Positions 1-64,000 of a stretch of 64,000 nucleotides of DNA are shown in pieces. The DNA is from Deinococcales bacterium. Lineage in GTDB: Bacteria > Deinococcota > Deinococci > Deinococcales > JAAFIG01. The notes beneath the pieces were generated by a model. It searched no databases, was not told the origin of the DNA, and saw only the letters and a list, made by a program, of their open reading frames with translations. The stretch covers positions 160,001 through 224,000 of the forward strand of contig JANNVX010000088.1 in the NCBI GenBank assembly GCA_031414595.1. The letters run 5' to 3'. Both the position numbers and the translations under genes were made by a program. The number at the start of each line of letters is the position of its first letter. The stretch's first letter is position 1.

Positions 1-235
<235 letters not shown>

Positions 236-1318
236 TCACGCTTCGAATTCGTTTGCAATGGTTGGTGGTACAACCAGCACACTCAGCACCAAACCCGTAA
301 AAGCCGCCATAACCATTGTCCCAGTCCAGAATTCAAGCTCAAGCGCTATGCCTTCGCGTAAGTGGCGCACCAGAAAATGCCCACCCCAAATAATAATTGG
401 TAGCACTACTGCTAAAGCGCGAAACTCGAGAACCCGTTTGCAAGACGGTTTGTATAGCGCGACAAAACCATCGGCGAATAAACCCGCTACTGCCATGGCA
501 AAAACAGCTTGCCAATTGACTGAACCACCAATCACGGTCATGCCAATGGTGTTTAGTGTAAACAGTAAAGTAAACGCCCCAAAAGGAGTTTTCCAACGTC
601 GGAGTAGCAGTAAAACAGGTGTGAGGAGAATAACGTTGCTAAACAATATCCCCATGTTGGCAAAATTAGAAGCGATGTTAAAGGTTGTACTTCCTCGAAT
701 TCCACCAATCCAATTCATATAATTATTTCCATCTGGCACATTGGTTAAACCCCAAGCGTGCAGTTGAAAAAAAGTAGCAAAGGAAAAAGCTGCTAAACTG
801 CTCAGTAACACAGGTAGAAACTCGAGGAATTTGGGGGCATACCCAAGAGTTGCCCATCCTGAACGTAACGGACTTGTGACCAACAATGTGCCACCACATA
901 GCAGCAGCAAATGACTTGGCGAGAGCAGCGCTGCATTGCCAACTTCGATACCAAAAACCGAATGCCAAATCATGTCGCTAATGCCACCAAGTCCAAAAAT
1001 AGCAATGCCAAGTAATCCCAGTTCGTACCCAATCGGGATAGCCGCAAAACTGGTTCGTCCTAGGCGGATTTGCTTAAAAACCAACCACATTGTCCAAAGT
1101 GCCGAAACAGAAAAGCCAGCGTATAAAATCGCGTGCCAAGGTGTAAAGAAACTTTCGATTGTGCCACGCAGATTGCTATGGGCAAAACCATCAATAAAAA
1201 CCCCAGTGATTAACCAAAGTCCTAATCCAATGGTGATCAGGTTTTCGTTCCAACTTGCTTGGGCGCGACCTAGGGGCATGGCTCGAGAAGAGGCAGGAAT
1301 GTTAGCGTTAGCGTTCAT
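236..1318 (-). CDS. Multi-pass membrane protein of unknown function
   Basis: 360 aa, many hydrophobic helices, repeated D-x3-H and P-x-H motifs (IDGFAH/TPWH; SDMIWH/SPSH); -10 TACATT 5 nt before ATG. Confidence 0.75.
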   Translation of the reverse strand: MNANANIPASSRAMPLGRAQASWNENLITIGLGLWLITGVFIDGFAHSNLRGTIESFFTPWHAILYAGFSVSALWTMWLVFKQIRLGRTSFAAIPIGYELGLLGIAIFGLGGISDMIWHSVFGIEVGNAALLSPSHLLLLCGGTLLVTSPLRSGWATLGYAPKFLEFLPVLLSSLAAFSFATFFQLHAWGLTNVPDGNNYMNWIGGIRGSTTFNIASNFANMGILFSNVILLTPVLLLLRRWKTPFGAFTLLFTLNTIGMTVIGGSVNWQAVFAMAVAGLFADGFVALYKPSCKRVLEFRALAVVLPIIIWGGHFLVRHLREGIALELEFWTGTMVMAAFTGLVLSVLVVPPTIANEFEA

Positions 1319-1452
1319 AAGACAATGTACTCGAGAATCGAGTTTCAGTGTTAAATCCGTTTATGTTTTTATATACCTAAGAAAAAACTCGAGAAGCTGC
1401 CTCGAGTTTTCAAAAAGCCTTGTATATGGCTTTTAATTGGCTACACCAAGAA

Positions 1453-1719
1453 CTATTCTTTGGTTTTGAATAATCCAAGGGTTTGAGCGCCAAAAACAAT
1501 TCCAGCCCCAGCTGCCGCCACAATTGCAATCTGTCCAATCAGCGCCAGTAAACTGGCAATAATTGGGGCAAGTAGCGCATTGGCAAGCACGCCAGCTACT
1601 GCGCCGCCAACCACGGCAATACCAAGGTGTTGTGGCTTAGAGAGTTTAAGTTGCAATATCGCAAGGGCAATTCCTGCACCTGCACCGATGAGAAGAGCTA
1701 AAACTAAGGGTAAATTCAT
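1453..1719 (-). CDS. Small Gly/Ala-rich membrane protein
   Basis: ATG at 1719 with GGAGGT RBS; about three hydrophobic segments (MNLPLVLALLIGAGAG...). Confidence 0.65.
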   Translation of the reverse strand: MNLPLVLALLIGAGAGIALAILQLKLSKPQHLGIAVVGGAVAGVLANALLAPIIASLLALIGQIAIVAAAGAGIVFGAQTLGLFKTKE

Positions 1720-1813
1720 AAGAAACCTCCTATTTACAGTACGTTGTTTTTGGTGAGAAAGTTCCAAGTTCTGGATACTTTCTTTTGTTAGCATACCCCG
1801 TTAGTCTAATGCC

Positions 1814-3516
<1,703 letters not shown>

Positions 3517-3681
3517 TTAAAAATAGGGGAGGCGTGACCCGTAAAGCTCTAAGTCCTGAGCTATGAAAGGCTTCCCCAAAGCCTCGGTAAGGGTATTGTG
3601 ACATCAAACTGCCAAAATGGGCTAGACTGTCGTTATCTATTTTCGTAACCGCCAAAAGCGGTTGACCTTGCAAGGGGGAAT

Positions 3682-6351
3682 ATGCCCGTACTATCAATTG
3701 GAGACCGTCGCCTCGGAGCAATACTTTTACAACTTGGGTATGTATCAGACACAGACTTACAACGTGCTTTGGAAAAACACGCCGAACTCGGTGGTCGTTT
3801 AGCCGATATTTTGATCGACAATGGGATTGTCAATGAACGACGAATTGCCAGAGCCATCGAAGATGAACTTGGGTATCCTTTGGTCAATTTGGTGCTGCTC
3901 GAGCCAGAACCAGAAGTAACCGCCTTAATAGACGGCAATAAAGCCCAAGAACTGATGGCGTTTCCCTTTAAGTTCGAGAATGGCAAATTGCGGGTCGCCT
4001 TTGTTGACCCACTGAACACCATGGCAATAGAAGCCATCGAAGATGCCACAAATTGTGTTGTAGACCCGCACCAAGCCCTGCGTGACCATATTAAATGGGC
4101 GATTGCCACCTATTACCCCGAATTGGGTTTGGATATTCCAGAACTCGGTAAGTTGTCCAGCCCCGAAGAAGAACGGCTTGGCAATCGTTTGGCGCGTAAA
4201 GGGGTCATCACCGATGGGCAACTCGAGGAAGCTCTGGCGCTCCAAGAGCCAAATGGCGAACCGATAGGCAAAATTTTGGTGCGCTTAGGCTACTTACCCG
4301 AAGTCGAATTGTTTCGGGTGCTTGCCGAACAAGCCAATGCGCCGTTTATTGAAGATAGTATTTCCTTGGCTGTGCCAGAAGAAGTCTCGAGTTTACTGCT
4401 GCGTACCGATGCAGTGCGTTTTCAAGCCGTGCCAATCAGCGATGATGGCGTGACAATCACCATTGTTTGCCCTGAGCCAAAACGCCAACCAGACATTCAA
4501 GCCTTGTTCAAAAAACAAGTGCGAATTTCAATGATGGCACCTACCCAAGTCGAAGCCTTGATTGACCGTATCTATGTGTTCAAAGGGCAGGTAGGTACAA
4601 CTTTAATCATAGATGGTAAAATTAACCGTGAACAACTTGCCGAAGCGCTTAAAATCCAACGCAAAGAGGGGAAGTCCAAACCGCTTGGTGAAGTCCTTGT
4701 AGAACTCGGCTATGCCAGTTCCGATGAAGTAGACCGCGCCCTTGCCAAGCAAAAAACGGGTGGTGGTCGTCTCGAGGATACGCTGGTGCAGTCTGGCAAA
4801 CTCTCCCCAGAAATGCTGGCGAAGTCCTTGGCAGTGCAATTGGGCTATGAATTTGTCAATCCCGGGCAAGATGCCCCAGACCCCGGAGTGATTACCTTAA
4901 TCCCCGAAAATCAAGCGCGGCGTTATACACTTTTTCCTTATAAGATGCAGGGCAATGCACTGCAAGTTTTAATGAAAGACCCACGCAATGTCTTTGCCAT
5001 AGACGACTTAAAACTGATGACTGGGCGCGAGATTATTCCCGTCGTCGCCATCGAAGGCGATATTCAAAAACTGATTGACCGAGCGTATGGTGCAAGCGGA
5101 ATAAACGCCGATGAGTTAAATAAAGAACTGGCAGCCCTTGGTTCTGGTAGCAGTGGCAAAGTCGAAGAAATAGACTCGAGTTTAGACGATAACGCTGTGG
5201 TTCGCACGGTTGATCATGTCATCCGTGAAGCGATTCTGGCAGAGGCTTCGGATATTCACATCGAACCCACCCCAGACTTGGTGCGGGTTCGTTTTCGCAT
5301 AGACGGTTCGCTCAAAGAAATCACCACCCTGCCGAGGGCGAGTGCCAACAGTATTGCCGCCCGTATCAAAATCATGGGCGGCTTGGATATTGCTGAACGC
5401 CGCGTACCCCAAGATGGTCGGGTTAGTTTTAAGTCTAAAGGCATCAACTGCGATTTGCGTCTTTCTACCCTTCCCGTCAAATACGGTGAAAAAATTGTCA
5501 TGCGTGTGCTGCAAAAAGCTACCAACATTCCAGAAATCGAGGATTTGGGTTTCTCAGATTATAACTTAGAACGCTACAAAGACCTGATTCAAATCCCTTA
5601 CGGAATCTTTTTAATTACTGGTCCGACAGGTTCTGGTAAGTCCTACACGACCTTCTCGAGCCTAAAACGAATTGCTACCCCAGATATTAATGTCACCACC
5701 ATTGAAGACCCTATCGAATACGAAATTCCAGGCTTAAACCAATCACAAGTCAATAATGCGGCGGGTATGACTTTTGCGCGGGCGCTTAGGTCTTTTTTGC
5801 GGCAAGACCCAGACGTTATTATGGTCGGCGAAATCCGTGACACTGAAACCGCTAAAATTGCGGTTGAAGCTGCCCTGACAGGACATTTGGTGGTCGGAAC
5901 ACTCCACACCAATGATGCGGCTGGTGCAATTACTCGTCTCGAGGAAATGGGAGTAGAACTTTTCAATGTTTCGGCTTCCTTAGTTGGGGTACTAGCTCAG
6001 CGTTTAGTGCGTAAAGTCTGCAAAGACTGCAAACAAGAACTGCCCGCCGACCCTGAAGTGCTACGCCGCCTCGGAGTCAGTGAGGAGCAAGTGGTCGGAC
6101 GTACCATCGTTAAAGGTTTGGGCTGCAACAAATGCAGTGATACAGGTTATAAAGGTCGTATGGCAATCCACGAATTGATGGTGGTGGACGATCATGTTCG
6201 CAAGGCAATCATTGAACATAAAACTTCGACTGAAATCAGACAAATTGCCAGAGAAAAAGCTGGGCTTGTGACCTTAATGGAAGATGGTCTCGAAAAAGCC
6301 CTGCAAGGTAAAACCACGCTTGAGGAAATCGCCAGCGCAATCTCTGACTAA
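3682..6351 (+). CDS. pilB: Type IV pilus assembly ATPase PilB/PilF with N-terminal MshEN/GSPII repeats
   Basis: Repeated RLGxxL...LxxAL MshEN-type motifs; GPTGSGKS Walker A, TIEDPIEY, LRQDPDVIMVGEIRD, TGHLVVGTLHTND, CxxC...CxxC. Confidence 0.95.
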   Translation: MPVLSIGDRRLGAILLQLGYVSDTDLQRALEKHAELGGRLADILIDNGIVNERRIARAIEDELGYPLVNLVLLEPEPEVTALIDGNKAQELMAFPFKFENGKLRVAFVDPLNTMAIEAIEDATNCVVDPHQALRDHIKWAIATYYPELGLDIPELGKLSSPEEERLGNRLARKGVITDGQLEEALALQEPNGEPIGKILVRLGYLPEVELFRVLAEQANAPFIEDSISLAVPEEVSSLLLRTDAVRFQAVPISDDGVTITIVCPEPKRQPDIQALFKKQVRISMMAPTQVEALIDRIYVFKGQVGTTLIIDGKINREQLAEALKIQRKEGKSKPLGEVLVELGYASSDEVDRALAKQKTGGGRLEDTLVQSGKLSPEMLAKSLAVQLGYEFVNPGQDAPDPGVITLIPENQARRYTLFPYKMQGNALQVLMKDPRNVFAIDDLKLMTGREIIPVVAIEGDIQKLIDRAYGASGINADELNKELAALGSGSSGKVEEIDSSLDDNAVVRTVDHVIREAILAEASDIHIEPTPDLVRVRFRIDGSLKEITTLPRASANSIAARIKIMGGLDIAERRVPQDGRVSFKSKGINCDLRLSTLPVKYGEKIVMRVLQKATNIPEIEDLGFSDYNLERYKDLIQIPYGIFLITGPTGSGKSYTTFSSLKRIATPDINVTTIEDPIEYEIPGLNQSQVNNAAGMTFARALRSFLRQDPDVIMVGEIRDTETAKIAVEAALTGHLVVGTLHTNDAAGAITRLEEMGVELFNVSASLVGVLAQRLVRKVCKDCKQELPADPEVLRRLGVSEEQVVGRTIVKGLGCNKCSDTGYKGRMAIHELMVVDDHVRKAIIEHKTSTEIRQIAREKAGLVTLMEDGLEKALQGKTTLEEIASAISD

Positions 6352-6360
6352 GTTCAGGTG

Positions 6361-6389
6361 AATCCACCAGTCAAACTGGTGGATTTTTT
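6361..6389 (+). terminator. Intrinsic terminator after pilB
   Basis: AATCCACCAGT-caa-ACTGGTGGATT followed by T run. Confidence 0.85.
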
Positions 6390-6423
6390 ATGCCCGAAAT
6401 TACGGTAGACTGATACTGGGAAT

Positions 6424-9279
6424 ATGACAGCCACCGCCGTCACAACTGTTCATTTGTCAACTTTAGGGCAACACCGTCTCGAGGGTCGTTCATTTACTCG
6501 CCCAAAAGCCGTGGCGTTTTTGACCTACTTACTGTTTGAAGGTCGGCAAAATCGGCATTTTCTGGCAGATTTTTTCTGGCAAGATGCCGAAGACCCAATG
6601 AATAGCCTACGCAATCAAATTTTTCAGCTTAAACCTTTTGTCGCAGATGCCCTAGTAACCTCACGGCAAAGCATCGAATTTATTGGAACTTGTGATGCCC
6701 TCGAGCTACTGCATTTACTCGAACTGGGGCAATTAGAAGCAGCCATAGCACTTTATCAAGGCGAATTTCTAGCTGGTTTTGAAGCACCGGACAACATCGA
6801 ACTGGCTGCATGGCTCAAAACCACCCGCCAATTTATTAAACGCCAAGTTCTCGAGGCTTATTTACAACTCTGCGAAAAGGCTTTAGCGCAAAAAAACCTT
6901 GACCAGATAGAGCCATACCTCGAGCAAGCCCAGAATGTACTGAATTTGGGCAGCACCGACTTAAAATCGTGGTTTACCCGACGAGTTGAGGACTTACAAA
7001 GTCGTATCCAAGAACAACAAAAACAAGTTACCCCCCATAATTTAATACCTTCCAGCAGCGAATTTATTGGACGAAGCCAAGAAATCAGTACAATTTTAAT
7101 CAATTTTCAAAATCAAGCCCAGTTGCTAACCCTGTTTGGCTTTGGCGGCATTGGCAAAACTACGCTTGCGCTCGAGACTGCCCGAACTGCTTTGCAGACC
7201 CAACAATACTTAGACGGTATTTACTTTATTGCCTTAGAAACAGCCCAAACCGAAAACGATTTACTGGCTCGAGTCGTCACGACCCTAGAAATAACTTTAC
7301 AAACCAGTCAGCCGATGCTTGAGCAGATTAAAACCTTTATTGGCGTTAAATCCATGTTGCTGGTTTTAGACAATTTCGAGCAACTGACCGAACAAACCCA
7401 CTTAATCGCCGAATTACTCGAGAACAGCCCAAATCTGCGTGTACTTTGCACCAGCCGTGAAGTGCTTGGCTTACAAGCCGAACATGTCTACCCGATTTCT
7501 GGACTCGAGACTACAAATATCAGTAGTGGCGCAGTGCAACTCTTTACCACTCGAGCCGCCGAAGAGTTTTCGAGCCAAGAACTTGAAATTATTTTAGAGA
7601 TTGTCCGAGTCTTACAAGGTATCCCATTAGCCATAGAACTGGCAGTCCCACAATTAAAGACTTTTAGTTTGCTCGAGTTACAAGCTGCCTTGCAAAAAAG
7701 CATGGATGCCCTACAAAGCCAAACCACCGAACTACCCGAGCGTCAACGCAGCATCCGAGCCGTGTTTTTACATTCATGGGCATTACTGAGCCAAGCCGAA
7801 CGCCAAGGCTTACAGCGCATGGCAGTTTTTAAGAACGGCGCAAACCGCCATGCGCTCTTAACCATAGCCCAAATTAGTCTATCGCAGATTGCCAATTTAA
7901 TAGATAAATCCTTTGTGCAACGGGCTGGACAACAACGGTACACGATTCATCCGCTTATTCTCGAGTACACTTTGGAGCTACTACAAGCCGACTCGGAATT
8001 TGCACCGATGCTAGGTAAGCACGCGTTTTTTTACCTAGACCAAATTGGCAACGAATTACCAAAAATTAGGGGAGCAGAAGCGGCGGCTGTGATGCAGAAA
8101 ATAGAAACTGATTTTGACAACCTAAAAGCAGCTTGGGCATGGGCGCTCGAGAATAAGGATTTTCCTCGAATAGCGGCACTCGAGGAAATGGTGGTCTACT
8201 TTGACCAGAAAGCACTTTTTTTTCAGGGGATAGAGTTTTTTGAAGAAGCGAATAGCAAACTTAAAGATGTTGTAAACCAGCCGTTGATGCTAAGTGGAAT
8301 AGCCATTGGAATTGCTTGGTTAAATTACCGTTTGGGGAACGCTGAGAAAGCAAAAATGTATGCAGAGTGTGCAGTTGAGTGTGCTAAAAGCGAGCTAATT
8401 TTAGGAAAAAATAATCTATCAAAAGCGTTCAATATTTTAGGAAGTATTGCATCATTAGATTATGAACACACAGCAGCATTGAATTATTTTAATGAAGCGG
8501 TTCGATATTGTGACTCTGATAATCTTAAAATTAGGAAAGTGACGCTTCTTTTAAGGATAGCAGGAATTTACCGAGAACTCGAGGATTTTGAAGGGTTTTG
8601 GGAAGTTTGGGAGTCTGCTTATGCAATAAATCAAGAATTGAATCTCGATACTTTAAGAGTTTTAGTGACCATACAAAAAGCAAACTTCATACTTTACTAT
8701 GTTTCAAAAGAAGAAATTATAAAATTTATACCTGAAATGATCGAAGTTTATAATCTAACTCGAAGTAGTTCTGTTAATGGTCAACCTTATTTTGAAGTTT
8801 TAATTTGCCAGTGTTATTTAGCTGTCAAAGATTTGAAAAATGCGGAATTCTGGCTTCAAAAGTTCATCCTAAGAGATACGTCTCAAATGAATCACCAGCT
8901 CAACTTTTTCTCGCAATCACTATTCGGAAAAATTGAAATACTGAAAGGGAATCGTAAAAATGCCAAAGACATATTGATCAACATTTTCTTTGTTCCCTTT
9001 GAAAGACACAATATTTTAACATTCTTTATGACTTCGGTTAGCTTAGTTGACTTACTCCCAGAGGTTTATAGCAACGATTTTCGGGATTTAGTAAAACTGG
9101 TCATCACTCATAAAGCGATGACCAGTCAGAAGATTTTAGTTAAGCAGTATTTGAAAGAAGAGTCTTTTGATGTGAGACTGGAATTACTTCAAGAGACTTC
9201 TGACCAGCAAATAGAATCTGCTCAACAGCGTATTATTGGTATGTTACGGACCACCGCCGTAGTTAGTAGGGTCAGCTAG
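6424..9279 (+). CDS. AfsR/SARP-like regulator: wHTH-BTAD, NB-ARC (STAND) ATPase, TPR region
   Basis: N-terminal SARP-like region (PKAVAFLTYL...LADFFW...SLRNQIFQLK; LYQGEFLAG), FIGR, Walker A GFGGIGKT, Walker B LLVLDNFE, GIPLAIELA, HPLI, helical TPR-like C-terminus. Confidence 0.88.
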   Translation: MTATAVTTVHLSTLGQHRLEGRSFTRPKAVAFLTYLLFEGRQNRHFLADFFWQDAEDPMNSLRNQIFQLKPFVADALVTSRQSIEFIGTCDALELLHLLELGQLEAAIALYQGEFLAGFEAPDNIELAAWLKTTRQFIKRQVLEAYLQLCEKALAQKNLDQIEPYLEQAQNVLNLGSTDLKSWFTRRVEDLQSRIQEQQKQVTPHNLIPSSSEFIGRSQEISTILINFQNQAQLLTLFGFGGIGKTTLALETARTALQTQQYLDGIYFIALETAQTENDLLARVVTTLEITLQTSQPMLEQIKTFIGVKSMLLVLDNFEQLTEQTHLIAELLENSPNLRVLCTSREVLGLQAEHVYPISGLETTNISSGAVQLFTTRAAEEFSSQELEIILEIVRVLQGIPLAIELAVPQLKTFSLLELQAALQKSMDALQSQTTELPERQRSIRAVFLHSWALLSQAERQGLQRMAVFKNGANRHALLTIAQISLSQIANLIDKSFVQRAGQQRYTIHPLILEYTLELLQADSEFAPMLGKHAFFYLDQIGNELPKIRGAEAAAVMQKIETDFDNLKAAWAWALENKDFPRIAALEEMVVYFDQKALFFQGIEFFEEANSKLKDVVNQPLMLSGIAIGIAWLNYRLGNAEKAKMYAECAVECAKSELILGKNNLSKAFNILGSIASLDYEHTAALNYFNEAVRYCDSDNLKIRKVTLLLRIAGIYRELEDFEGFWEVWESAYAINQELNLDTLRVLVTIQKANFILYYVSKEEIIKFIPEMIEVYNLTRSSSVNGQPYFEVLICQCYLAVKDLKNAEFWLQKFILRDTSQMNHQLNFFSQSLFGKIEILKGNRKNAKDILINIFFVPFERHNILTFFMTSVSLVDLLPEVYSNDFRDLVKLVITHKAMTSQKILVKQYLKEESFDVRLELLQETSDQQIESAQQRIIGMLRTTAVVSRVS

Positions 9280-9384
9280 GGTGACTCCTAACAGGCTTGA
9301 AGCACCAAACATCAGAGCAAGCAAAGCTAAAGTAACAACCAAGGGCTTTGTGAGTTGCATGAGAACTAATTTTAAATTTTTCAT
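9244..9384 (-). CDS. Unannotated 46-aa secreted prepeptide MKNLKLVLMQLTKPLVVTLALLALMFGASSLLGVTLA-DPTNYGGGP
   Basis: Hand translation; AAGGAGGT RBS just before ATG; basic N-terminus, hydrophobic core, TLA signal-peptidase-like site; tail nearly identical to neighbour's C-terminus. Confidence 0.8.
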   Translation of the reverse strand: MKNLKLVLMQLTKPLVVTLALLALMFGASSLLGVTLADPTNYGGGP

Positions 9385-9426
9385 AAACACCTCCTTCGGC
9401 TATACTTAGCCGAAGGAGGTGTTTAT
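9383..9426. promoter_or_regulatory. Perfect 20-bp inverted repeat covering the RBS and start of the peptide gene (possibly also a terminator)
   Basis: ATAAACACCTCCTTCGGCTA-tact-TAGCCGAAGGAGGTGTTTAT. Confidence 0.75.
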
Positions 9427-9482
9427 TTGCAATCGTCGCGGCTTCTAAAACGTTTACTGTTTAACAGAGTAGGAAGAATAGA

Positions 9483-9935
9483 TTAGGGTCCACCACCAAA
9501 GTTTGTTGGATTACCAATATCATCACCCATTTTAGCAACAGGCAACTCGAGCAATTCGCCTTTCGCGTTGACCAATTCAAATTGCCCTTCAACTGGATTT
9601 GAAGTTCCAGCCGCTTCGCCCGGAATAACATACAGCCACCAGCCTTTGTAGACAATTTGTTGTTGGGCTTTGTCTGGGTTTCCGCCGCGTGTAATTGTGC
9701 TTAGGTCGCCTTGGTTCACGCCGCTTCCAGCTTTGGGTGTGCCAATTAATGGACTCCATTGCAAAATGAATTCCTGCATATAACCGGGGAATTGGTCGCC
9801 CCACGGGATGTACTTGTGGAATGGGTCGGTTTGCATTGGGCGGTACAAGTACACGGTTTGGTTTGTGCCAGTGACCAAGTGTGTGCCGTCACTCGAGACT
9901 TGGATAATGACTGTTTGGGCTGCTTCGTCTGCCAT
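9483..9935 (-). CDS. COG4315/Lipoprotein_15-like repeat protein without signal peptide; C-terminal tail NPTNFGGGP
   Basis: LVTGTNQTVYLY...WSPL...LSTITRGG...QIVYKGWWLY resemble the two Lipoprotein_15 repeats; GAGGTG RBS. Confidence 0.65.
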   Translation of the reverse strand: MADEAAQTVIIQVSSDGTHLVTGTNQTVYLYRPMQTDPFHKYIPWGDQFPGYMQEFILQWSPLIGTPKAGSGVNQGDLSTITRGGNPDKAQQQIVYKGWWLYVIPGEAAGTSNPVEGQFELVNAKGELLELPVAKMGDDIGNPTNFGGGP

Positions 9936-10107
9936 GTTTCACCTCTGGGTTAGATTTTATTGCTTTTAGAGTCTATCAGAAATAGAACGGAAAACGGATT
10001 GCTCGAAGTGAACGAGGTTGCAAAATCACAAGAATAGATTCACAAACAACGTAATCGTGAATAAAATCACAAAATAGGCACTGCTTTTCTTGATATGCTT
10101 ACTAGCC

Positions 10108-11460
10108 ATGAATATTGAAAATGCCAAGACAGAACTGCTCGAATGGCTTGCCATTCCTAGCATCAGCACCCTTTCCGAACGCGCCCCCGAAATGCGCCAA
10201 GCTGCCGAATACCTGCATCAAAAACTAAGTAGTCTTGGCATTACCTCGAGTATCCTCGAGACGGCTGGACATCCCGTGGTGTACGCCGAACACCTCAAAG
10301 CAGACTCTAGCGCCCCAACGGTTTTATTGTACGGACATTACGATGTTCAACCCACCGACCCCGAAAACGAATGGACAACCCCACCGTTTGCCCCAGAAAT
10401 CCGAGACCAAGCCATTTATGCTCGAGGCAGCACCGACGACAAAGGACAAGTCTGGGCGCATGTGGCAGCTTTAGAGCATCACCTAACGACCCACGGAAAA
10501 TTGCCTGTCAACCTTAAAATTTTAATCGAAGGCGAAGAAGAAATCGGCAGCCCTAACCTTAAACCTTTTGTCCAGTGGAATGCGGCTAAACTCGGCTGTG
10601 ATGTGGTGGTGATTTCCGATGGCAGCATGTTCGCGCCAAACGTCCCGACCCTGACGACTGGACTGCGTGGATTGTGTTATCTCGAGGTGCATGTTCAAGG
10701 CGCAAAACAAGACCTGCATTCGGGCGGCTACGGCGGTGCAGTCGCCAACCCAATTCAAGCCCTCGCCCAGATTATTCAGAGCCTTCGCAATGGCAACGGC
10801 GAGATTCTGATTCCAAGCATATATAACGATGTGCGCCCTGTCCCACCAGAAGAACTCGAGGGCTGGAAGCGTTTACCTTTTGATGAAGCAGCCCTGATGA
10901 AATCTGTGGGAGTCAGCGCCCTGCCCGGTGAAACCGGATACTCTGTCCTCGAGCGGCTCTGGGCAAGACCGACCTTAGAGATTAACGGCATCTGGGGCGG
11001 ATTTAGTGGCGAAGGACAAAAAACTGTGCTGCCCGCTAAGGCTGGCGCAAAAATCAGCCTCAGACTTGTGCCAGACCAAGAACCAGACCAAATTTTTGAA
11101 TTGGTCAAAAACCATATTCATAGCCTCGAGTTACCCGGCGTGACCGTCAGGGTTAAAAAACTACACACTGGTAATCCAGCGCTGGTGGACGCAAACAGCC
11201 CCGCCGCCCAAGCTGCGATTGCCGCCCTGTCTCGAGCTTACCCAAATGTTAAGCCATCCTTGGTACGGACTGGCGGTACAATCCCAGTGGTTTCGGTTTT
11301 CCGCGAAGTGCTAAACGCACCTGTATTACTGGTGGATTACGGCTTACCAGATGACGGAGCGCACGGACCAAATGAACGTTTTACGCTCGAGTGTTTTGAA
11401 AAAGGCATAGAAACCAGTATTTACTTATACGAAGAACTGGCAAAACTCGAGAAACGCTAA
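10108..11460 (+). CDS. M20 family metallo-dipeptidase (ArgE/DapE-like)
   Basis: YGHYDVQP, ARGSTDDKG, EGEEEIGS, DLHSG, AHGPNE. Confidence 0.93.
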   Translation: MNIENAKTELLEWLAIPSISTLSERAPEMRQAAEYLHQKLSSLGITSSILETAGHPVVYAEHLKADSSAPTVLLYGHYDVQPTDPENEWTTPPFAPEIRDQAIYARGSTDDKGQVWAHVAALEHHLTTHGKLPVNLKILIEGEEEIGSPNLKPFVQWNAAKLGCDVVVISDGSMFAPNVPTLTTGLRGLCYLEVHVQGAKQDLHSGGYGGAVANPIQALAQIIQSLRNGNGEILIPSIYNDVRPVPPEELEGWKRLPFDEAALMKSVGVSALPGETGYSVLERLWARPTLEINGIWGGFSGEGQKTVLPAKAGAKISLRLVPDQEPDQIFELVKNHIHSLELPGVTVRVKKLHTGNPALVDANSPAAQAAIAALSRAYPNVKPSLVRTGGTIPVVSVFREVLNAPVLLVDYGLPDDGAHGPNERFTLECFEKGIETSIYLYEELAKLEKR

Positions 11461-11589
11461 GCGTATACGGGAAAAATAAAAAAACAGTAAACTCTTACGC
11501 ACTCCCCCCGCCGCAAGCGACGACCCCCTCGAAAAAGAGGGGGTTTAGGGTTGCTTGTTTTGAGTTGTTTTTAGGTTTTTCTGTGGGTA

Positions 11590-13464
11590 TTAGGAAGGTA
11601 AACCAATTGAGTTTTGTGGAACATCTATTGTGCGCCGAACTCGCTCAACTGCTTCCTTGACCGTTTCGCCAGTAATAATTTCATTCTCGAGCAGGGCGTT
11701 AGCCACATCGTGCATGGCTTGGGCATATTGTTTCATGACCGTCTTGGTGTTGGCATACGCCCTGTCTAAAATATCTTTGATGTCTGCATCTATCATTCGG
11801 GCAGTTTCATCTGAAACTTCGGAACGATTGACCAACTGATCGCCCAAGAAAACAGGTCCACTGCTTGCGCCACCCCAAGCGATATTCCGTAATCTATCGC
11901 CCATGCCCCACTCGAGAACCATGCGCCGAGCCAGTTGCAAAGTGCGCTGGAAATCGTTTGACGCACCAGCCCCAACGTAGCCAATAAATTCTTCTTCGGC
12001 AGCCCGACCAGCCAATGCCGCCGCCAGCGTTGCTTCAGCGCGTTGTTGGGTCATCTCGAGCATTTCTGATTCGTTTTCGGGAGCGAACATCGCCACACCT
12101 AGAGTTCTACCACGCGGCACAATACTGACCTTGACAGGTTTCATGGCGTAGGGCAGGACTTGAGAAATCACGGCATGACCAGCTTCGTGGTACGCCGTAG
12201 CGCGTTTCATTTCGTTGGAAATCATCATGCTGCCATGCTCGAGACCAAGCGTAATTTTATCAAATGCCCTCGAGAAATCCATCATTTTGATGATGTTCGC
12301 CCCGCGTCTGGCTGCCTCGAGTGCAGCTTCATTAGCAAGGTTTTTGAGGTCAGCCCCGCTCATGCCCGGAGTCATTTTGGAAAGCATTTCGACGTTGACA
12401 TCTGGGTCAATTGGTTTATTCCGCATATGAACTTGGACAATTTGTTCGCGTTCTTTCATGGTCGGTAAATCCACTGTGACTTGACGGTCAAAACGCCCCG
12501 GACGAAGAAGCGCCGAATCGAGAATATCAGGGCGATTGGTTGCCGCCATAATAATCACGGATGTTTGCTTATCAAAACCATCCATTTCAGTCAGGATTTG
12601 ATTCAGGGTTTGTTCGCGTTCATCATGACCGCCACCAATACCCGCGCCGCGTTTACGACCAATGCTGTCAAGCTCGTCAATAAAAATAATGGCTGGCGAG
12701 GCTTTACGCGCATCATCGAACAAACTCCGAACTCGAGACGCACCAACACCGACAAACATTTCCATGAATTCGGAAGCTGAAACGGTGAAAAATGGCACAC
12801 CAGCTTCTCCTGCCACCGCTCGAGCCAACAGCGTTTTACCAGTACCGGGAGGTCCAACCAGCAACACGCCTTTTGGAATTTCTGCCCCAACTGCATGGTA
12901 CTTACCGGGATTCTTAAGAAAATCCACAACCTCGATTAACTCGCGCTTGACCTCTTCGTGACCCGCCACATCGGGGAACATGGTACTGACTTTTTTCTCT
13001 TTACCGTACTGCTTGGCTCGAGACTGCCCGAACTGCATGACCTGCCCTTGAGCGCCTTGCCCACGCATAAAAATAAACCAGAAAATACCGAGCATCAAAA
13101 GTACAGGTAAAAACGCGGTCAGTAAACCAAGCCACGGCGAAGGATTCTGTGCCTGAATTGCCACATTGTTTTTCTTTAAAGTTGGCATCAAATCTGGGTC
13201 TCGAGCCTCCACCGAAGGCAATAAGGTACTAAAGGTGCTGAGTTCAACTGACCTATCGCCAATCAAGATTCGTTCAATTTGTTTGGTTTTTAGATCAAGC
13301 CGATTCTCGGTAATCGAAACACTTTCAACTTTACCCGCTTCGACAAGCCCAAGAAACTGTGAGTAACTGATTTGCCGTCCGCCAGAACCACCAGGGTTAA
13401 AAGCATTAAAAGCAAAGAACAACGCGATAATAACAAGGAAAATAACAAACGGATTAATTTTCAA
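11590..13464 (-). CDS. ftsH: ATP-dependent zinc metalloprotease FtsH
   Basis: Two TM segments, [40 protein letters not shown]; probable TTG start at 13464 after AAGGAGG. Confidence 0.95.
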
Positions 13465-13579
13465 CGGAGGTGCCTCCTTCAAAGGCGGAGAGGGGAAAAG
13501 CAAAGCTAACAGCAACAATATACAACGTGGTCTGTGAGGAACAATGTACTCGAGACCGTAAAAATGCTAAAATCATCCA

Positions 13580-14140
13580 ATGACGTTGGCTGCCACACAA
13601 CTGATGACTGCCGAAATGCTCGAGGTGCTGCCCAACGATGGGCGGCGTTTGGAGCTTGTGAAGGGAGAATTACGAGAACTTATGGCAAGTGGAGGAGACC
13701 ACGGTGATGTGACGATGGAACTTTCGTGGCGACTAGCACGAATTGCTTTTGAGGATAAACTCGGTAAGGTGTTTGCAGCAGAAACTGGTTTTATTGTGGA
13801 CAGAAACCCAGATACGGTACGAGCGCCAGATATTGCCTTTATGTGTAAAGAACGAATCGAACTGATGGGTGGTATTCCCAAAGGGTACATTCCACTTGCC
13901 CCAGACATAGCTGTTGAAACCATTTCACCAAACGATTTGTATACCGAAAGCCACGCAAAAGCCATGATGTGGCTTGAATTTGGTTCAAAACTGGTCTTGG
14001 TTCTTAATCCTAGAAAAGCAAGTATTACTGTATACCGAGCAAACTCTGTTCCTATCGAATTAAAACCAGAAGACAGACTTGAGTTTGTAGATATTCTGCC
14101 AAGATTCTCCGTCCGAGTCGGCGAGATTTTTGGAATATAA
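13580..14140 (+). CDS. Uma2 (DUF820) family putative endonuclease
   Basis: ELVKGEL, H, RAPDIAF, APDIAVETISP motifs; leaderless -10 TAAAAT. Confidence 0.9.
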   Translation: MTLAATQLMTAEMLEVLPNDGRRLELVKGELRELMASGGDHGDVTMELSWRLARIAFEDKLGKVFAAETGFIVDRNPDTVRAPDIAFMCKERIELMGGIPKGYIPLAPDIAVETISPNDLYTESHAKAMMWLEFGSKLVLVLNPRKASITVYRANSVPIELKPEDRLEFVDILPRFSVRVGEIFGI

Positions 14141-14144
14141 ATCA

Positions 14145-16703
14145 TCAGTTTGCCAACCTCGAGCCAAAATTAAAGCGCCCATCGGAATAATCCACCACTA
14201 AACTCGAGTTATCTGGCACTTCGCCGCCCAGAATCCGTTTAGCAATTGGAGTCTCGAGTTCGCGCCCAATGGTGCGTTTGAGTGGTCTAGCCCCATACGC
14301 TGGGTCGTAACCCATGCCCGCAAGATGGTCTTTGGCTAGGTCGGAAAGTTCTAAGCTAACGCCGCGTTCAAGCAGTCTCGAGCGTAACCCGTTGAGTTGA
14401 ATATCCACAATGTCACGCATTTGATGCACACTTAAAGCATCAAAGACCACAATCTCATCTACGCGGTTTAAGAACTCTGGGCGGAAATGCTGGGTCAAGA
14501 GTTTTTGTACATCCTCACGCACCCCACGGGTCACACCACCATTTTTGGCTGCCTCGAGAATCATCGGGCTTCCAAGGTTACTGGTCATGATAATCACAGT
14601 GTTGCGAAAATCCACGGTTCGCCCTTGCCCATCGGTTAAGCGCCCATCATCAAGCACTTGCAGCAGGGTATTAAAGACATCGGGATGGGCTTTTTCGATT
14701 TCGTCTAAGAGAATCACCGAGTACGGACGACGGCGCACGGCTTCGGTCAGTTGTCCACCTTCGTCATAGCCGACATAGCCCGGAGGCGCACCGATTAAAC
14801 GGCTGACACTGTGTTTTTCCATGTACTCGGACATGTCAAGCCGCACCAGCGCATCTTCGGTGTCAAACAAAAATGCAGCCAGTGTTTTTGCCAGTTCGGT
14901 CTTGCCGACACCGGTTGGTCCTAAAAACATCAGGCTACCAATCGGGCGCTTTGGGTCAGACAAACCAGCTCTTGAACGACGAATCGCATCCGAGACCGCC
15001 CGAACCGCTTCTTCTTGACCAATCACCCGAAGGTGTAACTCTGACTCGAGACGAAGCAGTTTTTCGCGTTCACCCTCGAGTAATCGCGCCACAGGAATTC
15101 CCGTCCAACGCGCCACAATCTCGGCAATGTCGTGTTCGGTCACTTGGCTCGAGGCAAATTTGGCGCTTTTTAATTTCTTCTCGAGATTTCGCACTTCCAT
15201 TTCTAAAGCGGGCAGTGTGCCATATTTTAACTCGGCGGCTTTGGAAAGGTCGTACTCGCGTTCGGCACGTTCAATCTGTACCCGTACCGAATCGAGTTGT
15301 TCACGGGCATCTTTGAGTTTTAAGAGTTCGGCACGTTCAACTTCCCACTCCGAGCGTAAACCTGCCGTTTTTGCGGTCACATCCTGCAATTCACGTTGTA
15401 AATCCTCGAGCCGACGCGCCGAATCCTCATCCTTTTCTTTTTGCAGCGCTTGTTGTTCGATTTCCAGTTGCAATTTGCGCCGCTCGAGCGTGTCTATTTC
15501 TTCGGGGCTGGATTCAAGCTGCATTCGCAAACGGGCGGCGGCTTCATCAATTAAATCAATGGCTTTATCGGGAAGCTGCCTGTCGGCGATATAGCGGTTA
15601 GAAAGTAAAGCGGCTGCCACCACCGCAGGGTCAGTGATTTCAACATTATGATGCACTTGATAGCGTTCTTTGATGCCGCGTAAAATGCTGATCGTATCCT
15701 CAACACTTGGTTCATTGATATACACAGGCTGGAAACGTCGCTCTAAGGCTGCGTCTTTTTCGATTTCACGGTATTCTTTTAAGGTTGTTGCTCCAATCAA
15801 ATGCAGTTCGCCGCGTGCTAACGCGGGTTTAAGCATATTGCCCGCATCGGGGCTACCTTCGGATTTACCCGCGCCAACAATCGTGTGCAGTTCATCAATA
15901 AAAAGAATAATCTCGCCATTGGCTTTTTCGACTTCAGAAATTACCGCCTTTAAGCGTTCCTCGAACTCGCCTCGGAATTTTGCCCCAGCCAGCAGTGTAC
16001 CTATCGCTAAACTGACAATTCGTTTGTGTTTTAAGCCGTCCGGCACATCACCTTTGACTATTCGTTGGGCTAGACCTTCGGCAATGGCGGTTTTACCCAC
16101 CCCCGGTTCGCCAATCACCACAGGGTTATTTTTAGTTCGACGCAACAAAATCTGCATCACTCGACGAATTTCCTCATCACGCCCAATCACTGGGTCTAGC
16201 TTGCCATCTCGAGCCTGAGCCGTTAAATCCAGCCCGTACTTCTCGAGGGCTTCAAAGGTTGTTTCGGCTGTTTTGGTGTCCACTTTACGACCTCCTCTAA
16301 TTTTCTCGAGCGCCGTTCTTAAATTTGCTGCGCTTGGTAAATCGTGACTGATAAATTGTTCACGCATGGCAACAAAAAGTGCGTCCAAGCCAATAAACGA
16401 ATCTTGTAATTCTTTAACAATAACTTCGGCTCGTTCTAAGCCTCGAGCAAATTCTTGGGATGCAAATTGCCCCGCGTTTTGTGAAGTTTTAGCTTGGGCA
16501 TTGAGGAATTTCTCTAAACTATTTTTAGCAACTTGGGCGTTTCCACTGGCTAACTCGAGCATCCGCAGTATAGGCGTGTCCCCCTCGAGAGCGGCTAACA
16601 AGACATGCGCTGGTAAAAGTTGGGAATTACCAATGGCTTGGGCTTTGGTCTGGGCAGTTTGTAAAGTTTGTAGTGCAAGTTCGGTATATCGTTCTGGGTT
16701 CAT
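14145..16703 (-). CDS. clpB: Chaperone ClpB
   Basis: Two AAA modules ([16 protein letters not shown]), coiled-coil middle domain, [22 protein letters not shown] start at 16703. Confidence 0.96.
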
Positions 16704-16759
16704 AGTTACCTCGAGAGCCAAGAGAGAGGGTAGTGGCTTAACATAATGACACAATAAAA

Positions 16760-16780
16760 CTTGAGTGCAGTCTTGTCAAG
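16760..16780. promoter_or_regulatory. HAIR (HspR-binding) inverted repeat upstream of clpB
   Basis: CTTGAGT-gcagtct-TGTCAAG vs consensus CTTGAGT-N7-ACTCAAG. Confidence 0.8.
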
Positions 16781-16852
16781 TTTATTGCAATACAATTACT
16801 CGAGATAACCCACTTGAAAGCTGTCGTGCCGAATTAGAATTCTGACCAAGCC

Positions 16853-16887
16853 AAAAAAGCGCCAAGCAAATTGCTTGGCGCTTTTTT
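16853..16887. terminator. Intrinsic terminator (bidirectional form) after S1-domain gene
   Basis: AAAAAAGCGCCAAGCA-aat-TGCTTGGCGCTTTTTT. Confidence 0.85.
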
Positions 16888-16897
16888 GAGTTTTTTC

Positions 16898-17281
16898 TTA
16901 TTTCTTTTTCTTTTTCTTTTCAGGACCGCCGCCCATCCCACTGGTGGTTCGGTCTTTGGCATCGCGCATAAAAGCGCGGAGTTTGGCTTCAAAAGCAGGT
17001 GCTTGCTTGCCGATGCGTTTGGGCTTCGGGATTTCTTCGGGTGTGTCTTGGAGTTCTTTGATGCTTAAATCCAAGCGTCCTTTTTCGTCCCTACCTAGAA
17101 CTTTCACGGTTATTTCTTGTCCATCGCGTAAGTGTTCAGAAACTGACCGCACAAACTCATGTGCGATTTGCGAGATGTGAACCAAACCAGTCTCGCCAGT
17201 ATCTTTTATTTCCACAAACGCGCCGAAATCGGTAACTCGCGTGACTTTTCCTTCTACCACTGCCCCAGACTCAATTGACAC
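16898..17281 (-). CDS. S1 RNA-binding domain protein (YugI/Gsp13-like)
   Basis: GKVTRVTDFGAFVEI...GLVHISQI...RLDLSIK; AAGGAGG RBS, GTG start. Confidence 0.9.
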   Translation of the reverse strand: MSIESGAVVEGKVTRVTDFGAFVEIKDTGETGLVHISQIAHEFVRSVSEHLRDGQEITVKVLGRDEKGRLDLSIKELQDTPEEIPKPKRIGKQAPAFEAKLRAFMRDAKDRTTSGMGGGPEKKKKKK

Positions 17282-17416
17282 TCGGTGTAGCCTCCTTTGA
17301 TAACGCCCGCTTTTGAAAAAGTTTCATAGCTTTTGACATTGCTTACAGTTTAACACAAGTTTAGAGGAATGCGTGATACATCTTTTCTCTTGTGTGTTAG
17401 CCCAACACCTGTTATA

Positions 17417-17470
17417 GTCTTGCCTCGCGCTGTGTCAAAGCGGTGTGATTTTATGTCTACAAGGAGGTGA
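17417..17470 (+). promoter_or_regulatory. Candidate S6:S18 ribosomal-protein leader
   Basis: GTCTTGCC...stem...CAAGGAGGTG pairing next to the rpsF RBS, in the position known for this leader. Confidence 0.4.
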
Positions 17471-17477
17471 AATAATT

Positions 17478-17789
17478 ATGGCAAATTATGACTTAAATGT
17501 GTTACTCAACCCTAACCTTGACCAGAGCCAAATCGCTGTGGAAAAAGAGTACATCGAGAATGCAGTTAAAAACGGTGGTGGAAGTGTTTCCCAACTCGAC
17601 GAGTGGGGCAACAAGAAACTGGCTTACCAAATCAAAAAGGATTCGCAAGCCTACTTTTTGGTCTACCGCTTAGACCTTCCCGAGAATGCAACCAACACGA
17701 TTCAAACATCGTTGCGTTTACGCGACCATGTGCGTCGCGTGATGGTGGTAAAACAACGTCCGGAATGGAAGACCAAAAAATCGGCTTAA
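17478..17789 (+). CDS. rpsF: 30S ribosomal protein S6
   Basis: YDLNVLLNP...WGNKKLAYQIKK; AGGAGGTG RBS; rpsF-ssb-rpsR-rplI synteny. Confidence 0.96.
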   Translation: MANYDLNVLLNPNLDQSQIAVEKEYIENAVKNGGGSVSQLDEWGNKKLAYQIKKDSQAYFLVYRLDLPENATNTIQTSLRLRDHVRRVMVVKQRPEWKTKKSA

Positions 17790-17879
17790 GGTACTTTGCT
17801 CGAGCAGCCCCTAACGCATACTCGAGATTATTCGCAAATCACTAGCATTACGAGCAAACCGCTCGAGAAGAGGAAGAAC

Positions 17880-18758
17880 ATGGCAAGAGGCTTAAATCAC
17901 GTTTATCTGATGGGCGCATTGGCAAAAGACCCAGACTTGCGTTATACCCCAAGCGGCATTGCTGTGGCGGATTTAACCGTGGCTGGCGAAGATAACGTCA
18001 TGGGCAACGATGGTCGCTCACGGGTACTGCCTTGGTATCATCGGGTCAGTATTCTTGGACAACAAGCCGAGCGCATGACCGATGGCAACTTAAAAGCTGG
18101 CGATCCTGTGCTGGTCGAAGGTTCTTTGGAATTTCGCACTTGGGAAACGCCCGAAGGACAAAAACGCAGTGCGGTCAATGTCAAAGCCTTACGGGTCGAG
18201 ATTGCCCAATACGGAACTCGAGCCGAACCACTTGTGACCGATAGTGTCGGCGGTAAACGCCTAACCAACGCCCTAAACGAAGTCGTCCTGATTGGCAATT
18301 TAACCCGCGATTCAGAGCTTCGCTACACCCCATCTGGTGATGCTGTTACCACCATTTCCATTGCAGTAAACGAATCATGGAAAGACAAGACTGGTAATTG
18401 GCAAGAAAAAACCCATTATGTCGAGGTTAATTTGTGGCGCGACCTCGCCGAAGCCGCCGGAGAACTGAAAAAAGGCGATCCGATTATGGTTTTGGGCAGA
18501 CTGGTCAATGAATCTTGGACTGACCGAGAAGGTAATAAAAGATCAACCACCCGAGTTGAAGGAAGACGTATTGAAATACTGGCTCGCGGTCCTGGAACTG
18601 CTGGTAATTCCGGAACCACCTCGAGTGCCAACCGCCAAGCCGGCGGATTTGCACCAGCGCGACAAGCAGCCCCGCAAGCTGACGCAGGGTCCCGTGCGAG
18701 ACCAGACATTGATGACGGCTTACAAGATTTCCCACCAGAAGAAGATTTACCATTTTAG
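17880..18758 (+). CDS. ssb: Single-stranded DNA-binding protein, two-OB-fold Deinococcus/Thermus type
   Basis: Two LRYTPSG OB folds; acidic tail EEDLPF. Confidence 0.96.
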   Translation: MARGLNHVYLMGALAKDPDLRYTPSGIAVADLTVAGEDNVMGNDGRSRVLPWYHRVSILGQQAERMTDGNLKAGDPVLVEGSLEFRTWETPEGQKRSAVNVKALRVEIAQYGTRAEPLVTDSVGGKRLTNALNEVVLIGNLTRDSELRYTPSGDAVTTISIAVNESWKDKTGNWQEKTHYVEVNLWRDLAEAAGELKKGDPIMVLGRLVNESWTDREGNKRSTTRVEGRRIEILARGPGTAGNSGTTSSANRQAGGFAPARQAAPQADAGSRARPDIDDGLQDFPPEEDLPF

Positions 18759-18767
18759 GAGTTTTAT

Positions 18768-19130
18768 ATGCCCGCAGGTAAACCCAACAATCGAAATAGC
18801 GGTTCCAGGGACCGCAATTCAGACCGTAATTCTGACCGCAACGACCGCGACAATGACCGTGGCGATAAACGCGGCGGAGCGGCAGCCGGCGGTAAGAACG
18901 CCAAGCGTCCTCGCAAGCCAAAAGTTGACCCATTCAAGACTGGTGAACTCGAAGTGACCGATTACCACGATGCCAAAATGTTGCGCCGTTTTATTTCCGA
19001 CACTGGGCGCATCTTGCCGCGTCGTCGGACTGGGGTCAACGCCAAGAACCAACGCCGTTTAGCCTTAACCATCAAACGCGCCCGTATGATTGCCTTGTTG
19101 CCATTCACCGACAAGCTCGTTCGGAAATAA
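18768..19130 (+). CDS. rpsR: 30S ribosomal protein S18 with N-terminal low-complexity extension
   Basis: [18 protein letters not shown]...[12 protein letters not shown]...LLPF. Confidence 0.95.
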
Positions 19131-19142
19131 GGAGGAATCATC

Positions 19143-19598
19143 ATGTCTAAGAATGCAAAAGTGATTCTTCTCGAGCCAGTTACTAAGCTCGGCACAACCG
19201 GTAACATCATCGAAGTCCGCCCCGGATATGCCCGTAACTTCTTAATTCCACGCGGCTTGGTTGCCTACGCAACCCCAGCTAACTTGAAGAACCTCGAAAT
19301 GCAACTCCGCGCCAAAGTCAAGCGCTTAGAAGCGATTAAAACCGATGCCGAGAAATTGGCAGGACAATTTGCAGAAATTGTTGTGGAATTAAAAGTCAAA
19401 GCTGGCGAAGGCAAAATTTACGGCGCTGTGACCAATCAAATGGTTGCCGATGCCGTCGAGCAACAAACAGGTTTAGCCATTGACAAGCGCAAAATTGAAA
19501 TGGGCAAAGCCATCAAGGATTTGGGCGAATACGGCGTGGTTTACAAGCCACACCCAGAAGTGCCGATTCCATTGAAGTTGAATGTAACCGCAGTTTAA
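19143..19598 (+). CDS. rplI: 50S ribosomal protein L9
   Basis: KVILLE...LG...VRPGYARNFLIPRG; KIYGAVT. Confidence 0.96.
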   Translation: MSKNAKVILLEPVTKLGTTGNIIEVRPGYARNFLIPRGLVAYATPANLKNLEMQLRAKVKRLEAIKTDAEKLAGQFAEIVVELKVKAGEGKIYGAVTNQMVADAVEQQTGLAIDKRKIEMGKAIKDLGEYGVVYKPHPEVPIPLKLNVTAV

Positions 19599-19610
19599 TT
19601 TGTGCATTAC

Positions 19611-19642
19611 AATGCCCCTCGAGTCAATTCTCGAGGGGCATT
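19611..19642 (+). terminator. Hairpin after rplI built on two CTCGAG sites
   Basis: AATGCCCCTCGAG-tcaatt-CTCGAGGGGCATT. Confidence 0.65.
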
Positions 19643-19685
19643 CATTTGGTTCTTTCAAAACTCGAGAAATACGCTAGAATTAGGT

Positions 19686-20588
19686 ATGCAATCACGATTT
19701 ATCAACCCATTCACAGATTTTGGTTTCAAAAAAATCTTTGGCGAAGAAGCCAGTAAGCCATTGTTGCTCGACTTCTTAAACGCCTTACTGCCAGCCCAGC
19801 ACCAGATAAAAGACCTCAGTTTTAAGAATCTCGAGCAACTCCCAGAAACAGAAAGCCAACGCAGGGCTGTCTACGATATTTACTGCGAAAGTGATAGCGG
19901 TGAACGGTTCATTGTCGAATTACAACGATTACACCAAGCCTATTTTAAGGATAGAACTATTTACTACAGCACTTTTCCAATCAGAGAACAAGCCGAAAAA
20001 GGCAATTGGAATTACAGGTTAAATGCGGTTTACTGCATTGGAATCCTAGATTTTACCTTTGACGACTTTGAGCCAGAACCCATTAAAAGCGAAGTAATAC
20101 AAACCGTTAATCTAAAAAATCAGCATAACCAAGTCTTCTACGATAAACTCACGCTGATTTACCTCGAGATACCGAACTTCAAAAAGACCGAAAGTCAACT
20201 CGAGACGCGCTTAGATAAATGGTTGTACTTTATCAAAAACCTAGAATATCTCGAGAGTATCCCCGAGATATTTAAGGATGTGGTCTTTACCCAAGCCTTT
20301 GAAGCCGCAAAAATGGCGAATTTGGGATCAGTAGAATTATACGGGTACGAACAGAGTCTAAAAATCATGCGTGATAATTACTCGACTTTTCAGTACGCGG
20401 TGGATACTGCGTTAGCCGAAGGGCGCGAAGCGGGACTTGCCGAAGGACTTGCCGAAGGCGAAGCCAAAGGCGAACGGCAAGCTAAGCTCGAGATTGCTAA
20501 AACCCTGCTCAGGCAGGGCATGACCAAGGAACAAGTTGGGGCGATAACTGGTTTAGAAACAACTGACTTAAAGTTTGGTGAGTCCTGA
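19686..20588 (+). CDS. Rpn family recombination-promoting nuclease / PD-(D/E)XK protein, copy 1
   Basis: FINPFTDFGFKKIFG, YDIYC, FIVELQ, DRTIYY, LDKWLYF, C-terminal EG repeats and IAKTLL...AITGL. Confidence 0.9.
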   Translation: MQSRFINPFTDFGFKKIFGEEASKPLLLDFLNALLPAQHQIKDLSFKNLEQLPETESQRRAVYDIYCESDSGERFIVELQRLHQAYFKDRTIYYSTFPIREQAEKGNWNYRLNAVYCIGILDFTFDDFEPEPIKSEVIQTVNLKNQHNQVFYDKLTLIYLEIPNFKKTESQLETRLDKWLYFIKNLEYLESIPEIFKDVVFTQAFEAAKMANLGSVELYGYEQSLKIMRDNYSTFQYAVDTALAEGREAGLAEGLAEGEAKGERQAKLEIAKTLLRQGMTKEQVGAITGLETTDLKFGES

Positions 20589-20589
20589 A

Positions 20590-20745
20590 AAAATTAGTCA
20601 GCATTGCAAAATCCGAAAACTCGAGCAGAGCGATACAAACCTAGAAGTGGCTAGTTTAGTTCGGGTAGCCCATGAACTCGAGTTTGATGTGACGATTCGG
20701 CTCGAGCCAAGGCAAGCAGGGGTGGTGCTTGAAGTGAAGTTTTAA
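20590..20745 (+). pseudogene. 3' remnant of an XRE/HigA-type HTH gene (copy A)
   Basis: Reads ...KLEQSDTNLEVASLVRVAHELEFDVTIRLEPRQAGVVLEVKF* with no start; resembles the C-terminal half of the HTH protein at 23346-23756. Confidence 0.65.
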
Positions 20746-20855
20746 GAAGTTTTAGTATAATAACGACAAACGGAAGTGCCGATTACTTTGAAGTTAAACG
20801 TAATGGCTACTTAAAGTTAAATGCAGTACAATACCCCTCGAGAATTCCCAAGGAA
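20620..20855 (+). repeat. Long direct repeat, copy A (HTH tail plus putative promoter)
   Basis: Near-identical to 25816-25941, then weaker similarity (GAAGTGCC...GTACAAT...TCGAGAATTC) to ~26040. Confidence 0.75.
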
Positions 20856-20898
20856 TATTTACTATATACATCAAAATTTCAGTTCAGGAGAGTAGATA

Positions 20899-22143
20899 AT
20901 GCGTGTATTTGCGTATATGCCTAATGCAATTTTGGTAAATGTTGATCTTCCACAGGGTATTTCAAATACCGATTCCGAGCTTTCTCGAGCAATCTTTTCT
21001 TTGGATTCAGAAAATATTTTTTTGTCAATACCAGAATCGGAAAGAAAAAGCCTGTTTACATCGTTGCATACAACATATGAAAGGTGTCAATATCATTATC
21101 ATCGCTACCAAGAAATTGAATTATTTTTATCAACAACGCGCAAAAGTTTACCCATAGAGATTTCATATGACGCGTCACTTAAGTATATGTATTTTGAAAT
21201 ACAAGCTTTATTCGGCTCTATTCGTCTGTTTTTAGACGAAATAATTTACATTATTGCTCGCAAGGAAGGAAATACACATGATGAATCTTTTTCTGGGGAT
21301 TGGGCTGTAAATAATGTTTTCAAAACCTCACCTCCAATAGCCATTAGGCATGTTCCCGAAATTGTCCATGCCGCTCACTTTGAAACTTGGTACTCAAAAT
21401 TAAACGGCTACAGAAACGCTTTCTATCATCATGGGTGGAATTTTTCTAGTGGTCACTCAGATACCAATGATTTAAGCTCTCGAGCAAGTTCACCTCAACA
21501 CAATGGTTTTTTTGTTCCAGATTTAGATTCAGTCAAACGAAACAGTAAGCCGTTCCAATGGACTTGGAATGATAAAACTCAAATTTTGGATGTTGTAGCT
21601 GATGTAAAGAGTGAATTTAAAAGATTTATAGAAGGTTTAGTTTTTACCGTTTGGGCTATTGCCAAACAAGACTACAGCAATGCAGTACCAATACTTGAAC
21701 AGCCTAATATAATCGTTACTTTTCCATTTCCTTGCGTACTTTTATACCAAAGTAATGTTGTTATTCCAGTCTTCACAAAACTCAATAAAGCTGAGTCATA
21801 CACTCATTTTCAAGATATTGCTGCTGCCAATGATGCAAAAGTTGAAATTATACAACTAAGAAAAAATAAACTTTTCGACCCTAAAATTGAATATTTTACA
21901 GTTGGAATATCAGAGCTAGAACGATTAAATTTTCACGAAGAACACGAAAATTCTAGGCTTCAGATAGTGGTTGACGCAGAATTCGATAGTGTCGGAAATC
22001 TTAAAGACGGTTTAGGTACATTTGTTGACCTTATGAGCCTAGCAGAAGCAAAAAAAGATATTGCAGTCAAGCCATTAAGTTTTTATGTTCCCGAGATTAA
22101 TCCTGAAGTTGTATATATCTGGAGAAAAATTACGCATTTGTAG
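20899..22143 (+). CDS. AT-rich hypothetical protein with HEPN-like RxxxxH motif
   Basis: 414-aa ORF, AGGAG RBS, YFEIQALFGSIRLFLD and YRNAFYHH motifs resembling Cthe_2314-type HEPN. Confidence 0.6.
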   Translation: MRVFAYMPNAILVNVDLPQGISNTDSELSRAIFSLDSENIFLSIPESERKSLFTSLHTTYERCQYHYHRYQEIELFLSTTRKSLPIEISYDASLKYMYFEIQALFGSIRLFLDEIIYIIARKEGNTHDESFSGDWAVNNVFKTSPPIAIRHVPEIVHAAHFETWYSKLNGYRNAFYHHGWNFSSGHSDTNDLSSRASSPQHNGFFVPDLDSVKRNSKPFQWTWNDKTQILDVVADVKSEFKRFIEGLVFTVWAIAKQDYSNAVPILEQPNIIVTFPFPCVLLYQSNVVIPVFTKLNKAESYTHFQDIAAANDAKVEIIQLRKNKLFDPKIEYFTVGISELERLNFHEEHENSRLQIVVDAEFDSVGNLKDGLGTFVDLMSLAEAKKDIAVKPLSFYVPEINPEVVYIWRKITHL

Positions 22144-22286
22144 CTCCTCGAGTTTTTCCATGCTCATCCAACGCGGCTCTTACTCAAGTAGCAGATTTGC
22201 TTTTGCCCTTTGCCTCGAGCTTTGTGCTTTGGCTGGTGGCTCGAGAACCAAATTCTAATTCTTAATTTATGGTGTACGATATTCCC

Positions 22287-22484
22287 ATGAGCTTAGTTGA
22301 ACTCAAAGAAAATACTAAAAAACTTGAAAACGCTGAACTTCTCGAATTTGCCCGTTGGATACGAGAACTCGAGGCGGATGCTTGGGATGCACAAATTGCG
22401 GCTGACCTTGAGGCTGGTCGTTTTGATGCGCTGCTCGAGTCGGTTAAAGCAGATATTGACGCTGGACTTGTAAAAGCCCTGTGA
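22287..22484 (+). CDS. Small acidic putative antitoxin, copy 1
   Basis: MSLVELKE...WDAQIAADLEAGRFD; overlaps toxin start (GTGA); leaderless -10 TACGAT. Confidence 0.75.
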   Translation: MSLVELKENTKKLENAELLEFARWIRELEADAWDAQIAADLEAGRFDALLESVKADIDAGLVKAL

Positions 22485-22741
22485 ATCACTTTACTCGCCC
22501 GAGTTTCTGGGATTTTTATAGTTAGCTACCACCAGAAATTCAGATATTGGCAGACAAAAATTATACGTTGCTGAAAGAAAATCCTCGCCATCCCAGTTTG
22601 CAATTAAAACCCATTGGGCGTTTATGGTCAGTCAGGATTACCGATGATTACCGCGCCCTTGGCTTGGACGATAAAATTGGAATTGTCTGGTTTTGGATAG
22701 GCAAACACAAGGAGTACGAGCGCTTGCTTAAACGAGGTTGA
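22481..22741 (+). pseudogene. ParE/RelE-like toxin copy 1, inactivated by in-frame TAG at 22523-22525
   Basis: Near-identical to 24513-24773, but codon 15 is TAG where copy 2 has CAG. Confidence 0.8.
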
Positions 22742-22850
22742 ATTCTCGAGCCTCACGCCTAAAACTGGTGGCTTGGGCTAGTTTTTGAGGTTTCTCGAAT
22801 CAAACAAAAACCCGCCATTGCTGACGGGGTGTAGCTTCTCTGGTTTTTGG

Positions 22851-23018
22851 TTACTTGAGGATGCTCATAATCGCGGCAATTACGCCAGCAATCAGTGTCA
22901 CAATGGCTGCCCAGAACTGCAAGTCTCGAGTGGCTTTTTTACGGCTTTGTCGAATTGCTTTGTGTTTACCTTGCGGTTTAACACGTTTTCTGGTACGCTT
23001 CTTGTGTGGAATAATCAT
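22851..23018 (-). CDS. Small basic peptide with C-terminal TM helix; putative type I toxin
   Basis: MIIPHKKRTRKRVK...DLQFWAAIVTLIAGVIAAIMSILK; AAAGGAGGTG SD (spacing to ATG unusually short, start uncertain); structured 5' UTR and terminator. Confidence 0.55.
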   Translation of the reverse strand: MIIPHKKRTRKRVKPQGKHKAIRQSRKKATRDLQFWAAIVTLIAGVIAAIMSILK

Positions 23019-23345
23019 CACCTCCTTTAACAGAGGTAAATTACCCGCACCCTCTGGTACAGGGCGCGGGTTTCTCCGTTTTACGGGTTTGCCCACATTC
23101 CCTGTGGGTCAACCATCAACCCAGAGAAGCTACGCAAGGAGCATAACATTATCGTGTCGAGTTTTGAAGAGCTTTGTTGAATCGTAAAGCATAGCGTGTG
23201 GGCTTGCCACAACTAACCACACATCTGCTACCGCTCTTGCTCGATTATCGGATTTTGCTTCTGCCCTCTCCCTCGAGCATCGTGCCTAACAAAAGCGGTT
23301 TAGAGTTTTCCAAGTTAGTCTACATGGTGGATTTGCGAGGCTCGT

Positions 23346-23756
23346 TTATCGGTGAATCATTGTCTCGAGAATTGGGGTTTTGTCATTTGGTACAAACGCA
23401 ATTTTTAATTGACAATCTAGTGCTTCGGCAATTCTTGCTAAGGTGACAAGTTGTACATTGCCATCTGAGTTTTCAATCCCAAGAAGCTGTGTGTGTGCCA
23501 TTCCAGCTTTGGTGGCAACACTGCGAAGGCTAATTTTGCGCCGACCACGCGCCTCGAGTAGTAAATTTTTAAGTGAGGCAGCCGTAAATATTGTGTCTGC
23601 CATGTCTGTCGCTTTTTCCAATGCAGCTTGATCGAGCTTAATCGAGGTGCGTTTTTTGAGCGGAGTTATTGGTAGGTTCGGGTCTAGCAATGCTAATTCT
23701 GCTAGGGCATCCTGCGGATTCATCCAAGGTGTGGCTGCTTTGCGGTTGCGGGTCAT
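23346..23756 (-). CDS. XRE/HigA-like HTH antitoxin
   Basis: ISLRSVATKAGMAHTQLLGIENSDGNVQLVTLARIAEAL HTH; overlaps upstream toxin-like gene. Confidence 0.75.
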   Translation of the reverse strand: MTRNRKAATPWMNPQDALAELALLDPNLPITPLKKRTSIKLDQAALEKATDMADTIFTAASLKNLLLEARGRRKISLRSVATKAGMAHTQLLGIENSDGNVQLVTLARIAEALDCQLKIAFVPNDKTPILETMIHR

Positions 23757-24172
23757 GGTGTTCTCCTTGTGCGTTTAGCACGTTTGCTGGTTGGGAAAAT
23801 TTCTTGGTTTCTACGCCAAGCTACGGCTATCAGTGCGGTACGCTCGAGCAAATTCTGGCTTGGTGTGTTACCCCGTTTCGTTTCGGCGGCACACAGATGA
23901 AATTCTTGTTCATCGGCGCGGTATAAGTACACTCGAGCGCCACCAGCTTCGCCTCCTCGAGTGCGGGTTTTGAGTTCGAGAATTGGTAAACCAATCATGG
24001 TCTCGAGATAACGGCATTGTGTTCCATTTTGTCGGAGGTCAAAAACCATTGAGCCAATGGCGAGCAAGGCTTGGTTTCGTTGTGCGTCTCGTAAATCAAG
24101 CAAATCGTCTATGAAAGGTGGGAATCCATTCATATCATTCGGTTCGTAGGGATAACGAAGCACCGATAACAT
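23753..24172 (-). CDS. Divergent RelE/HigB-like toxin
   Basis: ILELK...GGARVYLY...HLCAAETK pattern; toxin-before-HTH gene order; leaderless -10 TATACT. Confidence 0.6.
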   Translation of the reverse strand: MLSVLRYPYEPNDMNGFPPFIDDLLDLRDAQRNQALLAIGSMVFDLRQNGTQCRYLETMIGLPILELKTRTRGGEAGGARVYLYRADEQEFHLCAAETKRGNTPSQNLLERTALIAVAWRRNQEIFPTSKRAKRTRRTP

Positions 24173-24318
24173 AGACTGGTAGTATAAGGCATACCATTGG
24201 ATTATTCAACTTTGACCGCACTGCCCTTGCTCGAGCATCTGATTTTGCTTCTGCCTCGAGCTTTGGCTGGCGACTCGAGTACCAAAATCTAATTCTTATT
24301 TATGGTGTACGATAACCC

Positions 24319-24516
24319 ATGAGCTTAGTTGAACTCAAAGAAAACACTAAAAAACTTGAAAGTGCCGAACTTCTTGAATTCGCCCGTTGGATACGAGAAC
24401 TCGAGGCGGATGCTTGGGATGCACAAATTGCGGCTGACCTTGAGGCTGGTCATTTTGATACGCTGCTCGAGTCGGTTAAAGCAGATATTGATGCTGGACT
24501 TGTAAAAGCCCTGTGA
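24319..24516 (+). CDS. Small acidic putative antitoxin, copy 2
   Basis: Paralogue of 22287-22484 with 3 aa differences. Confidence 0.75.
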   Translation: MSLVELKENTKKLESAELLEFARWIRELEADAWDAQIAADLEAGHFDTLLESVKADIDAGLVKAL

Positions 24517-24773
24517 ATCACTTTACTCGTCCAAGTTTCTGGGATTTTTACCATCAGCTACCACCAGAAATTCAGATATTGGCAGATAAAAATTATGCTT
24601 TGTTGAAAGAAAATCCGCGTCATCCAAGTTTGCAATTAAAACCCATTGGGCGTTTATGGTCAGTTAGGATTACCGATGATTACCGCGCTCTTGGCTTGGA
24701 CGATAAAATTGGAATTGTCTGGTTTTGGATAGGCAAACACAAAGAATACAAACGCCTGCTTAAACGTGGTTGA
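24513..24773 (+). CDS. ParE/RelE-like toxin, copy 2 (intact)
   Basis: LLKENPRHPSLQLKPIG...WSVRITDDYRALG...VWFWIGKH. Confidence 0.8.
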   Translation: MNHFTRPSFWDFYHQLPPEIQILADKNYALLKENPRHPSLQLKPIGRLWSVRITDDYRALGLDDKIGIVWFWIGKHKEYKRLLKRG

Positions 24774-24964
24774 ACTCTTTCGCCTCACGCCTACAAATGA
24801 CAGTACAGACCAATTACTACACCATTGCTCGAGTATCTGCTCTTGCTTCTACCCTCGCCTTGAGCTTTATGCTTATGCTTTGCAAAAAGTGGCTTAAGAT
24901 TTCCAAGCATAAACCCTTCCACCACACGTTGACAATTTCTCATAACAACAATATCATTGTCATT

Positions 24965-25420
24965 ATGATTCCACCGTTCACCAAAACAGGTTTATTACCC
25001 GCAGGTGAACACTTGGCAACTTGGGAAGAAATTGTTGCCCATTACGGAACAAATTCGCACCGATTACGTTTACTAGCAGGATTACTTGAAGCCATAGAAG
25101 CACTGCAAACAGCCCAAAGTGACTGGATTCTAATAAACGGAAGTTTTGTGACTGACAAAGAATACCCAAACGACATAGATTCTTGTTACGACGACCAGAA
25201 CCTAGACTATGACCTACTCGAGCAACTAGAACCCAGCCTACTTGAATTTGACAATGCCAGAGCCGCCCAAAAAGCCCGATTTGGTTGTGAATTCTTCCCT
25301 GCTCGAGCCGTAGCAGATAGCGCAGGCAAGACTTTTCAGCACTTTTTTCAATTTGACCGTTACAACCAAGCCAAAGGAATTATCAAGCTCGAGCTAAAGC
25401 AAAAAGGAGGCAACCCATGA
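24965..25420 (+). CDS. DUF6932-like nucleotidyltransferase-fold protein (putative toxin)
   Basis: MIPPF...GLLPAGEH, NGSFVTDKEYPNDID (GS...DxD) motif. Confidence 0.7.
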   Translation: MIPPFTKTGLLPAGEHLATWEEIVAHYGTNSHRLRLLAGLLEAIEALQTAQSDWILINGSFVTDKEYPNDIDSCYDDQNLDYDLLEQLEPSLLEFDNARAAQKARFGCEFFPARAVADSAGKTFQHFFQFDRYNQAKGIIKLELKQKGGNP

Positions 25421-25812
25421 TTCAAAACGAGTTGCAGTACCGCGTCACCAACGCCAGATTACGCGAATTTCAAACCGCCCAGCAGAGCCTTGAACTAGAC
25501 GGCATCAAAGGTAAAGCACTTGAAGTGCGACGCAAAGCCGTAGCAAGCATAATTGCTGAACTGAGCCTAGAACTCGAGGCATTCCAAGCCATAAAAACCC
25601 AAGGTGTACCAAGCAGTTTAGGCAGTCTCGAGCAAATACCAGACGACCTGATAAAAGCCAGAATTGCGGCTGGATTCACCCAAGCCAGCCTTGCTAAAAC
25701 CCTGCACTTAAAACCACAACAGATTCAGAGGTACGAAGCCACAAGATACGCCAGTGCCAGTTTAGCAAGGGTTCTCGAGGTGGCAAGGGTGTTGCAAGAC
25801 AAGGCAAAATAG
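25417..25812 (+). CDS. XRE family HTH protein (putative antitoxin)
   Basis: MIQNELQY...LIKARIAAGFTQASLAKTLHLKPQQIQRYEATRYASASLARV; AAGGAGG RBS; ATGA overlap. Confidence 0.85.
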   Translation: MIQNELQYRVTNARLREFQTAQQSLELDGIKGKALEVRRKAVASIIAELSLELEAFQAIKTQGVPSSLGSLEQIPDDLIKARIAAGFTQASLAKTLHLKPQQIQRYEATRYASASLARVLEVARVLQDKAK

Positions 25813-25815
25813 TTT

Positions 25816-26040
25816 CTCAAGCAGAGCGATACGAACTTAGAAGTAGCCAGTTTAGTTCGGGTAGCCCATGAACTCGAGTTTGATGTGACAATTCGGCTCG
25901 AGCCTAGGCAAGCAGGTGTGGTACTCGAAGCGAAGTTCTAAGAAGCTACGTTACCCAGAAGTGCCAATCCAATTGAATTTAACATACGGCTGCATATAAA
26001 CAGAATGTTTGGTACAATGCCATTCGAGAATTCTCGAGGG
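25816..26040 (+). repeat. Long direct repeat, copy B (HTH 3' remnant plus putative promoter)
   Basis: GCAGAGCGATACGAACTTAGAAGTAGCCAGTTTAGTTCGGGTAGCCCATGAACTCGAG... matches 20620-20855. Confidence 0.75.
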
Positions 26041-26046
26041 GTTTTA

Positions 26047-26304
26047 GTGAAAAAATACTCTAAAAAAGTCCGTGAATCACTGCCTCGAATATTATGGGAA
26101 TTCGCTAGATCCCACGATTCTGTCACTATTTTTGAGCAAAACCAGCCCAAGTTTGAATATAAGTATTTATGGTCAAACATGGTAATCTGCTGGGAATATA
26201 AAATCCATTTCTGGGCAGCACTCGATATTCTTAAAGGACATCGTATCCTCATTAGCAGAGGTCAATTTTACCGAGGATTGAAGAAAAGAAGCAAAAGCGT
26301 GTAG
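26047..26304 (+). CDS. Hypothetical AT-rich small ORF
   Basis: Occupies the same position after the long repeat as the HEPN-like gene; GAGGGG upstream of GTG; no motif recognised. Confidence 0.35.
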   Translation: MKKYSKKVRESLPRILWEFARSHDSVTIFEQNQPKFEYKYLWSNMVICWEYKIHFWAALDILKGHRILISRGQFYRGLKKRSKSV

Positions 26305-26454
26305 TGCGAGATATGCCCACAACTCCACGCCCGCTAAACTACACCATGTTCACTTAACGCCGCTTTCGCCTCTACCTTCTGCCCTTTAGCCTCGAGCTTT
26401 GTGCTTGGGCTGGCTCGAGGTACGAATCAATTCTCGAGTTCAAACCATCTTCAT

Positions 26455-27636
26455 TCAGAGTCGGCTGCGCGGGTCAAGTGCATCTCGCAGACCGTCGCCT
26501 AAGAAGTTGATACTCAGGCTGGTCAGTAAAATAAATAGTCCGGGCCAGAATACGGTAAACGGATTTTGGAAAATCGCTTCTTGCGCCCCAGAAAGCATGT
26601 TTCCCCAACTGGCGGTCGGTTCTTGAATCCCAAAGCCTAAAAAACTCAAGGCAGCTTCGGAGACAATCGTGTTACCGACATCTAACGTGACTTGCACAAT
26701 AATCGGGGCGATGGCATTAGGCAATAAGTGCGAGAGCATAATCCGCCAATCGCTCGAGCCTAATGCCCGGGCTGCATCGGTAAATTCACGTTGCCGTAGA
26801 CTCAGCACCAGACCACGAATCACTCGGGCTGTGCCAAGCCAACCAAAAAGTGTCAGCACAAAGATAATTAAAACAATCGAACGCGACTGTCCAAAAAAGG
26901 TGTTCAGTACGTCGCCAAGTGGTACTTCTGGATTGGCTAGTAAGCCTGCCAAAATCAGTAAGAACGGGATATTCGGTAAACTGAGCATCACATCAATCAG
27001 TCTCGAGATGGCATTGTCTATATCTATAATGATGGCTTTGTAGAAGGCATTGTATGCCGCAAAAGCGGCTAAGCCCCCACCAATTAGCCATGCCACCACC
27101 GCTAAAACTCCAGTAAAGGTAGCGGCAAATTGCGAGGTGATTTGCAGTAAGAAGAAAATCAAGACCGCCCAGACCAACCAACGTAAACCAGTCCGCCAGA
27201 TAAAACTCGAGCCTTCAGCATTTTTGCGTTCATTCCATAAGGGGCTACCAACACCCACCGACATCAACCACGGAATACCACTGTAGTAACCAGCCACCAA
27301 GCCCATGATGACACCAATAATGGCAGATAGAAAAGCCACCACAATACCAACCAAGAGTGAGACCCGTCCGGCGTACAAAACTCGAGAAAAGACATCGCGT
27401 CCAAGCCCATCTGTTCCCATCCAATGTGCGACTGACGACCCAGCATAAAGGTTCGAGGAATCTATTTTGTCTGGTGCATAGGGTGCAATAAATGGGGCAA
27501 AAATAGCCACCGAGAACAACAGCATTAAGACCACACCAGAAACCATGGCTGCACGGTGCTTGGTGAAACGTCGCCAAATTTTAGTGTTGGAGCTTTCGTC
27601 TTTCTTTAGTTTTTCTGGAATAGTAGCAATAGACAT
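26455..27636 (-). CDS. oppC: Oligopeptide/dipeptide ABC permease (OppC/DppC) with extra TM insert
   Basis: HWMGTDGLGRDVFSR, EFTDAARALG, EAALSFLGFGI, SWGNML, GDGLRDALDP. Confidence 0.88.
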   Translation of the reverse strand: MSIATIPEKLKKDESSNTKIWRRFTKHRAAMVSGVVLMLLFSVAIFAPFIAPYAPDKIDSSNLYAGSSVAHWMGTDGLGRDVFSRVLYAGRVSLLVGIVVAFLSAIIGVIMGLVAGYYSGIPWLMSVGVGSPLWNERKNAEGSSFIWRTGLRWLVWAVLIFFLLQITSQFAATFTGVLAVVAWLIGGGLAAFAAYNAFYKAIIIDIDNAISRLIDVMLSLPNIPFLLILAGLLANPEVPLGDVLNTFFGQSRSIVLIIFVLTLFGWLGTARVIRGLVLSLRQREFTDAARALGSSDWRIMLSHLLPNAIAPIIVQVTLDVGNTIVSEAALSFLGFGIQEPTASWGNMLSGAQEAIFQNPFTVFWPGLFILLTSLSINFLGDGLRDALDPRSRL

Positions 27637-27648
27637 AATTTTTAGTCC

Positions 27649-28839
27649 TTAATTGTAACGAATGCGTGGGTCAACGAGGGCGTAGGCTAAATCGGTCAGC
27701 AAATTGGCTGCCAGAGTCACAATACTGAGCATCATTAAAATCACCATGGCGACGTTGTAATCTTTTTTAACCACACTATCAAGCAGTGCCGTTCCCATTC
27801 CGGGCCAATTAAAAACAGTTTCGGTTAGCACTGCTCCGTTTAGAATCCCGGGGACAGATAAACCCACCAGTGTCACAATCGGAATCAGCGCATTTCTAAG
27901 GGCGTGTTTGTAAATTACAATCCGTTCAGATAAACCTTTTGCTCTTGCGGTGCGTACAAAATCTTGGTTGATCACCTCGAGCAGACTGGCTCGCATAAAC
28001 CTAGTCCAGCCAGCGATTGAAATAATAGATAAAGCCACCGCAGGTAAAACCAAATGGTGCAAACGGTCAAGTAACCAAGCCCACCAAGATTGTGCCGTCA
28101 CTTCCTGCCCAACGCTCTGCCCTTGGGAAACATAATCGCCTTTGGTAACAGACGGGCGAATCCCAGCAGGTAAAGTAAATTCTTTGGGAATCTCGAGTTT
28201 GGTGGCTTCGTCATAAACGCCAATCGTGATAAACGATGTGCCTTCTCGAGTTTCTACCCTTTGCACTTGACCCGTGACATCAAATTGCTTGGTACTTTCG
28301 ATGTACTGAGTCACGCCTTCGGTTTGCATACCGCCTGTGGGAAAAATCTTAAAAGTCACACCAAATAAAATCAGCATCATGATTCCAAGCCAAAAGACTG
28401 GCACACTAAAACCGACAAATGATAAAAAGGTGGTCACATAATCGAGTAAGCTGTACTGCCGTACCGCCGCATAAATTCCAATTGGAATACCAATAAAAAG
28501 GGCAATAAAAAAGGCGGTTGCCGAAAGGGTGATGGTATTGCCTAAGCGCTGTTCAAAAACAAAATTGGCGGCTGGTTCATAGCCGTTTTCCCTTGATAAG
28601 CCAAAATCAAGCCGCACCGCTCGATTTAACCACTTGCCATACTGCACATACCAAGGTTGGTCTAAGCCGTATTCGCGGCGCAACCTGAGAATATCGGCTT
28701 GGGTTATTTTTGGGTTGGCTAGTCTGAGTTCATCAATAAAATCGCCCGGTTGCAATTGAATCAAGCCAAAAATTGCCATCGAGACTGCCAGTAAAATTGG
28801 GACCATGGCAATGATCCGCCGAGATGCGTATAGGAACAT
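27649..28839 (-). CDS. oppB: Oligopeptide/dipeptide ABC permease (OppB/DppB) with inserted beta domain
   Basis: YGLDQP, DFVRTARAKGL, KHALRNAL, ETVFNWPGMG, DPRIR. Confidence 0.88.
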   Translation of the reverse strand: MFLYASRRIIAMVPILLAVSMAIFGLIQLQPGDFIDELRLANPKITQADILRLRREYGLDQPWYVQYGKWLNRAVRLDFGLSRENGYEPAANFVFEQRLGNTITLSATAFFIALFIGIPIGIYAAVRQYSLLDYVTTFLSFVGFSVPVFWLGIMMLILFGVTFKIFPTGGMQTEGVTQYIESTKQFDVTGQVQRVETREGTSFITIGVYDEATKLEIPKEFTLPAGIRPSVTKGDYVSQGQSVGQEVTAQSWWAWLLDRLHHLVLPAVALSIISIAGWTRFMRASLLEVINQDFVRTARAKGLSERIVIYKHALRNALIPIVTLVGLSVPGILNGAVLTETVFNWPGMGTALLDSVVKKDYNVAMVILMMLSIVTLAANLLTDLAYALVDPRIRYN

Positions 28840-28916
28840 ACGCCATTTTACTCATAGATGGCTGTCTTGTGTGGCAAAATTGCGCCGAAGTACCTAAAAA
28901 GGCTAGATTGTAGGGC

Positions 28917-30017
28917 ATGACCCAGATTATCAGCGTCTCAACTCGAGCCGAACGCAAACAATGGATAGACTATCCGTACCAAAAGTACCGTCATCATCCA
29001 ACATGGGTTCCGCCAATGCTGATCCAAGAATGGGACGACACCGACCCTAAGAAAAATCCCTTCTATGACCATGCCGAGGTTGAGCTTTTCATTGCATTAG
29101 ACAACGGTAAAGTGGTTGGACGTATCGCTGCGATTCTCGATAAGAGCTTTAATCAGTACCGCAACGAAAACACAGTGTTGTTCTCGAGCCTAGAAGCCGA
29201 TAATGCTAGTGTTTTTAAGGCATTGCTCGAGCAAGTCGAAAACTGGGCGCGGTCTCGAGGGGCGAATAATATCAAAGGTCCGAGTAAAATTGCCCAAAAC
29301 GACATGCACGGCTTTCTGGTGGACAATTTTGATGACCCGCCCGCCGTCATGATGAATTACAACCCGCTTGAGTACATTGCTTGGTCAGAAGCGGCTGGGT
29401 ACAGTAAGTACGAGGATACCTTTGCTTGGAAAATGACTGTCGAACAAGGGCTGCCAGAACGGGTTGGGCGAATTGCTGAACGGGTCAAGAAGAATTTGAG
29501 GGTGACTCTGCGTCCACTTAATTTTAAGAAAATGAACGAAGAAGTGGTTCATATCCGAAAAATCTACAACAGCGCTTGGAGTCGTAACCTTGGCTTTGTG
29601 CCGTGGACGGAAAGCGAAATAGACCACTTAAAAAAGCAACTCGGGCAAGTTGCCGACCAACAAATTAGTTTTATGGCAGAAATAGACGGCAATCCCGTCG
29701 CCTTTAGTTTGGTCTTGCCAGACTTAAACCAAGCCCTGCCCGGAACTGGCGGTAAACTCCTGCCATTTGGTATTTTTAAGTTGCAGTTTTTTAAGTACAC
29801 TCGAATGCGCCTTGTTGCCCTTGGCATTTTAGATGAATACCACGGTAAAGGTTTAGATGCGCTGCTGTATGCCGAGTCATTCTGGCGCGGACAAAAGAAA
29901 TACTCGAGTGGCGAATTTGGCTGGACTTTAGAGAGCAACGACGGCATCAACAACGGTATGAAAGCCCTTGGTGCGATACCATATAAGCGCTACCGTATTT
30001 TCCAAAAGAAACTCTAA
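28917..30017 (+). CDS. GNAT-family N-acetyltransferase-like protein
   Basis: WVPP...NPFY...VVGRIAA, MNYNP, LPDLN, GILDEYHGKGLDA, YKRYRIF. Confidence 0.75.
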   Translation: MTQIISVSTRAERKQWIDYPYQKYRHHPTWVPPMLIQEWDDTDPKKNPFYDHAEVELFIALDNGKVVGRIAAILDKSFNQYRNENTVLFSSLEADNASVFKALLEQVENWARSRGANNIKGPSKIAQNDMHGFLVDNFDDPPAVMMNYNPLEYIAWSEAAGYSKYEDTFAWKMTVEQGLPERVGRIAERVKKNLRVTLRPLNFKKMNEEVVHIRKIYNSAWSRNLGFVPWTESEIDHLKKQLGQVADQQISFMAEIDGNPVAFSLVLPDLNQALPGTGGKLLPFGIFKLQFFKYTRMRLVALGILDEYHGKGLDALLYAESFWRGQKKYSSGEFGWTLESNDGINNGMKALGAIPYKRYRIFQKKL

Positions 30018-30021
30018 AGGC

Positions 30022-30315
30022 ATGACCATGAGCCAACTTGAAGATGAAGCCGCCTTAAACGCAGCTTGGGCAATCCTCAAAAAACACCAGATACCAGATG
30101 GATTATTGGGTGTATTTTACCTCGAGACAAGGGAACATTTTGTGCTGCTTTACGAAGAAGAGAACTGTGAATACCAAGAATGGGTACGCTTAGAAATTGA
30201 CAGCCTAACCAACCTGCCGCAAGATGTACTCGAGGAAGCCGCCCAGCGCTTGGTCAAACGAATAGCCATTACCCGCCGTCGGTTCATTGACCCACGTAAA
30301 AGCCTAAAGGCTTAG
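30022..30315 (+). CDS. Hypothetical protein
   Basis: ORF directly following GNAT gene; plausible composition. Confidence 0.55.
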   Translation: MTMSQLEDEAALNAAWAILKKHQIPDGLLGVFYLETREHFVLLYEEENCEYQEWVRLEIDSLTNLPQDVLEEAAQRLVKRIAITRRRFIDPRKSLKA

Positions 30316-31595
30316 ATTCGCATTTCTTCCAGCACATCCCAATAGTTAGGAAAGGTTTTACTGGTACATTTTGGGTCAAGAATTGTGACCCCAACTTGTT
30401 TTAAGCCAATCAAAGCAAAGCTCATTGCCATGCGGTGGTCATCATAGGTTTGCACTCGAGCAGGGGAGACCTTACCTGGATAAATCACAAATCCATCTTC
30501 TTCCTCGAGTGCCTGTATGCCAAGGCGCTTGAGTTCAGTCACCACGGCTGCCACCCGGTCGGTTTCTTTTTTACGGATAAATCCAATTCCAGTCACTCGT
30601 GTTGGACTGTCGGCAAAGACTGCTACTGCCGCTAAAGTTTGGGCTGTATCTGAAATTTGGCTCATGTCTATTGTCTCGAGTCCGCGTAAGTGCGGTGTAC
30701 CAATCACTGTGGTTTCGGTTTCGGTCATCTGAACTGTGCAACCCATCTGCTCGAGTATTCGCACAAAGGCTAAATCGCCTTGCAAGCTGCTTGAACCGAG
30801 TCTGGGAACGGTTACTCGCCCACCCGTAATGGCGGCGGCGGCAAACAAGTAACTGGCGGCACTGGCATCTGGCTCGACCAAATAAGCGGCTGGCTGATAG
30901 CGACTGGGCTTAACCACAAAACGCTCAAAGTTATAAGTCTCGAGTTCGACCCCAAAGGCTTGCATAGCTTGGGCAGTGACGGCTAAGTACGGCTTAGAAA
31001 CCAATTCGCCTTCGACAATCAGTTCCAAGCCTTGTTCAAAATATGGGGCGCTCATCAGTAAACCACTCAGGTATTGGCTGGATAAATCACCACGGATTCG
31101 TACTGAACCACCACGAATTCCATTTGCCATAACTCGAATTGGCGGGCAACCTGTGCTTTGAATACTCGAGACATCACCACCGATTTGATTTAGCGCATCT
31201 ATTAATGGCTGGAGTGGACGTTGACGCATGGCTTCGACACCATCAATCACGTATTTGCTTTGTCCTAAAGTCACAAGTGGGGCTAAAAACCGAGCGCTTG
31301 TCCCAGAATTCCCAATAAAAAGCGGCTGGCTCGAGGCTTGCAAGATTCCACCCGTACCATGCACCGTAAAACCCTGATTGGCTTCGTCCTCGAGAACCTG
31401 TACGCCCAATTGTCGCAGGGCTTGCGCCATGTACAAGGTGTCATCACTAAAAAGCGCCCCAGCAATCTGACTCTCGCCGTTTGCCAAAGCCGCAATTGGC
31501 AGTACCCGATTGGTATAACTTTTCGAGCCGGGCGGGGACACCGTGGCATGTACGGGTTTAGAAAACGGAATCATCTCGAGGGCATCAGGTAACAT
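30312..31595 (-). CDS. aroA: 3-phosphoshikimate 1-carboxyvinyltransferase (EPSP synthase)
   Basis: PGSKSYTNR, GNSGTSARF, SSQY, KETDR, DDHRMAM. Confidence 0.96.
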   Translation of the reverse strand: MLPDALEMIPFSKPVHATVSPPGSKSYTNRVLPIAALANGESQIAGALFSDDTLYMAQALRQLGVQVLEDEANQGFTVHGTGGILQASSQPLFIGNSGTSARFLAPLVTLGQSKYVIDGVEAMRQRPLQPLIDALNQIGGDVSSIQSTGCPPIRVMANGIRGGSVRIRGDLSSQYLSGLLMSAPYFEQGLELIVEGELVSKPYLAVTAQAMQAFGVELETYNFERFVVKPSRYQPAAYLVEPDASAASYLFAAAAITGGRVTVPRLGSSSLQGDLAFVRILEQMGCTVQMTETETTVIGTPHLRGLETIDMSQISDTAQTLAAVAVFADSPTRVTGIGFIRKKETDRVAAVVTELKRLGIQALEEEDGFVIYPGKVSPARVQTYDDHRMAMSFALIGLKQVGVTILDPKCTSKTFPNYWDVLEEMRI

Positions 31596-31685
31596 CGAAT
31601 GACAGGATAACAAACTTATCTGGTCGTTGCTAAGGTTCAAATAGCAATTTCCAAAGCACAAAACCTAAAAAGCCCTCCAAAAACC

Positions 31686-31721
31686 CATGCGACGCTCATG
31701 CGACGCTAGGTTTGGTAAGTT
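31686..31721 (+). promoter_or_regulatory. Tandem 11-bp direct repeat followed by putative -10 (SARP/OmpR-type operator)
   Basis: CATGCGACGCT x2, 8 nt, TAAGTT. Confidence 0.5.
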
Positions 31722-31903
31722 GATCTCACTTCGAGAACACCATTCTACAGCACTGACCCGTGTAGCTCGGATCGAAAGTTTGGAATCAATGTTATGTGCT
31801 TGTACGACGGAGGTGAGGATTACTCAAGAAACCACAGCACCCAAGCATTCCGCTCGAGTCTCTTTTTAAGGCTGACCAGAACATGAAACACCTGGAGGTA
31901 CGC

Positions 31904-34201
31904 ATGATGGAACAACCCAAACGTTTGACCCCGTGGCTGTTGCTGCTGTTGGTGGCTTGCGGTGGCGGGGGAAACCCAGGAACAAAAGTGAACATTGGCG
32001 GTGATGTGCAGGGATTTGTGATTCCTGCCGGTAGCAAAGCCGTGGCGCTTTCACTCTCGAGTGACCCGACTTTTAGGTTGAGCGAAGCCAGTATCAGTGG
32101 CGCTTCGTTCAACCTCAACTTGCCAGATTTACCAGATGCCGATGCCTTTGGAGCAGCCTTTGAAGCGCCCACTGGCTGCACTGGCGTAAGTGTACAACCT
32201 CTTAATGCCGAGGTGGTCTGGCTGGGTTCGTCGCTCGAGGTTGCAGGGCAGTCGGCGGGTGAGTTGGTGGCAAAAAGTGGTGACAAAATTGCCCGTTGGG
32301 TGTACGCCGAAGAGCCAATTACGCTAAGTGGAACGCTGACTTGTCCTGCGGCACTAGAAACTCAAACACAGGCTCGAATTGGTAACAACACGCAATACAA
32401 CCTCAAGCTGATTCAAGGCTGGAATCTGGTCTTAAGCAACACCGACGAGACAAGCTTTATCAATGCGCCGATGAGTACGTCCGTCACTTGGGGCGTAAAA
32501 ACCTCGAATGACTTTGTGGCTGCCAAAGGTAGCGACACGGGTAGCACCGTCACGCGGTTAAAGGGGACGCTCGGCGAAGCAGGTTACGGCTTAGTCGTGA
32601 AGCTCGAAAAACCCGGAACGGGCAACTCCAATGACTTGACTGCTGCGCCATCAGCCGCATCTGGAGCCGATGGCAGCTTTGAAATCAACTTGCCTCCTAC
32701 TTTGAACCTAGCCTTGCTAGGCGCAGCTTCTGGTCTAAAAGAGGAAGGCTGCCAAGGCAATTTTACTTTGAGTAATCCAAATGCTTTGTTGGGTCAACTG
32801 GCAGTTTCGGTTTATCGGGGTAATACCGCCATTGGTAAGACTTTTCTGGTGTCGTACTCGACCACAATCGGTTGGTGGTACGCCTCGAGCGCTCTGAGCA
32901 TCAGTGGTCAAGAAAAATGTGGTAGTGGTGATGAGGCGTTTTTCACAAAGTACAATCTCAATTTGCAGACTGGTTGGAATTTGGTGCAGCGACTCGAGAA
33001 CAGCCTACTGCAAACCACCACTTGGAAAAACCTGAGCGGTATCTCGAGTGGTGAAAAATGGTTTATCCGTATTGAAGACGATGGGGTTGGCGTTGCGCCA
33101 GGTCCGTCTGGTGGGCTGGATGCTGGCAGCAGTGCCACGCGAATGCGCGGTAAACTGGGTGGCTGGACAGATACGCTGGTGGCAAACTTAAAACTTGAGT
33201 CCGACTCAGGAAAAAACTTGGCTTTAGCACCCTTAAGTGCAACGGGCGAGTTTGACTTGACCTTGCCAGCTACCATCGAGAGTACCTCCTTTGAAGCCCT
33301 CGAGTTGACCCAAGGTTGTGGTGCTGGTGTAACTTCCACCCCAATCAATCCAACGGGTATAAAGGCATCGCTCGAGCCAAACCGTGACGGCGCACCCTTG
33401 GGCATAATTGCTGTTGGTGGACGTGGTTTCACAGTCAACTGGGTGTATGCCTCAAGTGCTGTTCAAGTAACTGGACAGGAAAACTGCCCAAGTGGTGATG
33501 GGGCGGGCGAACTGCACGAGTACAACATTAACTTTGCATCAGGCTGGAATCTTTTGATCGAACAGGTCGTCATCAAGAATGGCAACGAAGTTTTCCTACA
33601 CAAAAGTGGTACGTTACCAACTGGTTCACAATGGTACTTTGAAGCCGACAAAGAACCTGGTCTACCAGATACGGGCAGCACCACAAACAGCCTGAGCGGT
33701 TCAGTTGGGGCTGGTTTTGCGAATAACAGTTTGCTCTTGAAGGTGGGCGGTCAAACGATCTTGACCACCCTACTTGGAACTAACGGCGAAGCCACCGCGA
33801 CCTTGCCTGCTACGGTTACTTTGAGCGCCCTCAAGTCGCTCAGCCCTGCTCGAGCCGACTGCACTGGAGCTTTAAGCTTCGCGTCGCCAAGCAAGTACGG
33901 TGTCCTCAGCCTCGAGATTTGGAAACTCTCAACCTTCAAAAGCCCAGTCGAAATTACCAATGAAGACTCGGATGGCTCACTCGAGAAAATTTCTTGGTGG
34001 TACTTGGAAACGGCAACCACAGTCAGTGGCACACAAGCATGTGCGGGTCTGGTCAACAACACATTCAAATACGACCTTAATTTGCAAGCGGGTTGGAATT
34101 TGGTGCTTGAGCATGTCGAAGAAGAACCAACTGGTGACCGTGACACCAAATTCAGCACCGTCAGCACTGTGCCTGAAGGCACACGTTGGGGCAGCAATTA
34201 A
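31904..34201 (+). CDS. Lipoprotein with four ~190-aa repeats
   Basis: Lipobox LVAC; four units each with F-x-[LI]-x-LP, a Cys pair, W[VW]Y and Y[ND][LI]x[LF]xxGWNL; GGAGG RBS. Confidence 0.8.
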   Translation: MMEQPKRLTPWLLLLLVACGGGGNPGTKVNIGGDVQGFVIPAGSKAVALSLSSDPTFRLSEASISGASFNLNLPDLPDADAFGAAFEAPTGCTGVSVQPLNAEVVWLGSSLEVAGQSAGELVAKSGDKIARWVYAEEPITLSGTLTCPAALETQTQARIGNNTQYNLKLIQGWNLVLSNTDETSFINAPMSTSVTWGVKTSNDFVAAKGSDTGSTVTRLKGTLGEAGYGLVVKLEKPGTGNSNDLTAAPSAASGADGSFEINLPPTLNLALLGAASGLKEEGCQGNFTLSNPNALLGQLAVSVYRGNTAIGKTFLVSYSTTIGWWYASSALSISGQEKCGSGDEAFFTKYNLNLQTGWNLVQRLENSLLQTTTWKNLSGISSGEKWFIRIEDDGVGVAPGPSGGLDAGSSATRMRGKLGGWTDTLVANLKLESDSGKNLALAPLSATGEFDLTLPATIESTSFEALELTQGCGAGVTSTPINPTGIKASLEPNRDGAPLGIIAVGGRGFTVNWVYASSAVQVTGQENCPSGDGAGELHEYNINFASGWNLLIEQVVIKNGNEVFLHKSGTLPTGSQWYFEADKEPGLPDTGSTTNSLSGSVGAGFANNSLLLKVGGQTILTTLLGTNGEATATLPATVTLSALKSLSPARADCTGALSFASPSKYGVLSLEIWKLSTFKSPVEITNEDSDGSLEKISWWYLETATTVSGTQACAGLVNNTFKYDLNLQAGWNLVLEHVEEEPTGDRDTKFSTVSTVPEGTRWGSN

Positions 34202-34223
34202 CCTTGGAGCTTTGGAGGAATTT

Positions 34224-35645
34224 ATGAACATTGATCGCCGCAATTTTCTCAAAGCCACGGGACTAGGCTTTTCTGGAGCGCTCTTAAGTGCCTGTGGCAC
34301 GACCAACACTGCGCCGTTACCCCCAGGCACGGACGGCATCCTACCGAACGGGTACCGGTTCTATGCAATCAAGCACAACACCGATATTCTGCCCGGTGGT
34401 CGCAAAGGTCTAACTTTGCGCCTCGATGCCGCAATAGACGCAAATGGTCGGGTGGTTTACGGTGCGATTGACAACCAAGACCAAATTGGATTGTACGCCT
34501 TACAATTGGATTTCAGTCAAGCCACACCTCGAGTCTCGAGCGAAGAAAGGTTGGTTCAGGTCGGTGATGTACTCGATGGGCGGCGGGTGGTTGAACTAGG
34601 AACACATGACATCAACCGTCAAGGACAACTGGCGCTGGTGGTCAAGGTCGAGACTGAAATGACCTTTAAGACATCAGACGATCAAGGCAATTTTGATGGC
34701 GGCACTGCCCCGATGAAAATGCAAGCCCTGTATCGGGATCAAGGTCAGGGCTTGACCAGAGTATTATTTGAGCATGTCTTCAACACTGAAGGTCACGAAT
34801 TTGCGGGTATGTTTGGAGACCTCAACATTCACGAAGGCGACCTGATTTTTGTCGCCAACTACTATCATAACACTGGACAAATCACCAAAGACGTGCGCCA
34901 AGGTGTGTTCTGGTTGCGCGGTCTGGACGGCAAACAAGCAAGTTTGGTCGTGACCAGTGGCACAACCTTGGCAGCCAGCACCAGCGCACCGACCATCTCA
35001 CAATTTGGTCTCATCAGCCTGCACGACTCCGGACAATTTGTGCTTCAAGCCATGCTCACTCCAGCTTCAGAATTCGCCCAACAATTTGCCCAAGGCGCAG
35101 AGCAAACGGCTGTTTTGCGTGGAAACCTCAATAGCCTTGCGCCTGCTACTCGAAAAACAGGTTCACCCAGCAACTTGCGGGTTGAAGCCAGTTCAATCTC
35201 GAGTGGTTTGCGTACAAATAGCACTCGAGCCTCGGGCTTGACCTACTTTGCGCCGCGCAGTGGACCAAACTCGAGCTTCGCCCATGTCATCAATACGGGT
35301 AGCACTCACGCGCTGGTGGTCAATAACCGCGTGGTGATGCAATCAGGTGATCGTTCGCCGACAGGCAAAACCATCAACGCCATCGCCACCCCGCAAATGG
35401 CAAGTGATGGTTTGACTTACTTTATGGTTGGCACCGACACAGGCATTGAATTGCTCGTCACTAACGGCGCACAATCACGCACCATCCTCAAAACGGGTGA
35501 TCTATTGGTCAACCACCCAAGTCCAGTCAGCGATTTTATTGGTGTTGGTTATTCTGCCATGCACAGCGACGACGAGGGGCGACTGGCGTTTGTGGTGATT
35601 CACAAAGACGACAGCCAATCCTTGGTACTCGGCTTGCCCATTTAA
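34224..35645 (+). CDS. Tat-exported lipoprotein, beta-propeller-like NxxGxxAF-type repeats
   Basis: DRRNFLK...LSAC; repeats INRQGQLAL, LHDSGQFVL, MASDGLTYF, SDDEGRLAF; GGAGG RBS. Confidence 0.75.
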   Translation: MNIDRRNFLKATGLGFSGALLSACGTTNTAPLPPGTDGILPNGYRFYAIKHNTDILPGGRKGLTLRLDAAIDANGRVVYGAIDNQDQIGLYALQLDFSQATPRVSSEERLVQVGDVLDGRRVVELGTHDINRQGQLALVVKVETEMTFKTSDDQGNFDGGTAPMKMQALYRDQGQGLTRVLFEHVFNTEGHEFAGMFGDLNIHEGDLIFVANYYHNTGQITKDVRQGVFWLRGLDGKQASLVVTSGTTLAASTSAPTISQFGLISLHDSGQFVLQAMLTPASEFAQQFAQGAEQTAVLRGNLNSLAPATRKTGSPSNLRVEASSISSGLRTNSTRASGLTYFAPRSGPNSSFAHVINTGSTHALVVNNRVVMQSGDRSPTGKTINAIATPQMASDGLTYFMVGTDTGIELLVTNGAQSRTILKTGDLLVNHPSPVSDFIGVGYSAMHSDDEGRLAFVVIHKDDSQSLVLGLPI

Positions 35646-35676
35646 GCAATGGTACTCGGCTTGCCCGTTTAAGCAA
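35623..35676 (+). repeat. 27-bp tandem duplication spanning a stop codon
   Basis: TGGTACTCGGCTTGCCC(A/G)TTTAAGCAA x2. Confidence 0.85.
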
Positions 35677-35701
35677 TTTTTGAATCAAAAGGAGTTCATT
35701 C

Positions 35702-36835
35702 ATGCCCGACCTTGCCATCACCACCCTCGAGACTTCGCCGTCTTTGGACATCTGTCAGGGCTTTGCGATCATTCCAGCACTGGGAACATTGCGTGCCAGT
35801 GTGCAAGGCTCGAATGTGCAACGCCAACTGCTGAATATCAACTACACAAGCTGGTTTATTAACGTGATTGTGGATGTGCGCTGGAGCTACTTTTTTGGGA
35901 TTTGCGGACCCGCTTGGGCGATGAACACCGAAGTCGGCGGCAACTTTGATAACCCAGACCAACCGGCTGTACAACTGAACTGGGCAGGCAAATACGGCGA
36001 TGGAACTCAGGACGGTTTCGCTGGCGGCATTCAAGTTGGTCTGGAATTTGCCGTGACTTGGAATTACGATATTTTCCCACCGCGAATCTTCCCAAGGCTT
36101 CAGGGCAATGGTGAATTTCGCATTAACATCCTGAAGACCTTTCTCGATTTTCTGATTTCTCGAGCCACCGCCGGCGGTTCTGGGGCGAAAGGCTCGGATA
36201 AACCGCGCACCTCGAGCCAAGGCACTTTGGATTTTGACATGTTCCAAACGAGGAATGGCGAATGGAAATCCAAGGGTAACATTCAAATGACACCCGGCAT
36301 TGAAGGCACATTGAATGTGATTGACCTGATTCCCTTTACCAAAGCCGCTAATGCGCTGTTGCAACGTTTTGGCGGTACGATCATTGCTGGACCAGTGGTA
36401 CAAGTTGGTTTTCCAATTACGATTGCCCCCAGCGAAATTGTCATTGGCAAGCAGTCCTATAACAACTTGCGCTTCGATGCCAACCGCACCATTGGTGACC
36501 GTAACGCTGGCGGCGACAAAGCCGACAATCCCGACACCAAATTGACCCTCAACATCAAACAGACCAGCCGCGTTGAGGTTCGGGTCGGTATCGAACTGGC
36601 AATTTCACACTCGAGATTCGGTTACTTCGGTCAAAAATGGACATGGAGCATTGTGGATTTTATTTCCGCGCTGGCAGGTGTGCCATTGGGAACCGATACA
36701 GATGCGTTTAACGCGCTCGAGAACACCATCGGTACGGTTAATAAATCTTTTGAAGCCCAGAGCGGCAGTTGTGGTTGTGGTCCCGCCACCACGCAAATTA
36801 GGCGAAAAGTCGTGTTTGGAGGCGCAACCCAATGA
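35702..36835 (+). CDS. Hypothetical beta-rich protein with C-terminal CGCG motif
   Basis: 377-aa ORF, AAGGAG RBS, coupled to next gene. Confidence 0.75.
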   Translation: MPDLAITTLETSPSLDICQGFAIIPALGTLRASVQGSNVQRQLLNINYTSWFINVIVDVRWSYFFGICGPAWAMNTEVGGNFDNPDQPAVQLNWAGKYGDGTQDGFAGGIQVGLEFAVTWNYDIFPPRIFPRLQGNGEFRINILKTFLDFLISRATAGGSGAKGSDKPRTSSQGTLDFDMFQTRNGEWKSKGNIQMTPGIEGTLNVIDLIPFTKAANALLQRFGGTIIAGPVVQVGFPITIAPSEIVIGKQSYNNLRFDANRTIGDRNAGGDKADNPDTKLTLNIKQTSRVEVRVGIELAISHSRFGYFGQKWTWSIVDFISALAGVPLGTDTDAFNALENTIGTVNKSFEAQSGSCGCGPATTQIRRKVVFGGATQ

Positions 36836-38013
36836 ATCCCGACCTTCAACGGCAACTCGAAGCATCACTCGAAGCTCAATTTGCCAGCGCTCAAGCCTTA
36901 GGTGCTGAGGTAAACGATAACGAATTGCGACTCGAGACTGCGGCTGATTTATTTGCCGCGATTGAGTCCAATGATTTGCTGACCCGTCTGAGTGTCCTCG
37001 AGGCAATCGCCAATGAACCCGAATCGGCACTGGCATTAGGGTCAGATGGAAAACGTGATTTAATCGCCGTGCTTCGTTCCGAACTCGAACAGGTCTTCAG
37101 TCCAGAGATGCGAATGTACTTGCTTTCAGCCTTGACTGCCATGCCTAGCGATCCACGGGTCACGACTGCACTCGAGCAAATCTGGTTTTTGTCCTCGGAT
37201 ACCAATGAACGGTTGTGTGTCGTCTCGAGGTTGGTGCAAGAAGCAGAACCTGCGGTGCGCCAACACCTCGAACGCAGTTTAATGTGCAGTGATTCAGAGC
37301 GTGTCCAAAGCGTGGCAAACGTCTGGCAATCTTTGAGCCAAGATTCGCCAGCCCTGCACCTGCGCTTGGCGTTGGCTGCCGAGCATTTCAAAGGAACTGT
37401 CCCAAGACTCGAACAAAATACCGAGCTTTGGTTAAGCGAATTGCGAGGGGTATTTGCTGACCGCGCTCGAGAAATGCTCGAAACAAACTCTACCCAAAGC
37501 ATTGAAGTGCTTAGTGGCGCGTGGCAAAAACTCAACCGCGAGACTCGAGCTTGGTTGCTTGACCTTGCACGACGCGTCGAATCCGAGAAACTCTCACGCT
37601 TAACCGACCTTGCCCTGCAAGACCAAAACTTGCAATTAGAAACCATTCATGCCGCCAGCGCACCTTCCATCACAAATCAGTACACCCAACAACTCGAGCA
37701 ACTGGCAAACCATAGCCCTGTCCCTGAAATACAAGCCGCCGCGATTCGGGCGGGTGCGCCAGGTAACAACCGCACTCGAGCTTTGCAAGCCAATGCCAGA
37801 ACGGTGCGAATAGCCGCCATTCGTCAACTCGGAAATACCGACCAGACCACGCTGCTCGAGTTACTACACGATACAGATTGGCGTATTCGCAGTGCTGCCG
37901 CCGACCGCCTGAGTTCATTTGGTGAAACTGGCAAACTTGCCGTTCAAGCGCTCCTAGAACACGAATGGCTCGAGGTTCGCATCGCAGCAGCTCGAGTTAT
38001 GCAAACTTACTAA
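36832..38013 (+). CDS. HEAT-repeat protein
   Basis: LLHDTDWRIRSAAADRL, LLEHEWLEVRIAAARV helical repeats. Confidence 0.8.
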   Translation: MNPDLQRQLEASLEAQFASAQALGAEVNDNELRLETAADLFAAIESNDLLTRLSVLEAIANEPESALALGSDGKRDLIAVLRSELEQVFSPEMRMYLLSALTAMPSDPRVTTALEQIWFLSSDTNERLCVVSRLVQEAEPAVRQHLERSLMCSDSERVQSVANVWQSLSQDSPALHLRLALAAEHFKGTVPRLEQNTELWLSELRGVFADRAREMLETNSTQSIEVLSGAWQKLNRETRAWLLDLARRVESEKLSRLTDLALQDQNLQLETIHAASAPSITNQYTQQLEQLANHSPVPEIQAAAIRAGAPGNNRTRALQANARTVRIAAIRQLGNTDQTTLLELLHDTDWRIRSAAADRLSSFGETGKLAVQALLEHEWLEVRIAAARVMQTY

Positions 38014-38061
38014 TCCGCTCCCATCATTGAAACCAATTCATGGCTCGAGTAGACTCAAAAA

Positions 38062-40107
38062 TCAGGTTTTATACTGATTTGCCAGTCCTTTCAATCGCTC
38101 TGCCACATCTGCAAGGTGCTGACTGGCGTTGCGGGTGTCGTTGGTACTGGCTAGGTTCTGGGTTGCGCTTTGCTGAATTTGCTGCATGGCACTGCCAATT
38201 TGCTCCATACCAATGGCGTGTTGTTGAACACTGGCAAAAATCAGTTGAGCATTGGTGGCGGCTTCTTGAATTGCGTACTCGAGGTCATGAATGGTACTCG
38301 AGACCGATTCAATGCTGTGCGTCCCCGTTTCGGCACTTTTTAGCCCCTGCTCAGTGGTCATCACGGCGGTGTTGGTGCTGCTTTGAATCTCGCCTAGAAT
38401 ACTCGAGATTTGAGTGGTGGCAGTTTTACTCTGCTCGGCTAAAATTCTAATTTCTTGGGCAACCACCGCAAAACCTTTGCCATTTTCGCCGGCTCTAGCT
38501 GCCTCGATGGCGGCATTTAAGGCAAGCATATTGGTTTGGTCAGCGAGTTTAGAAACAGTTTGAATAATTTCACCGATGGCTTGGGTTTGTTCGGATAGTT
38601 CGAGGATGTTCTGGGCAATCTGTCCGACCCGCTCTCGGATGTCATTCATGCTGACCGTGGCAATCCGAGCGGCTTGCACACCCACAGAGGCAACTTGGCT
38701 GGCGGCTTTGGCACTGCTGTTGACACTGCTGGCATTCTCGGCAATCTGGTCAGCACTGGCATGAACTTGCCTGACCGTACTGGTGGTCTGGGCGACACTG
38801 GCGTTTTGCCCCGTGGCGCTCGAGGCTTGTTGTCCAGTGGCAGCTAGAATTTCTTGGGCAGCCGAAGAAACTTGGGCTGCACTGCCCTGCAAGTTCTCAA
38901 TCAGTTCGGCTAAACGCGTGGTCATCGAAGCAAAGGCATTGCCAAATTGGTCATCAGCCGATTCTGGACTGATTCGATGACCGATGTCGCCACTGGCAAT
39001 TTTTTCGGCGGTCTCCGCCATCTTGCGTTGGTACAAAGTCATTTTTTGTAAAGCTATCGAAACCTGACCAATTTCATCTCTAGCATCATCCACAAAATTC
39101 TGCTCTAAGTTGCCTCTAGCCAATTCCTGAGCCATTTCTGCCATTTTCCTTGCCCGAAAACCAATGCTGTTGGTAATCACAAAAATCGAAATAACCAACA
39201 GTGGCACAATTAAACTCATCGAAGTAATAATAGAGGTGAGTAAACCGCTTGCTTCTTTAACAACCAAGGCTGCCTCGATTTTCTGGCTTAAATTGATGTA
39301 AACAGCCACTAAAAACGGCGGGATACTCAAACAGAGCATTAAGAAAATTGAATTAAAAATACTCGAGTCACGTATCCAACGAATAAAAGCTGGTAATTTG
39401 TCTCGAGAAGTCAGAATTTCGGTTTGACGCGGATAAAAAGCCAAAAAAGAAATTCCCAACATCCAAAAATTGTGGCGAAAATGACCCGCTAACTCGTTAT
39501 TAAAAGCCGCTACTGTGGTGACCATGAGTTGCGCCAAACTGACCACTGCAATACCTCGGGTAATACTTTGCATCACTTGCCAATTAAAATCACGGCTTTT
39601 ACTTGAAAAGGTCAGCCGTAAAAACAAAACAGTCAGAAAAATAGCCACACTCTGATAAACAATCCTGACCAAGCTCGGTTGTAGTAAAGCCGTCATTAGC
39701 CCAGAAACAGCCACGGTAATAAAAACACTCGAAAATAAGATATTAAAGCCCAATCCAGCCTTAAAAAACCCGTGACGCTCGAGTAAAAAAGGGGTTTGAA
39801 TCCCACTGAAAATTAAAAAAAACACACCCAGTAAAGAAAAAAAAGTATCAGTGTCGATGGCTTGGGAAACAGTCAAAAGCGGAATGACTTCTCCAATACC
39901 AAGAAAAACCAAACCCAAAGCCAGACCACGCAATGAGCCACGAATGGCTGGGGTTAATTGATTGGCGGCAGACAATAAAAAATAAACTCCGATAAAATCA
40001 GTTATCCCAAGAATGTAAACTCGCGCTTCGCGTGAATCAAAACCAAAGGCGACAATGGTTGCCAGCCAGATAGCGACAACAAGAAATAAATTGCTTGGCG
40101 AACTCAT
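38062..40107 (-). CDS. Methyl-accepting chemotaxis protein with multi-TM sensor and HAMP domains
   Basis: [44 protein letters not shown] signalling motif. Confidence 0.93.
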
Positions 40108-40154
40108 GCTTGTATCATAACGTGAATTGTCGGGTCAGCGCGTGCAAACATAAC

Positions 40155-42428
40155 TTAAGGGACTTTACGGGTTCGCAAAGCCAAAGTCTCGAGAATCCAA
40201 GCCAGTAAATTTACAGCATAAATTGCGGCTAAGGCAATCAGTAAATACTGCCAATTGCTTTTTAGATCAAGTAAAGGTGGCAAATTTGACAAGCCCAAAA
40301 TACTCGAGCCTTGTAAGATGCTTTCTGCAAACGGCAACTGATACCACTGGATGACAATCAAAGCCACCAGTGCCACGCTTGGTGGTAGTAACAAAATTCC
40401 CCAGACCTCATCGGCTAAACCAGACCCCGGTATGAGAATTGCTCCCAAATGATAAAGCACTGAACGTGGCGCATTTCGTGCCGAAGCTACCCTTGGCACA
40501 AGCAACCACAAGACACTCAATAAAACAGTGATGAGAACCAATGCCCCTAAAGCCTGATGCGCCCAAAAAGGCAAACCAAAATTGAGGGCTAACCAGTAAT
40601 TCCAAGGGTCTTGGACCATCCGCCTAAATTCTTGTTCTAAAGTACCAAAACGCAGCACCACCAATTCTTCGGTACTTGGCACTTCTAGCATGGCAGTGCC
40701 TTTGCGGTAAGCAGTATGAAAAGCGGCTCGATAACCAACAATGCTCGAGCCAAGGTTTTGATTGGCGACCCTCGAGCCGAGTCCAGCCGCCCGTTGAAAT
40801 TCGCGTTCAGAACCAGCCTTATCGCCGCGAGCAGCCAAAATCACCCCAAGGTTATTGGCTGCCCCTGCGATATCTCCACTGGCACGGTAGGCTAGAATAG
40901 CCCCGTCATTATCATTGCCAAGTTGTAAACCTAAACCACGCAAATAATCAGAGGTGGGTTGTGGCACACTATTTAAGGCTTGAAAATAACTTGTTCCACC
41001 AGCGCTGCCTTGGGTTAAAAATGACCCACGAAGCCATTTATCGGTTTGGGTACTGTATTGCCAAACGCCAATGCCCACCACGCTTGCCAGTAATAAGACC
41101 AGCAAAACCAGTTTTTCGGTAAAGGTAAAATAAGCTGGCATACTGTGGCGTAACCGTGCAAAAGGCGCACGTCCAATTGCCGCAAAACGCCCACCAAACG
41201 GCGCTAAGTCCTTGGTTTGTTGCGACCAGTATTTAAGCAGCAAGACAAACTGCAACAACAAAAACGAAACCAGCGCCACCACTGTCCCCGCCAAAGCAAA
41301 CGCTGATAAACGCACCAAACCAGCATCTCCAAATCGAAAGACGCTACCCTTATCTAAATCGGTGATCAATTCACGAACTTGCCGAGCTTCACCTGCTCGG
41401 GTCTGGGCATCTAACCACGCCGCATACTCGAGAAACACTGTACCCGCCCCCGGAAAATGAGGCGTGGTGTCGCGCAAATAGGCTAACCAAGCCTCAGCAC
41501 GTTTTGGATTATTGTTCTCAAACAATCTTTTAGCTGTTTCAAGCGGATTACCCCAAGCCACCAAAACCGCCTTGGAAACCGCAAAGCCCGGGTCATAACC
41601 ACTTTCGGCGTACTGAACTCTGGCTTGAGTCAATGCCAAATCTGCCAATTCCGGTTGATTGGCTTTTTCAAACTCTTGGGCTAATCGCAAAAAAACATAA
41701 AACGGCACGCTGATTTCGAGTGCTTGCGAAAAAGCAGCCTTGGCAGCCTCAGCTTGATTGGCTTTTTGTAAAGCCATCCCCAGTTGTACTTTCAGAAGCG
41801 GATTTGTAGCATCGAGCGCCACCCGTTCACGCCAAAAAGCCACTGGGTCACCAATTACTTTTTCGCGCCAGCCACGATTAAGGGTCTCGAGGAGGGCTGG
41901 ACTTGAGGCAAACACCACTCGTTCAAGAATTTTGCCATTTTCGAGCAGAAAAATTTCCTCAACCCCTGGTGCGGTTTGTACGGCTGCTCGGTAGCCAGAC
42001 ACGGTAGGCTCTAAAGTTTTGACCTGCCCAGATAAATAAAAACGCTGGGTGATTTTGCCATTACCTGCCTCTTTTGCCACAATCGAACTGCCATCAGCTA
42101 CAAATTCTAATTGTGGTGGAGTCCGAACCAACGAAGCCGACAACTTTCCGCTTTTTGCTGAAACCGACAACCGAGAACCACCGACTTTTAACTCGAGCCG
42201 AAAACCACCCTGCGCGTTAGCCTGAACCGTGGCTGGCACTGCCTTACCATCGGGCAGCATTGGACGAGGCTCAGTAAAACTCAGTGCCACCGTAGACGTG
42301 GCTTCAAACCCTTGTCCGCTTAAGGTGGTGCGTCCATCTGGCGATGGCAACCACGGGCTGACCTCCAACGACTGCGCCAAACTCGAGCCAAGCAGTAGCC
42401 CAATACAAATAATCACAAACCGAATCAC
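40155..42428 (-). CDS. Exported/membrane TPR-containing protein
   Basis: Signal peptide (GTG 42428, SLA|QS), TPR-like helices (ANNLGVIL...), several TM segments. Confidence 0.7.
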
Positions 42429-42522
42429 AGCTTCGAGAATAGCACTTTTCCAGACTCGAATCCCACTTCGTCCCCCATTTTGTAACGCATCTGTACCGCC
42501 TCGAGATGCTACCCTGTTCTTC

Positions 42523-43554
42523 ATGGCAAAGACTGATGTTTTAATCGTTGGCGCAGGACCCGTAGGATTGTTCGCCGCTTTTTATGTTGGAATGCGCGAT
42601 TTATCAATGCGAATTGTAGACCCTCTACCCGAAGCCGGCGGGCAATTAACCGCCCTTTATCCAGAAAAATACATTTATGACGTGGCTGGATTCCCAAAAA
42701 TTCGCGCCAAGGAACTGGTCAAAAACCAAGTTGAACAACTCGCGCCATTTTACCCGATTTATAACTTAAGCGAACGCGCCGAAAAACTCGAGAAGCTATC
42801 CGACGGTAGTTTTTCGCTGGTTACCGATAAAGGTAACACCTACCAAGCGGCGGCGGTGATTATCGCTGGGGGTGTTGGCGCATTTGAACCACGCAAAGTT
42901 GTTGCGCCCGGTATTGCCGAATTTGAAGGTAAAGGCGTGCAGTACGCCGTCAAAAACCTCGAGATGTACCGAGGCAAACGAGTCCTGGTGATGGGCGGAG
43001 GGGACAGCGCCGTAGACTGGGTGTTAATGCTTAAAGATGTCGGCGCAAAAGTGACTTTAATTCACCGCCGTGATTCTTTTCGCGCCCATGCTGCCACCAC
43101 CAACCAAATGATTGCGGCACATGATGCTGGAGAAATCAATATCATGACCCCTTTTGAACTGCGCCGTCTCGAGGGCAACGAAAAACTCGAGCGAGCCGTG
43201 GTGTTTAACAACGCCACCCAAGCCGAAACGATTCTCGAGATAGACGAAGTGCTGAGTATGGTCGGGTATTTGAGTAAACTTGGACCCATCGCTGAATGGG
43301 GCTTAGAACTCGAGGGCAACCGCATTAAAGTATCCCAAGTTATGGAAACCAACATTGCTGGTGTCTATTCTTGCGGCGATATATGCGCCTATCAAGGCAA
43401 ACTCAAACTGATTGCGACGGGTTACGGCGAAGCTGCCATTGCCGCCAACCATGCGGCTGTGGTTGCCAATCCAAGCCTTAAGTTTGAACCTGGACACTCG
43501 AGTGAAGCCAAAGATGCACCCGGCACAAAGCCAGCCGTTGCTCCAGTGGTCTAA
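42523..43554 (+). CDS. Ferredoxin--NADP reductase (TrxB/YumC type)
   Basis: [43 protein letters not shown]; no CxxC. Confidence 0.92.
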
Positions 43555-43562
43555 ATAACCCA

Positions 43563-43591
43563 TTGACCAGTCTGCCTTACACTGGTACACT
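43563..43591 (+). promoter_or_regulatory. Sigma70 promoter of tRNA-Ser
   Basis: TTGACC-N17-TACACT. Confidence 0.7.
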
Positions 43592-43602
43592 TCTCGGGCT
43601 TT

Positions 43603-43692
43603 GGAGAGGTGTCCGAGTGGTTTAAGGAGCACGCCTGGAAAGTGTGTGAACGGGAAACTGTTCCGAGAGTTCGAATCTCTCTCTCTCCGCCA
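43603..43692 (+). tRNA. tRNA-Ser(GGA)
   Basis: GGAGAGG acceptor stem, anticodon loop CT-GGA-AA, long variable arm, GTTCGAATC, encoded CCA. Confidence 0.96.
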
Positions 43693-43826
43693 TACTGCAC
43701 AGCGTTAATCGAATCACGCCTCGAGCAATTTTTAGACTCGAGGCGTGGCTTGTGTGAATTGATGGTTTGGATGTCAATTTGTATTTTTACTTTAAATTAC
43801 GGCAAATGTGTTAATAGGAGAGTAGC

Positions 43827-44306
43827 ATGTCGAGCAAAATGAATCCTCTTACCCATTTTAAGGATGGTATGCCCGTCATGGTGGATGTCTCGAGCAAAGC
43901 CACCACCCTGCGCTCAGCCACTGCCGAAGCCCTTGTTTGGCTGCCACAAACTGCACGGGAAGCATTCGAGGCTGGTGGTGTAGGCAAAGGTGATGTGCTG
44001 GTTGTAGCGCAACTGGCTGGGATTATGGGCGCAAAGCAGACCGCCAATTTAATTCCGCTTTGTCATCCGCTTGGTTTATCGAGTGTCGAAGTTGCCTTGT
44101 CTCGAGATGGTGAATTCGTAAAAATTCTGGCAACGGCTCGCACATCGGCACAAACAGGGGTAGAAATGGAGGCATTGACGGCGGTTAGTGTAGCGGCTTT
44201 AACGGTCTACGACATGCTCAAAGCCGCTACCAAAGGCATAGAAATCAGGCAGATTAGGCTGCTCGAGAAAACTGGTGGGAAAAGTGGCGACTGGAAAGCT
44301 GGGTAG
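43827..44306 (+). CDS. moaC: Cyclic pyranopterin monophosphate synthase
   Basis: [41 protein letters not shown]. Confidence 0.95.
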
Positions 44307-44359
44307 TTAAGCGTCAAATGGTAAAAAATCTCTCTCGGGAAATGCGCTAGAATGACGAT

Positions 44360-45334
44360 ATGCAAACGCAGTTCATTAATCCTTTTACCGATTTTGGGTT
44401 CAAAAAAATCTTTGGACAAGAAGCCAGCAAGCCAATGCTGCTTGATTTTCTCAATGCCTTGTTGCCAAAAAAACACCAAATAAAGGATTTGAGTTTTAAG
44501 ACCCTCGAGCAACTGCCCGAAACCGAAGCCCAACGCCGCGCTGTCTACGATTTGTACTGCGAATCTGATTCTGGTGAACGATTCATTGTTGAGTTACAAC
44601 GCTTACGCCAAGCCTATTTTAAGGACAGAACTATTTACTACAGCACCTTTCCAATTCGTGAGCAAGCCGAAAAAGGCAATTGGGATTATCGGCTAAATGC
44701 GGTTTACTGCATTGGTATTTTGGACTTTACCTTTGATGACTATGAACCAGAACCAAAAAGAAGTGAAGTGATCCAAGAAGTCAAACTCAAAAACCAAAAT
44801 AATCATGTTTTTTACGACAAATTAACCCTGATTTACCTCGAGATACCAAACTTTAAGAAAACCGAAGCCGAACTCGAGACGCGCTTAGATAAATGGTTGT
44901 ACTTCATTAAAAACCTTGAATATCTCGAGAGCATCCCCGAGATTTTTAAGGATGTGGTGTTCATACAAGCCTTTGAAACCGCAAAGATGGCGAATCTTGG
45001 TTCGAGCGAGTTATTTGGTTATGAACAAAGTCTAAAAATCATGCGCGATAATTATGCGACCCAGAAATACGCGATTGAAACGGCATTGGCAGAAGGACGC
45101 GAAGCTGGTCACGAAGCTGGGCGCGAGGCTGGACTTGTGGAAGGACGCGAAGCAGGAATTGTAGAGGGACGCGAAGCAGGAATTGCCGAAGGTGAAGCCA
45201 GAGGTAAAACTGAAGGCGAACGCCAAGCCAAACAAGCCATTGCCAAAACCTTGCTCGAGCAGGGTATGAGCAGAGAACAAGTCAGTTCGATTACTGGTTT
45301 AGAGGTAGCCGACTTAAAGGACGGTGAATCATGA
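44360..45334 (+). CDS. Rpn family nuclease / PD-(D/E)XK protein, copy 2
   Basis: Close paralogue of 19686-20588 with longer EGREAG repeat tract; leaderless -10 TAGAAT. Confidence 0.9.
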   Translation: MQTQFINPFTDFGFKKIFGQEASKPMLLDFLNALLPKKHQIKDLSFKTLEQLPETEAQRRAVYDLYCESDSGERFIVELQRLRQAYFKDRTIYYSTFPIREQAEKGNWDYRLNAVYCIGILDFTFDDYEPEPKRSEVIQEVKLKNQNNHVFYDKLTLIYLEIPNFKKTEAELETRLDKWLYFIKNLEYLESIPEIFKDVVFIQAFETAKMANLGSSELFGYEQSLKIMRDNYATQKYAIETALAEGREAGHEAGREAGLVEGREAGIVEGREAGIAEGEARGKTEGERQAKQAIAKTLLEQGMSREQVSSITGLEVADLKDGES

Positions 45335-46623
45335 AAAAAGTCTGGTTCCTACTGGTGCTGCTGTGCTTAGGCATGGTGCTTGGGCAAGGAAGCACGGATT
45401 TTTCAAAGGTGAAATTGCTGCAAAGCGTAAAAGGGCATGATGGTGAAGTCCTTACAGTAGCTTTCAGTCCAAATGGGCGGTTACTTGCCACGGGCGGAAG
45501 AGATGGCATTGTTATTTTGCGTGAAGTAAGCAGTGGTAACGAAATTAGACGATTTATGGGTCACTCAAATGCTGTGAACAGCGTAGCTTTTAGTCGAGAT
45601 GGACGCATCTTAGCAACTGGAAGTAATGATAGTACGGCGCGAGTTTGGGATGTCTCGAGTGGTTCAGACGGCACAGAATTAACACGTTTTCTAGGTCATT
45701 CAGATGCTGTGAACAGCGTGGTATTTAGTCCAGATGGACGTACTCTTGCCACAGCAAGTTGGGATAAAACCGCTCGAATTTGGGATGTTTTAAGCGGTAG
45801 TGAACTCAAACGTTTCTCAGGTCACACAAGTGGTATCAGTAATGTTGCATTTAGTCCAGATGGACGTACTCTTGCTACAGCAAGTTCGGACAAGACTGCT
45901 TGGCTCTGGGATGTCGAAACGGGCAATGAACTCAAACTCTTAACTGGTCATTCTGGTGCTTTGACCAGCATTGCCTTTAGTCCTGACGGGCGTACTCTTG
46001 CCACAGGAAGTTTGGATAAAACTGCTCGGCTCTGGGATGTCAATTCTGGGCGTGAAATCCGCAAACTCGAGGGAAATCTTGGCTCCGTTTACTCAGTTGC
46101 ATTCTCCCCAGATGGCACTCGAGTCGCTACTGGCAGCATAGACACTGCTCGCATTTAGGGTACACCAGACCTCCAACCTATTTTCGATGTTCGTAAACAA
46201 GTTGGCACACTGCAAATCAATGCTCCGACTGGCTCGAGTATTTCCATCAATAACCAAAGTGGCTCGAGTACCCAAAACCTCCCCGTAGGTGCGTATACCA
46301 TTAGCGTTTCACAAAATGGTTTTAAGACATTCACCCAAACGGTTAGTTTGGCAATTGGTCAGACCATTACGGTCAATGCAATTCTCGAGCGCGAAGTTGC
46401 CCCAAACGTACTCGAGGCTCGAGTTGACAAAGTGCTTGCTTTGCGTCAAGCCGAAAAAATCACTTCGGCACAATTCCTTGTCTTGAAACGCCTGATTGAA
46501 GACAGGCGCGAACCAAAGGACTTAACCGATTACTTGGACGATAAGCTATCCGAGCGCGATTTTCTCGAGTTGCTTTATGCTGGGGTTTTTGAACCGCAAG
46601 GTGTGCCACGCGGTAAACCCTAA
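45331..46623 (+). pseudogene. Secreted WD40-repeat plus PEGA-like domain protein interrupted by TAG at 46156-46158
   Basis: Signal peptide, six GH...FSPDG...WD repeats; frame stays open past TAG (at the expected Trp) through GTLQINAP...LPVGAYTISVSQNGF to 46623. Confidence 0.75.
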
Positions 46624-46672
46624 TTGTTTTGTCTCGAGATGATATAGCTCATCCTGATTTATTCGCACGCGC

Positions 46673-47143
46673 TTAAAGCGGTTTGCCACTTGGGTCATAC
46701 GAACGTGTGGCTTTAATACGGTCTTTGCCACCGTAAAATTCGATGGTCACTTTTTTTGGTTTGTACGCCTCGAGTTCTTTAATTTTCCAATTCTTAGCCA
46801 GTAATGCCGTGTATTTGTCGGTGTTTGCGGCATTTTGCTTTGGATTAAAATTGACGGTGTAGGACAGAATCAGTTCCGAACTATCGGTCAAGAAACTGTA
46901 GCCTTCAAGGGCGGGTTTAACTTCAGCAGCAATTTTAGTAGCACTGGCTTGGACGGCATTGGCTTGTTTGGTGCTGGCTTTTGATGCGTTCTGCATGGCT
47001 TGTTTGGTGGCTGCATCCATCACCAATTCGGGTGGCTTATTGATAATTGGGTCAACAGCCACTGGCGCACTAGGGCGCAAGACCAACGCCACAGCAATCA
47101 CAAGGACAACAATTAGGACAGCAATTCCAACTCGAGCATTCAT
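46673..47143 (-). CDS. Hypothetical membrane-anchored exported protein
   Basis: N-terminal TM helix, soluble C-terminus. Confidence 0.65.
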   Translation of the reverse strand: MNARVGIAVLIVVLVIAVALVLRPSAPVAVDPIINKPPELVMDAATKQAMQNASKASTKQANAVQASATKIAAEVKPALEGYSFLTDSSELILSYTVNFNPKQNAANTDKYTALLAKNWKIKELEAYKPKKVTIEFYGGKDRIKATRSYDPSGKPL

Positions 47144-47159
47144 AAAATCCAGTCTACCC

Positions 47160-47810
47160 TTAGCCGTCTAAGCTCGCCAAGCCCTCGCGGATGGCATACA
47201 GAGCAGCTTGGGTGCGGTTATTGAGTTGGAGCTTAGCAAAAATCTCGGATAAGCGGTTTCGCACGGTTTTTTCAGAGATATTCAGTTTAAGGGCAATCTC
47301 TTGGTTGCTCGAGCCTTGGGCTAGTAATCGCAGAATGGCGGCTTCGCGTTCGGTCAGGTCGCCTCGGTTCTCGTCGGGCAAGGATTCTTTTTTAACCCTG
47401 AAATCCTCGAGAACATTTTTTGCCATTTCTGGGTCTAAAAGTGTGCCACCTTCATAAATTTGGTGAATCGCGGCAATTAAGGTAGTCGAGTCTACGTCTT
47501 TAAGTAAGTAACCTCTTGCGCCGGCTTTGACGGCTTCAAAGACATAGCTGTCTTGGCGATACATCGTCAGGATAATCACATTGGCATTCGGGTTAATCTC
47601 GAGAATGCTTTGGGTGGCTTTTACACCGTCCAACTCGGGCATTTGAATGTCCATCAGAATCACATCTGGCTTGGTGTCGGCGGCATAGCGCACCGCTTCA
47701 CGTCCAGTTTGGGCTTCGCCAATCACGCGCAGGTCGTCTTCGGTCTCGAGCAGACTCTTTAAGCCTTGGCGAAAAAGGGCATGGTCATCGGCAAGTAGAA
47801 TTCGTATCAT
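47160..47810 (-). CDS. NarL/LuxR family response regulator
   Basis: [26 protein letters not shown]...SNQEIA...SEKTV. Confidence 0.93.
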
Positions 47811-47898
47811 CTGGGCTATTGTACATGCTTTTTGGCTCGGGAATTGTTTCACGTATTACAACTCGAGTTCTGCTAATATCGTTATTCGAGGGGAAATT

Positions 47899-48309
47899 AT
47901 GGCAGAACTGAAAACTAAAATGACAGAGGCTTCGGTTCAGGATTTTCTTGATGCCATTCCCGACCCGAAGATACGCCAAGACTGTTTGTACCTTGGTGCT
48001 TTAATGCAGGAAGCCACCAACGCCGAGGGCAAAATCTGGGGGAAAAGCATTGTTGGTTACGGCTCACGCTTGTATACCTACCCAAACGGAAAAAGCATGG
48101 ATTGGATGGTGTTGGCTTTTGCGCCGCGAAAAGGCAAAATTGCTTTGTACTTAACAGGCGCAATTCAAGCAACCCCAGACCTGCTCGCCCAAATTGGGAA
48201 ATACACCAGCGCCGCATCTTGCCTGTATATCAAGCGCCTAAGCGATGTCCATGAAGATGTTCTCAAGGAATTATTACGCACCACTGTTTCACGGCTTACC
48301 AAAAGCTAA
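47899..48309 (+). CDS. DUF1801 (YdhG-like) domain protein
   Basis: IWGKSIVGYG...FAPRK...CLYIKRLSDV. Confidence 0.8.
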   Translation: MAELKTKMTEASVQDFLDAIPDPKIRQDCLYLGALMQEATNAEGKIWGKSIVGYGSRLYTYPNGKSMDWMVLAFAPRKGKIALYLTGAIQATPDLLAQIGKYTSAASCLYIKRLSDVHEDVLKELLRTTVSRLTKS

Positions 48310-48311
48310 AT

Positions 48312-48797
48312 TCATTTTGGAAAAACCGTTAAATTCAATGCCGCCAGCGAAGCATAGCTAACCCGCCAAGCCGAAGCGTTATTGCTCGAGAGCAGAAGTG
48401 TTCCAGTGCGCTTCTGCACCCCTGAAGCCAAGTTCAAAGTCAGATTGATGACCACACTGGCAGAATTGCCTGAAACTGTGGTTTTGCCAAAACTAAGCTG
48501 GAATCCCCGCACGGTTTTACTCGAGACCAATGCCGCTAAACCACTCGGCGCATCAGCAATAAATTTACCAGTCCAAGCAGGATTGCCGCACTGCATCCCT
48601 TCAAAGACCTGACGTACTGCATTTTGGGCATTGCTGGCATTCTGGGCTGGTGTGACTTTATCACCTGCCGAAACGATGTTGATGGCTGCAACTGCCCAAT
48701 GACAGGGCGGCACATCCACATAGGCTGTTTGGGCTTGTGCCAAACCAAGTAACCCAATCGCCGCACCAACAATAACCAAAGGGATTTTCATTTTCAA
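48312..48797 (-). CDS. Exported hypothetical protein with SLH-like N-terminus
   Basis: Signal peptide AQA|Q, YVDVPPCHWAVAAI. Confidence 0.65.
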   Translation of the reverse strand: MKMKIPLVIVGAAIGLLGLAQAQTAYVDVPPCHWAVAAINIVSAGDKVTPAQNASNAQNAVRQVFEGMQCGNPAWTGKFIADAPSGLAALVSSKTVRGFQLSFGKTTVSGNSASVVINLTLNLASGVQKRTGTLLLSSNNASAWRVSYASLAALNLTVFPK

Positions 48798-48862
48798 AGT
48801 CTAGCAGAGTAACTTAAAACCACCTGTAAGAAACCATCCAATTATTTGCTAGACTAGGCTAC

Positions 48863-49273
48863 ATGGAACGAAAAATTCGGGTCTTAATCGCCAAACCGGG
48901 CTTAGATGGGCATGACCGTGGTGCAAAAGTGATTGCTCGGGCGCTGCGTGACGCTGGGATGGAAGTGATTTACACTGGTTTGCGCCAAACCTCAGAGATG
49001 ATTGTCAATGCTGCCGTGCAAGAAGATGTGGATGCAATTGGATTATCGGTCTTAAGTGGCGCTCACATGCACTATTTCAGAGAAATCCGTGTCATGCTCG
49101 AGACACGCCAAGCAACCGATATTTTACTTTTTGGCGGCGGTATTATTCCAGACCAAGACTTGCCAAAACTCGAGGAGCTTGGCGTAGACGGATTATTTAC
49201 GCCCGGCACAAGTACCCAAGATGTGGTCAGTTTTCTCGAGACCAAAGTACCGCCGCGTTGGACAAAGCTCTAA
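48863..49273 (+). CDS. Methylmalonyl-CoA mutase cobalamin-binding (C-terminal) subunit
   Basis: [33 protein letters not shown]. Confidence 0.93.
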
Positions 49274-49397
49274 ATCAGCTTGACTCGAGACCGATTAGCA
49301 AATAATTAAACCAGCGTTAAAATAGAGTCCGTATACAAAACACCTTGCCAAGTGCCATAATCGCAGGTGGGTACACCCCGAATTTCTAGGAGGAAAT

Positions 49398-50516
49398 ATG
49401 AAGAAAGCAATGGCATTAAGTGCAGTTGCCGCAATGCTCGCATTCGGCTTCACAACCGCACAACAACCAATCCGTGTAGGAATGGCGTTCGATGCAGGTG
49501 GAAAGAACGACAAGAGCTTCAACCAAAGCGCTTTTGAAGGCGCACAACGTGCCGCCAAGCAATTTGGTGTCGAAGTCAAAGACTTTGAACCATCTGACCC
49601 TAGCCAAGTCGGTTCTGGCATTCGTGCCTTTGCCGAAGCTGGCTTTGACTTGGTGATTGGCGTGGGCTTTGCCAACCAACCAAGCATCACCAAGACCGCC
49701 GCCGAATTCAAGGACACCAAATTTGCTGTGATTGACGACGTACCAACTGGCGACAACACCAGTGGCGCAGTTTTCCGCGAACACGAAGGCAGCTTCTTGG
49801 TCGGTTACATTGCTGGAAAAACCAGCAGCACTGGCGTGATTGGCTTTGTCGGCGGAATGCAAATTCCGTTAATTCGTAAGTTCTACGCTGGCTTTAATGC
49901 TGGTGTCAAAGCCGCCTGCCCAACTTGCACCACAATCGAAAACTACACTGGCACAACCCCAGAAGCCTGGAACAACCCAACCAAAGCGCGTGAAATTGCG
50001 GCTGCCCAAGGTGCAAAAGGCGCAGATATTATTTACGCTGCGGCTGGCGGTTCGGGTGCCGGAGCGCTCAAGTACGTGATGGATACCAAGTGCATCAGTG
50101 GCACAAAACCACCGGCTGGCATTAAACTCAAACCCGCCTTGGCTGGTCTTCGCAGCGTTGCCAAACCAAAAGACTACAGCGCCAAGTGCAAAACCACTGA
50201 CCGCCCAATGTTCTTTATTGGTGTAGACAGCAACCAAAACTACTTAGGCGATTCTGACAAAGACCCAAAGACCATGAACTACGTGCTGACCAGCATGTTA
50301 AAGCGCGTGGATTTGGCAGTCTTTAACCTGATTCGTGGCATTGCCCAGAATCGTCCTTGGATTAAAGGCGCTCAAGAATTTGGCTTGGACAACAGTGGTG
50401 TTGGTTACGCTCTTGACCAATACAACGAAGCCTTGATTTCAGCTGACACGATCAAAGGTGTAGAGTCCGCCAAAGCCCGTATTATCAACGGTCAACTTGA
50501 CGTTGCCGACAAATAA
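49398..50516 (+). CDS. BMP family ABC substrate-binding protein
   Basis: GGKNDKSFNQSA, FREHEGSFLVG, IGVDSNQ, LTSMLKRVD; AGGAGG RBS. Confidence 0.9.
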   Translation: MKKAMALSAVAAMLAFGFTTAQQPIRVGMAFDAGGKNDKSFNQSAFEGAQRAAKQFGVEVKDFEPSDPSQVGSGIRAFAEAGFDLVIGVGFANQPSITKTAAEFKDTKFAVIDDVPTGDNTSGAVFREHEGSFLVGYIAGKTSSTGVIGFVGGMQIPLIRKFYAGFNAGVKAACPTCTTIENYTGTTPEAWNNPTKAREIAAAQGAKGADIIYAAAGGSGAGALKYVMDTKCISGTKPPAGIKLKPALAGLRSVAKPKDYSAKCKTTDRPMFFIGVDSNQNYLGDSDKDPKTMNYVLTSMLKRVDLAVFNLIRGIAQNRPWIKGAQEFGLDNSGVGYALDQYNEALISADTIKGVESAKARIINGQLDVADK

Positions 50517-50530
50517 GCCTTATTCTCGAG

Positions 50531-50561
50531 AACCGCACCCCATAACAGGGTGCGGTTTTTT
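50531..50561 (+). terminator. Intrinsic terminator
   Basis: AACCGCACCC-cataaca-GGGTGCGGTT then T run. Confidence 0.85.
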
Positions 50562-50619
50562 GTACAAACTGTGACAAATAACCAAGTCACGACTAAGAAA
50601 TATGTTTGAATAGCGACTC

Positions 50620-52923
50620 ATGGATACAAAACCCTCGAGCCATTCAGAAGTTATTCCTAGACTTCTGCTGTTTGGGTTGATTTTTTGTACTTGTATTAGG
50701 CAAATTTGGTTGGCTTTGCCTAATATCGCCGAGCAAACACTGTTAGGCAACTTAATCAGCTTACCAAGCTCTTTTTTAGCTGGCTTACTGTGTTTTTCAG
50801 TCGGATTTTATAGGCTGCCGATGCGCCGAACTTGGTGGTTTTTTGCGGCTGCCCTACTGTTCTTTTTTTTAGGTGATCTCAGTTGGACGATTCTCGAGTC
50901 GGTGCTGCAACAAGACCCGTATCCTTCGGTTGCCGATTTTTTCTATTTGAGTCTTTTTCCACTGATTTACCTAGGACTACTCAGTTTTCCGCGAAAAAAA
51001 TTACAACCAGCCGATGTTGTTCAGTTACTGCTTCAAGTTGGAATCATCACGGCTGCCATTGGAACTTTTTTATGGCATTTTATTTTTGCCCAAATTATCA
51101 GCAATGGCGAAGCACCACTTAGTTTTGTCGTTTCACTTTCTTATCCGCTCGGCGATGTGATTTTACTGGCGATGGTACTTTTTGTTATTTTTCGACCCAA
51201 TGGGCGACGTTTTCAAATTGAGTTCAATTGGATTTTGCTGGCAACGCTTTTTCAAATCTTGGCAGATTTATACTTTTCGTATCTCAGTGCCAATAACTTA
51301 GAAAGCACCGTCAATGTATTTGATGGTGGTTGGGGATGGTTCGCTTGTTTTGTTGGTGTAGCGGCGTATCACAACTTCAAAAGAACCGAGACTTACGAAA
51401 TTTCTAACACAAACCAGCCTGTGTTTCATTCGTTTTTTGCCATAAGCGCTCCGTTTTTTGCTAGTTTTGCAGCCGTGGTTTTACTAATTACTACAAGTCA
51501 ACAACATTCGTTGCAGTATCAAGGAACGGGTATTGGCGTGCTGGTGGTACTGAGTTTTGTGGTGGTTCGTTTGGTGCTGATGACCTTAGACAACAAGAAC
51601 TTAAATCGGCAATTAATCAACTTTTCTTTAGAATTAGAAGCTCGGGTCGAACAACGCACCCAACAACTCGAGTGGAATGCCACCCATGATGCCCTGACTG
51701 GACTAGCCAACCGAGTTTTATTACAACGTCAATTGCAACACCACTTACTAGAAAACCATGTGGCGGTCTTGTTGATTGATTTGGATGGTTTCAAACGCAT
51801 CAATGACACGCTTGGGCATCAAATTGGCGACTATTTACTATGTGAAGTTGCCAAACGACTTGAGCAGCTTTGTCCTTTGGTGGCTCGGACTGGAGGTGAT
51901 GAATTTGTACTGGTTTGTCTCGAGAAAACAGCTGCCGATGCACTTGCACAAGCTGCCCTTAGTGCAATTGAACAACCGTTTCTGGTTTCAGGACAACAGT
52001 TTTGCATCAGTGCAAGTATCGGCATCAGTCAGTCCCCTGAAGATGGTACGACTTCCGAAATTCTGCAACGTCATGCCGATGCAGCCATGTATGTGGCTAA
52101 AAACCAAGGAGTTGGGAACGTTGAACACTTTACATTTGCAATTAAACAGCAACTAGACCGCCGATTTGAACTTGAACAAAATTTGCGTCACGCCCTCGAG
52201 AATAAAGAATTTCACCTTCAATATCAGCCAATTATAGACAGCCACACCAATAAACTAGATTCGCTAGAAGCACTTTTACGTTGGAATTCACCAGCACTTG
52301 GTCTAGTATCGCCCTTGGAGTTTATTCCAGTCACCGAAAACACTGGTTTAATTGCTGCATTAACCGACTGGATAATAGAAGAAGTTTGTTGGCAATTACA
52401 AACTTGGAAAATACTGGGCTTAGAAATTGTTCCTGTTTCAATCAATATTCCAATGGCACAAGTCGGACAATTGACCTTCACCAAATTGCTACAACAAAAA
52501 CTCGAGCAGTACCAAATTGTCGCCCAATACATTCAAATCGAATTGCTTGAAGCTGCCCTTGCCCAACCCAATGTTGCCGAACAACTGGTGATGTTTCGTC
52601 AAATGGGCATCAAAATAGCAATAGATGACTTTGGTACAGGATATTCTAACCTGAGTTATTTTAATCAGTTGCCAATAGATACCGTTAAAATTGACCAAAG
52701 TTTTATCCAACAAACAAGTTCACACACCATTCTCGAGGGTTTAACCGCCTTTTGTAAACATCTGAAGGTTAAGGTCGTGGTTGAAGGTGTGGAAACAAAA
52801 GCTCAACTCGAGCAATTAAAATTACTCAATTGTCATGCGATTCAAGGTCATATTTTTGCTGCCCCATCTGACCCAGAAGTAGTTGAGAATTGGCTAAAAA
52901 ACCCGAATTTTAAGTCAATTTAG
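50620..52923 (+). CDS. Membrane-bound GGDEF-EAL protein
   Basis: HDALTGLANR, DLDGFKRIND, GGDEF, EALLR, DDFGTG, EGVE; multi-TM N-terminus. Confidence 0.93.
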   Translation: MDTKPSSHSEVIPRLLLFGLIFCTCIRQIWLALPNIAEQTLLGNLISLPSSFLAGLLCFSVGFYRLPMRRTWWFFAAALLFFFLGDLSWTILESVLQQDPYPSVADFFYLSLFPLIYLGLLSFPRKKLQPADVVQLLLQVGIITAAIGTFLWHFIFAQIISNGEAPLSFVVSLSYPLGDVILLAMVLFVIFRPNGRRFQIEFNWILLATLFQILADLYFSYLSANNLESTVNVFDGGWGWFACFVGVAAYHNFKRTETYEISNTNQPVFHSFFAISAPFFASFAAVVLLITTSQQHSLQYQGTGIGVLVVLSFVVVRLVLMTLDNKNLNRQLINFSLELEARVEQRTQQLEWNATHDALTGLANRVLLQRQLQHHLLENHVAVLLIDLDGFKRINDTLGHQIGDYLLCEVAKRLEQLCPLVARTGGDEFVLVCLEKTAADALAQAALSAIEQPFLVSGQQFCISASIGISQSPEDGTTSEILQRHADAAMYVAKNQGVGNVEHFTFAIKQQLDRRFELEQNLRHALENKEFHLQYQPIIDSHTNKLDSLEALLRWNSPALGLVSPLEFIPVTENTGLIAALTDWIIEEVCWQLQTWKILGLEIVPVSINIPMAQVGQLTFTKLLQQKLEQYQIVAQYIQIELLEAALAQPNVAEQLVMFRQMGIKIAIDDFGTGYSNLSYFNQLPIDTVKIDQSFIQQTSSHTILEGLTAFCKHLKVKVVVEGVETKAQLEQLKLLNCHAIQGHIFAAPSDPEVVENWLKNPNFKSI

Positions 52924-54275
52924 GTCTCTTCTTTGTGTTCTTTACCAAGGGCTTTTTGCACTTCTAAAGCAGCCCGTTCGCCTGCTTCGATTGCCCCTTC
53001 AACATAGCCGTAGTACCAAACAGCCGTTTCTGTTCCCGCAAAGTGAATTCTGCCAATTGGGTCGCGGAGTTCTTCAAAGCCGTTGGTCATCACCCCGGGT
53101 GGGGCGTAACACTGGTAGCCACCACCGATAAACGGTTCGGTCATCCAGTCATGGTCAAAGTAATCTCGCGGGTAGAGTGCTTCGTCACCGTAAATCATGG
53201 CAAGGTTTTCCAGCACTGCGCGGCGGCGCGTCCCAGCCGGACGGTCAGACCAAAATACGGCATCGTCACCACCAATAAAGGCAACCAGCGCTGGGTGCTT
53301 ATCATCGTGGCTCGACGCATCCATCGCATGGTCAAAAATCAGGTTGTCGGGGTCTACAGCTTTTAAGGTTTGGCTGCGCCAGAACGGACGGTCATAGATT
53401 GCAAAGCATTTAATCACACTGCCCATCTCGAGACGCTGCATGAGTTTCATACGGCGGCGTGGCAGCACAGGGTCAAAGTCTATGCGTTGGGCTTGGTTGG
53501 GTGGAATTGCCACAATCGCATGTTTAGCGGTGACACTAAAGCCTTCGGAAATAACCCGCACACCCAAATCTGAATGCTCGAGTTCGTAGGCTTGAGAATT
53601 CAGGTGTAACCTATCGCCAAGTTCTTCGGCAAGTTTGGTGCAAATGACCTGCATTCCTTCGGTCAAGCGCATGGTGTGGTTGCCGCCATCAAGGTCTATT
53701 AAGTCCTCAAAACCGCCAGCGCTGCGAACACTGTAGAGTAAAAACAGCATCGAAAAATCCTTGGGTTCGATGGTGTACTCGGTGCGAATCAGTTGGTCAA
53801 AGAGATGGCGCAGGTACTCAGACTCAAGATTCTGGCATTTCCATTCTTCAACGCTCATCACATCGAGTTGCGAAGCATTGGGCGTTTCGGCGGGGCGTTC
53901 GACATTAACTTGATCGACCAACCAACCAATTTTAGCCGTGAACCATGCCCATTCTGCTTGGGTCAGTTTGTCCATACTCGAGAGAGGCTGAGCGCTTAAA
54001 TCCATTCGACCGATTTCATTTTGGGCAAAAGTGGCTAGACCCAGTTCTTGCACCAGCCGAGTGACACGCCACATCTCAGGTCCTAGCCATTGCCCACCAA
54101 GGTCAAAAGCAGTTCCATCTGGTAGCACTTTGGTCAGCAACCGACCGCCAACACGCGGGGCAGCCTCGAGAACAACCACATCCACACCAGCTTCGATTAG
54201 CTTATGGGCAGCAATCAAGCCAGAAATTCCCGCACCGACAATCACCGTATCTGTGGTGATTTCAAGTGGTGGCAT
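52920..54275 (-). CDS. Flavin monoamine oxidase family protein
   Basis: GAGISG, EAAPRVGGR, DLGGQW, FAGTET...GYVEGAIEAGERAA; AGGAG RBS. Confidence 0.9.
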   Translation of the reverse strand: MPPLEITTDTVIVGAGISGLIAAHKLIEAGVDVVVLEAAPRVGGRLLTKVLPDGTAFDLGGQWLGPEMWRVTRLVQELGLATFAQNEIGRMDLSAQPLSSMDKLTQAEWAWFTAKIGWLVDQVNVERPAETPNASQLDVMSVEEWKCQNLESEYLRHLFDQLIRTEYTIEPKDFSMLFLLYSVRSAGGFEDLIDLDGGNHTMRLTEGMQVICTKLAEELGDRLHLNSQAYELEHSDLGVRVISEGFSVTAKHAIVAIPPNQAQRIDFDPVLPRRRMKLMQRLEMGSVIKCFAIYDRPFWRSQTLKAVDPDNLIFDHAMDASSHDDKHPALVAFIGGDDAVFWSDRPAGTRRRAVLENLAMIYGDEALYPRDYFDHDWMTEPFIGGGYQCYAPPGVMTNGFEELRDPIGRIHFAGTETAVWYYGYVEGAIEAGERAALEVQKALGKEHKEET

Positions 54276-54484
54276 ACGTTTCACATCTCCTAAAAAATTA
54301 TTAAAACCAAGAACGAAAAGACGAATAGTTAGGCAGCCATGATACGCGCCACCATAAAAAAAAAGCAAACGAGACAAAATCTATTGTGATAAACACCACA
54401 AATTTATTCAGGGCGCTTTCAGACTTGAATTTGTAAATTATCCTATGGACGCAAATTCCCCACCAATGGGTAGAATGGTTAAAC

Positions 54485-57358
54485 ATGACCCTTGCACTGC
54501 ACTTGCTTGGCTCACCTCGTCTCGAGTTAAATCGGCGGGTCATCAAACTTGGCTTAAAACCAATGTTGGTGCTGGCGTACTTGGCACTCGAAGGCAGGGC
54601 ATCACGCCGCGACTTGGCGCAATTGCTCTGGTCAAATGCCTCAGACCCCTTAAACAGTGTTTCGGCGGCTCGAGTCACAATCCGCGACGCTATCAAGAAG
54701 CACCTATTGGGCGACAACGAAACGCTTTTTTTACAAGCTGGTTTTTACTGCGATGTCCATATTTTTACCAAAGCCCTCGAATCCCAAGACCACGAAATTT
54801 GGCAGCAAGCGCTCGAGCTTCGCCGCGAAGTATTTCTCGAGGGGGTGCGTTTACCCGAATGGATTGAAGGTTTTGGGGCAGAATTTGAAGAATGGTTACT
54901 GGGTCAGCGCGAACAACTCGAGGAAACCCACGCCGAACTCAACTGGCGACTAGCACGGCATTATTTGCAGCAAAAAGACTTTGAGAATGCTTTGCAGCAC
55001 CTTGAAATCACCCAAGCTGCACATTTGCCACCCCGCGAAGATGCGACCCGCCTACTGATTTTGTGTGCTGGCGCAGTTGGGCGTGAAATCAAAGCCCAGA
55101 CTGCTTATTTAAGACTCGAGAAACGCTTGCAAGACGAACTCGAGTTAAGCCCTAGCAACCCCACAAAAACTGCCCTGAGCCTCGCTCGAGAAAACCCCAA
55201 AGCCTGCCAAGCTGCGCTACATGACGAATTTCGCAGTCAGAATCCGACCATTTCGCTCTCCTTGGGTTTGGAGGAAACACAAGTGCCACTTTTTGGACGT
55301 GAACACGAATTGAAACAAATAGACAGCGAACTAAAGCGTGCCAAAAGCAAACTGGCGCGGTTGGTGGTGTTGTCTGGCGAACCGGGGGTTGGCAAAACCC
55401 GTTTAGCCAAAGAAGCCATTCGTGGTCAAGATTTGTTTGTCTTAAGTGGGGTAGCATCGCCAACTGGTGTTTCGCTCGGGGTTTTTGAAAAAGCCGTGCG
55501 GCAAGCCCTAAGTCAACAACCCATTGGTCATTTTAACCGACTTTGGCAACAGGCACTCGCTGCATTTTTACCCGATACCATAAGTGCTACCCAAATCGAA
55601 CCAAGCAAAGAACATTTATTTGCCGCGATTACCGCCCTGTTCTGCCACCTTGAGCGCCCAACGGTGCTACTGCTGGACGACTTACAGTGGGCAGATAAAA
55701 CTTCGCTTGAGCTATTGCTGCATTTAGTACACAATCCCTCACCTCAAGGCTTGTTGGTACTGGCAACCCTGCGTGATACCGAACAGCCACGCAGCGACCT
55801 CAAAAGCGTTTTTGAACTGATTACTCGAGAACAACTGGGCATTAAAATTGAGGTCGGTGGCATCAGCCCTGCTGCCGTCAATCAACTGGTGCAAACCCTA
55901 GGGCGACAAACCGACTCGCTACAATTACATAAAAAAAGCGGCGGAAACCCATTTTTCTTACTCGAGTTACTAAAAAGCAATTCCGACACCAGCCAATGGC
56001 AAGACTTGGTAAAAAGCCGCCTTGCTCACCTGCCCGAAACTGCCCAGCAACTGCTCGAGGTGGCAGCCCTGCTTGGTGACGGCAGCACTTTAGCCATGCT
56101 CAGAAGTGTTTCGGGGCGTAGCTTAGAAGAAATTAAAGAAGACCTTGACCAACTTGCCAATGCCGATGTGCTGCATTTAGAAACCGACGGAACACACTTT
56201 AAGCACGATTTAATCCGTGAAGTGATTTTAGAGCATATCCGCCCTGCCCGAAAACAAATTCTGCACCTGCGGGCGGCTCGAGCCTTAAAACCCAACCAAG
56301 CTGGGATTCATGCGTTGGCATCTCTTAACGCTTGGGAAGAAAACGACACGCCCAAAATGCTGCTGAGTTTCCTCGAGACTGGCAAACAACACAGTATCCG
56401 CGGCGATTTACCAGCCGCCCTAGAATGGTTTCTCCATGCCGATAAAAACAGCCGTAACGCCAACGAGCGGCTGCAAGCCCTGACCGAACGCGCCTCGGCA
56501 CTTGAGCGCTATGGACGGCACGAAGTGGCACTCGAGACACTGAGCAAAGTAGCTATTCTCGAGGGGAGTGTGACTGATCCAGTGTTACGCAGTGGGGCTT
56601 GGTTAGCCAAAGCCAATTTACTGGCACTCAAAATGCACCGACTCGAAGAGGCGCAGGTTTTGGTGACTCAGGCATTTACGACGCTCGAAGGACTGAGTTA
56701 CAGCGCGGCGCAATTGGTTCGGTCAGATGCGCTAAATATCCAAGGTACGATTTACCGTTTAGAAAAGAAATATACGCAAGCTGCCACAGCCTTTGAAGAT
56801 AGTTTAGCCATTCGCCAAGCGCTCGAGGACGATGTAAGGATAGCCACAACAATGATGAATCTTGGGACGATTTATACTCGACTAAACGACTCTCGAGCCG
56901 AAAACACCCACCAACTTTGCCTCGTCCTATACACCAAAATCGGTGACGAAAATGGCATTTCTCGGACTTTGAATAACTTAGGTATGCACTATACACGCCA
57001 CGAAAAATACGACGAAGCACTCAAGTCTTATCAAGAAACACTGAGGCTTAGCCAAGTTTTACTTGACCCGTGGGCAGAAGCTCGAGCCTATCAAAATATC
57101 GGAGCAACCCACTATTATCGCTCAGAATATGAATTGGCGCAAAATAATTATTTATTGGCTCTCGAAAAAGCCAATTCATTCAAGGATTCTGAAAATCAAT
57201 TGCTTGCTTTGCTAAACCTTCTCGAGGTGTGCCAAGTTCTAAACACCGATTCTACTATCTGGCTAGAGCAAATCAAACCTTTTACGACCAATGAATCCTT
57301 TATTGCCTACCATACAGAAATCAACAATTACCTTTCACAACAAGGAGTGAAATCATGA
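54485..57358 (+). CDS. SARP/BTAD-AAA (STAND) ATPase-TPR regulator
   Basis: LHLLG...VLAYLAL...[43 protein letters not shown], TPRs (TLNNLG, AYQNIG). Confidence 0.88.
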   Translation: MTLALHLLGSPRLELNRRVIKLGLKPMLVLAYLALEGRASRRDLAQLLWSNASDPLNSVSAARVTIRDAIKKHLLGDNETLFLQAGFYCDVHIFTKALESQDHEIWQQALELRREVFLEGVRLPEWIEGFGAEFEEWLLGQREQLEETHAELNWRLARHYLQQKDFENALQHLEITQAAHLPPREDATRLLILCAGAVGREIKAQTAYLRLEKRLQDELELSPSNPTKTALSLARENPKACQAALHDEFRSQNPTISLSLGLEETQVPLFGREHELKQIDSELKRAKSKLARLVVLSGEPGVGKTRLAKEAIRGQDLFVLSGVASPTGVSLGVFEKAVRQALSQQPIGHFNRLWQQALAAFLPDTISATQIEPSKEHLFAAITALFCHLERPTVLLLDDLQWADKTSLELLLHLVHNPSPQGLLVLATLRDTEQPRSDLKSVFELITREQLGIKIEVGGISPAAVNQLVQTLGRQTDSLQLHKKSGGNPFFLLELLKSNSDTSQWQDLVKSRLAHLPETAQQLLEVAALLGDGSTLAMLRSVSGRSLEEIKEDLDQLANADVLHLETDGTHFKHDLIREVILEHIRPARKQILHLRAARALKPNQAGIHALASLNAWEENDTPKMLLSFLETGKQHSIRGDLPAALEWFLHADKNSRNANERLQALTERASALERYGRHEVALETLSKVAILEGSVTDPVLRSGAWLAKANLLALKMHRLEEAQVLVTQAFTTLEGLSYSAAQLVRSDALNIQGTIYRLEKKYTQAATAFEDSLAIRQALEDDVRIATTMMNLGTIYTRLNDSRAENTHQLCLVLYTKIGDENGISRTLNNLGMHYTRHEKYDEALKSYQETLRLSQVLLDPWAEARAYQNIGATHYYRSEYELAQNNYLLALEKANSFKDSENQLLALLNLLEVCQVLNTDSTIWLEQIKPFTTNESFIAYHTEINNYLSQQGVKS

Positions 57359-58959
57359 AACGTTTTTTACTTTTCCTCAGCACATTAGCAATTTGTGTAG
57401 CTTGTAATCCTACAAATCCGCCCTTACTCGAGATACAAAAGGTACGACCCCGGTTTGTTGTCCCACTGGCAGAAGTTGTTATCACTGGCGCAGGTTTCTC
57501 GAACAGTTCTGTGGTAACAATAGGTGGACAAACAGTCAATGTAAATTCATTTCAAACAACCGAGCTAAAAGTCAAAGCACCAAACTTACAAGCTGGTGCA
57601 TACCTTGTTACTGTGACCAATTCTCCTCAGTCTTTTGCCACCAGTAAAGACTTAAATATTCTTGCCACGCCCGATAATTATTTCCCCGACCAAGCCTTGG
57701 TGGTTTTTAAGGAAAATATAGACCAGAACAAAGCCAGCCAAATCGCCCAACGCGCCAGTATGATTGTAGCAGACTTCAAACCAGCCGAGGTTGGCGCAAC
57801 TGGCATTTGCAGCAATACCCTTGCAGTTCTCGAGCAACAAGGCGGGACTTCTCGAGCCGTGGATACCGCCAGCGATATTCCTGAAGTTTTAGAAGCAAAT
57901 CCGCATTTGATTGAGACTGGTGGCGCATATTCCGATTCAGGACCCACCATAGAACATAAAAACGAATTCACTGCCCTCGAGTTAGACCGCGCCTACACAC
58001 ACTGGAAAACCCTCCTACCAAATATGCAAAACCGTTCCCCTCGAGTTGCAGTTTTGGATACTGGGGTTTCTGAACATTACGATTTCAGGAATTTGTTTAA
58101 TCTGCTCGATACAAATTTATTGGCTGGGCGTAATTTCACTAATGAACGTGTCAACCTTGCCATCCCAATCGAGTCTGACACCGCCGACAATGCCAAGAAT
58201 GCAAGCGGCACTCGAGTCGGGCATGGAACAGCAGTTGCAGCAATTGTCGCCGCTCGGGATTCGGAAAGCGGCACGAACTTTACGCAATTCTGGCAAGTCG
58301 GGGTGCTGCCCGCCAGAAATAATAATCAAAGTGGTCCAAATGGCGCAGATGGCGCTAAAATTCTCCCCCTCAAAGTCTGCAATGAAGCGCTCCAATGTAA
58401 AGGCATTGAGGTCATAAAAGGACTTTGTTACGCGATAAGCCAGCAACCCGATGTGATTAACTTTTCACTTGGAACGCAACAACCCTCGAGTATTGTTAAA
58501 CAAGTTATAAAAGCCGTGACTGATGCCAATATCGTACTGGTTGCTTCGGCGGGAAATCGTGGTGCAGCCCCAAATTATCCGGCTGCCTACAGCCTCGAGT
58601 TACCGATTATTGCGGTGGGCAGTGTGCGTTACGACGCTAGTGGAAAGTACAAAGCCTCAAGTTTTAGTGTTCCGGGTGCATGGGTCAGTCTGGTTGCTCC
58701 GGGCGAAACCCAGAGTGCCAGTTTTGATTCGAGTGGTGTAGATGGTTTTGGCTACCGCACTTTTGAAGGGACTTCGTTTGCTGCACCGTGGGTCAGTGGA
58801 GTTGCGGCAATGCTTAAAGCCATCAACCCAAGCGCTACACCGCTCGAGATTAAAAATAAAATTATCGCTGGGGCTTCACGGGTTTGGCTCGATGATTGTG
58901 CGCTCGAGAAATGCGGGGCTGGGTTGCTGAATGCCGCCAATGCGATTGGCGCTCCTTAA
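57355..58959 (+). CDS. S8 subtilase lipoprotein with IPT/TIG domain
   Basis: Lipobox CVAC; VVITGAGFS TIG; triad VAVLDTG, HGTAVA, GTSFAAP; SAGN. Confidence 0.9.
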   Translation: MKRFLLFLSTLAICVACNPTNPPLLEIQKVRPRFVVPLAEVVITGAGFSNSSVVTIGGQTVNVNSFQTTELKVKAPNLQAGAYLVTVTNSPQSFATSKDLNILATPDNYFPDQALVVFKENIDQNKASQIAQRASMIVADFKPAEVGATGICSNTLAVLEQQGGTSRAVDTASDIPEVLEANPHLIETGGAYSDSGPTIEHKNEFTALELDRAYTHWKTLLPNMQNRSPRVAVLDTGVSEHYDFRNLFNLLDTNLLAGRNFTNERVNLAIPIESDTADNAKNASGTRVGHGTAVAAIVAARDSESGTNFTQFWQVGVLPARNNNQSGPNGADGAKILPLKVCNEALQCKGIEVIKGLCYAISQQPDVINFSLGTQQPSSIVKQVIKAVTDANIVLVASAGNRGAAPNYPAAYSLELPIIAVGSVRYDASGKYKASSFSVPGAWVSLVAPGETQSASFDSSGVDGFGYRTFEGTSFAAPWVSGVAAMLKAINPSATPLEIKNKIIAGASRVWLDDCALEKCGAGLLNAANAIGAP

Positions 58960-58972
58960 GTTCATTTTTGCT

Positions 58973-59004
58973 AACCACTCGAGTAAATTCTCGAGTGGTT
59001 TTTT
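58973..59004 (+). terminator. Intrinsic terminator built on two CTCGAG sites
   Basis: AACCACTCGAG-taaatt-CTCGAGTGGTT-TTTT. Confidence 0.75.
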
Positions 59005-59026
59005 ATTGTCTTTCACAGCTTTGTTT

Positions 59027-59061
59027 GTTTCAGGGGAGTTTCAGAGGGGTAGGGCTAAATT
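59027..59061 (+). promoter_or_regulatory. 11-bp-period direct repeat before putative -10 (SARP-type operator)
   Basis: GTTTCAGGGGA-GTTTCAGAGGG, 7 nt, TAAATT. Confidence 0.45.
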
Positions 59062-59099
59062 ATACCCATCAGCGAAACGGTTCGCTTACAGGAGACAAT

Positions 59100-61943
59100 A
59101 TGAAAAAGGCAAATCTGATTCTCGGCTCGAGCGTGGTTATTTTGACTGGATTACTGGCAAGTTGTAATCCAACCACTCCAGTTATTCCAATTGCAGCCCC
59201 ACAAAATATCCTGACCGTACCCGATGATAAAAATGTAACGGTGATTTGGGATGCTGTAGATGACTCGAGGGTGACTGGCTACAATGTTTATCAAGACGGC
59301 AAAAAAGTCAATCCTGAGCCTGTTGCGGCGGCTTCTCGAGTCACCGTTCAAGCGGCTGGTACGCTACGTCGTTTACAATTTTTGGTTAGCAATGTCAGTT
59401 TAGCAAATCTCTCAAGGTTCACGGTTCGGGCGATTGGTGGCGTAACAGAAGGCACACCCAGCCCAGAATCACCGGCTCGCCCAGTCGTTTGTAGCCGCTA
59501 CTTGGTCAAAGGCACAGACATGGGCGCACAAAGTCAGAATGTCAGTTTGACTCGAGCCTCTGCCGCCTTGAGTGGTGCAACAGTTCGGGTCAACGGCACA
59601 AACATTCCATTTACAGGCAGTATTTTTCAAGGGAACTTACCCAGCAGTGTGGCAGTTGGTAGCAATGTCGAAATCCTGACCGCCGATGTTGACTGCTTGG
59701 TTTACTCCCGCGATACCTTACCAGCCCAACCAGTCATGACTGCACCAAGTGCTGGTCTGAACACCTCGAGCAGCGCGGTTTTACCTGTGGCTTGGACAAG
59801 TGTCAGTAACCCAGACCGTTTTGTTGTAGTCGCCACTTGGCTCGAGGGCAGCAGTGGCTTGGCTTGGCGCTCTGGAGATTTGGCTGGAACAGCGCGTACC
59901 TTTGATATTCCCGCCAATTCTTTACCAGCCGATAAAACTGTAAAAATTCGGGTTTATGCCTATAACGACGGCACAGAAACCTTTATTGGCGCATTTGAAA
60001 CTGGTTCTAAAATGGCTATTCGCAATGGCGATGAAGCAGGTCGGGACATCAGCACGACCAGCACACCACCAGCCGTTGCCGCCAATCCTGGTGTTTCATG
60101 GGGCGACCCGCACTTAATTACTTTTGATCAAATGGGTTATGAATTCCAGAGTGTCGGTGAGTACGACCTTGGCTTCTCGAGCGATAGCCGCCTTCGTGTC
60201 CAAGCTCGGCATCAACCTTGGGGCGGTAGCAGTTACGTCAGTGTCAACACTGCCATTGCGACTCAAATGAATGGTCAAAAAGTTGGTCTGTACTTGAACC
60301 CACCTGTTGGACAAAGCCCGTTGCGGGTTGGTAACACAGGTGTTCGCACCGCCGTTCCAAGTAGCGGACTTGACCTAGGCGCTGGCTATAGAGTCTCGTT
60401 GGTTGGTTCGACCTACAGATTCAGTTACCCAGATGGCGATTACATCATGGTTGAAATGAACGGATCGTATATTAATGTTCGGGTATTCCCAGTGCTAACT
60501 CGAAGCAATACCATGAAGGGTTTACTCGGCAACTTTGATGGCAGCTTAAGCAACGAATTTATCAAACGCGATGGCACTGCTTTTGTTCCCCTGACCACCC
60601 TTGCTTTAATCAGTCAGTACGCTAATTCTTGGAAAATCCCAACCTTATCCGATTCATTATTTGTCTATGATGGTACAGAAGCCTTTGGTGGTTTTGACAA
60701 TTCGAGTTTCCCAAGTGCCACACCACCAGCCGACCCAACCGCCTTTGCTGCGGCTCAAGCGGCTTGCACATCGGCTGGGGTACAACCCAAGAATGTAGAT
60801 GGCTGCGCGATAGATAAAACCCAAACAGGTGACGAAGGCTTTATTACCAGTGCCGCAAGCGTGCAACAACCAGCCGAAGTGATTGTGGTTGTACCAACAC
60901 CAAAACCTGATTTGGTGATTGAACGCGCCAGTATCAGTCTTGGAAATGTTTGTCGCCCTTTCAATACCTTTGTAAACGGCAACATTACCGTCAAGAATAT
61001 CGGTGCAGGTACTAGCCCAGCCGTACCAAACATTGGCATTGCCCAAGTTGTAGACTTGAGAGATGAAGCCCTAGGTTCTGGCTACCGAGGCAATGGCGTT
61101 TCCGTACCTGCGCTTGCACCTAACGAAAGCATCACCCTAAACATTCCGATTTTTTATCCAGTTACCGCACCAAATGACACCGAGGGCTTACGAACTTATT
61201 TTGCTCGAGTTGACTTTGGTAATCATATTGTCGAATCCAATGAGACCAACAACCGCTTTGCCACCAATCTCGAGATTAACATTCCAAAAGGACACTGTAA
61301 GAACCGCGTTGGACTGATTCACGGCGCAGATAACAGCGCCGCTACTGCCTACAAAACAGGTCTCGAGTTAAAAGGAATGCGCGTCACCTTATTGCCACTC
61401 TCGAGCCTGAACCCCAACAGCACCGCCACTTTGATGGATTACGATTTACTTGCGATTGACAGCAAGTCTGGCAACTTAAACACTTGGGAAGGTGGCACTG
61501 GAATGCCAGAAGCCATTGGCAATGCTGGACGACCAATCCTTGGGCTTGGCGAAGGTGGTTATGCGTTCTTGGGTAAATCAAACTCCCCCATTGGCTGGGC
61601 AAATGGATGGCATGATAGTGGCGCAACAACTTTTGCCCTTCCAAGCCCAGTTCATGCCAGTCACAACACCCCATTCCCTGTGACCAACACCGCAGGCAGT
61701 GTTGAAGTTGCCAGTCCCGCAATGAATTTTGTGGCGATTCACCTCCCACCAACTGTGGCTGCAAATTTGAAGCTCGTTGCTCGTCAATCAGGCGACGCTA
61801 CTCATTATGTTAGTGTTCTGAACACCACACCAACTTCAACCACAGGTTCAAGCGAAGCCATTTGGGGATTTGATGGAATTCCGACATACACTGAAAATGG
61901 CTGGAATGCACTGGCAAACTTGGGTTGGATCATGCTCCCATAA
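59100..61943 (+). CDS. Large lipoprotein with FN3, VWD (GDPH) and CARDB domains
   Basis: Lipobox LASC; W...VTGYNVYQDG FN3; WGDPHLITFD...GLLGNFDG VWD; KPDLVI...ESNETNN CARDB; AGGAG RBS. Confidence 0.85.
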   Translation: MKKANLILGSSVVILTGLLASCNPTTPVIPIAAPQNILTVPDDKNVTVIWDAVDDSRVTGYNVYQDGKKVNPEPVAAASRVTVQAAGTLRRLQFLVSNVSLANLSRFTVRAIGGVTEGTPSPESPARPVVCSRYLVKGTDMGAQSQNVSLTRASAALSGATVRVNGTNIPFTGSIFQGNLPSSVAVGSNVEILTADVDCLVYSRDTLPAQPVMTAPSAGLNTSSSAVLPVAWTSVSNPDRFVVVATWLEGSSGLAWRSGDLAGTARTFDIPANSLPADKTVKIRVYAYNDGTETFIGAFETGSKMAIRNGDEAGRDISTTSTPPAVAANPGVSWGDPHLITFDQMGYEFQSVGEYDLGFSSDSRLRVQARHQPWGGSSYVSVNTAIATQMNGQKVGLYLNPPVGQSPLRVGNTGVRTAVPSSGLDLGAGYRVSLVGSTYRFSYPDGDYIMVEMNGSYINVRVFPVLTRSNTMKGLLGNFDGSLSNEFIKRDGTAFVPLTTLALISQYANSWKIPTLSDSLFVYDGTEAFGGFDNSSFPSATPPADPTAFAAAQAACTSAGVQPKNVDGCAIDKTQTGDEGFITSAASVQQPAEVIVVVPTPKPDLVIERASISLGNVCRPFNTFVNGNITVKNIGAGTSPAVPNIGIAQVVDLRDEALGSGYRGNGVSVPALAPNESITLNIPIFYPVTAPNDTEGLRTYFARVDFGNHIVESNETNNRFATNLEINIPKGHCKNRVGLIHGADNSAATAYKTGLELKGMRVTLLPLSSLNPNSTATLMDYDLLAIDSKSGNLNTWEGGTGMPEAIGNAGRPILGLGEGGYAFLGKSNSPIGWANGWHDSGATTFALPSPVHASHNTPFPVTNTAGSVEVASPAMNFVAIHLPPTVAANLKLVARQSGDATHYVSVLNTTPTSTTGSSEAIWGFDGIPTYTENGWNALANLGWIMLP

Positions 61944-61981
61944 GCAATTGGTTCATGCTCCTATAAGCATTCAATCTCGAG

Positions 61982-62009
61982 AAAGCGTGACCAAATCGGT
62001 CACGCTTTT
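61982..62009. terminator. Terminator between convergent genes
   Basis: AAAGCGTGACC-aaatc-GGTCACGCTTT. Confidence 0.75.
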
Positions 62010-62296
62010 CTTTTTTGCTTTTTCTCGAGCGCTCCGCGTAATTCTTGGGCTTTCTCGAGTGCCAAAACTTGCGCTTGGGCTAAACTTGTACCAAAGCTAA
62101 AACCCTCACCTGCCAAATATGCTTTGCTGCGTTCATCATCTGGGATTAAAAAATGAACATACCAATTCCCGATACTGCGCTGCTTTTTCTGTTTACGCCG
62201 AGACAAATCCGACGGCTCGAGACGCAAAAAAACAATGTAATCGTTTAATATTGCTCGGTAAGAAAGCTCATCGTCGGTTTCTATTTCAGTCCACAC
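62000..62296 (-). CDS. Hypothetical protein
   Basis: 98-aa ORF, GTG start with TAGAAT 5 nt upstream. Confidence 0.5.
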   Translation of the reverse strand: MWTEIETDDELSYRAILNDYIVFLRLEPSDLSRRKQKKQRSIGNWYVHFLIPDDERSKAYLAGEGFSFGTSLAQAQVLALEKAQELRGALEKKQKRKA

Positions 62297-62500
62297 CAGA
62301 AAATTCTACCTTTTAACCTTTGCCACTGCCTTTCGCCTTTTCTCTCCTCTCATCTCGAGCCGCAAAAACCACCTTTTCTTAACCTGCGCTTTATTTATTA
62401 AGACACCAAAATCTAGGCTTCATCGTTTCTCGAGATTTTGACTGTAGGTTATGGGAGTACCGCCCGCCAAACACTTTCAAATGGGCAAAAGGAAAACACT

Positions 62501-63439
62501 ATGAAAAAAATCGCATTGCTAACCGCCGTTATCGCCTCGAGCTTCGTACTGTCTGCTGCGGCTTTTGCCCAGAGCAATCCAGTCGCAAGCCCACAAGGGA
62601 TTATTGTTAATCCGATTCAAACCACACTACAAGCTCAAGTTTCGGTTGACCGTTCTGGTGTAAATCCACTTTACTATGTTGGCGAAAACGTTAAAATCAG
62701 TGTCAGTGTCAACCAAGATGCCTATGTGTACTTATTTAGCATTGATGCCAGAGGTGTTATTAGCTTGATTTTGCCGAATCGCTTATCGGGTGGTTCAGAA
62801 TTTATGCGTGGCGGCGAAACCCGTCAGTTTCCACCTGCTGGAGCGAATTGGACCCTAACAATCGAAGGCAATGGCGGACAAGAACAAGTTCTGGCAGTTG
62901 CCAGTAAACGCCAATTAAACTTATCTGAAATTGTCACCTTTAAGAGCGGACAACCATTTGCCACAGCGAATGCCAATGTTCAAGGGGCAAGCGGATTAGC
63001 CCGTCCTTTGGCGCTTGTGGTCACACCATTGCCACCTCAAGATTGGGTCACAGCCGTCACCACCTATCAAGTTCAAGTTCGTACATTTGTGACTGCTCCA
63101 CAACCAAATCCTCCTGTGGTGAGTACACCTCCAGCCCCAGTGGTCAGCAACGACCCACTCAACCGATTTGAAATGAGCCTGATGTTCGGTACACAAATTA
63201 CTCGAGTTCTCGAGAACAAAGATGACAAATTTAGTGCCTATGTGATCATCCGTGGTTCGTATGCCGAAGTCGCTAATTATCATCAAAATCAACTGATTGC
63301 CCGTGGTTGGCAACTCAAAAACTCTCGTATTCGCAATGACAGTGTTCGGCTCGAGTTTCGCCGTGGGGGCAAGGAATTGGAGTTTCGTTTGGAACGCAAT
63401 GGCAACAACATAAGATTAACCATTGAAATGAACGATTAA
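62501..63439 (+). CDS. Exported DUF4384-domain protein
   Basis: Signal peptide AFA|Q; SPQGIIVNP, YYVGENVKISVSVNQDAYVYLF, LILPN, EQVLAVAS. Confidence 0.8.
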   Translation: MKKIALLTAVIASSFVLSAAAFAQSNPVASPQGIIVNPIQTTLQAQVSVDRSGVNPLYYVGENVKISVSVNQDAYVYLFSIDARGVISLILPNRLSGGSEFMRGGETRQFPPAGANWTLTIEGNGGQEQVLAVASKRQLNLSEIVTFKSGQPFATANANVQGASGLARPLALVVTPLPPQDWVTAVTTYQVQVRTFVTAPQPNPPVVSTPPAPVVSNDPLNRFEMSLMFGTQITRVLENKDDKFSAYVIIRGSYAEVANYHQNQLIARGWQLKNSRIRNDSVRLEFRRGGKELEFRLERNGNNIRLTIEMND

Positions 63440-63468
63440 CTCGAGTCTAGGTGGCAACTTATTGCCTA

Positions 63469-63505
63469 AAGAAGCGTAAGCCTTTGGCTTGCGCTTCTTG
63501 GTTTT
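63469..63505 (+). terminator. Intrinsic terminator
   Basis: AAGAAGCGTAAGCC-ttt-GGCTTGCGCTTCTT. Confidence 0.7.
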
Positions 63506-63535
63506 AGCTCATAACAACTCGGTAGGATTAACCCC

Positions 63536-64000
63536 ATGAAAGTTTGGTTTTTAATGCTACTTATGTGCTTAGTGGCTTGTACAGGTTCAACTGAACCCGA
63601 AAAAGATTATCAATTGGTCTTTGGCATAGCCAACCTGCCTAGCCTGTCTGGGGTTTTGGCAAATTGTGCGACTCCTTTAAGTGTTGCTGGCGGTATATTG
63701 CGAATAGATTCGCGTAAAACTGAGACAGTAAACCCAACTGGGAATTGTAATTTTATAGCCACTCCAAGTGTTCCATTTGACCTCGAGCGAAGTGTTCGAG
63801 TGGGTACACTGGATACTCGAGCGCTGTTTGTTTCTTTGCCTAAAGCCGGTCAGGTTCAGGCGTACAATAGCCAAATCAGTACGGTACTGTGGACTTTTCC
63901 GTCGGTAGTTGCGCCGTTGCCGACTGGTTGGACAGATTTTTGTCCGACCCAATTGGCGCTCTCGAGCAGTAACATCGCCATCAACAATTCGCCTTCAGAA
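63536..64000 (+). CDS. Lipoprotein, N-terminal part (runs off window)
   Basis: MKVWFLMLLMCLVAC lipobox; no stop seen in hand translation; -10 TAGGAT upstream. Confidence 0.7.
   Translation, partial: MKVWFLMLLMCLVACTGSTEPEKDYQLVFGIANLPSLSGVLANCATPLSVAGGILRIDSRKTETVNPTGNCNFIATPSVPFDLERSVRVGTLDTRALFVSLPKAGQVQAYNSQISTVLWTFPSVVAPLPTGWTDFCPTQLALSSSNIAINNSPSE

Follow-up and report, generated by a model that had tools for sequence, protein, structure and literature searches.

A SARP-type STAND regulator of Deinococcota whose sensor region is exchanged together with the codons of a short Gly-Pro tail, a candidate ligand

The window analysed here, 64,000 nucleotides of DNA from a Deinococcales bacterium, carries on its plus strand, at 6424..9279, the gene of a 951-aa regulator that Pfam, AlphaFold2 and Foldseek place among the SARP-type STAND proteins. 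Its N-terminus contains a putative winged helix and BTAD domain (about aa 1-200) and is followed by an NB-ARC NTPase (aa 222-436), a winged-helix linker (up to about aa 521) and an all-helical, TPR-like sensor (aa 526-950). In the Pfam search, the NB-ARC domain scored 40.9 bits (cut-off 23.5) and TPR_12 was also matched; the Walker A motif GFGGIGKT and the Walker B motif LLVLDNFE can be read in the translation. The BTAD match (20.4 bits) lies slightly below the cut-off of 22.1, which is cleared by relatives (64.2 bits for L079 and 38.2 bits for the window gene 54485-57355), and the AlphaFold2 model combines strands with helices over aa 10-110, ahead of long helices at 125-200. As a whole, the model (mean pLDDT 85.7) shows the three-part STAND fold of NTPase, winged helix and C-terminal repeat sensor, and its best Foldseek match is 6mfv_A (E 3e-14), a STAND protein with a TPR sensor, after which come plant NLRs (NRC3, ZAR1), CED-4 and Apaf-1. 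About 22 SARP-STAND paralogues are present in the genome (27 matches). The regulator is not an RRNPP receptor because an NB-ARC NTPase module lies between its DNA-binding and TPR parts, and the Pfam search matched no RRNPP-type family. Two NCBIfam assignments, FxSxx-COOH TPR protein (42.7 bits vs. a cut-off of 300) and HaaT TPR protein (48.6 bits vs. 1125), were rejected, both matches being limited to the NTPase region. An assignment to Avs or other anti-phage STAND proteins was rejected as well: PADLOC had no match for the regulator, the neighbouring tail protein or one paralogue, and three further STAND proteins matched a generic TPR model only.

Facing the regulator on the minus strand, at 9483..9935, is the gene of a 150-aa protein without a signal peptide, which ends in ...GDDIGNPTNFGGGP, its C-terminal NPTNFGGGP being encoded at 9486-9512. 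A family profile search returned 174 relatives of this tail protein, the distant ones being strong PF03640 proteins. Among 37 aligned relatives, 18 match PF03640 (E <= 0.01), and two tail-type members exceed its cut-off of 24.4 bits (P0012, 26.2 bits; P0046, 34.4 bits); the window's own protein has no PF03640 match in Pfam. Judged from these profiles, the tail protein is probably a divergent two-repeat PF03640 (Lipoprotein_15 / COG4315-like) domain followed by a disordered tail. In its AlphaFold2 model (pLDDT 63.7), residues 129-150 fall below 50, and the tail is thus predicted to be disordered, as would be expected of a docking peptide. A Gly-Pro C-terminus is found in 23 of the 24 profile matches shorter than 215 aa at E <= 1e-10, the exception being a 56-aa fragment. 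Six GP-ending members (P0034, P0035, P0036, P0077, P0084 and P0095) have hydrophobic, signal-like N-termini, so that their tails would be extracytoplasmic, apart from the cytoplasmic sensor. Neither Pfam nor NCBIfam has a separate model for the tailed branch, and no function of the PF03640 family was found in the literature searched. An RNA-library contig of a close relative spans 9741-9942, a piece of weak evidence for the tail gene. The sequence upstream of the gene is not conserved across orthologues, and no target promoter was identified.

Downstream of the tail gene, a small ORF of 46 codons lies on the same strand at 9244..9384 (ATG at 9384, stop at 9244-9246), convergent with the regulator gene and overlapping its 3′ end by 36 nt (9244-9279). 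A GGAGGTG Shine-Dalgarno (SD) sequence, a strong ribosome-binding site, stands 3 nt ahead of the ATG. The product begins with MKNLK and ends with GVTLADPTNYGGGP; three Lys within residues 1-13 are followed by about 24 hydrophobic residues, TLA and the tail DPTNYGGGP, a visible residue pattern that, taken alone, suggests a Sec-signal-like leader. Between the two minus-strand genes, at 9383..9426, is a hairpin with a perfect 20-bp stem (within an RNA fold of MFE −39.3 kcal/mol, z −6.47, with 0 of 200 shuffles as stable), whose 3′ arm contains the SD of the small ORF (9388-9394) and the AU of its start codon. The hairpin looks like a bidirectional terminator because T-rich runs come after it on both strands; a simple terminator scan did not list it. 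In L016 the stem is identical and the loop differs. Between the small ORF and its L016 orthologue there are 16 synonymous and 13 non-synonymous differences (pN/pS 0.27), and from this pattern the small ORF looks coding and is under purifying selection. Gene callers had already predicted two of its orthologues, P0159 (that of L016) and P0160. The SD, ATG and leader are shared by three orthologues, whose tails vary in frame and keep ...GGP-stop, and a DNA contig of another sample has the same leader fused to yet another ...GGP tail. No contig over the small ORF was found among the RNA-library contigs searched. An earlier note, made from the letters of the window, had proposed a TPR-bearing STAND regulator that begins with a SARP-type N-terminus, a neighbouring gene ending in NPTNFGGGP, and a 46-aa ORF with a strong ribosome-binding site, the tail DPTNYGGGP and the 36-nt overlap; the profile searches (with BTAD slightly sub-threshold), the translation of 9483-9935 and the sequence coordinates, respectively, bear these proposals out.

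The two tails stand out in the genome. In a six-frame translation of its 4,488,778 bp, PTN[FYW]GGG occurs twice, and both occurrences are these C-termini. Of 33,808 ORFs of at least 40 codons in the 4.49-Mb genome, 19 end in GP and 5 in G-x-G-P. All 5 of the latter lie 0-801 nt from one of the four closest STAND paralogues, with the 1.5-kb surroundings of 24 STAND places making up 2.9% of the genome; the remaining roughly 20 SARP-STAND paralogues have no G-x-G-P-ending neighbour. A chance origin of the association between tail and STAND gene is excluded. The 150-aa protein is distantly homologous to the three other GP-tailed partners in the genome (145, 182 and 193 aa). The two tails in the window differ at 10 of 30 bases, five of these differences being synonymous third-position changes, which indicates from the codons that the shared tail amino acids have been kept by selection and do not stem from a fresh duplication.

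The arrangement recurs in other genomes. In close relatives, tail and regulator genes converge in 10 of 10 evaluable loci (L014-L024, with L018 cut; nine verified by alignment), these ten loci being kin. Across Deinococcota, 20 of 23 evaluable loci have a GP-ending PF03640-like gene next to the gene of a STAND protein of 930-1040 aa, recognised as such by Pfam in 12 loci and by tblastn in 8. The other three loci (L059, L061 and L063) contain tandem tailed genes and no STAND gene within the sequence searched, which was about 6 kb upstream and 3.5 kb downstream for L059, the upstream side and a 1.5-kb flank for L061, and the 1.5-kb flanks only for L063. Two tailed genes in tandem are frequent in Deinococcota loci, and in Deinococcus such full-length genes fill the slot of the small ORF. 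The module conserved in Deinococcota, of which the window contains one copy, consists of a SARP-type STAND factor and one or two convergent GP-tailed genes with touching 3′ ends, and the constant partner of the regulator is a cytoplasmic PF03640-like protein of about 150 aa, not a small peptide. The small ORF, which the earlier note expected beside homologous regulators, does have conserved orthologues there, but in a minority: among 11 loci it is intact in 3, truncated in 1 (L014, where start and SD are lost) and absent from 7. In another genus (L019), the same slot is occupied by a 43-aa analogue, whose leader is signal-like and whose strong SD is free of a hairpin. The genes around the module vary by genus: this genus has an M20 peptidase there, and the next has an ABC ATPase and a HAD hydrolase together with a 334-aa protein. 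In the window the module lies amid housekeeping genes (PilB, M20 peptidase, FtsH, ClpB), and one module is on a Deinococcus gobiensis plasmid amid PIN, HNH and transposase genes. No known RiPP enzyme was found among the neighbours of the module, nor was Opp or another peptide transporter found linked to it. The connection to OppB/OppC that had been considered in the earlier note is not borne out, these genes (26458-28839) being 17 kb away and unlinked.

Comparison of loci that are otherwise about 88% identical shows that a 1.3-kb hypervariable specificity cassette (8195..9512), defined by a drop in nucleotide and protein identity, has been replaced as one block. The cassette contains the sensor-coding 3′ third of the regulator gene, the small ORF, the hairpin and the last ~10 codons of the 150-aa gene, and its sensor part starts at about aa 590, directly after the conserved AAWAWALENKDF motif. 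Between the window locus (G000) and L015, nucleotide identity per 100-nt window is 72-95%, mostly 80-95%, outside the cassette (6301-8200 and 9501-10000), whereas it is 11-51% within 8201-9500, with breakpoints near 8185-8200 and 9510-9515. Protein identity of the regulator is 0.88 over aa 250-585 vs. 0.21 over aa 600-951; for the block as a whole, protein identity ranges from 8 to 32%. Sensors of type A (G000, L014 and L016) go with [ND]PT..GGP tails and the small ORF, and for those of type B (L015 and L017) the tails read [DN]PGVPNYGGP and the small ORF is missing. The more alike two sensors are, the more alike are their tails, also when the rest of the protein is controlled for (partial Mantel r 0.63 over 10 loci, reached by 10 of 10,000 permutations). 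Because sensor and tail codons adjoin, one recombination could swap both without a functional tie, and the cassette and the Mantel result are therefore not independent proof of binding. The specific link between tail and sensor that had been suggested from the window is strongly backed by comparative genomics, through exclusive co-occurrence and co-swapping of the cassette.

In the reading that we prefer, and to which we give about an even chance, the tail is what the TPR sensor recognises, and an exported copy of it comes from the small ORF. The tail would be a ligand or latch for the sensor. Conserved residues of the sensor, with N566, N670 and R704 as candidates, would hold its constant Gly-Pro carboxylate, and a variable sensor surface its 5-7 variable residues, such that each sensor allele would fit its own tail. 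Occupancy by the tail would set the NB-ARC switch and hence, as other STAND regulators do, govern whether the SARP domain activates transcription. The product of the small ORF could be cut after ...TLA and sensed again from outside; its export, cleavage and re-import are drawn purely by analogy with PapR and Phr. The sequences themselves show the anatomy of the genes and their conservation, the exclusive co-occurrence, the joint replacement within the cassette and the purifying selection on the small ORF. Binding, whether it would activate or inhibit, and which promoters would be targeted are inferred, as are export, cleavage and re-import.

Several known systems resemble parts of this arrangement. 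Ligand-gated logic of the kind proposed here is found in STAND proteins of the MalT and PH0952 types, which have TPR or SUPR sensors. MalT responds to maltotriose and is restrained by inhibitor proteins, and we know of no description in this group of a genetically encoded peptide tail as the cognate ligand. In agr (AgrB-AgrD-AgrC) and comQXP, a hypervariable block covers the signal gene and the sensor part of the receptor between conserved flanks and defines allele-specific groups, and the cassette in the window likewise spans the tail codons and the sensor between conserved flanks. The receptors of agr and comQXP are, however, membrane histidine kinases and their signals modified peptides, whereas here the receptor is a cytoplasmic STAND protein, and the convergent genes bring the codons of sensor and tail side by side. 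TPR carboxylate clamps (Hop with the EEVD-COOH of Hsp70/Hsp90, PEX5 with PTS1) read a disordered C-terminal peptide and its free carboxylate in a groove. The conserved Asn, Asn and Arg of the sensor named above might fit such a clamp, an assignment that we guess from their conservation, and the terminal motif differs, being …GP-COOH. The domain of the tail protein probably belongs to the same superfamily as PF03640 (Lipoprotein_15, ‘secreted repeat of unknown function’) and the SCO0930 family lipoproteins; the classical members are secreted lipoproteins or multi-repeat proteins without a Gly-Pro end, whereas the tailed branch is mostly cytoplasmic and has two repeats.

In RRNPP systems, the active part is the C-terminal end of the pro-peptide. 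These systems (PlcR-PapR, Rap-Phr, NprR-NprX, Rgg-SHP and ComR-ComS) place a cytoplasmic helical-repeat receptor beside a small pro-peptide gene; here the receptor adjoins the 46-aa ORF, a putative pro-peptide gene with the design of the Sec type. RRNPP systems are described for Firmicutes, and four pherotypes reflect the pairing of PlcR and PapR alleles (PMC2441798, PMC10075063). The window receptor differs in its NB-ARC NTPase switch and putative SARP DNA-binding domain, the main tail carrier is a folded 150-aa cytoplasmic protein with no RRNPP counterpart, and the module has no Opp link. Of the circuit proposed at the outset by analogy with RRNPP systems, the adjacent small ORF with leader and variable tail stands; the receptor, given its NB-ARC module, is outside the RRNPP family. 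The large SARP STAND regulators of actinomycetes represented by AfsR (SARP-NOD-TPR) have the same domain order, and AfsR is the best solved sequence relative of the regulator (E 7.9e-8), although it comes from a different phylum and the similarity is confined to the NTPase region, aa 210-516. As described in the accessible part of the AfsR study, the NOD and TPR parts inhibit the SARP domain, ATP relieves this inhibition and Ser/Thr phosphorylation exerts control; that text names no TPR ligand (the word ‘ligand’ occurs 0 times in the paper) and describes neither a dedicated tail-bearing partner gene nor polymorphism of a sensor cassette (PMC10936776). Our literature search found no published description of a tail-sensor system, in keeping with the earlier note, which did not recognise one.

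Linkage of the genes could also be explained without reading of the tail by the sensor. The Gly-Pro tail would then be a handle for something other than the sensor, e.g., a protease, an exporter or an enzyme that matures a variable core peptide in RiPP-like fashion, the STAND protein would regulate the locus or answer another cue, and the co-swap would result from neighbourhood alone. RiPP precursors and pro-pheromones do show a similar pattern, in which the body or leader is conserved and the C-terminal stretch is hypervariable between fixed residues; some members of the tail family look secreted; the nearest NCBIfam models of the regulator are RiPP-system TPR proteins, albeit far under their cut-offs; and adjacency alone would suffice for the cassette. 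We nevertheless consider this explanation unlikely, as no modifying enzyme, protease or exporter is conserved beside the module, the cassette borders coincide with the points where sensor and tail begin rather than with random places, and G-x-G-P ends are absent elsewhere in the genome.

Another explanation concerns the 46-aa ORF, which might be a decaying or silent by-product, e.g., the remnant of a second tailed gene, in a purely intracellular module. This is decidedly unlikely in view of the low pN/pS, the three orthologues in which SD, ATG and leader are conserved and the tail, though altered, stays in frame up to ...GGP-stop, the independent leader-bearing ORF with a strong SD and no hairpin in the same slot of another genus, and the other-sample contig that joins the same leader to a different ...GGP tail, even though the ORF is missing or truncated in most loci, has its SD and AUG buried in a strong hairpin resembling the terminator of the upstream gene, lacks an RNA contig and gives way to tandem full-length tailed genes in Deinococcus. 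Finally, the module could be a guard-and-decoy conflict system, with the tail protein as bait on the STAND sensor: once a phage or plasmid had cut, modified or displaced the tail, the regulator would be free to start a defence programme, and the hypervariability would stem from an arms race. By its output domain the regulator is a transcription activator rather than a nuclease, protease or NADase, neither it nor the tail protein matches a PADLOC defence model, and the window module lies amid housekeeping genes; we regard this possibility as very unlikely, despite the hypervariable sensor beside a conserved NTPase core, the abundance of paralogues, the surroundings of the plasmid copy and a fold nearest to NLR and Apaf-1 type receptors. 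It, too, requires binding between tail and sensor and is a variant of our main reading, not a replacement for it.

It is unsettled which cue the TPR sensors of large STAND regulators of the SARP/AfsR type respond to. For the regulator studied here, the genome points to a candidate ligand, a short Gly-Pro-COOH tail that is encoded beside the sensor and exchanged with it, and thereby offers a testable pair, peptide vs. sensor domain, with own vs. foreign allele, as well as a first functional context for one branch of PF03640. In its boldest form, which we think improbable, this would be the first NLR-like (STAND) receptor with a genetically encoded peptide tail as ligand, allele-specific in the manner of pherotypes, with the convergent gene order keeping the cassette swappable and the exported mini-gene of some lineages serving as a cell-to-cell or kin-recognition signal. 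If the exported mini-gene works, peptide signalling would extend to a new receptor class and a new phylum; if the proposal is true, it would amount to peptide quorum sensing through a new class of receptor in a diderm phylum outside Firmicutes.

The small ORF (9244-9384, minus strand; 46 aa) has an ATG start with GGAGGTG 3 nt ahead and reads MKNLK…GVTLA-DPTNYGGGP. Convergent with it is the regulator gene (6424-9279, plus strand; 951 aa), whose 3' end shares 36 nt with the small ORF, and the next minus-strand gene, the tail gene (9483-9935; 150 aa), ends in NPTNFGGGP. In Pfam, the regulator matched NB-ARC (40.9 bits) and TPR_12, with BTAD at 20.4 bits, slightly below the cut-off; neither the small ORF product nor the 150-aa tail protein had a Pfam match. 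Sequence and Pfam thus bear out what the earlier note had described of the ORF position, the 36-nt overlap, the Shine-Dalgarno (SD) sequence, the tail, the ending of the neighbouring gene and the NB-ARC/TPR regulator. Its proposal of peptide signalling is partly supported, with the centre moved from the small ORF to the 150-aa partner, and we rejected the link of the module to Opp that it had raised, the opp genes being 17 kb off. Elsewhere in the window are two PD-(D/E)XK 'transposase' (PDDEXK_2) genes (19602-20585 and 44360-45331), the latter followed by a gene for a 275-aa WD40 protein.

In the six-frame translation of the source genome (4.49 Mb, 47% G+C), PTN[FYW]GGG occurs at these two C-termini only. 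We identified 33,808 ORFs of at least 40 codons in this genome, of which 19 end in GP and 5 in G-x-G-P, and the distances of these five to a STAND gene are 0, 0, 7, 204 and 801 nt, with 2.9% of the genome lying no more than 1.5 kb from one of the 24 STAND places. The STAND genes with G-x-G-P neighbours (n = 4) are the query regulator and its three best paralogues among 27 matches; only those paralogues align past query residue 700, and they therefore share much of its sensor region. Their partners (145, 182 and 193 aa, ending in …IGAGP, …PGFGP and …AGIGP) show distant homology to the 150-aa protein. Over 30 bases, the two tails in the window have 10 differences, 5 of which are silent third-position changes, indicating that the peptide sequence is what is kept. 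The genome carries about 22 SARP-STAND-TPR paralogues (27 tblastn matches), a large expansion for 4.5 Mb, with GP-tailed partners at the four closest only. A second STAND regulator in the window (SARP/AAA_16/TPR, 957 aa; 54485-57355, plus strand) has a different sensor type and no GP-tailed partner, and is directly followed by genes for an S8 subtilase with a TIG domain (57355-58956, plus strand) and a 1015-aa VWD/CARDB protein (58896-61940, plus strand). A paralogous module outside the window (G000:C88:280865-281666) and the loci L043/L079 have a conserved ORF of 288-302 aa between the tail and STAND genes; this inserted ORF ends …FFVTGKFWSKIF… and occurs in the source genome and in another family.

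The 150-aa protein was matched in 18 of 41 related genomes. In the species collection (loci L014-L024, of which L018 is cut by a contig end and was left out), a convergent regulator gene follows the tail gene with little or no gap at 10 of 10 evaluable loci, its identity being established by alignment at 9 of them (L023 has a 163-aa fragment only). A search with the tail-family alignment A3 gave matches in 128 of 301 Deinococcota genomes; this tally counts ordinary PF03640 genes as well, and one of the genomes, G265, is unpublished and used in no other claim. Among the best 24 loci of this search, a GP-ending PF03640-like ORF is present at 23 of the 23 evaluable ones and adjoins a STAND gene at 20 (12 identified by Pfam and 8 by tblastn), which is directly convergent in 19 cases and separated by a 302-aa ORF in one. 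The other three, related loci (L059, L061 and L063) have no STAND gene nearby (searched over about 6 kb on the upstream and 3.5 kb on the downstream side at L059, upstream and flank at L061, and 1.5-kb flanks only at L063). A large Deinococcus-like genus usually has two tandem tailed genes, both without a signal peptide. One module is carried by Deinococcus gobiensis plasmid P5, whose annotation calls the regulator simply 'NB-ARC domain-containing protein'. On this plasmid (NC_017806.1), an HNH endonuclease gene (9277-9636) has a 7-nt same-strand overlap with the start of the NB-ARC regulator, and PIN-domain and transposase genes are also present. Two scans of metagenomes for further alleles found no relative.

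A word-indexed search with the 150-aa protein returned close relatives only, all unnamed or 'hypothetical'. Searching a profile of 12 family members (A1) against 1.84 billion representatives, we identified 174 proteins at E ≤ 1e-3; the distant ones, secreted lipoproteins and multi-repeat proteins, match PF03640 strongly, and the near ones are single proteins of 130-190 aa. The Gly-Pro end is present in 23 of 24 profile matches shorter than 215 aa with E ≤ 1e-10, the exception being a 56-aa fragment. Invariance in A3 is limited to one Leu column and the terminal G and P columns; because the rows of A3 were chosen for GP ends, the independent figure for Gly-Pro is 23/24. PF03640 was matched by 18 of 37 A3 members and the NCBIfam SCO0930 family lipoprotein model by 10, and neither Pfam nor NCBIfam has a model for the GP-tailed branch. 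Signal-like N-termini are found in six GP-ending family members; for P0035, a member of the secreted type, the taxonomic range was looked up in the Atlas without a usable match. The AlphaFold2 model of the tail protein is mediocre (pLDDT 63.7), with residues 129-150 disordered, and it had no Foldseek match in the PDB at E ≤ 0.001 and no VIA-align match at Z ≥ 2 among 48,161 chains; the family profile found nothing meaningful among PDB sequences. RNA-library coverage of the tail gene consists of one contig (9741-9942 only). In a search for a target promoter, we found that the tail gene's upstream region is not conserved across orthologues. Three copies of TTGTGA(T/A)T(T/C)T, spaced 27 and 14 nt, lie there (10021-10072, minus strand), are kept in L014, partly in L015 and missing in L016, and could form an operator.

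The strongest result is that sensor and tail are replaced together as a cassette. Compared in 100-nt windows, the locus and its counterpart L015 in a related genome are 72-95% identical (mostly 80-95%) over 6301 to ~8200 and ~9501 to 10000, versus 11-51% between these stretches, and the replaced block takes in the sensor and the final ~10 codons of the tail gene, together with the small ORF and the hairpin. At the protein level, the regulators of this pair are 0.88 identical at aa 250-585 and 0.21 at aa 600-951, whereas comparison with L016 gives the opposite pattern (0.67 and 0.68, respectively). L015 and L017 form a second sensor type (identities 0.64 and 0.55). Type A sensors (the source genome, L014 and L016) are accompanied by the small ORF and tails of the form [ND]PT..GGP, and type B sensors (L015 and L017) by tails of the form [DN]PGVPNYGGP, without a small ORF. 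At four loci of the next genus, the core is 0.86-0.91 identical and the sensor 0.30-0.52, and the tail is different in each. With core identity controlled, tail similarity was correlated with sensor identity (partial Mantel r = 0.63, reached by 10 of 10,000 permutations), with the caveat that the convergent order sets sensor and tail codons side by side, so that one exchange moves both. The cassette borders nevertheless coincide with the sensor start (after AAWAWALENKDF) and with the tail start (after DD[IV]G). A contig of sequencing run X10 changes to a type-B tail at 9530. The palindrome CTCGAG lies within ~20 nt of each border (~8178-8183 and ~9535-9540), and these sites may be a coincidence or recombination points.

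The small ORF is intact in the source genome, in L016 (46 aa, …DPTGYNGGP) and in the database entry P0160 (47 aa, …GDPPGLNGGP); in L014, hairpin, SD and start are deleted and the tail frame still ends …PTGGP. L019, from another genus, has in the same slot an unrelated 43-aa ORF with a Lys-rich start, a 16-residue hydrophobic core, a strong SD and the tail …GPSTVNGGP. The small ORFs with co-varying tails that the earlier note had proposed to look for beside homologous regulators were found in part: the three intact orthologues share a conserved leader with variable tails and L019 provides an analogue, but the ORF is missing in L015, L017, L020, L021, L022, L023 and L024. Between the source genome and L016, pN/pS is 0.27. 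A DNA contig of run X5, from another sample, covers 9268-9318 with the leader (1 difference in 51 nt) and then a different tail, …PTGGP-stop, and represents another tail allele joined to this leader. Between the convergent genes is a perfect 20-bp hairpin (MFE -39.3 kcal/mol, z -6.5; conserved in L016 except for its loop) that resembles a bidirectional terminator. Since its 3' arm comprises the SD and AU(G) of the small ORF, translation of the latter is normally blocked, or the transcript begins inside the hairpin; the L016 loop holds TATACT, 18 nt past TTGCAA, motifs that might bear on such a start. No RNA-library contig lies over the small ORF, and contigs cannot show absence. Leader matches in ORFs of ~550 aa were weak and were rejected, the one examined in the source genome being a membrane helix of a polytopic membrane protein with hydrophobic similarity only; we take this protein to be a NuoM-like NADH dehydrogenase subunit. 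Also rejected was a match in genome G010 (L083, G010:C5, 1450-1605, minus strand), a 51-aa frame with GVTLADPSGSGGGP / …SLVGVTLADPSGSGGGP… that is weak (E = 0.015), not C-terminal and without an adjoining tail gene; this frame adjoins a TPR-like ORF of 476 aa with a winged-helix-like end. We consider the small ORF quite probably a real gene, and its action as an exported signal, suggested by analogy, rather doubtful.

The AlphaFold2 model of the regulator (pLDDT 85.7) comprises a winged helix with a helical BTAD region, an NTPase, a winged-helix linker and an all-helical sensor (526-950). In structure comparison it best matched 6mfv_A (a TPR-sensor STAND protein), then plant NLRs, CED-4 and Apaf-1; the best solved sequence relative of the regulator, over the NTPase region only, is AfsR. 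In AfsR, the SARP domain is inhibited by NOD and TPR and activated by ATP (PMC10936776). As a receptor, the regulator belongs with the AfsR-like STAND proteins, not with the RRNPP family. It had no match among the PADLOC defence models, and membership tests rejected the module as a RiPP, Avs or FxSxx-COOH system. We found no description of this system in the literature searched, which left subscription journals mostly outside its scope, so that absence is not proven.

Reading of the tail by the TPR sensor is our preferred interpretation, judged about as likely as not. Complex predictions for the sensor (aa 440-951, alignment A4) with the tail protein (A3) reached scores of 0.30 and 0.14, the mark being 0.32, were run without controls, and speak neither for nor against binding. 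Among 23 divergent sensors, N566, N670 and R704 hardly vary. In the proposed mechanism, the disordered tail would be bound by the TPR sensor as a lock-and-key pair, with the constant Gly-Pro-carboxylate held by conserved sensor residues, for which these three are candidates, and the variable tail residues read by a variable surface. Tail occupancy would set the NTPase switch, and hence SARP output, by analogy with other STAND regulators; the tail may be either activating or restraining. The small ORF might supply an exported copy of the tail, by analogy with RRNPP pro-peptides, and the PF03640 body may itself sense something, presenting or withdrawing the tail. The pairing would work like PlcR-PapR pherotypes or agr cassettes.
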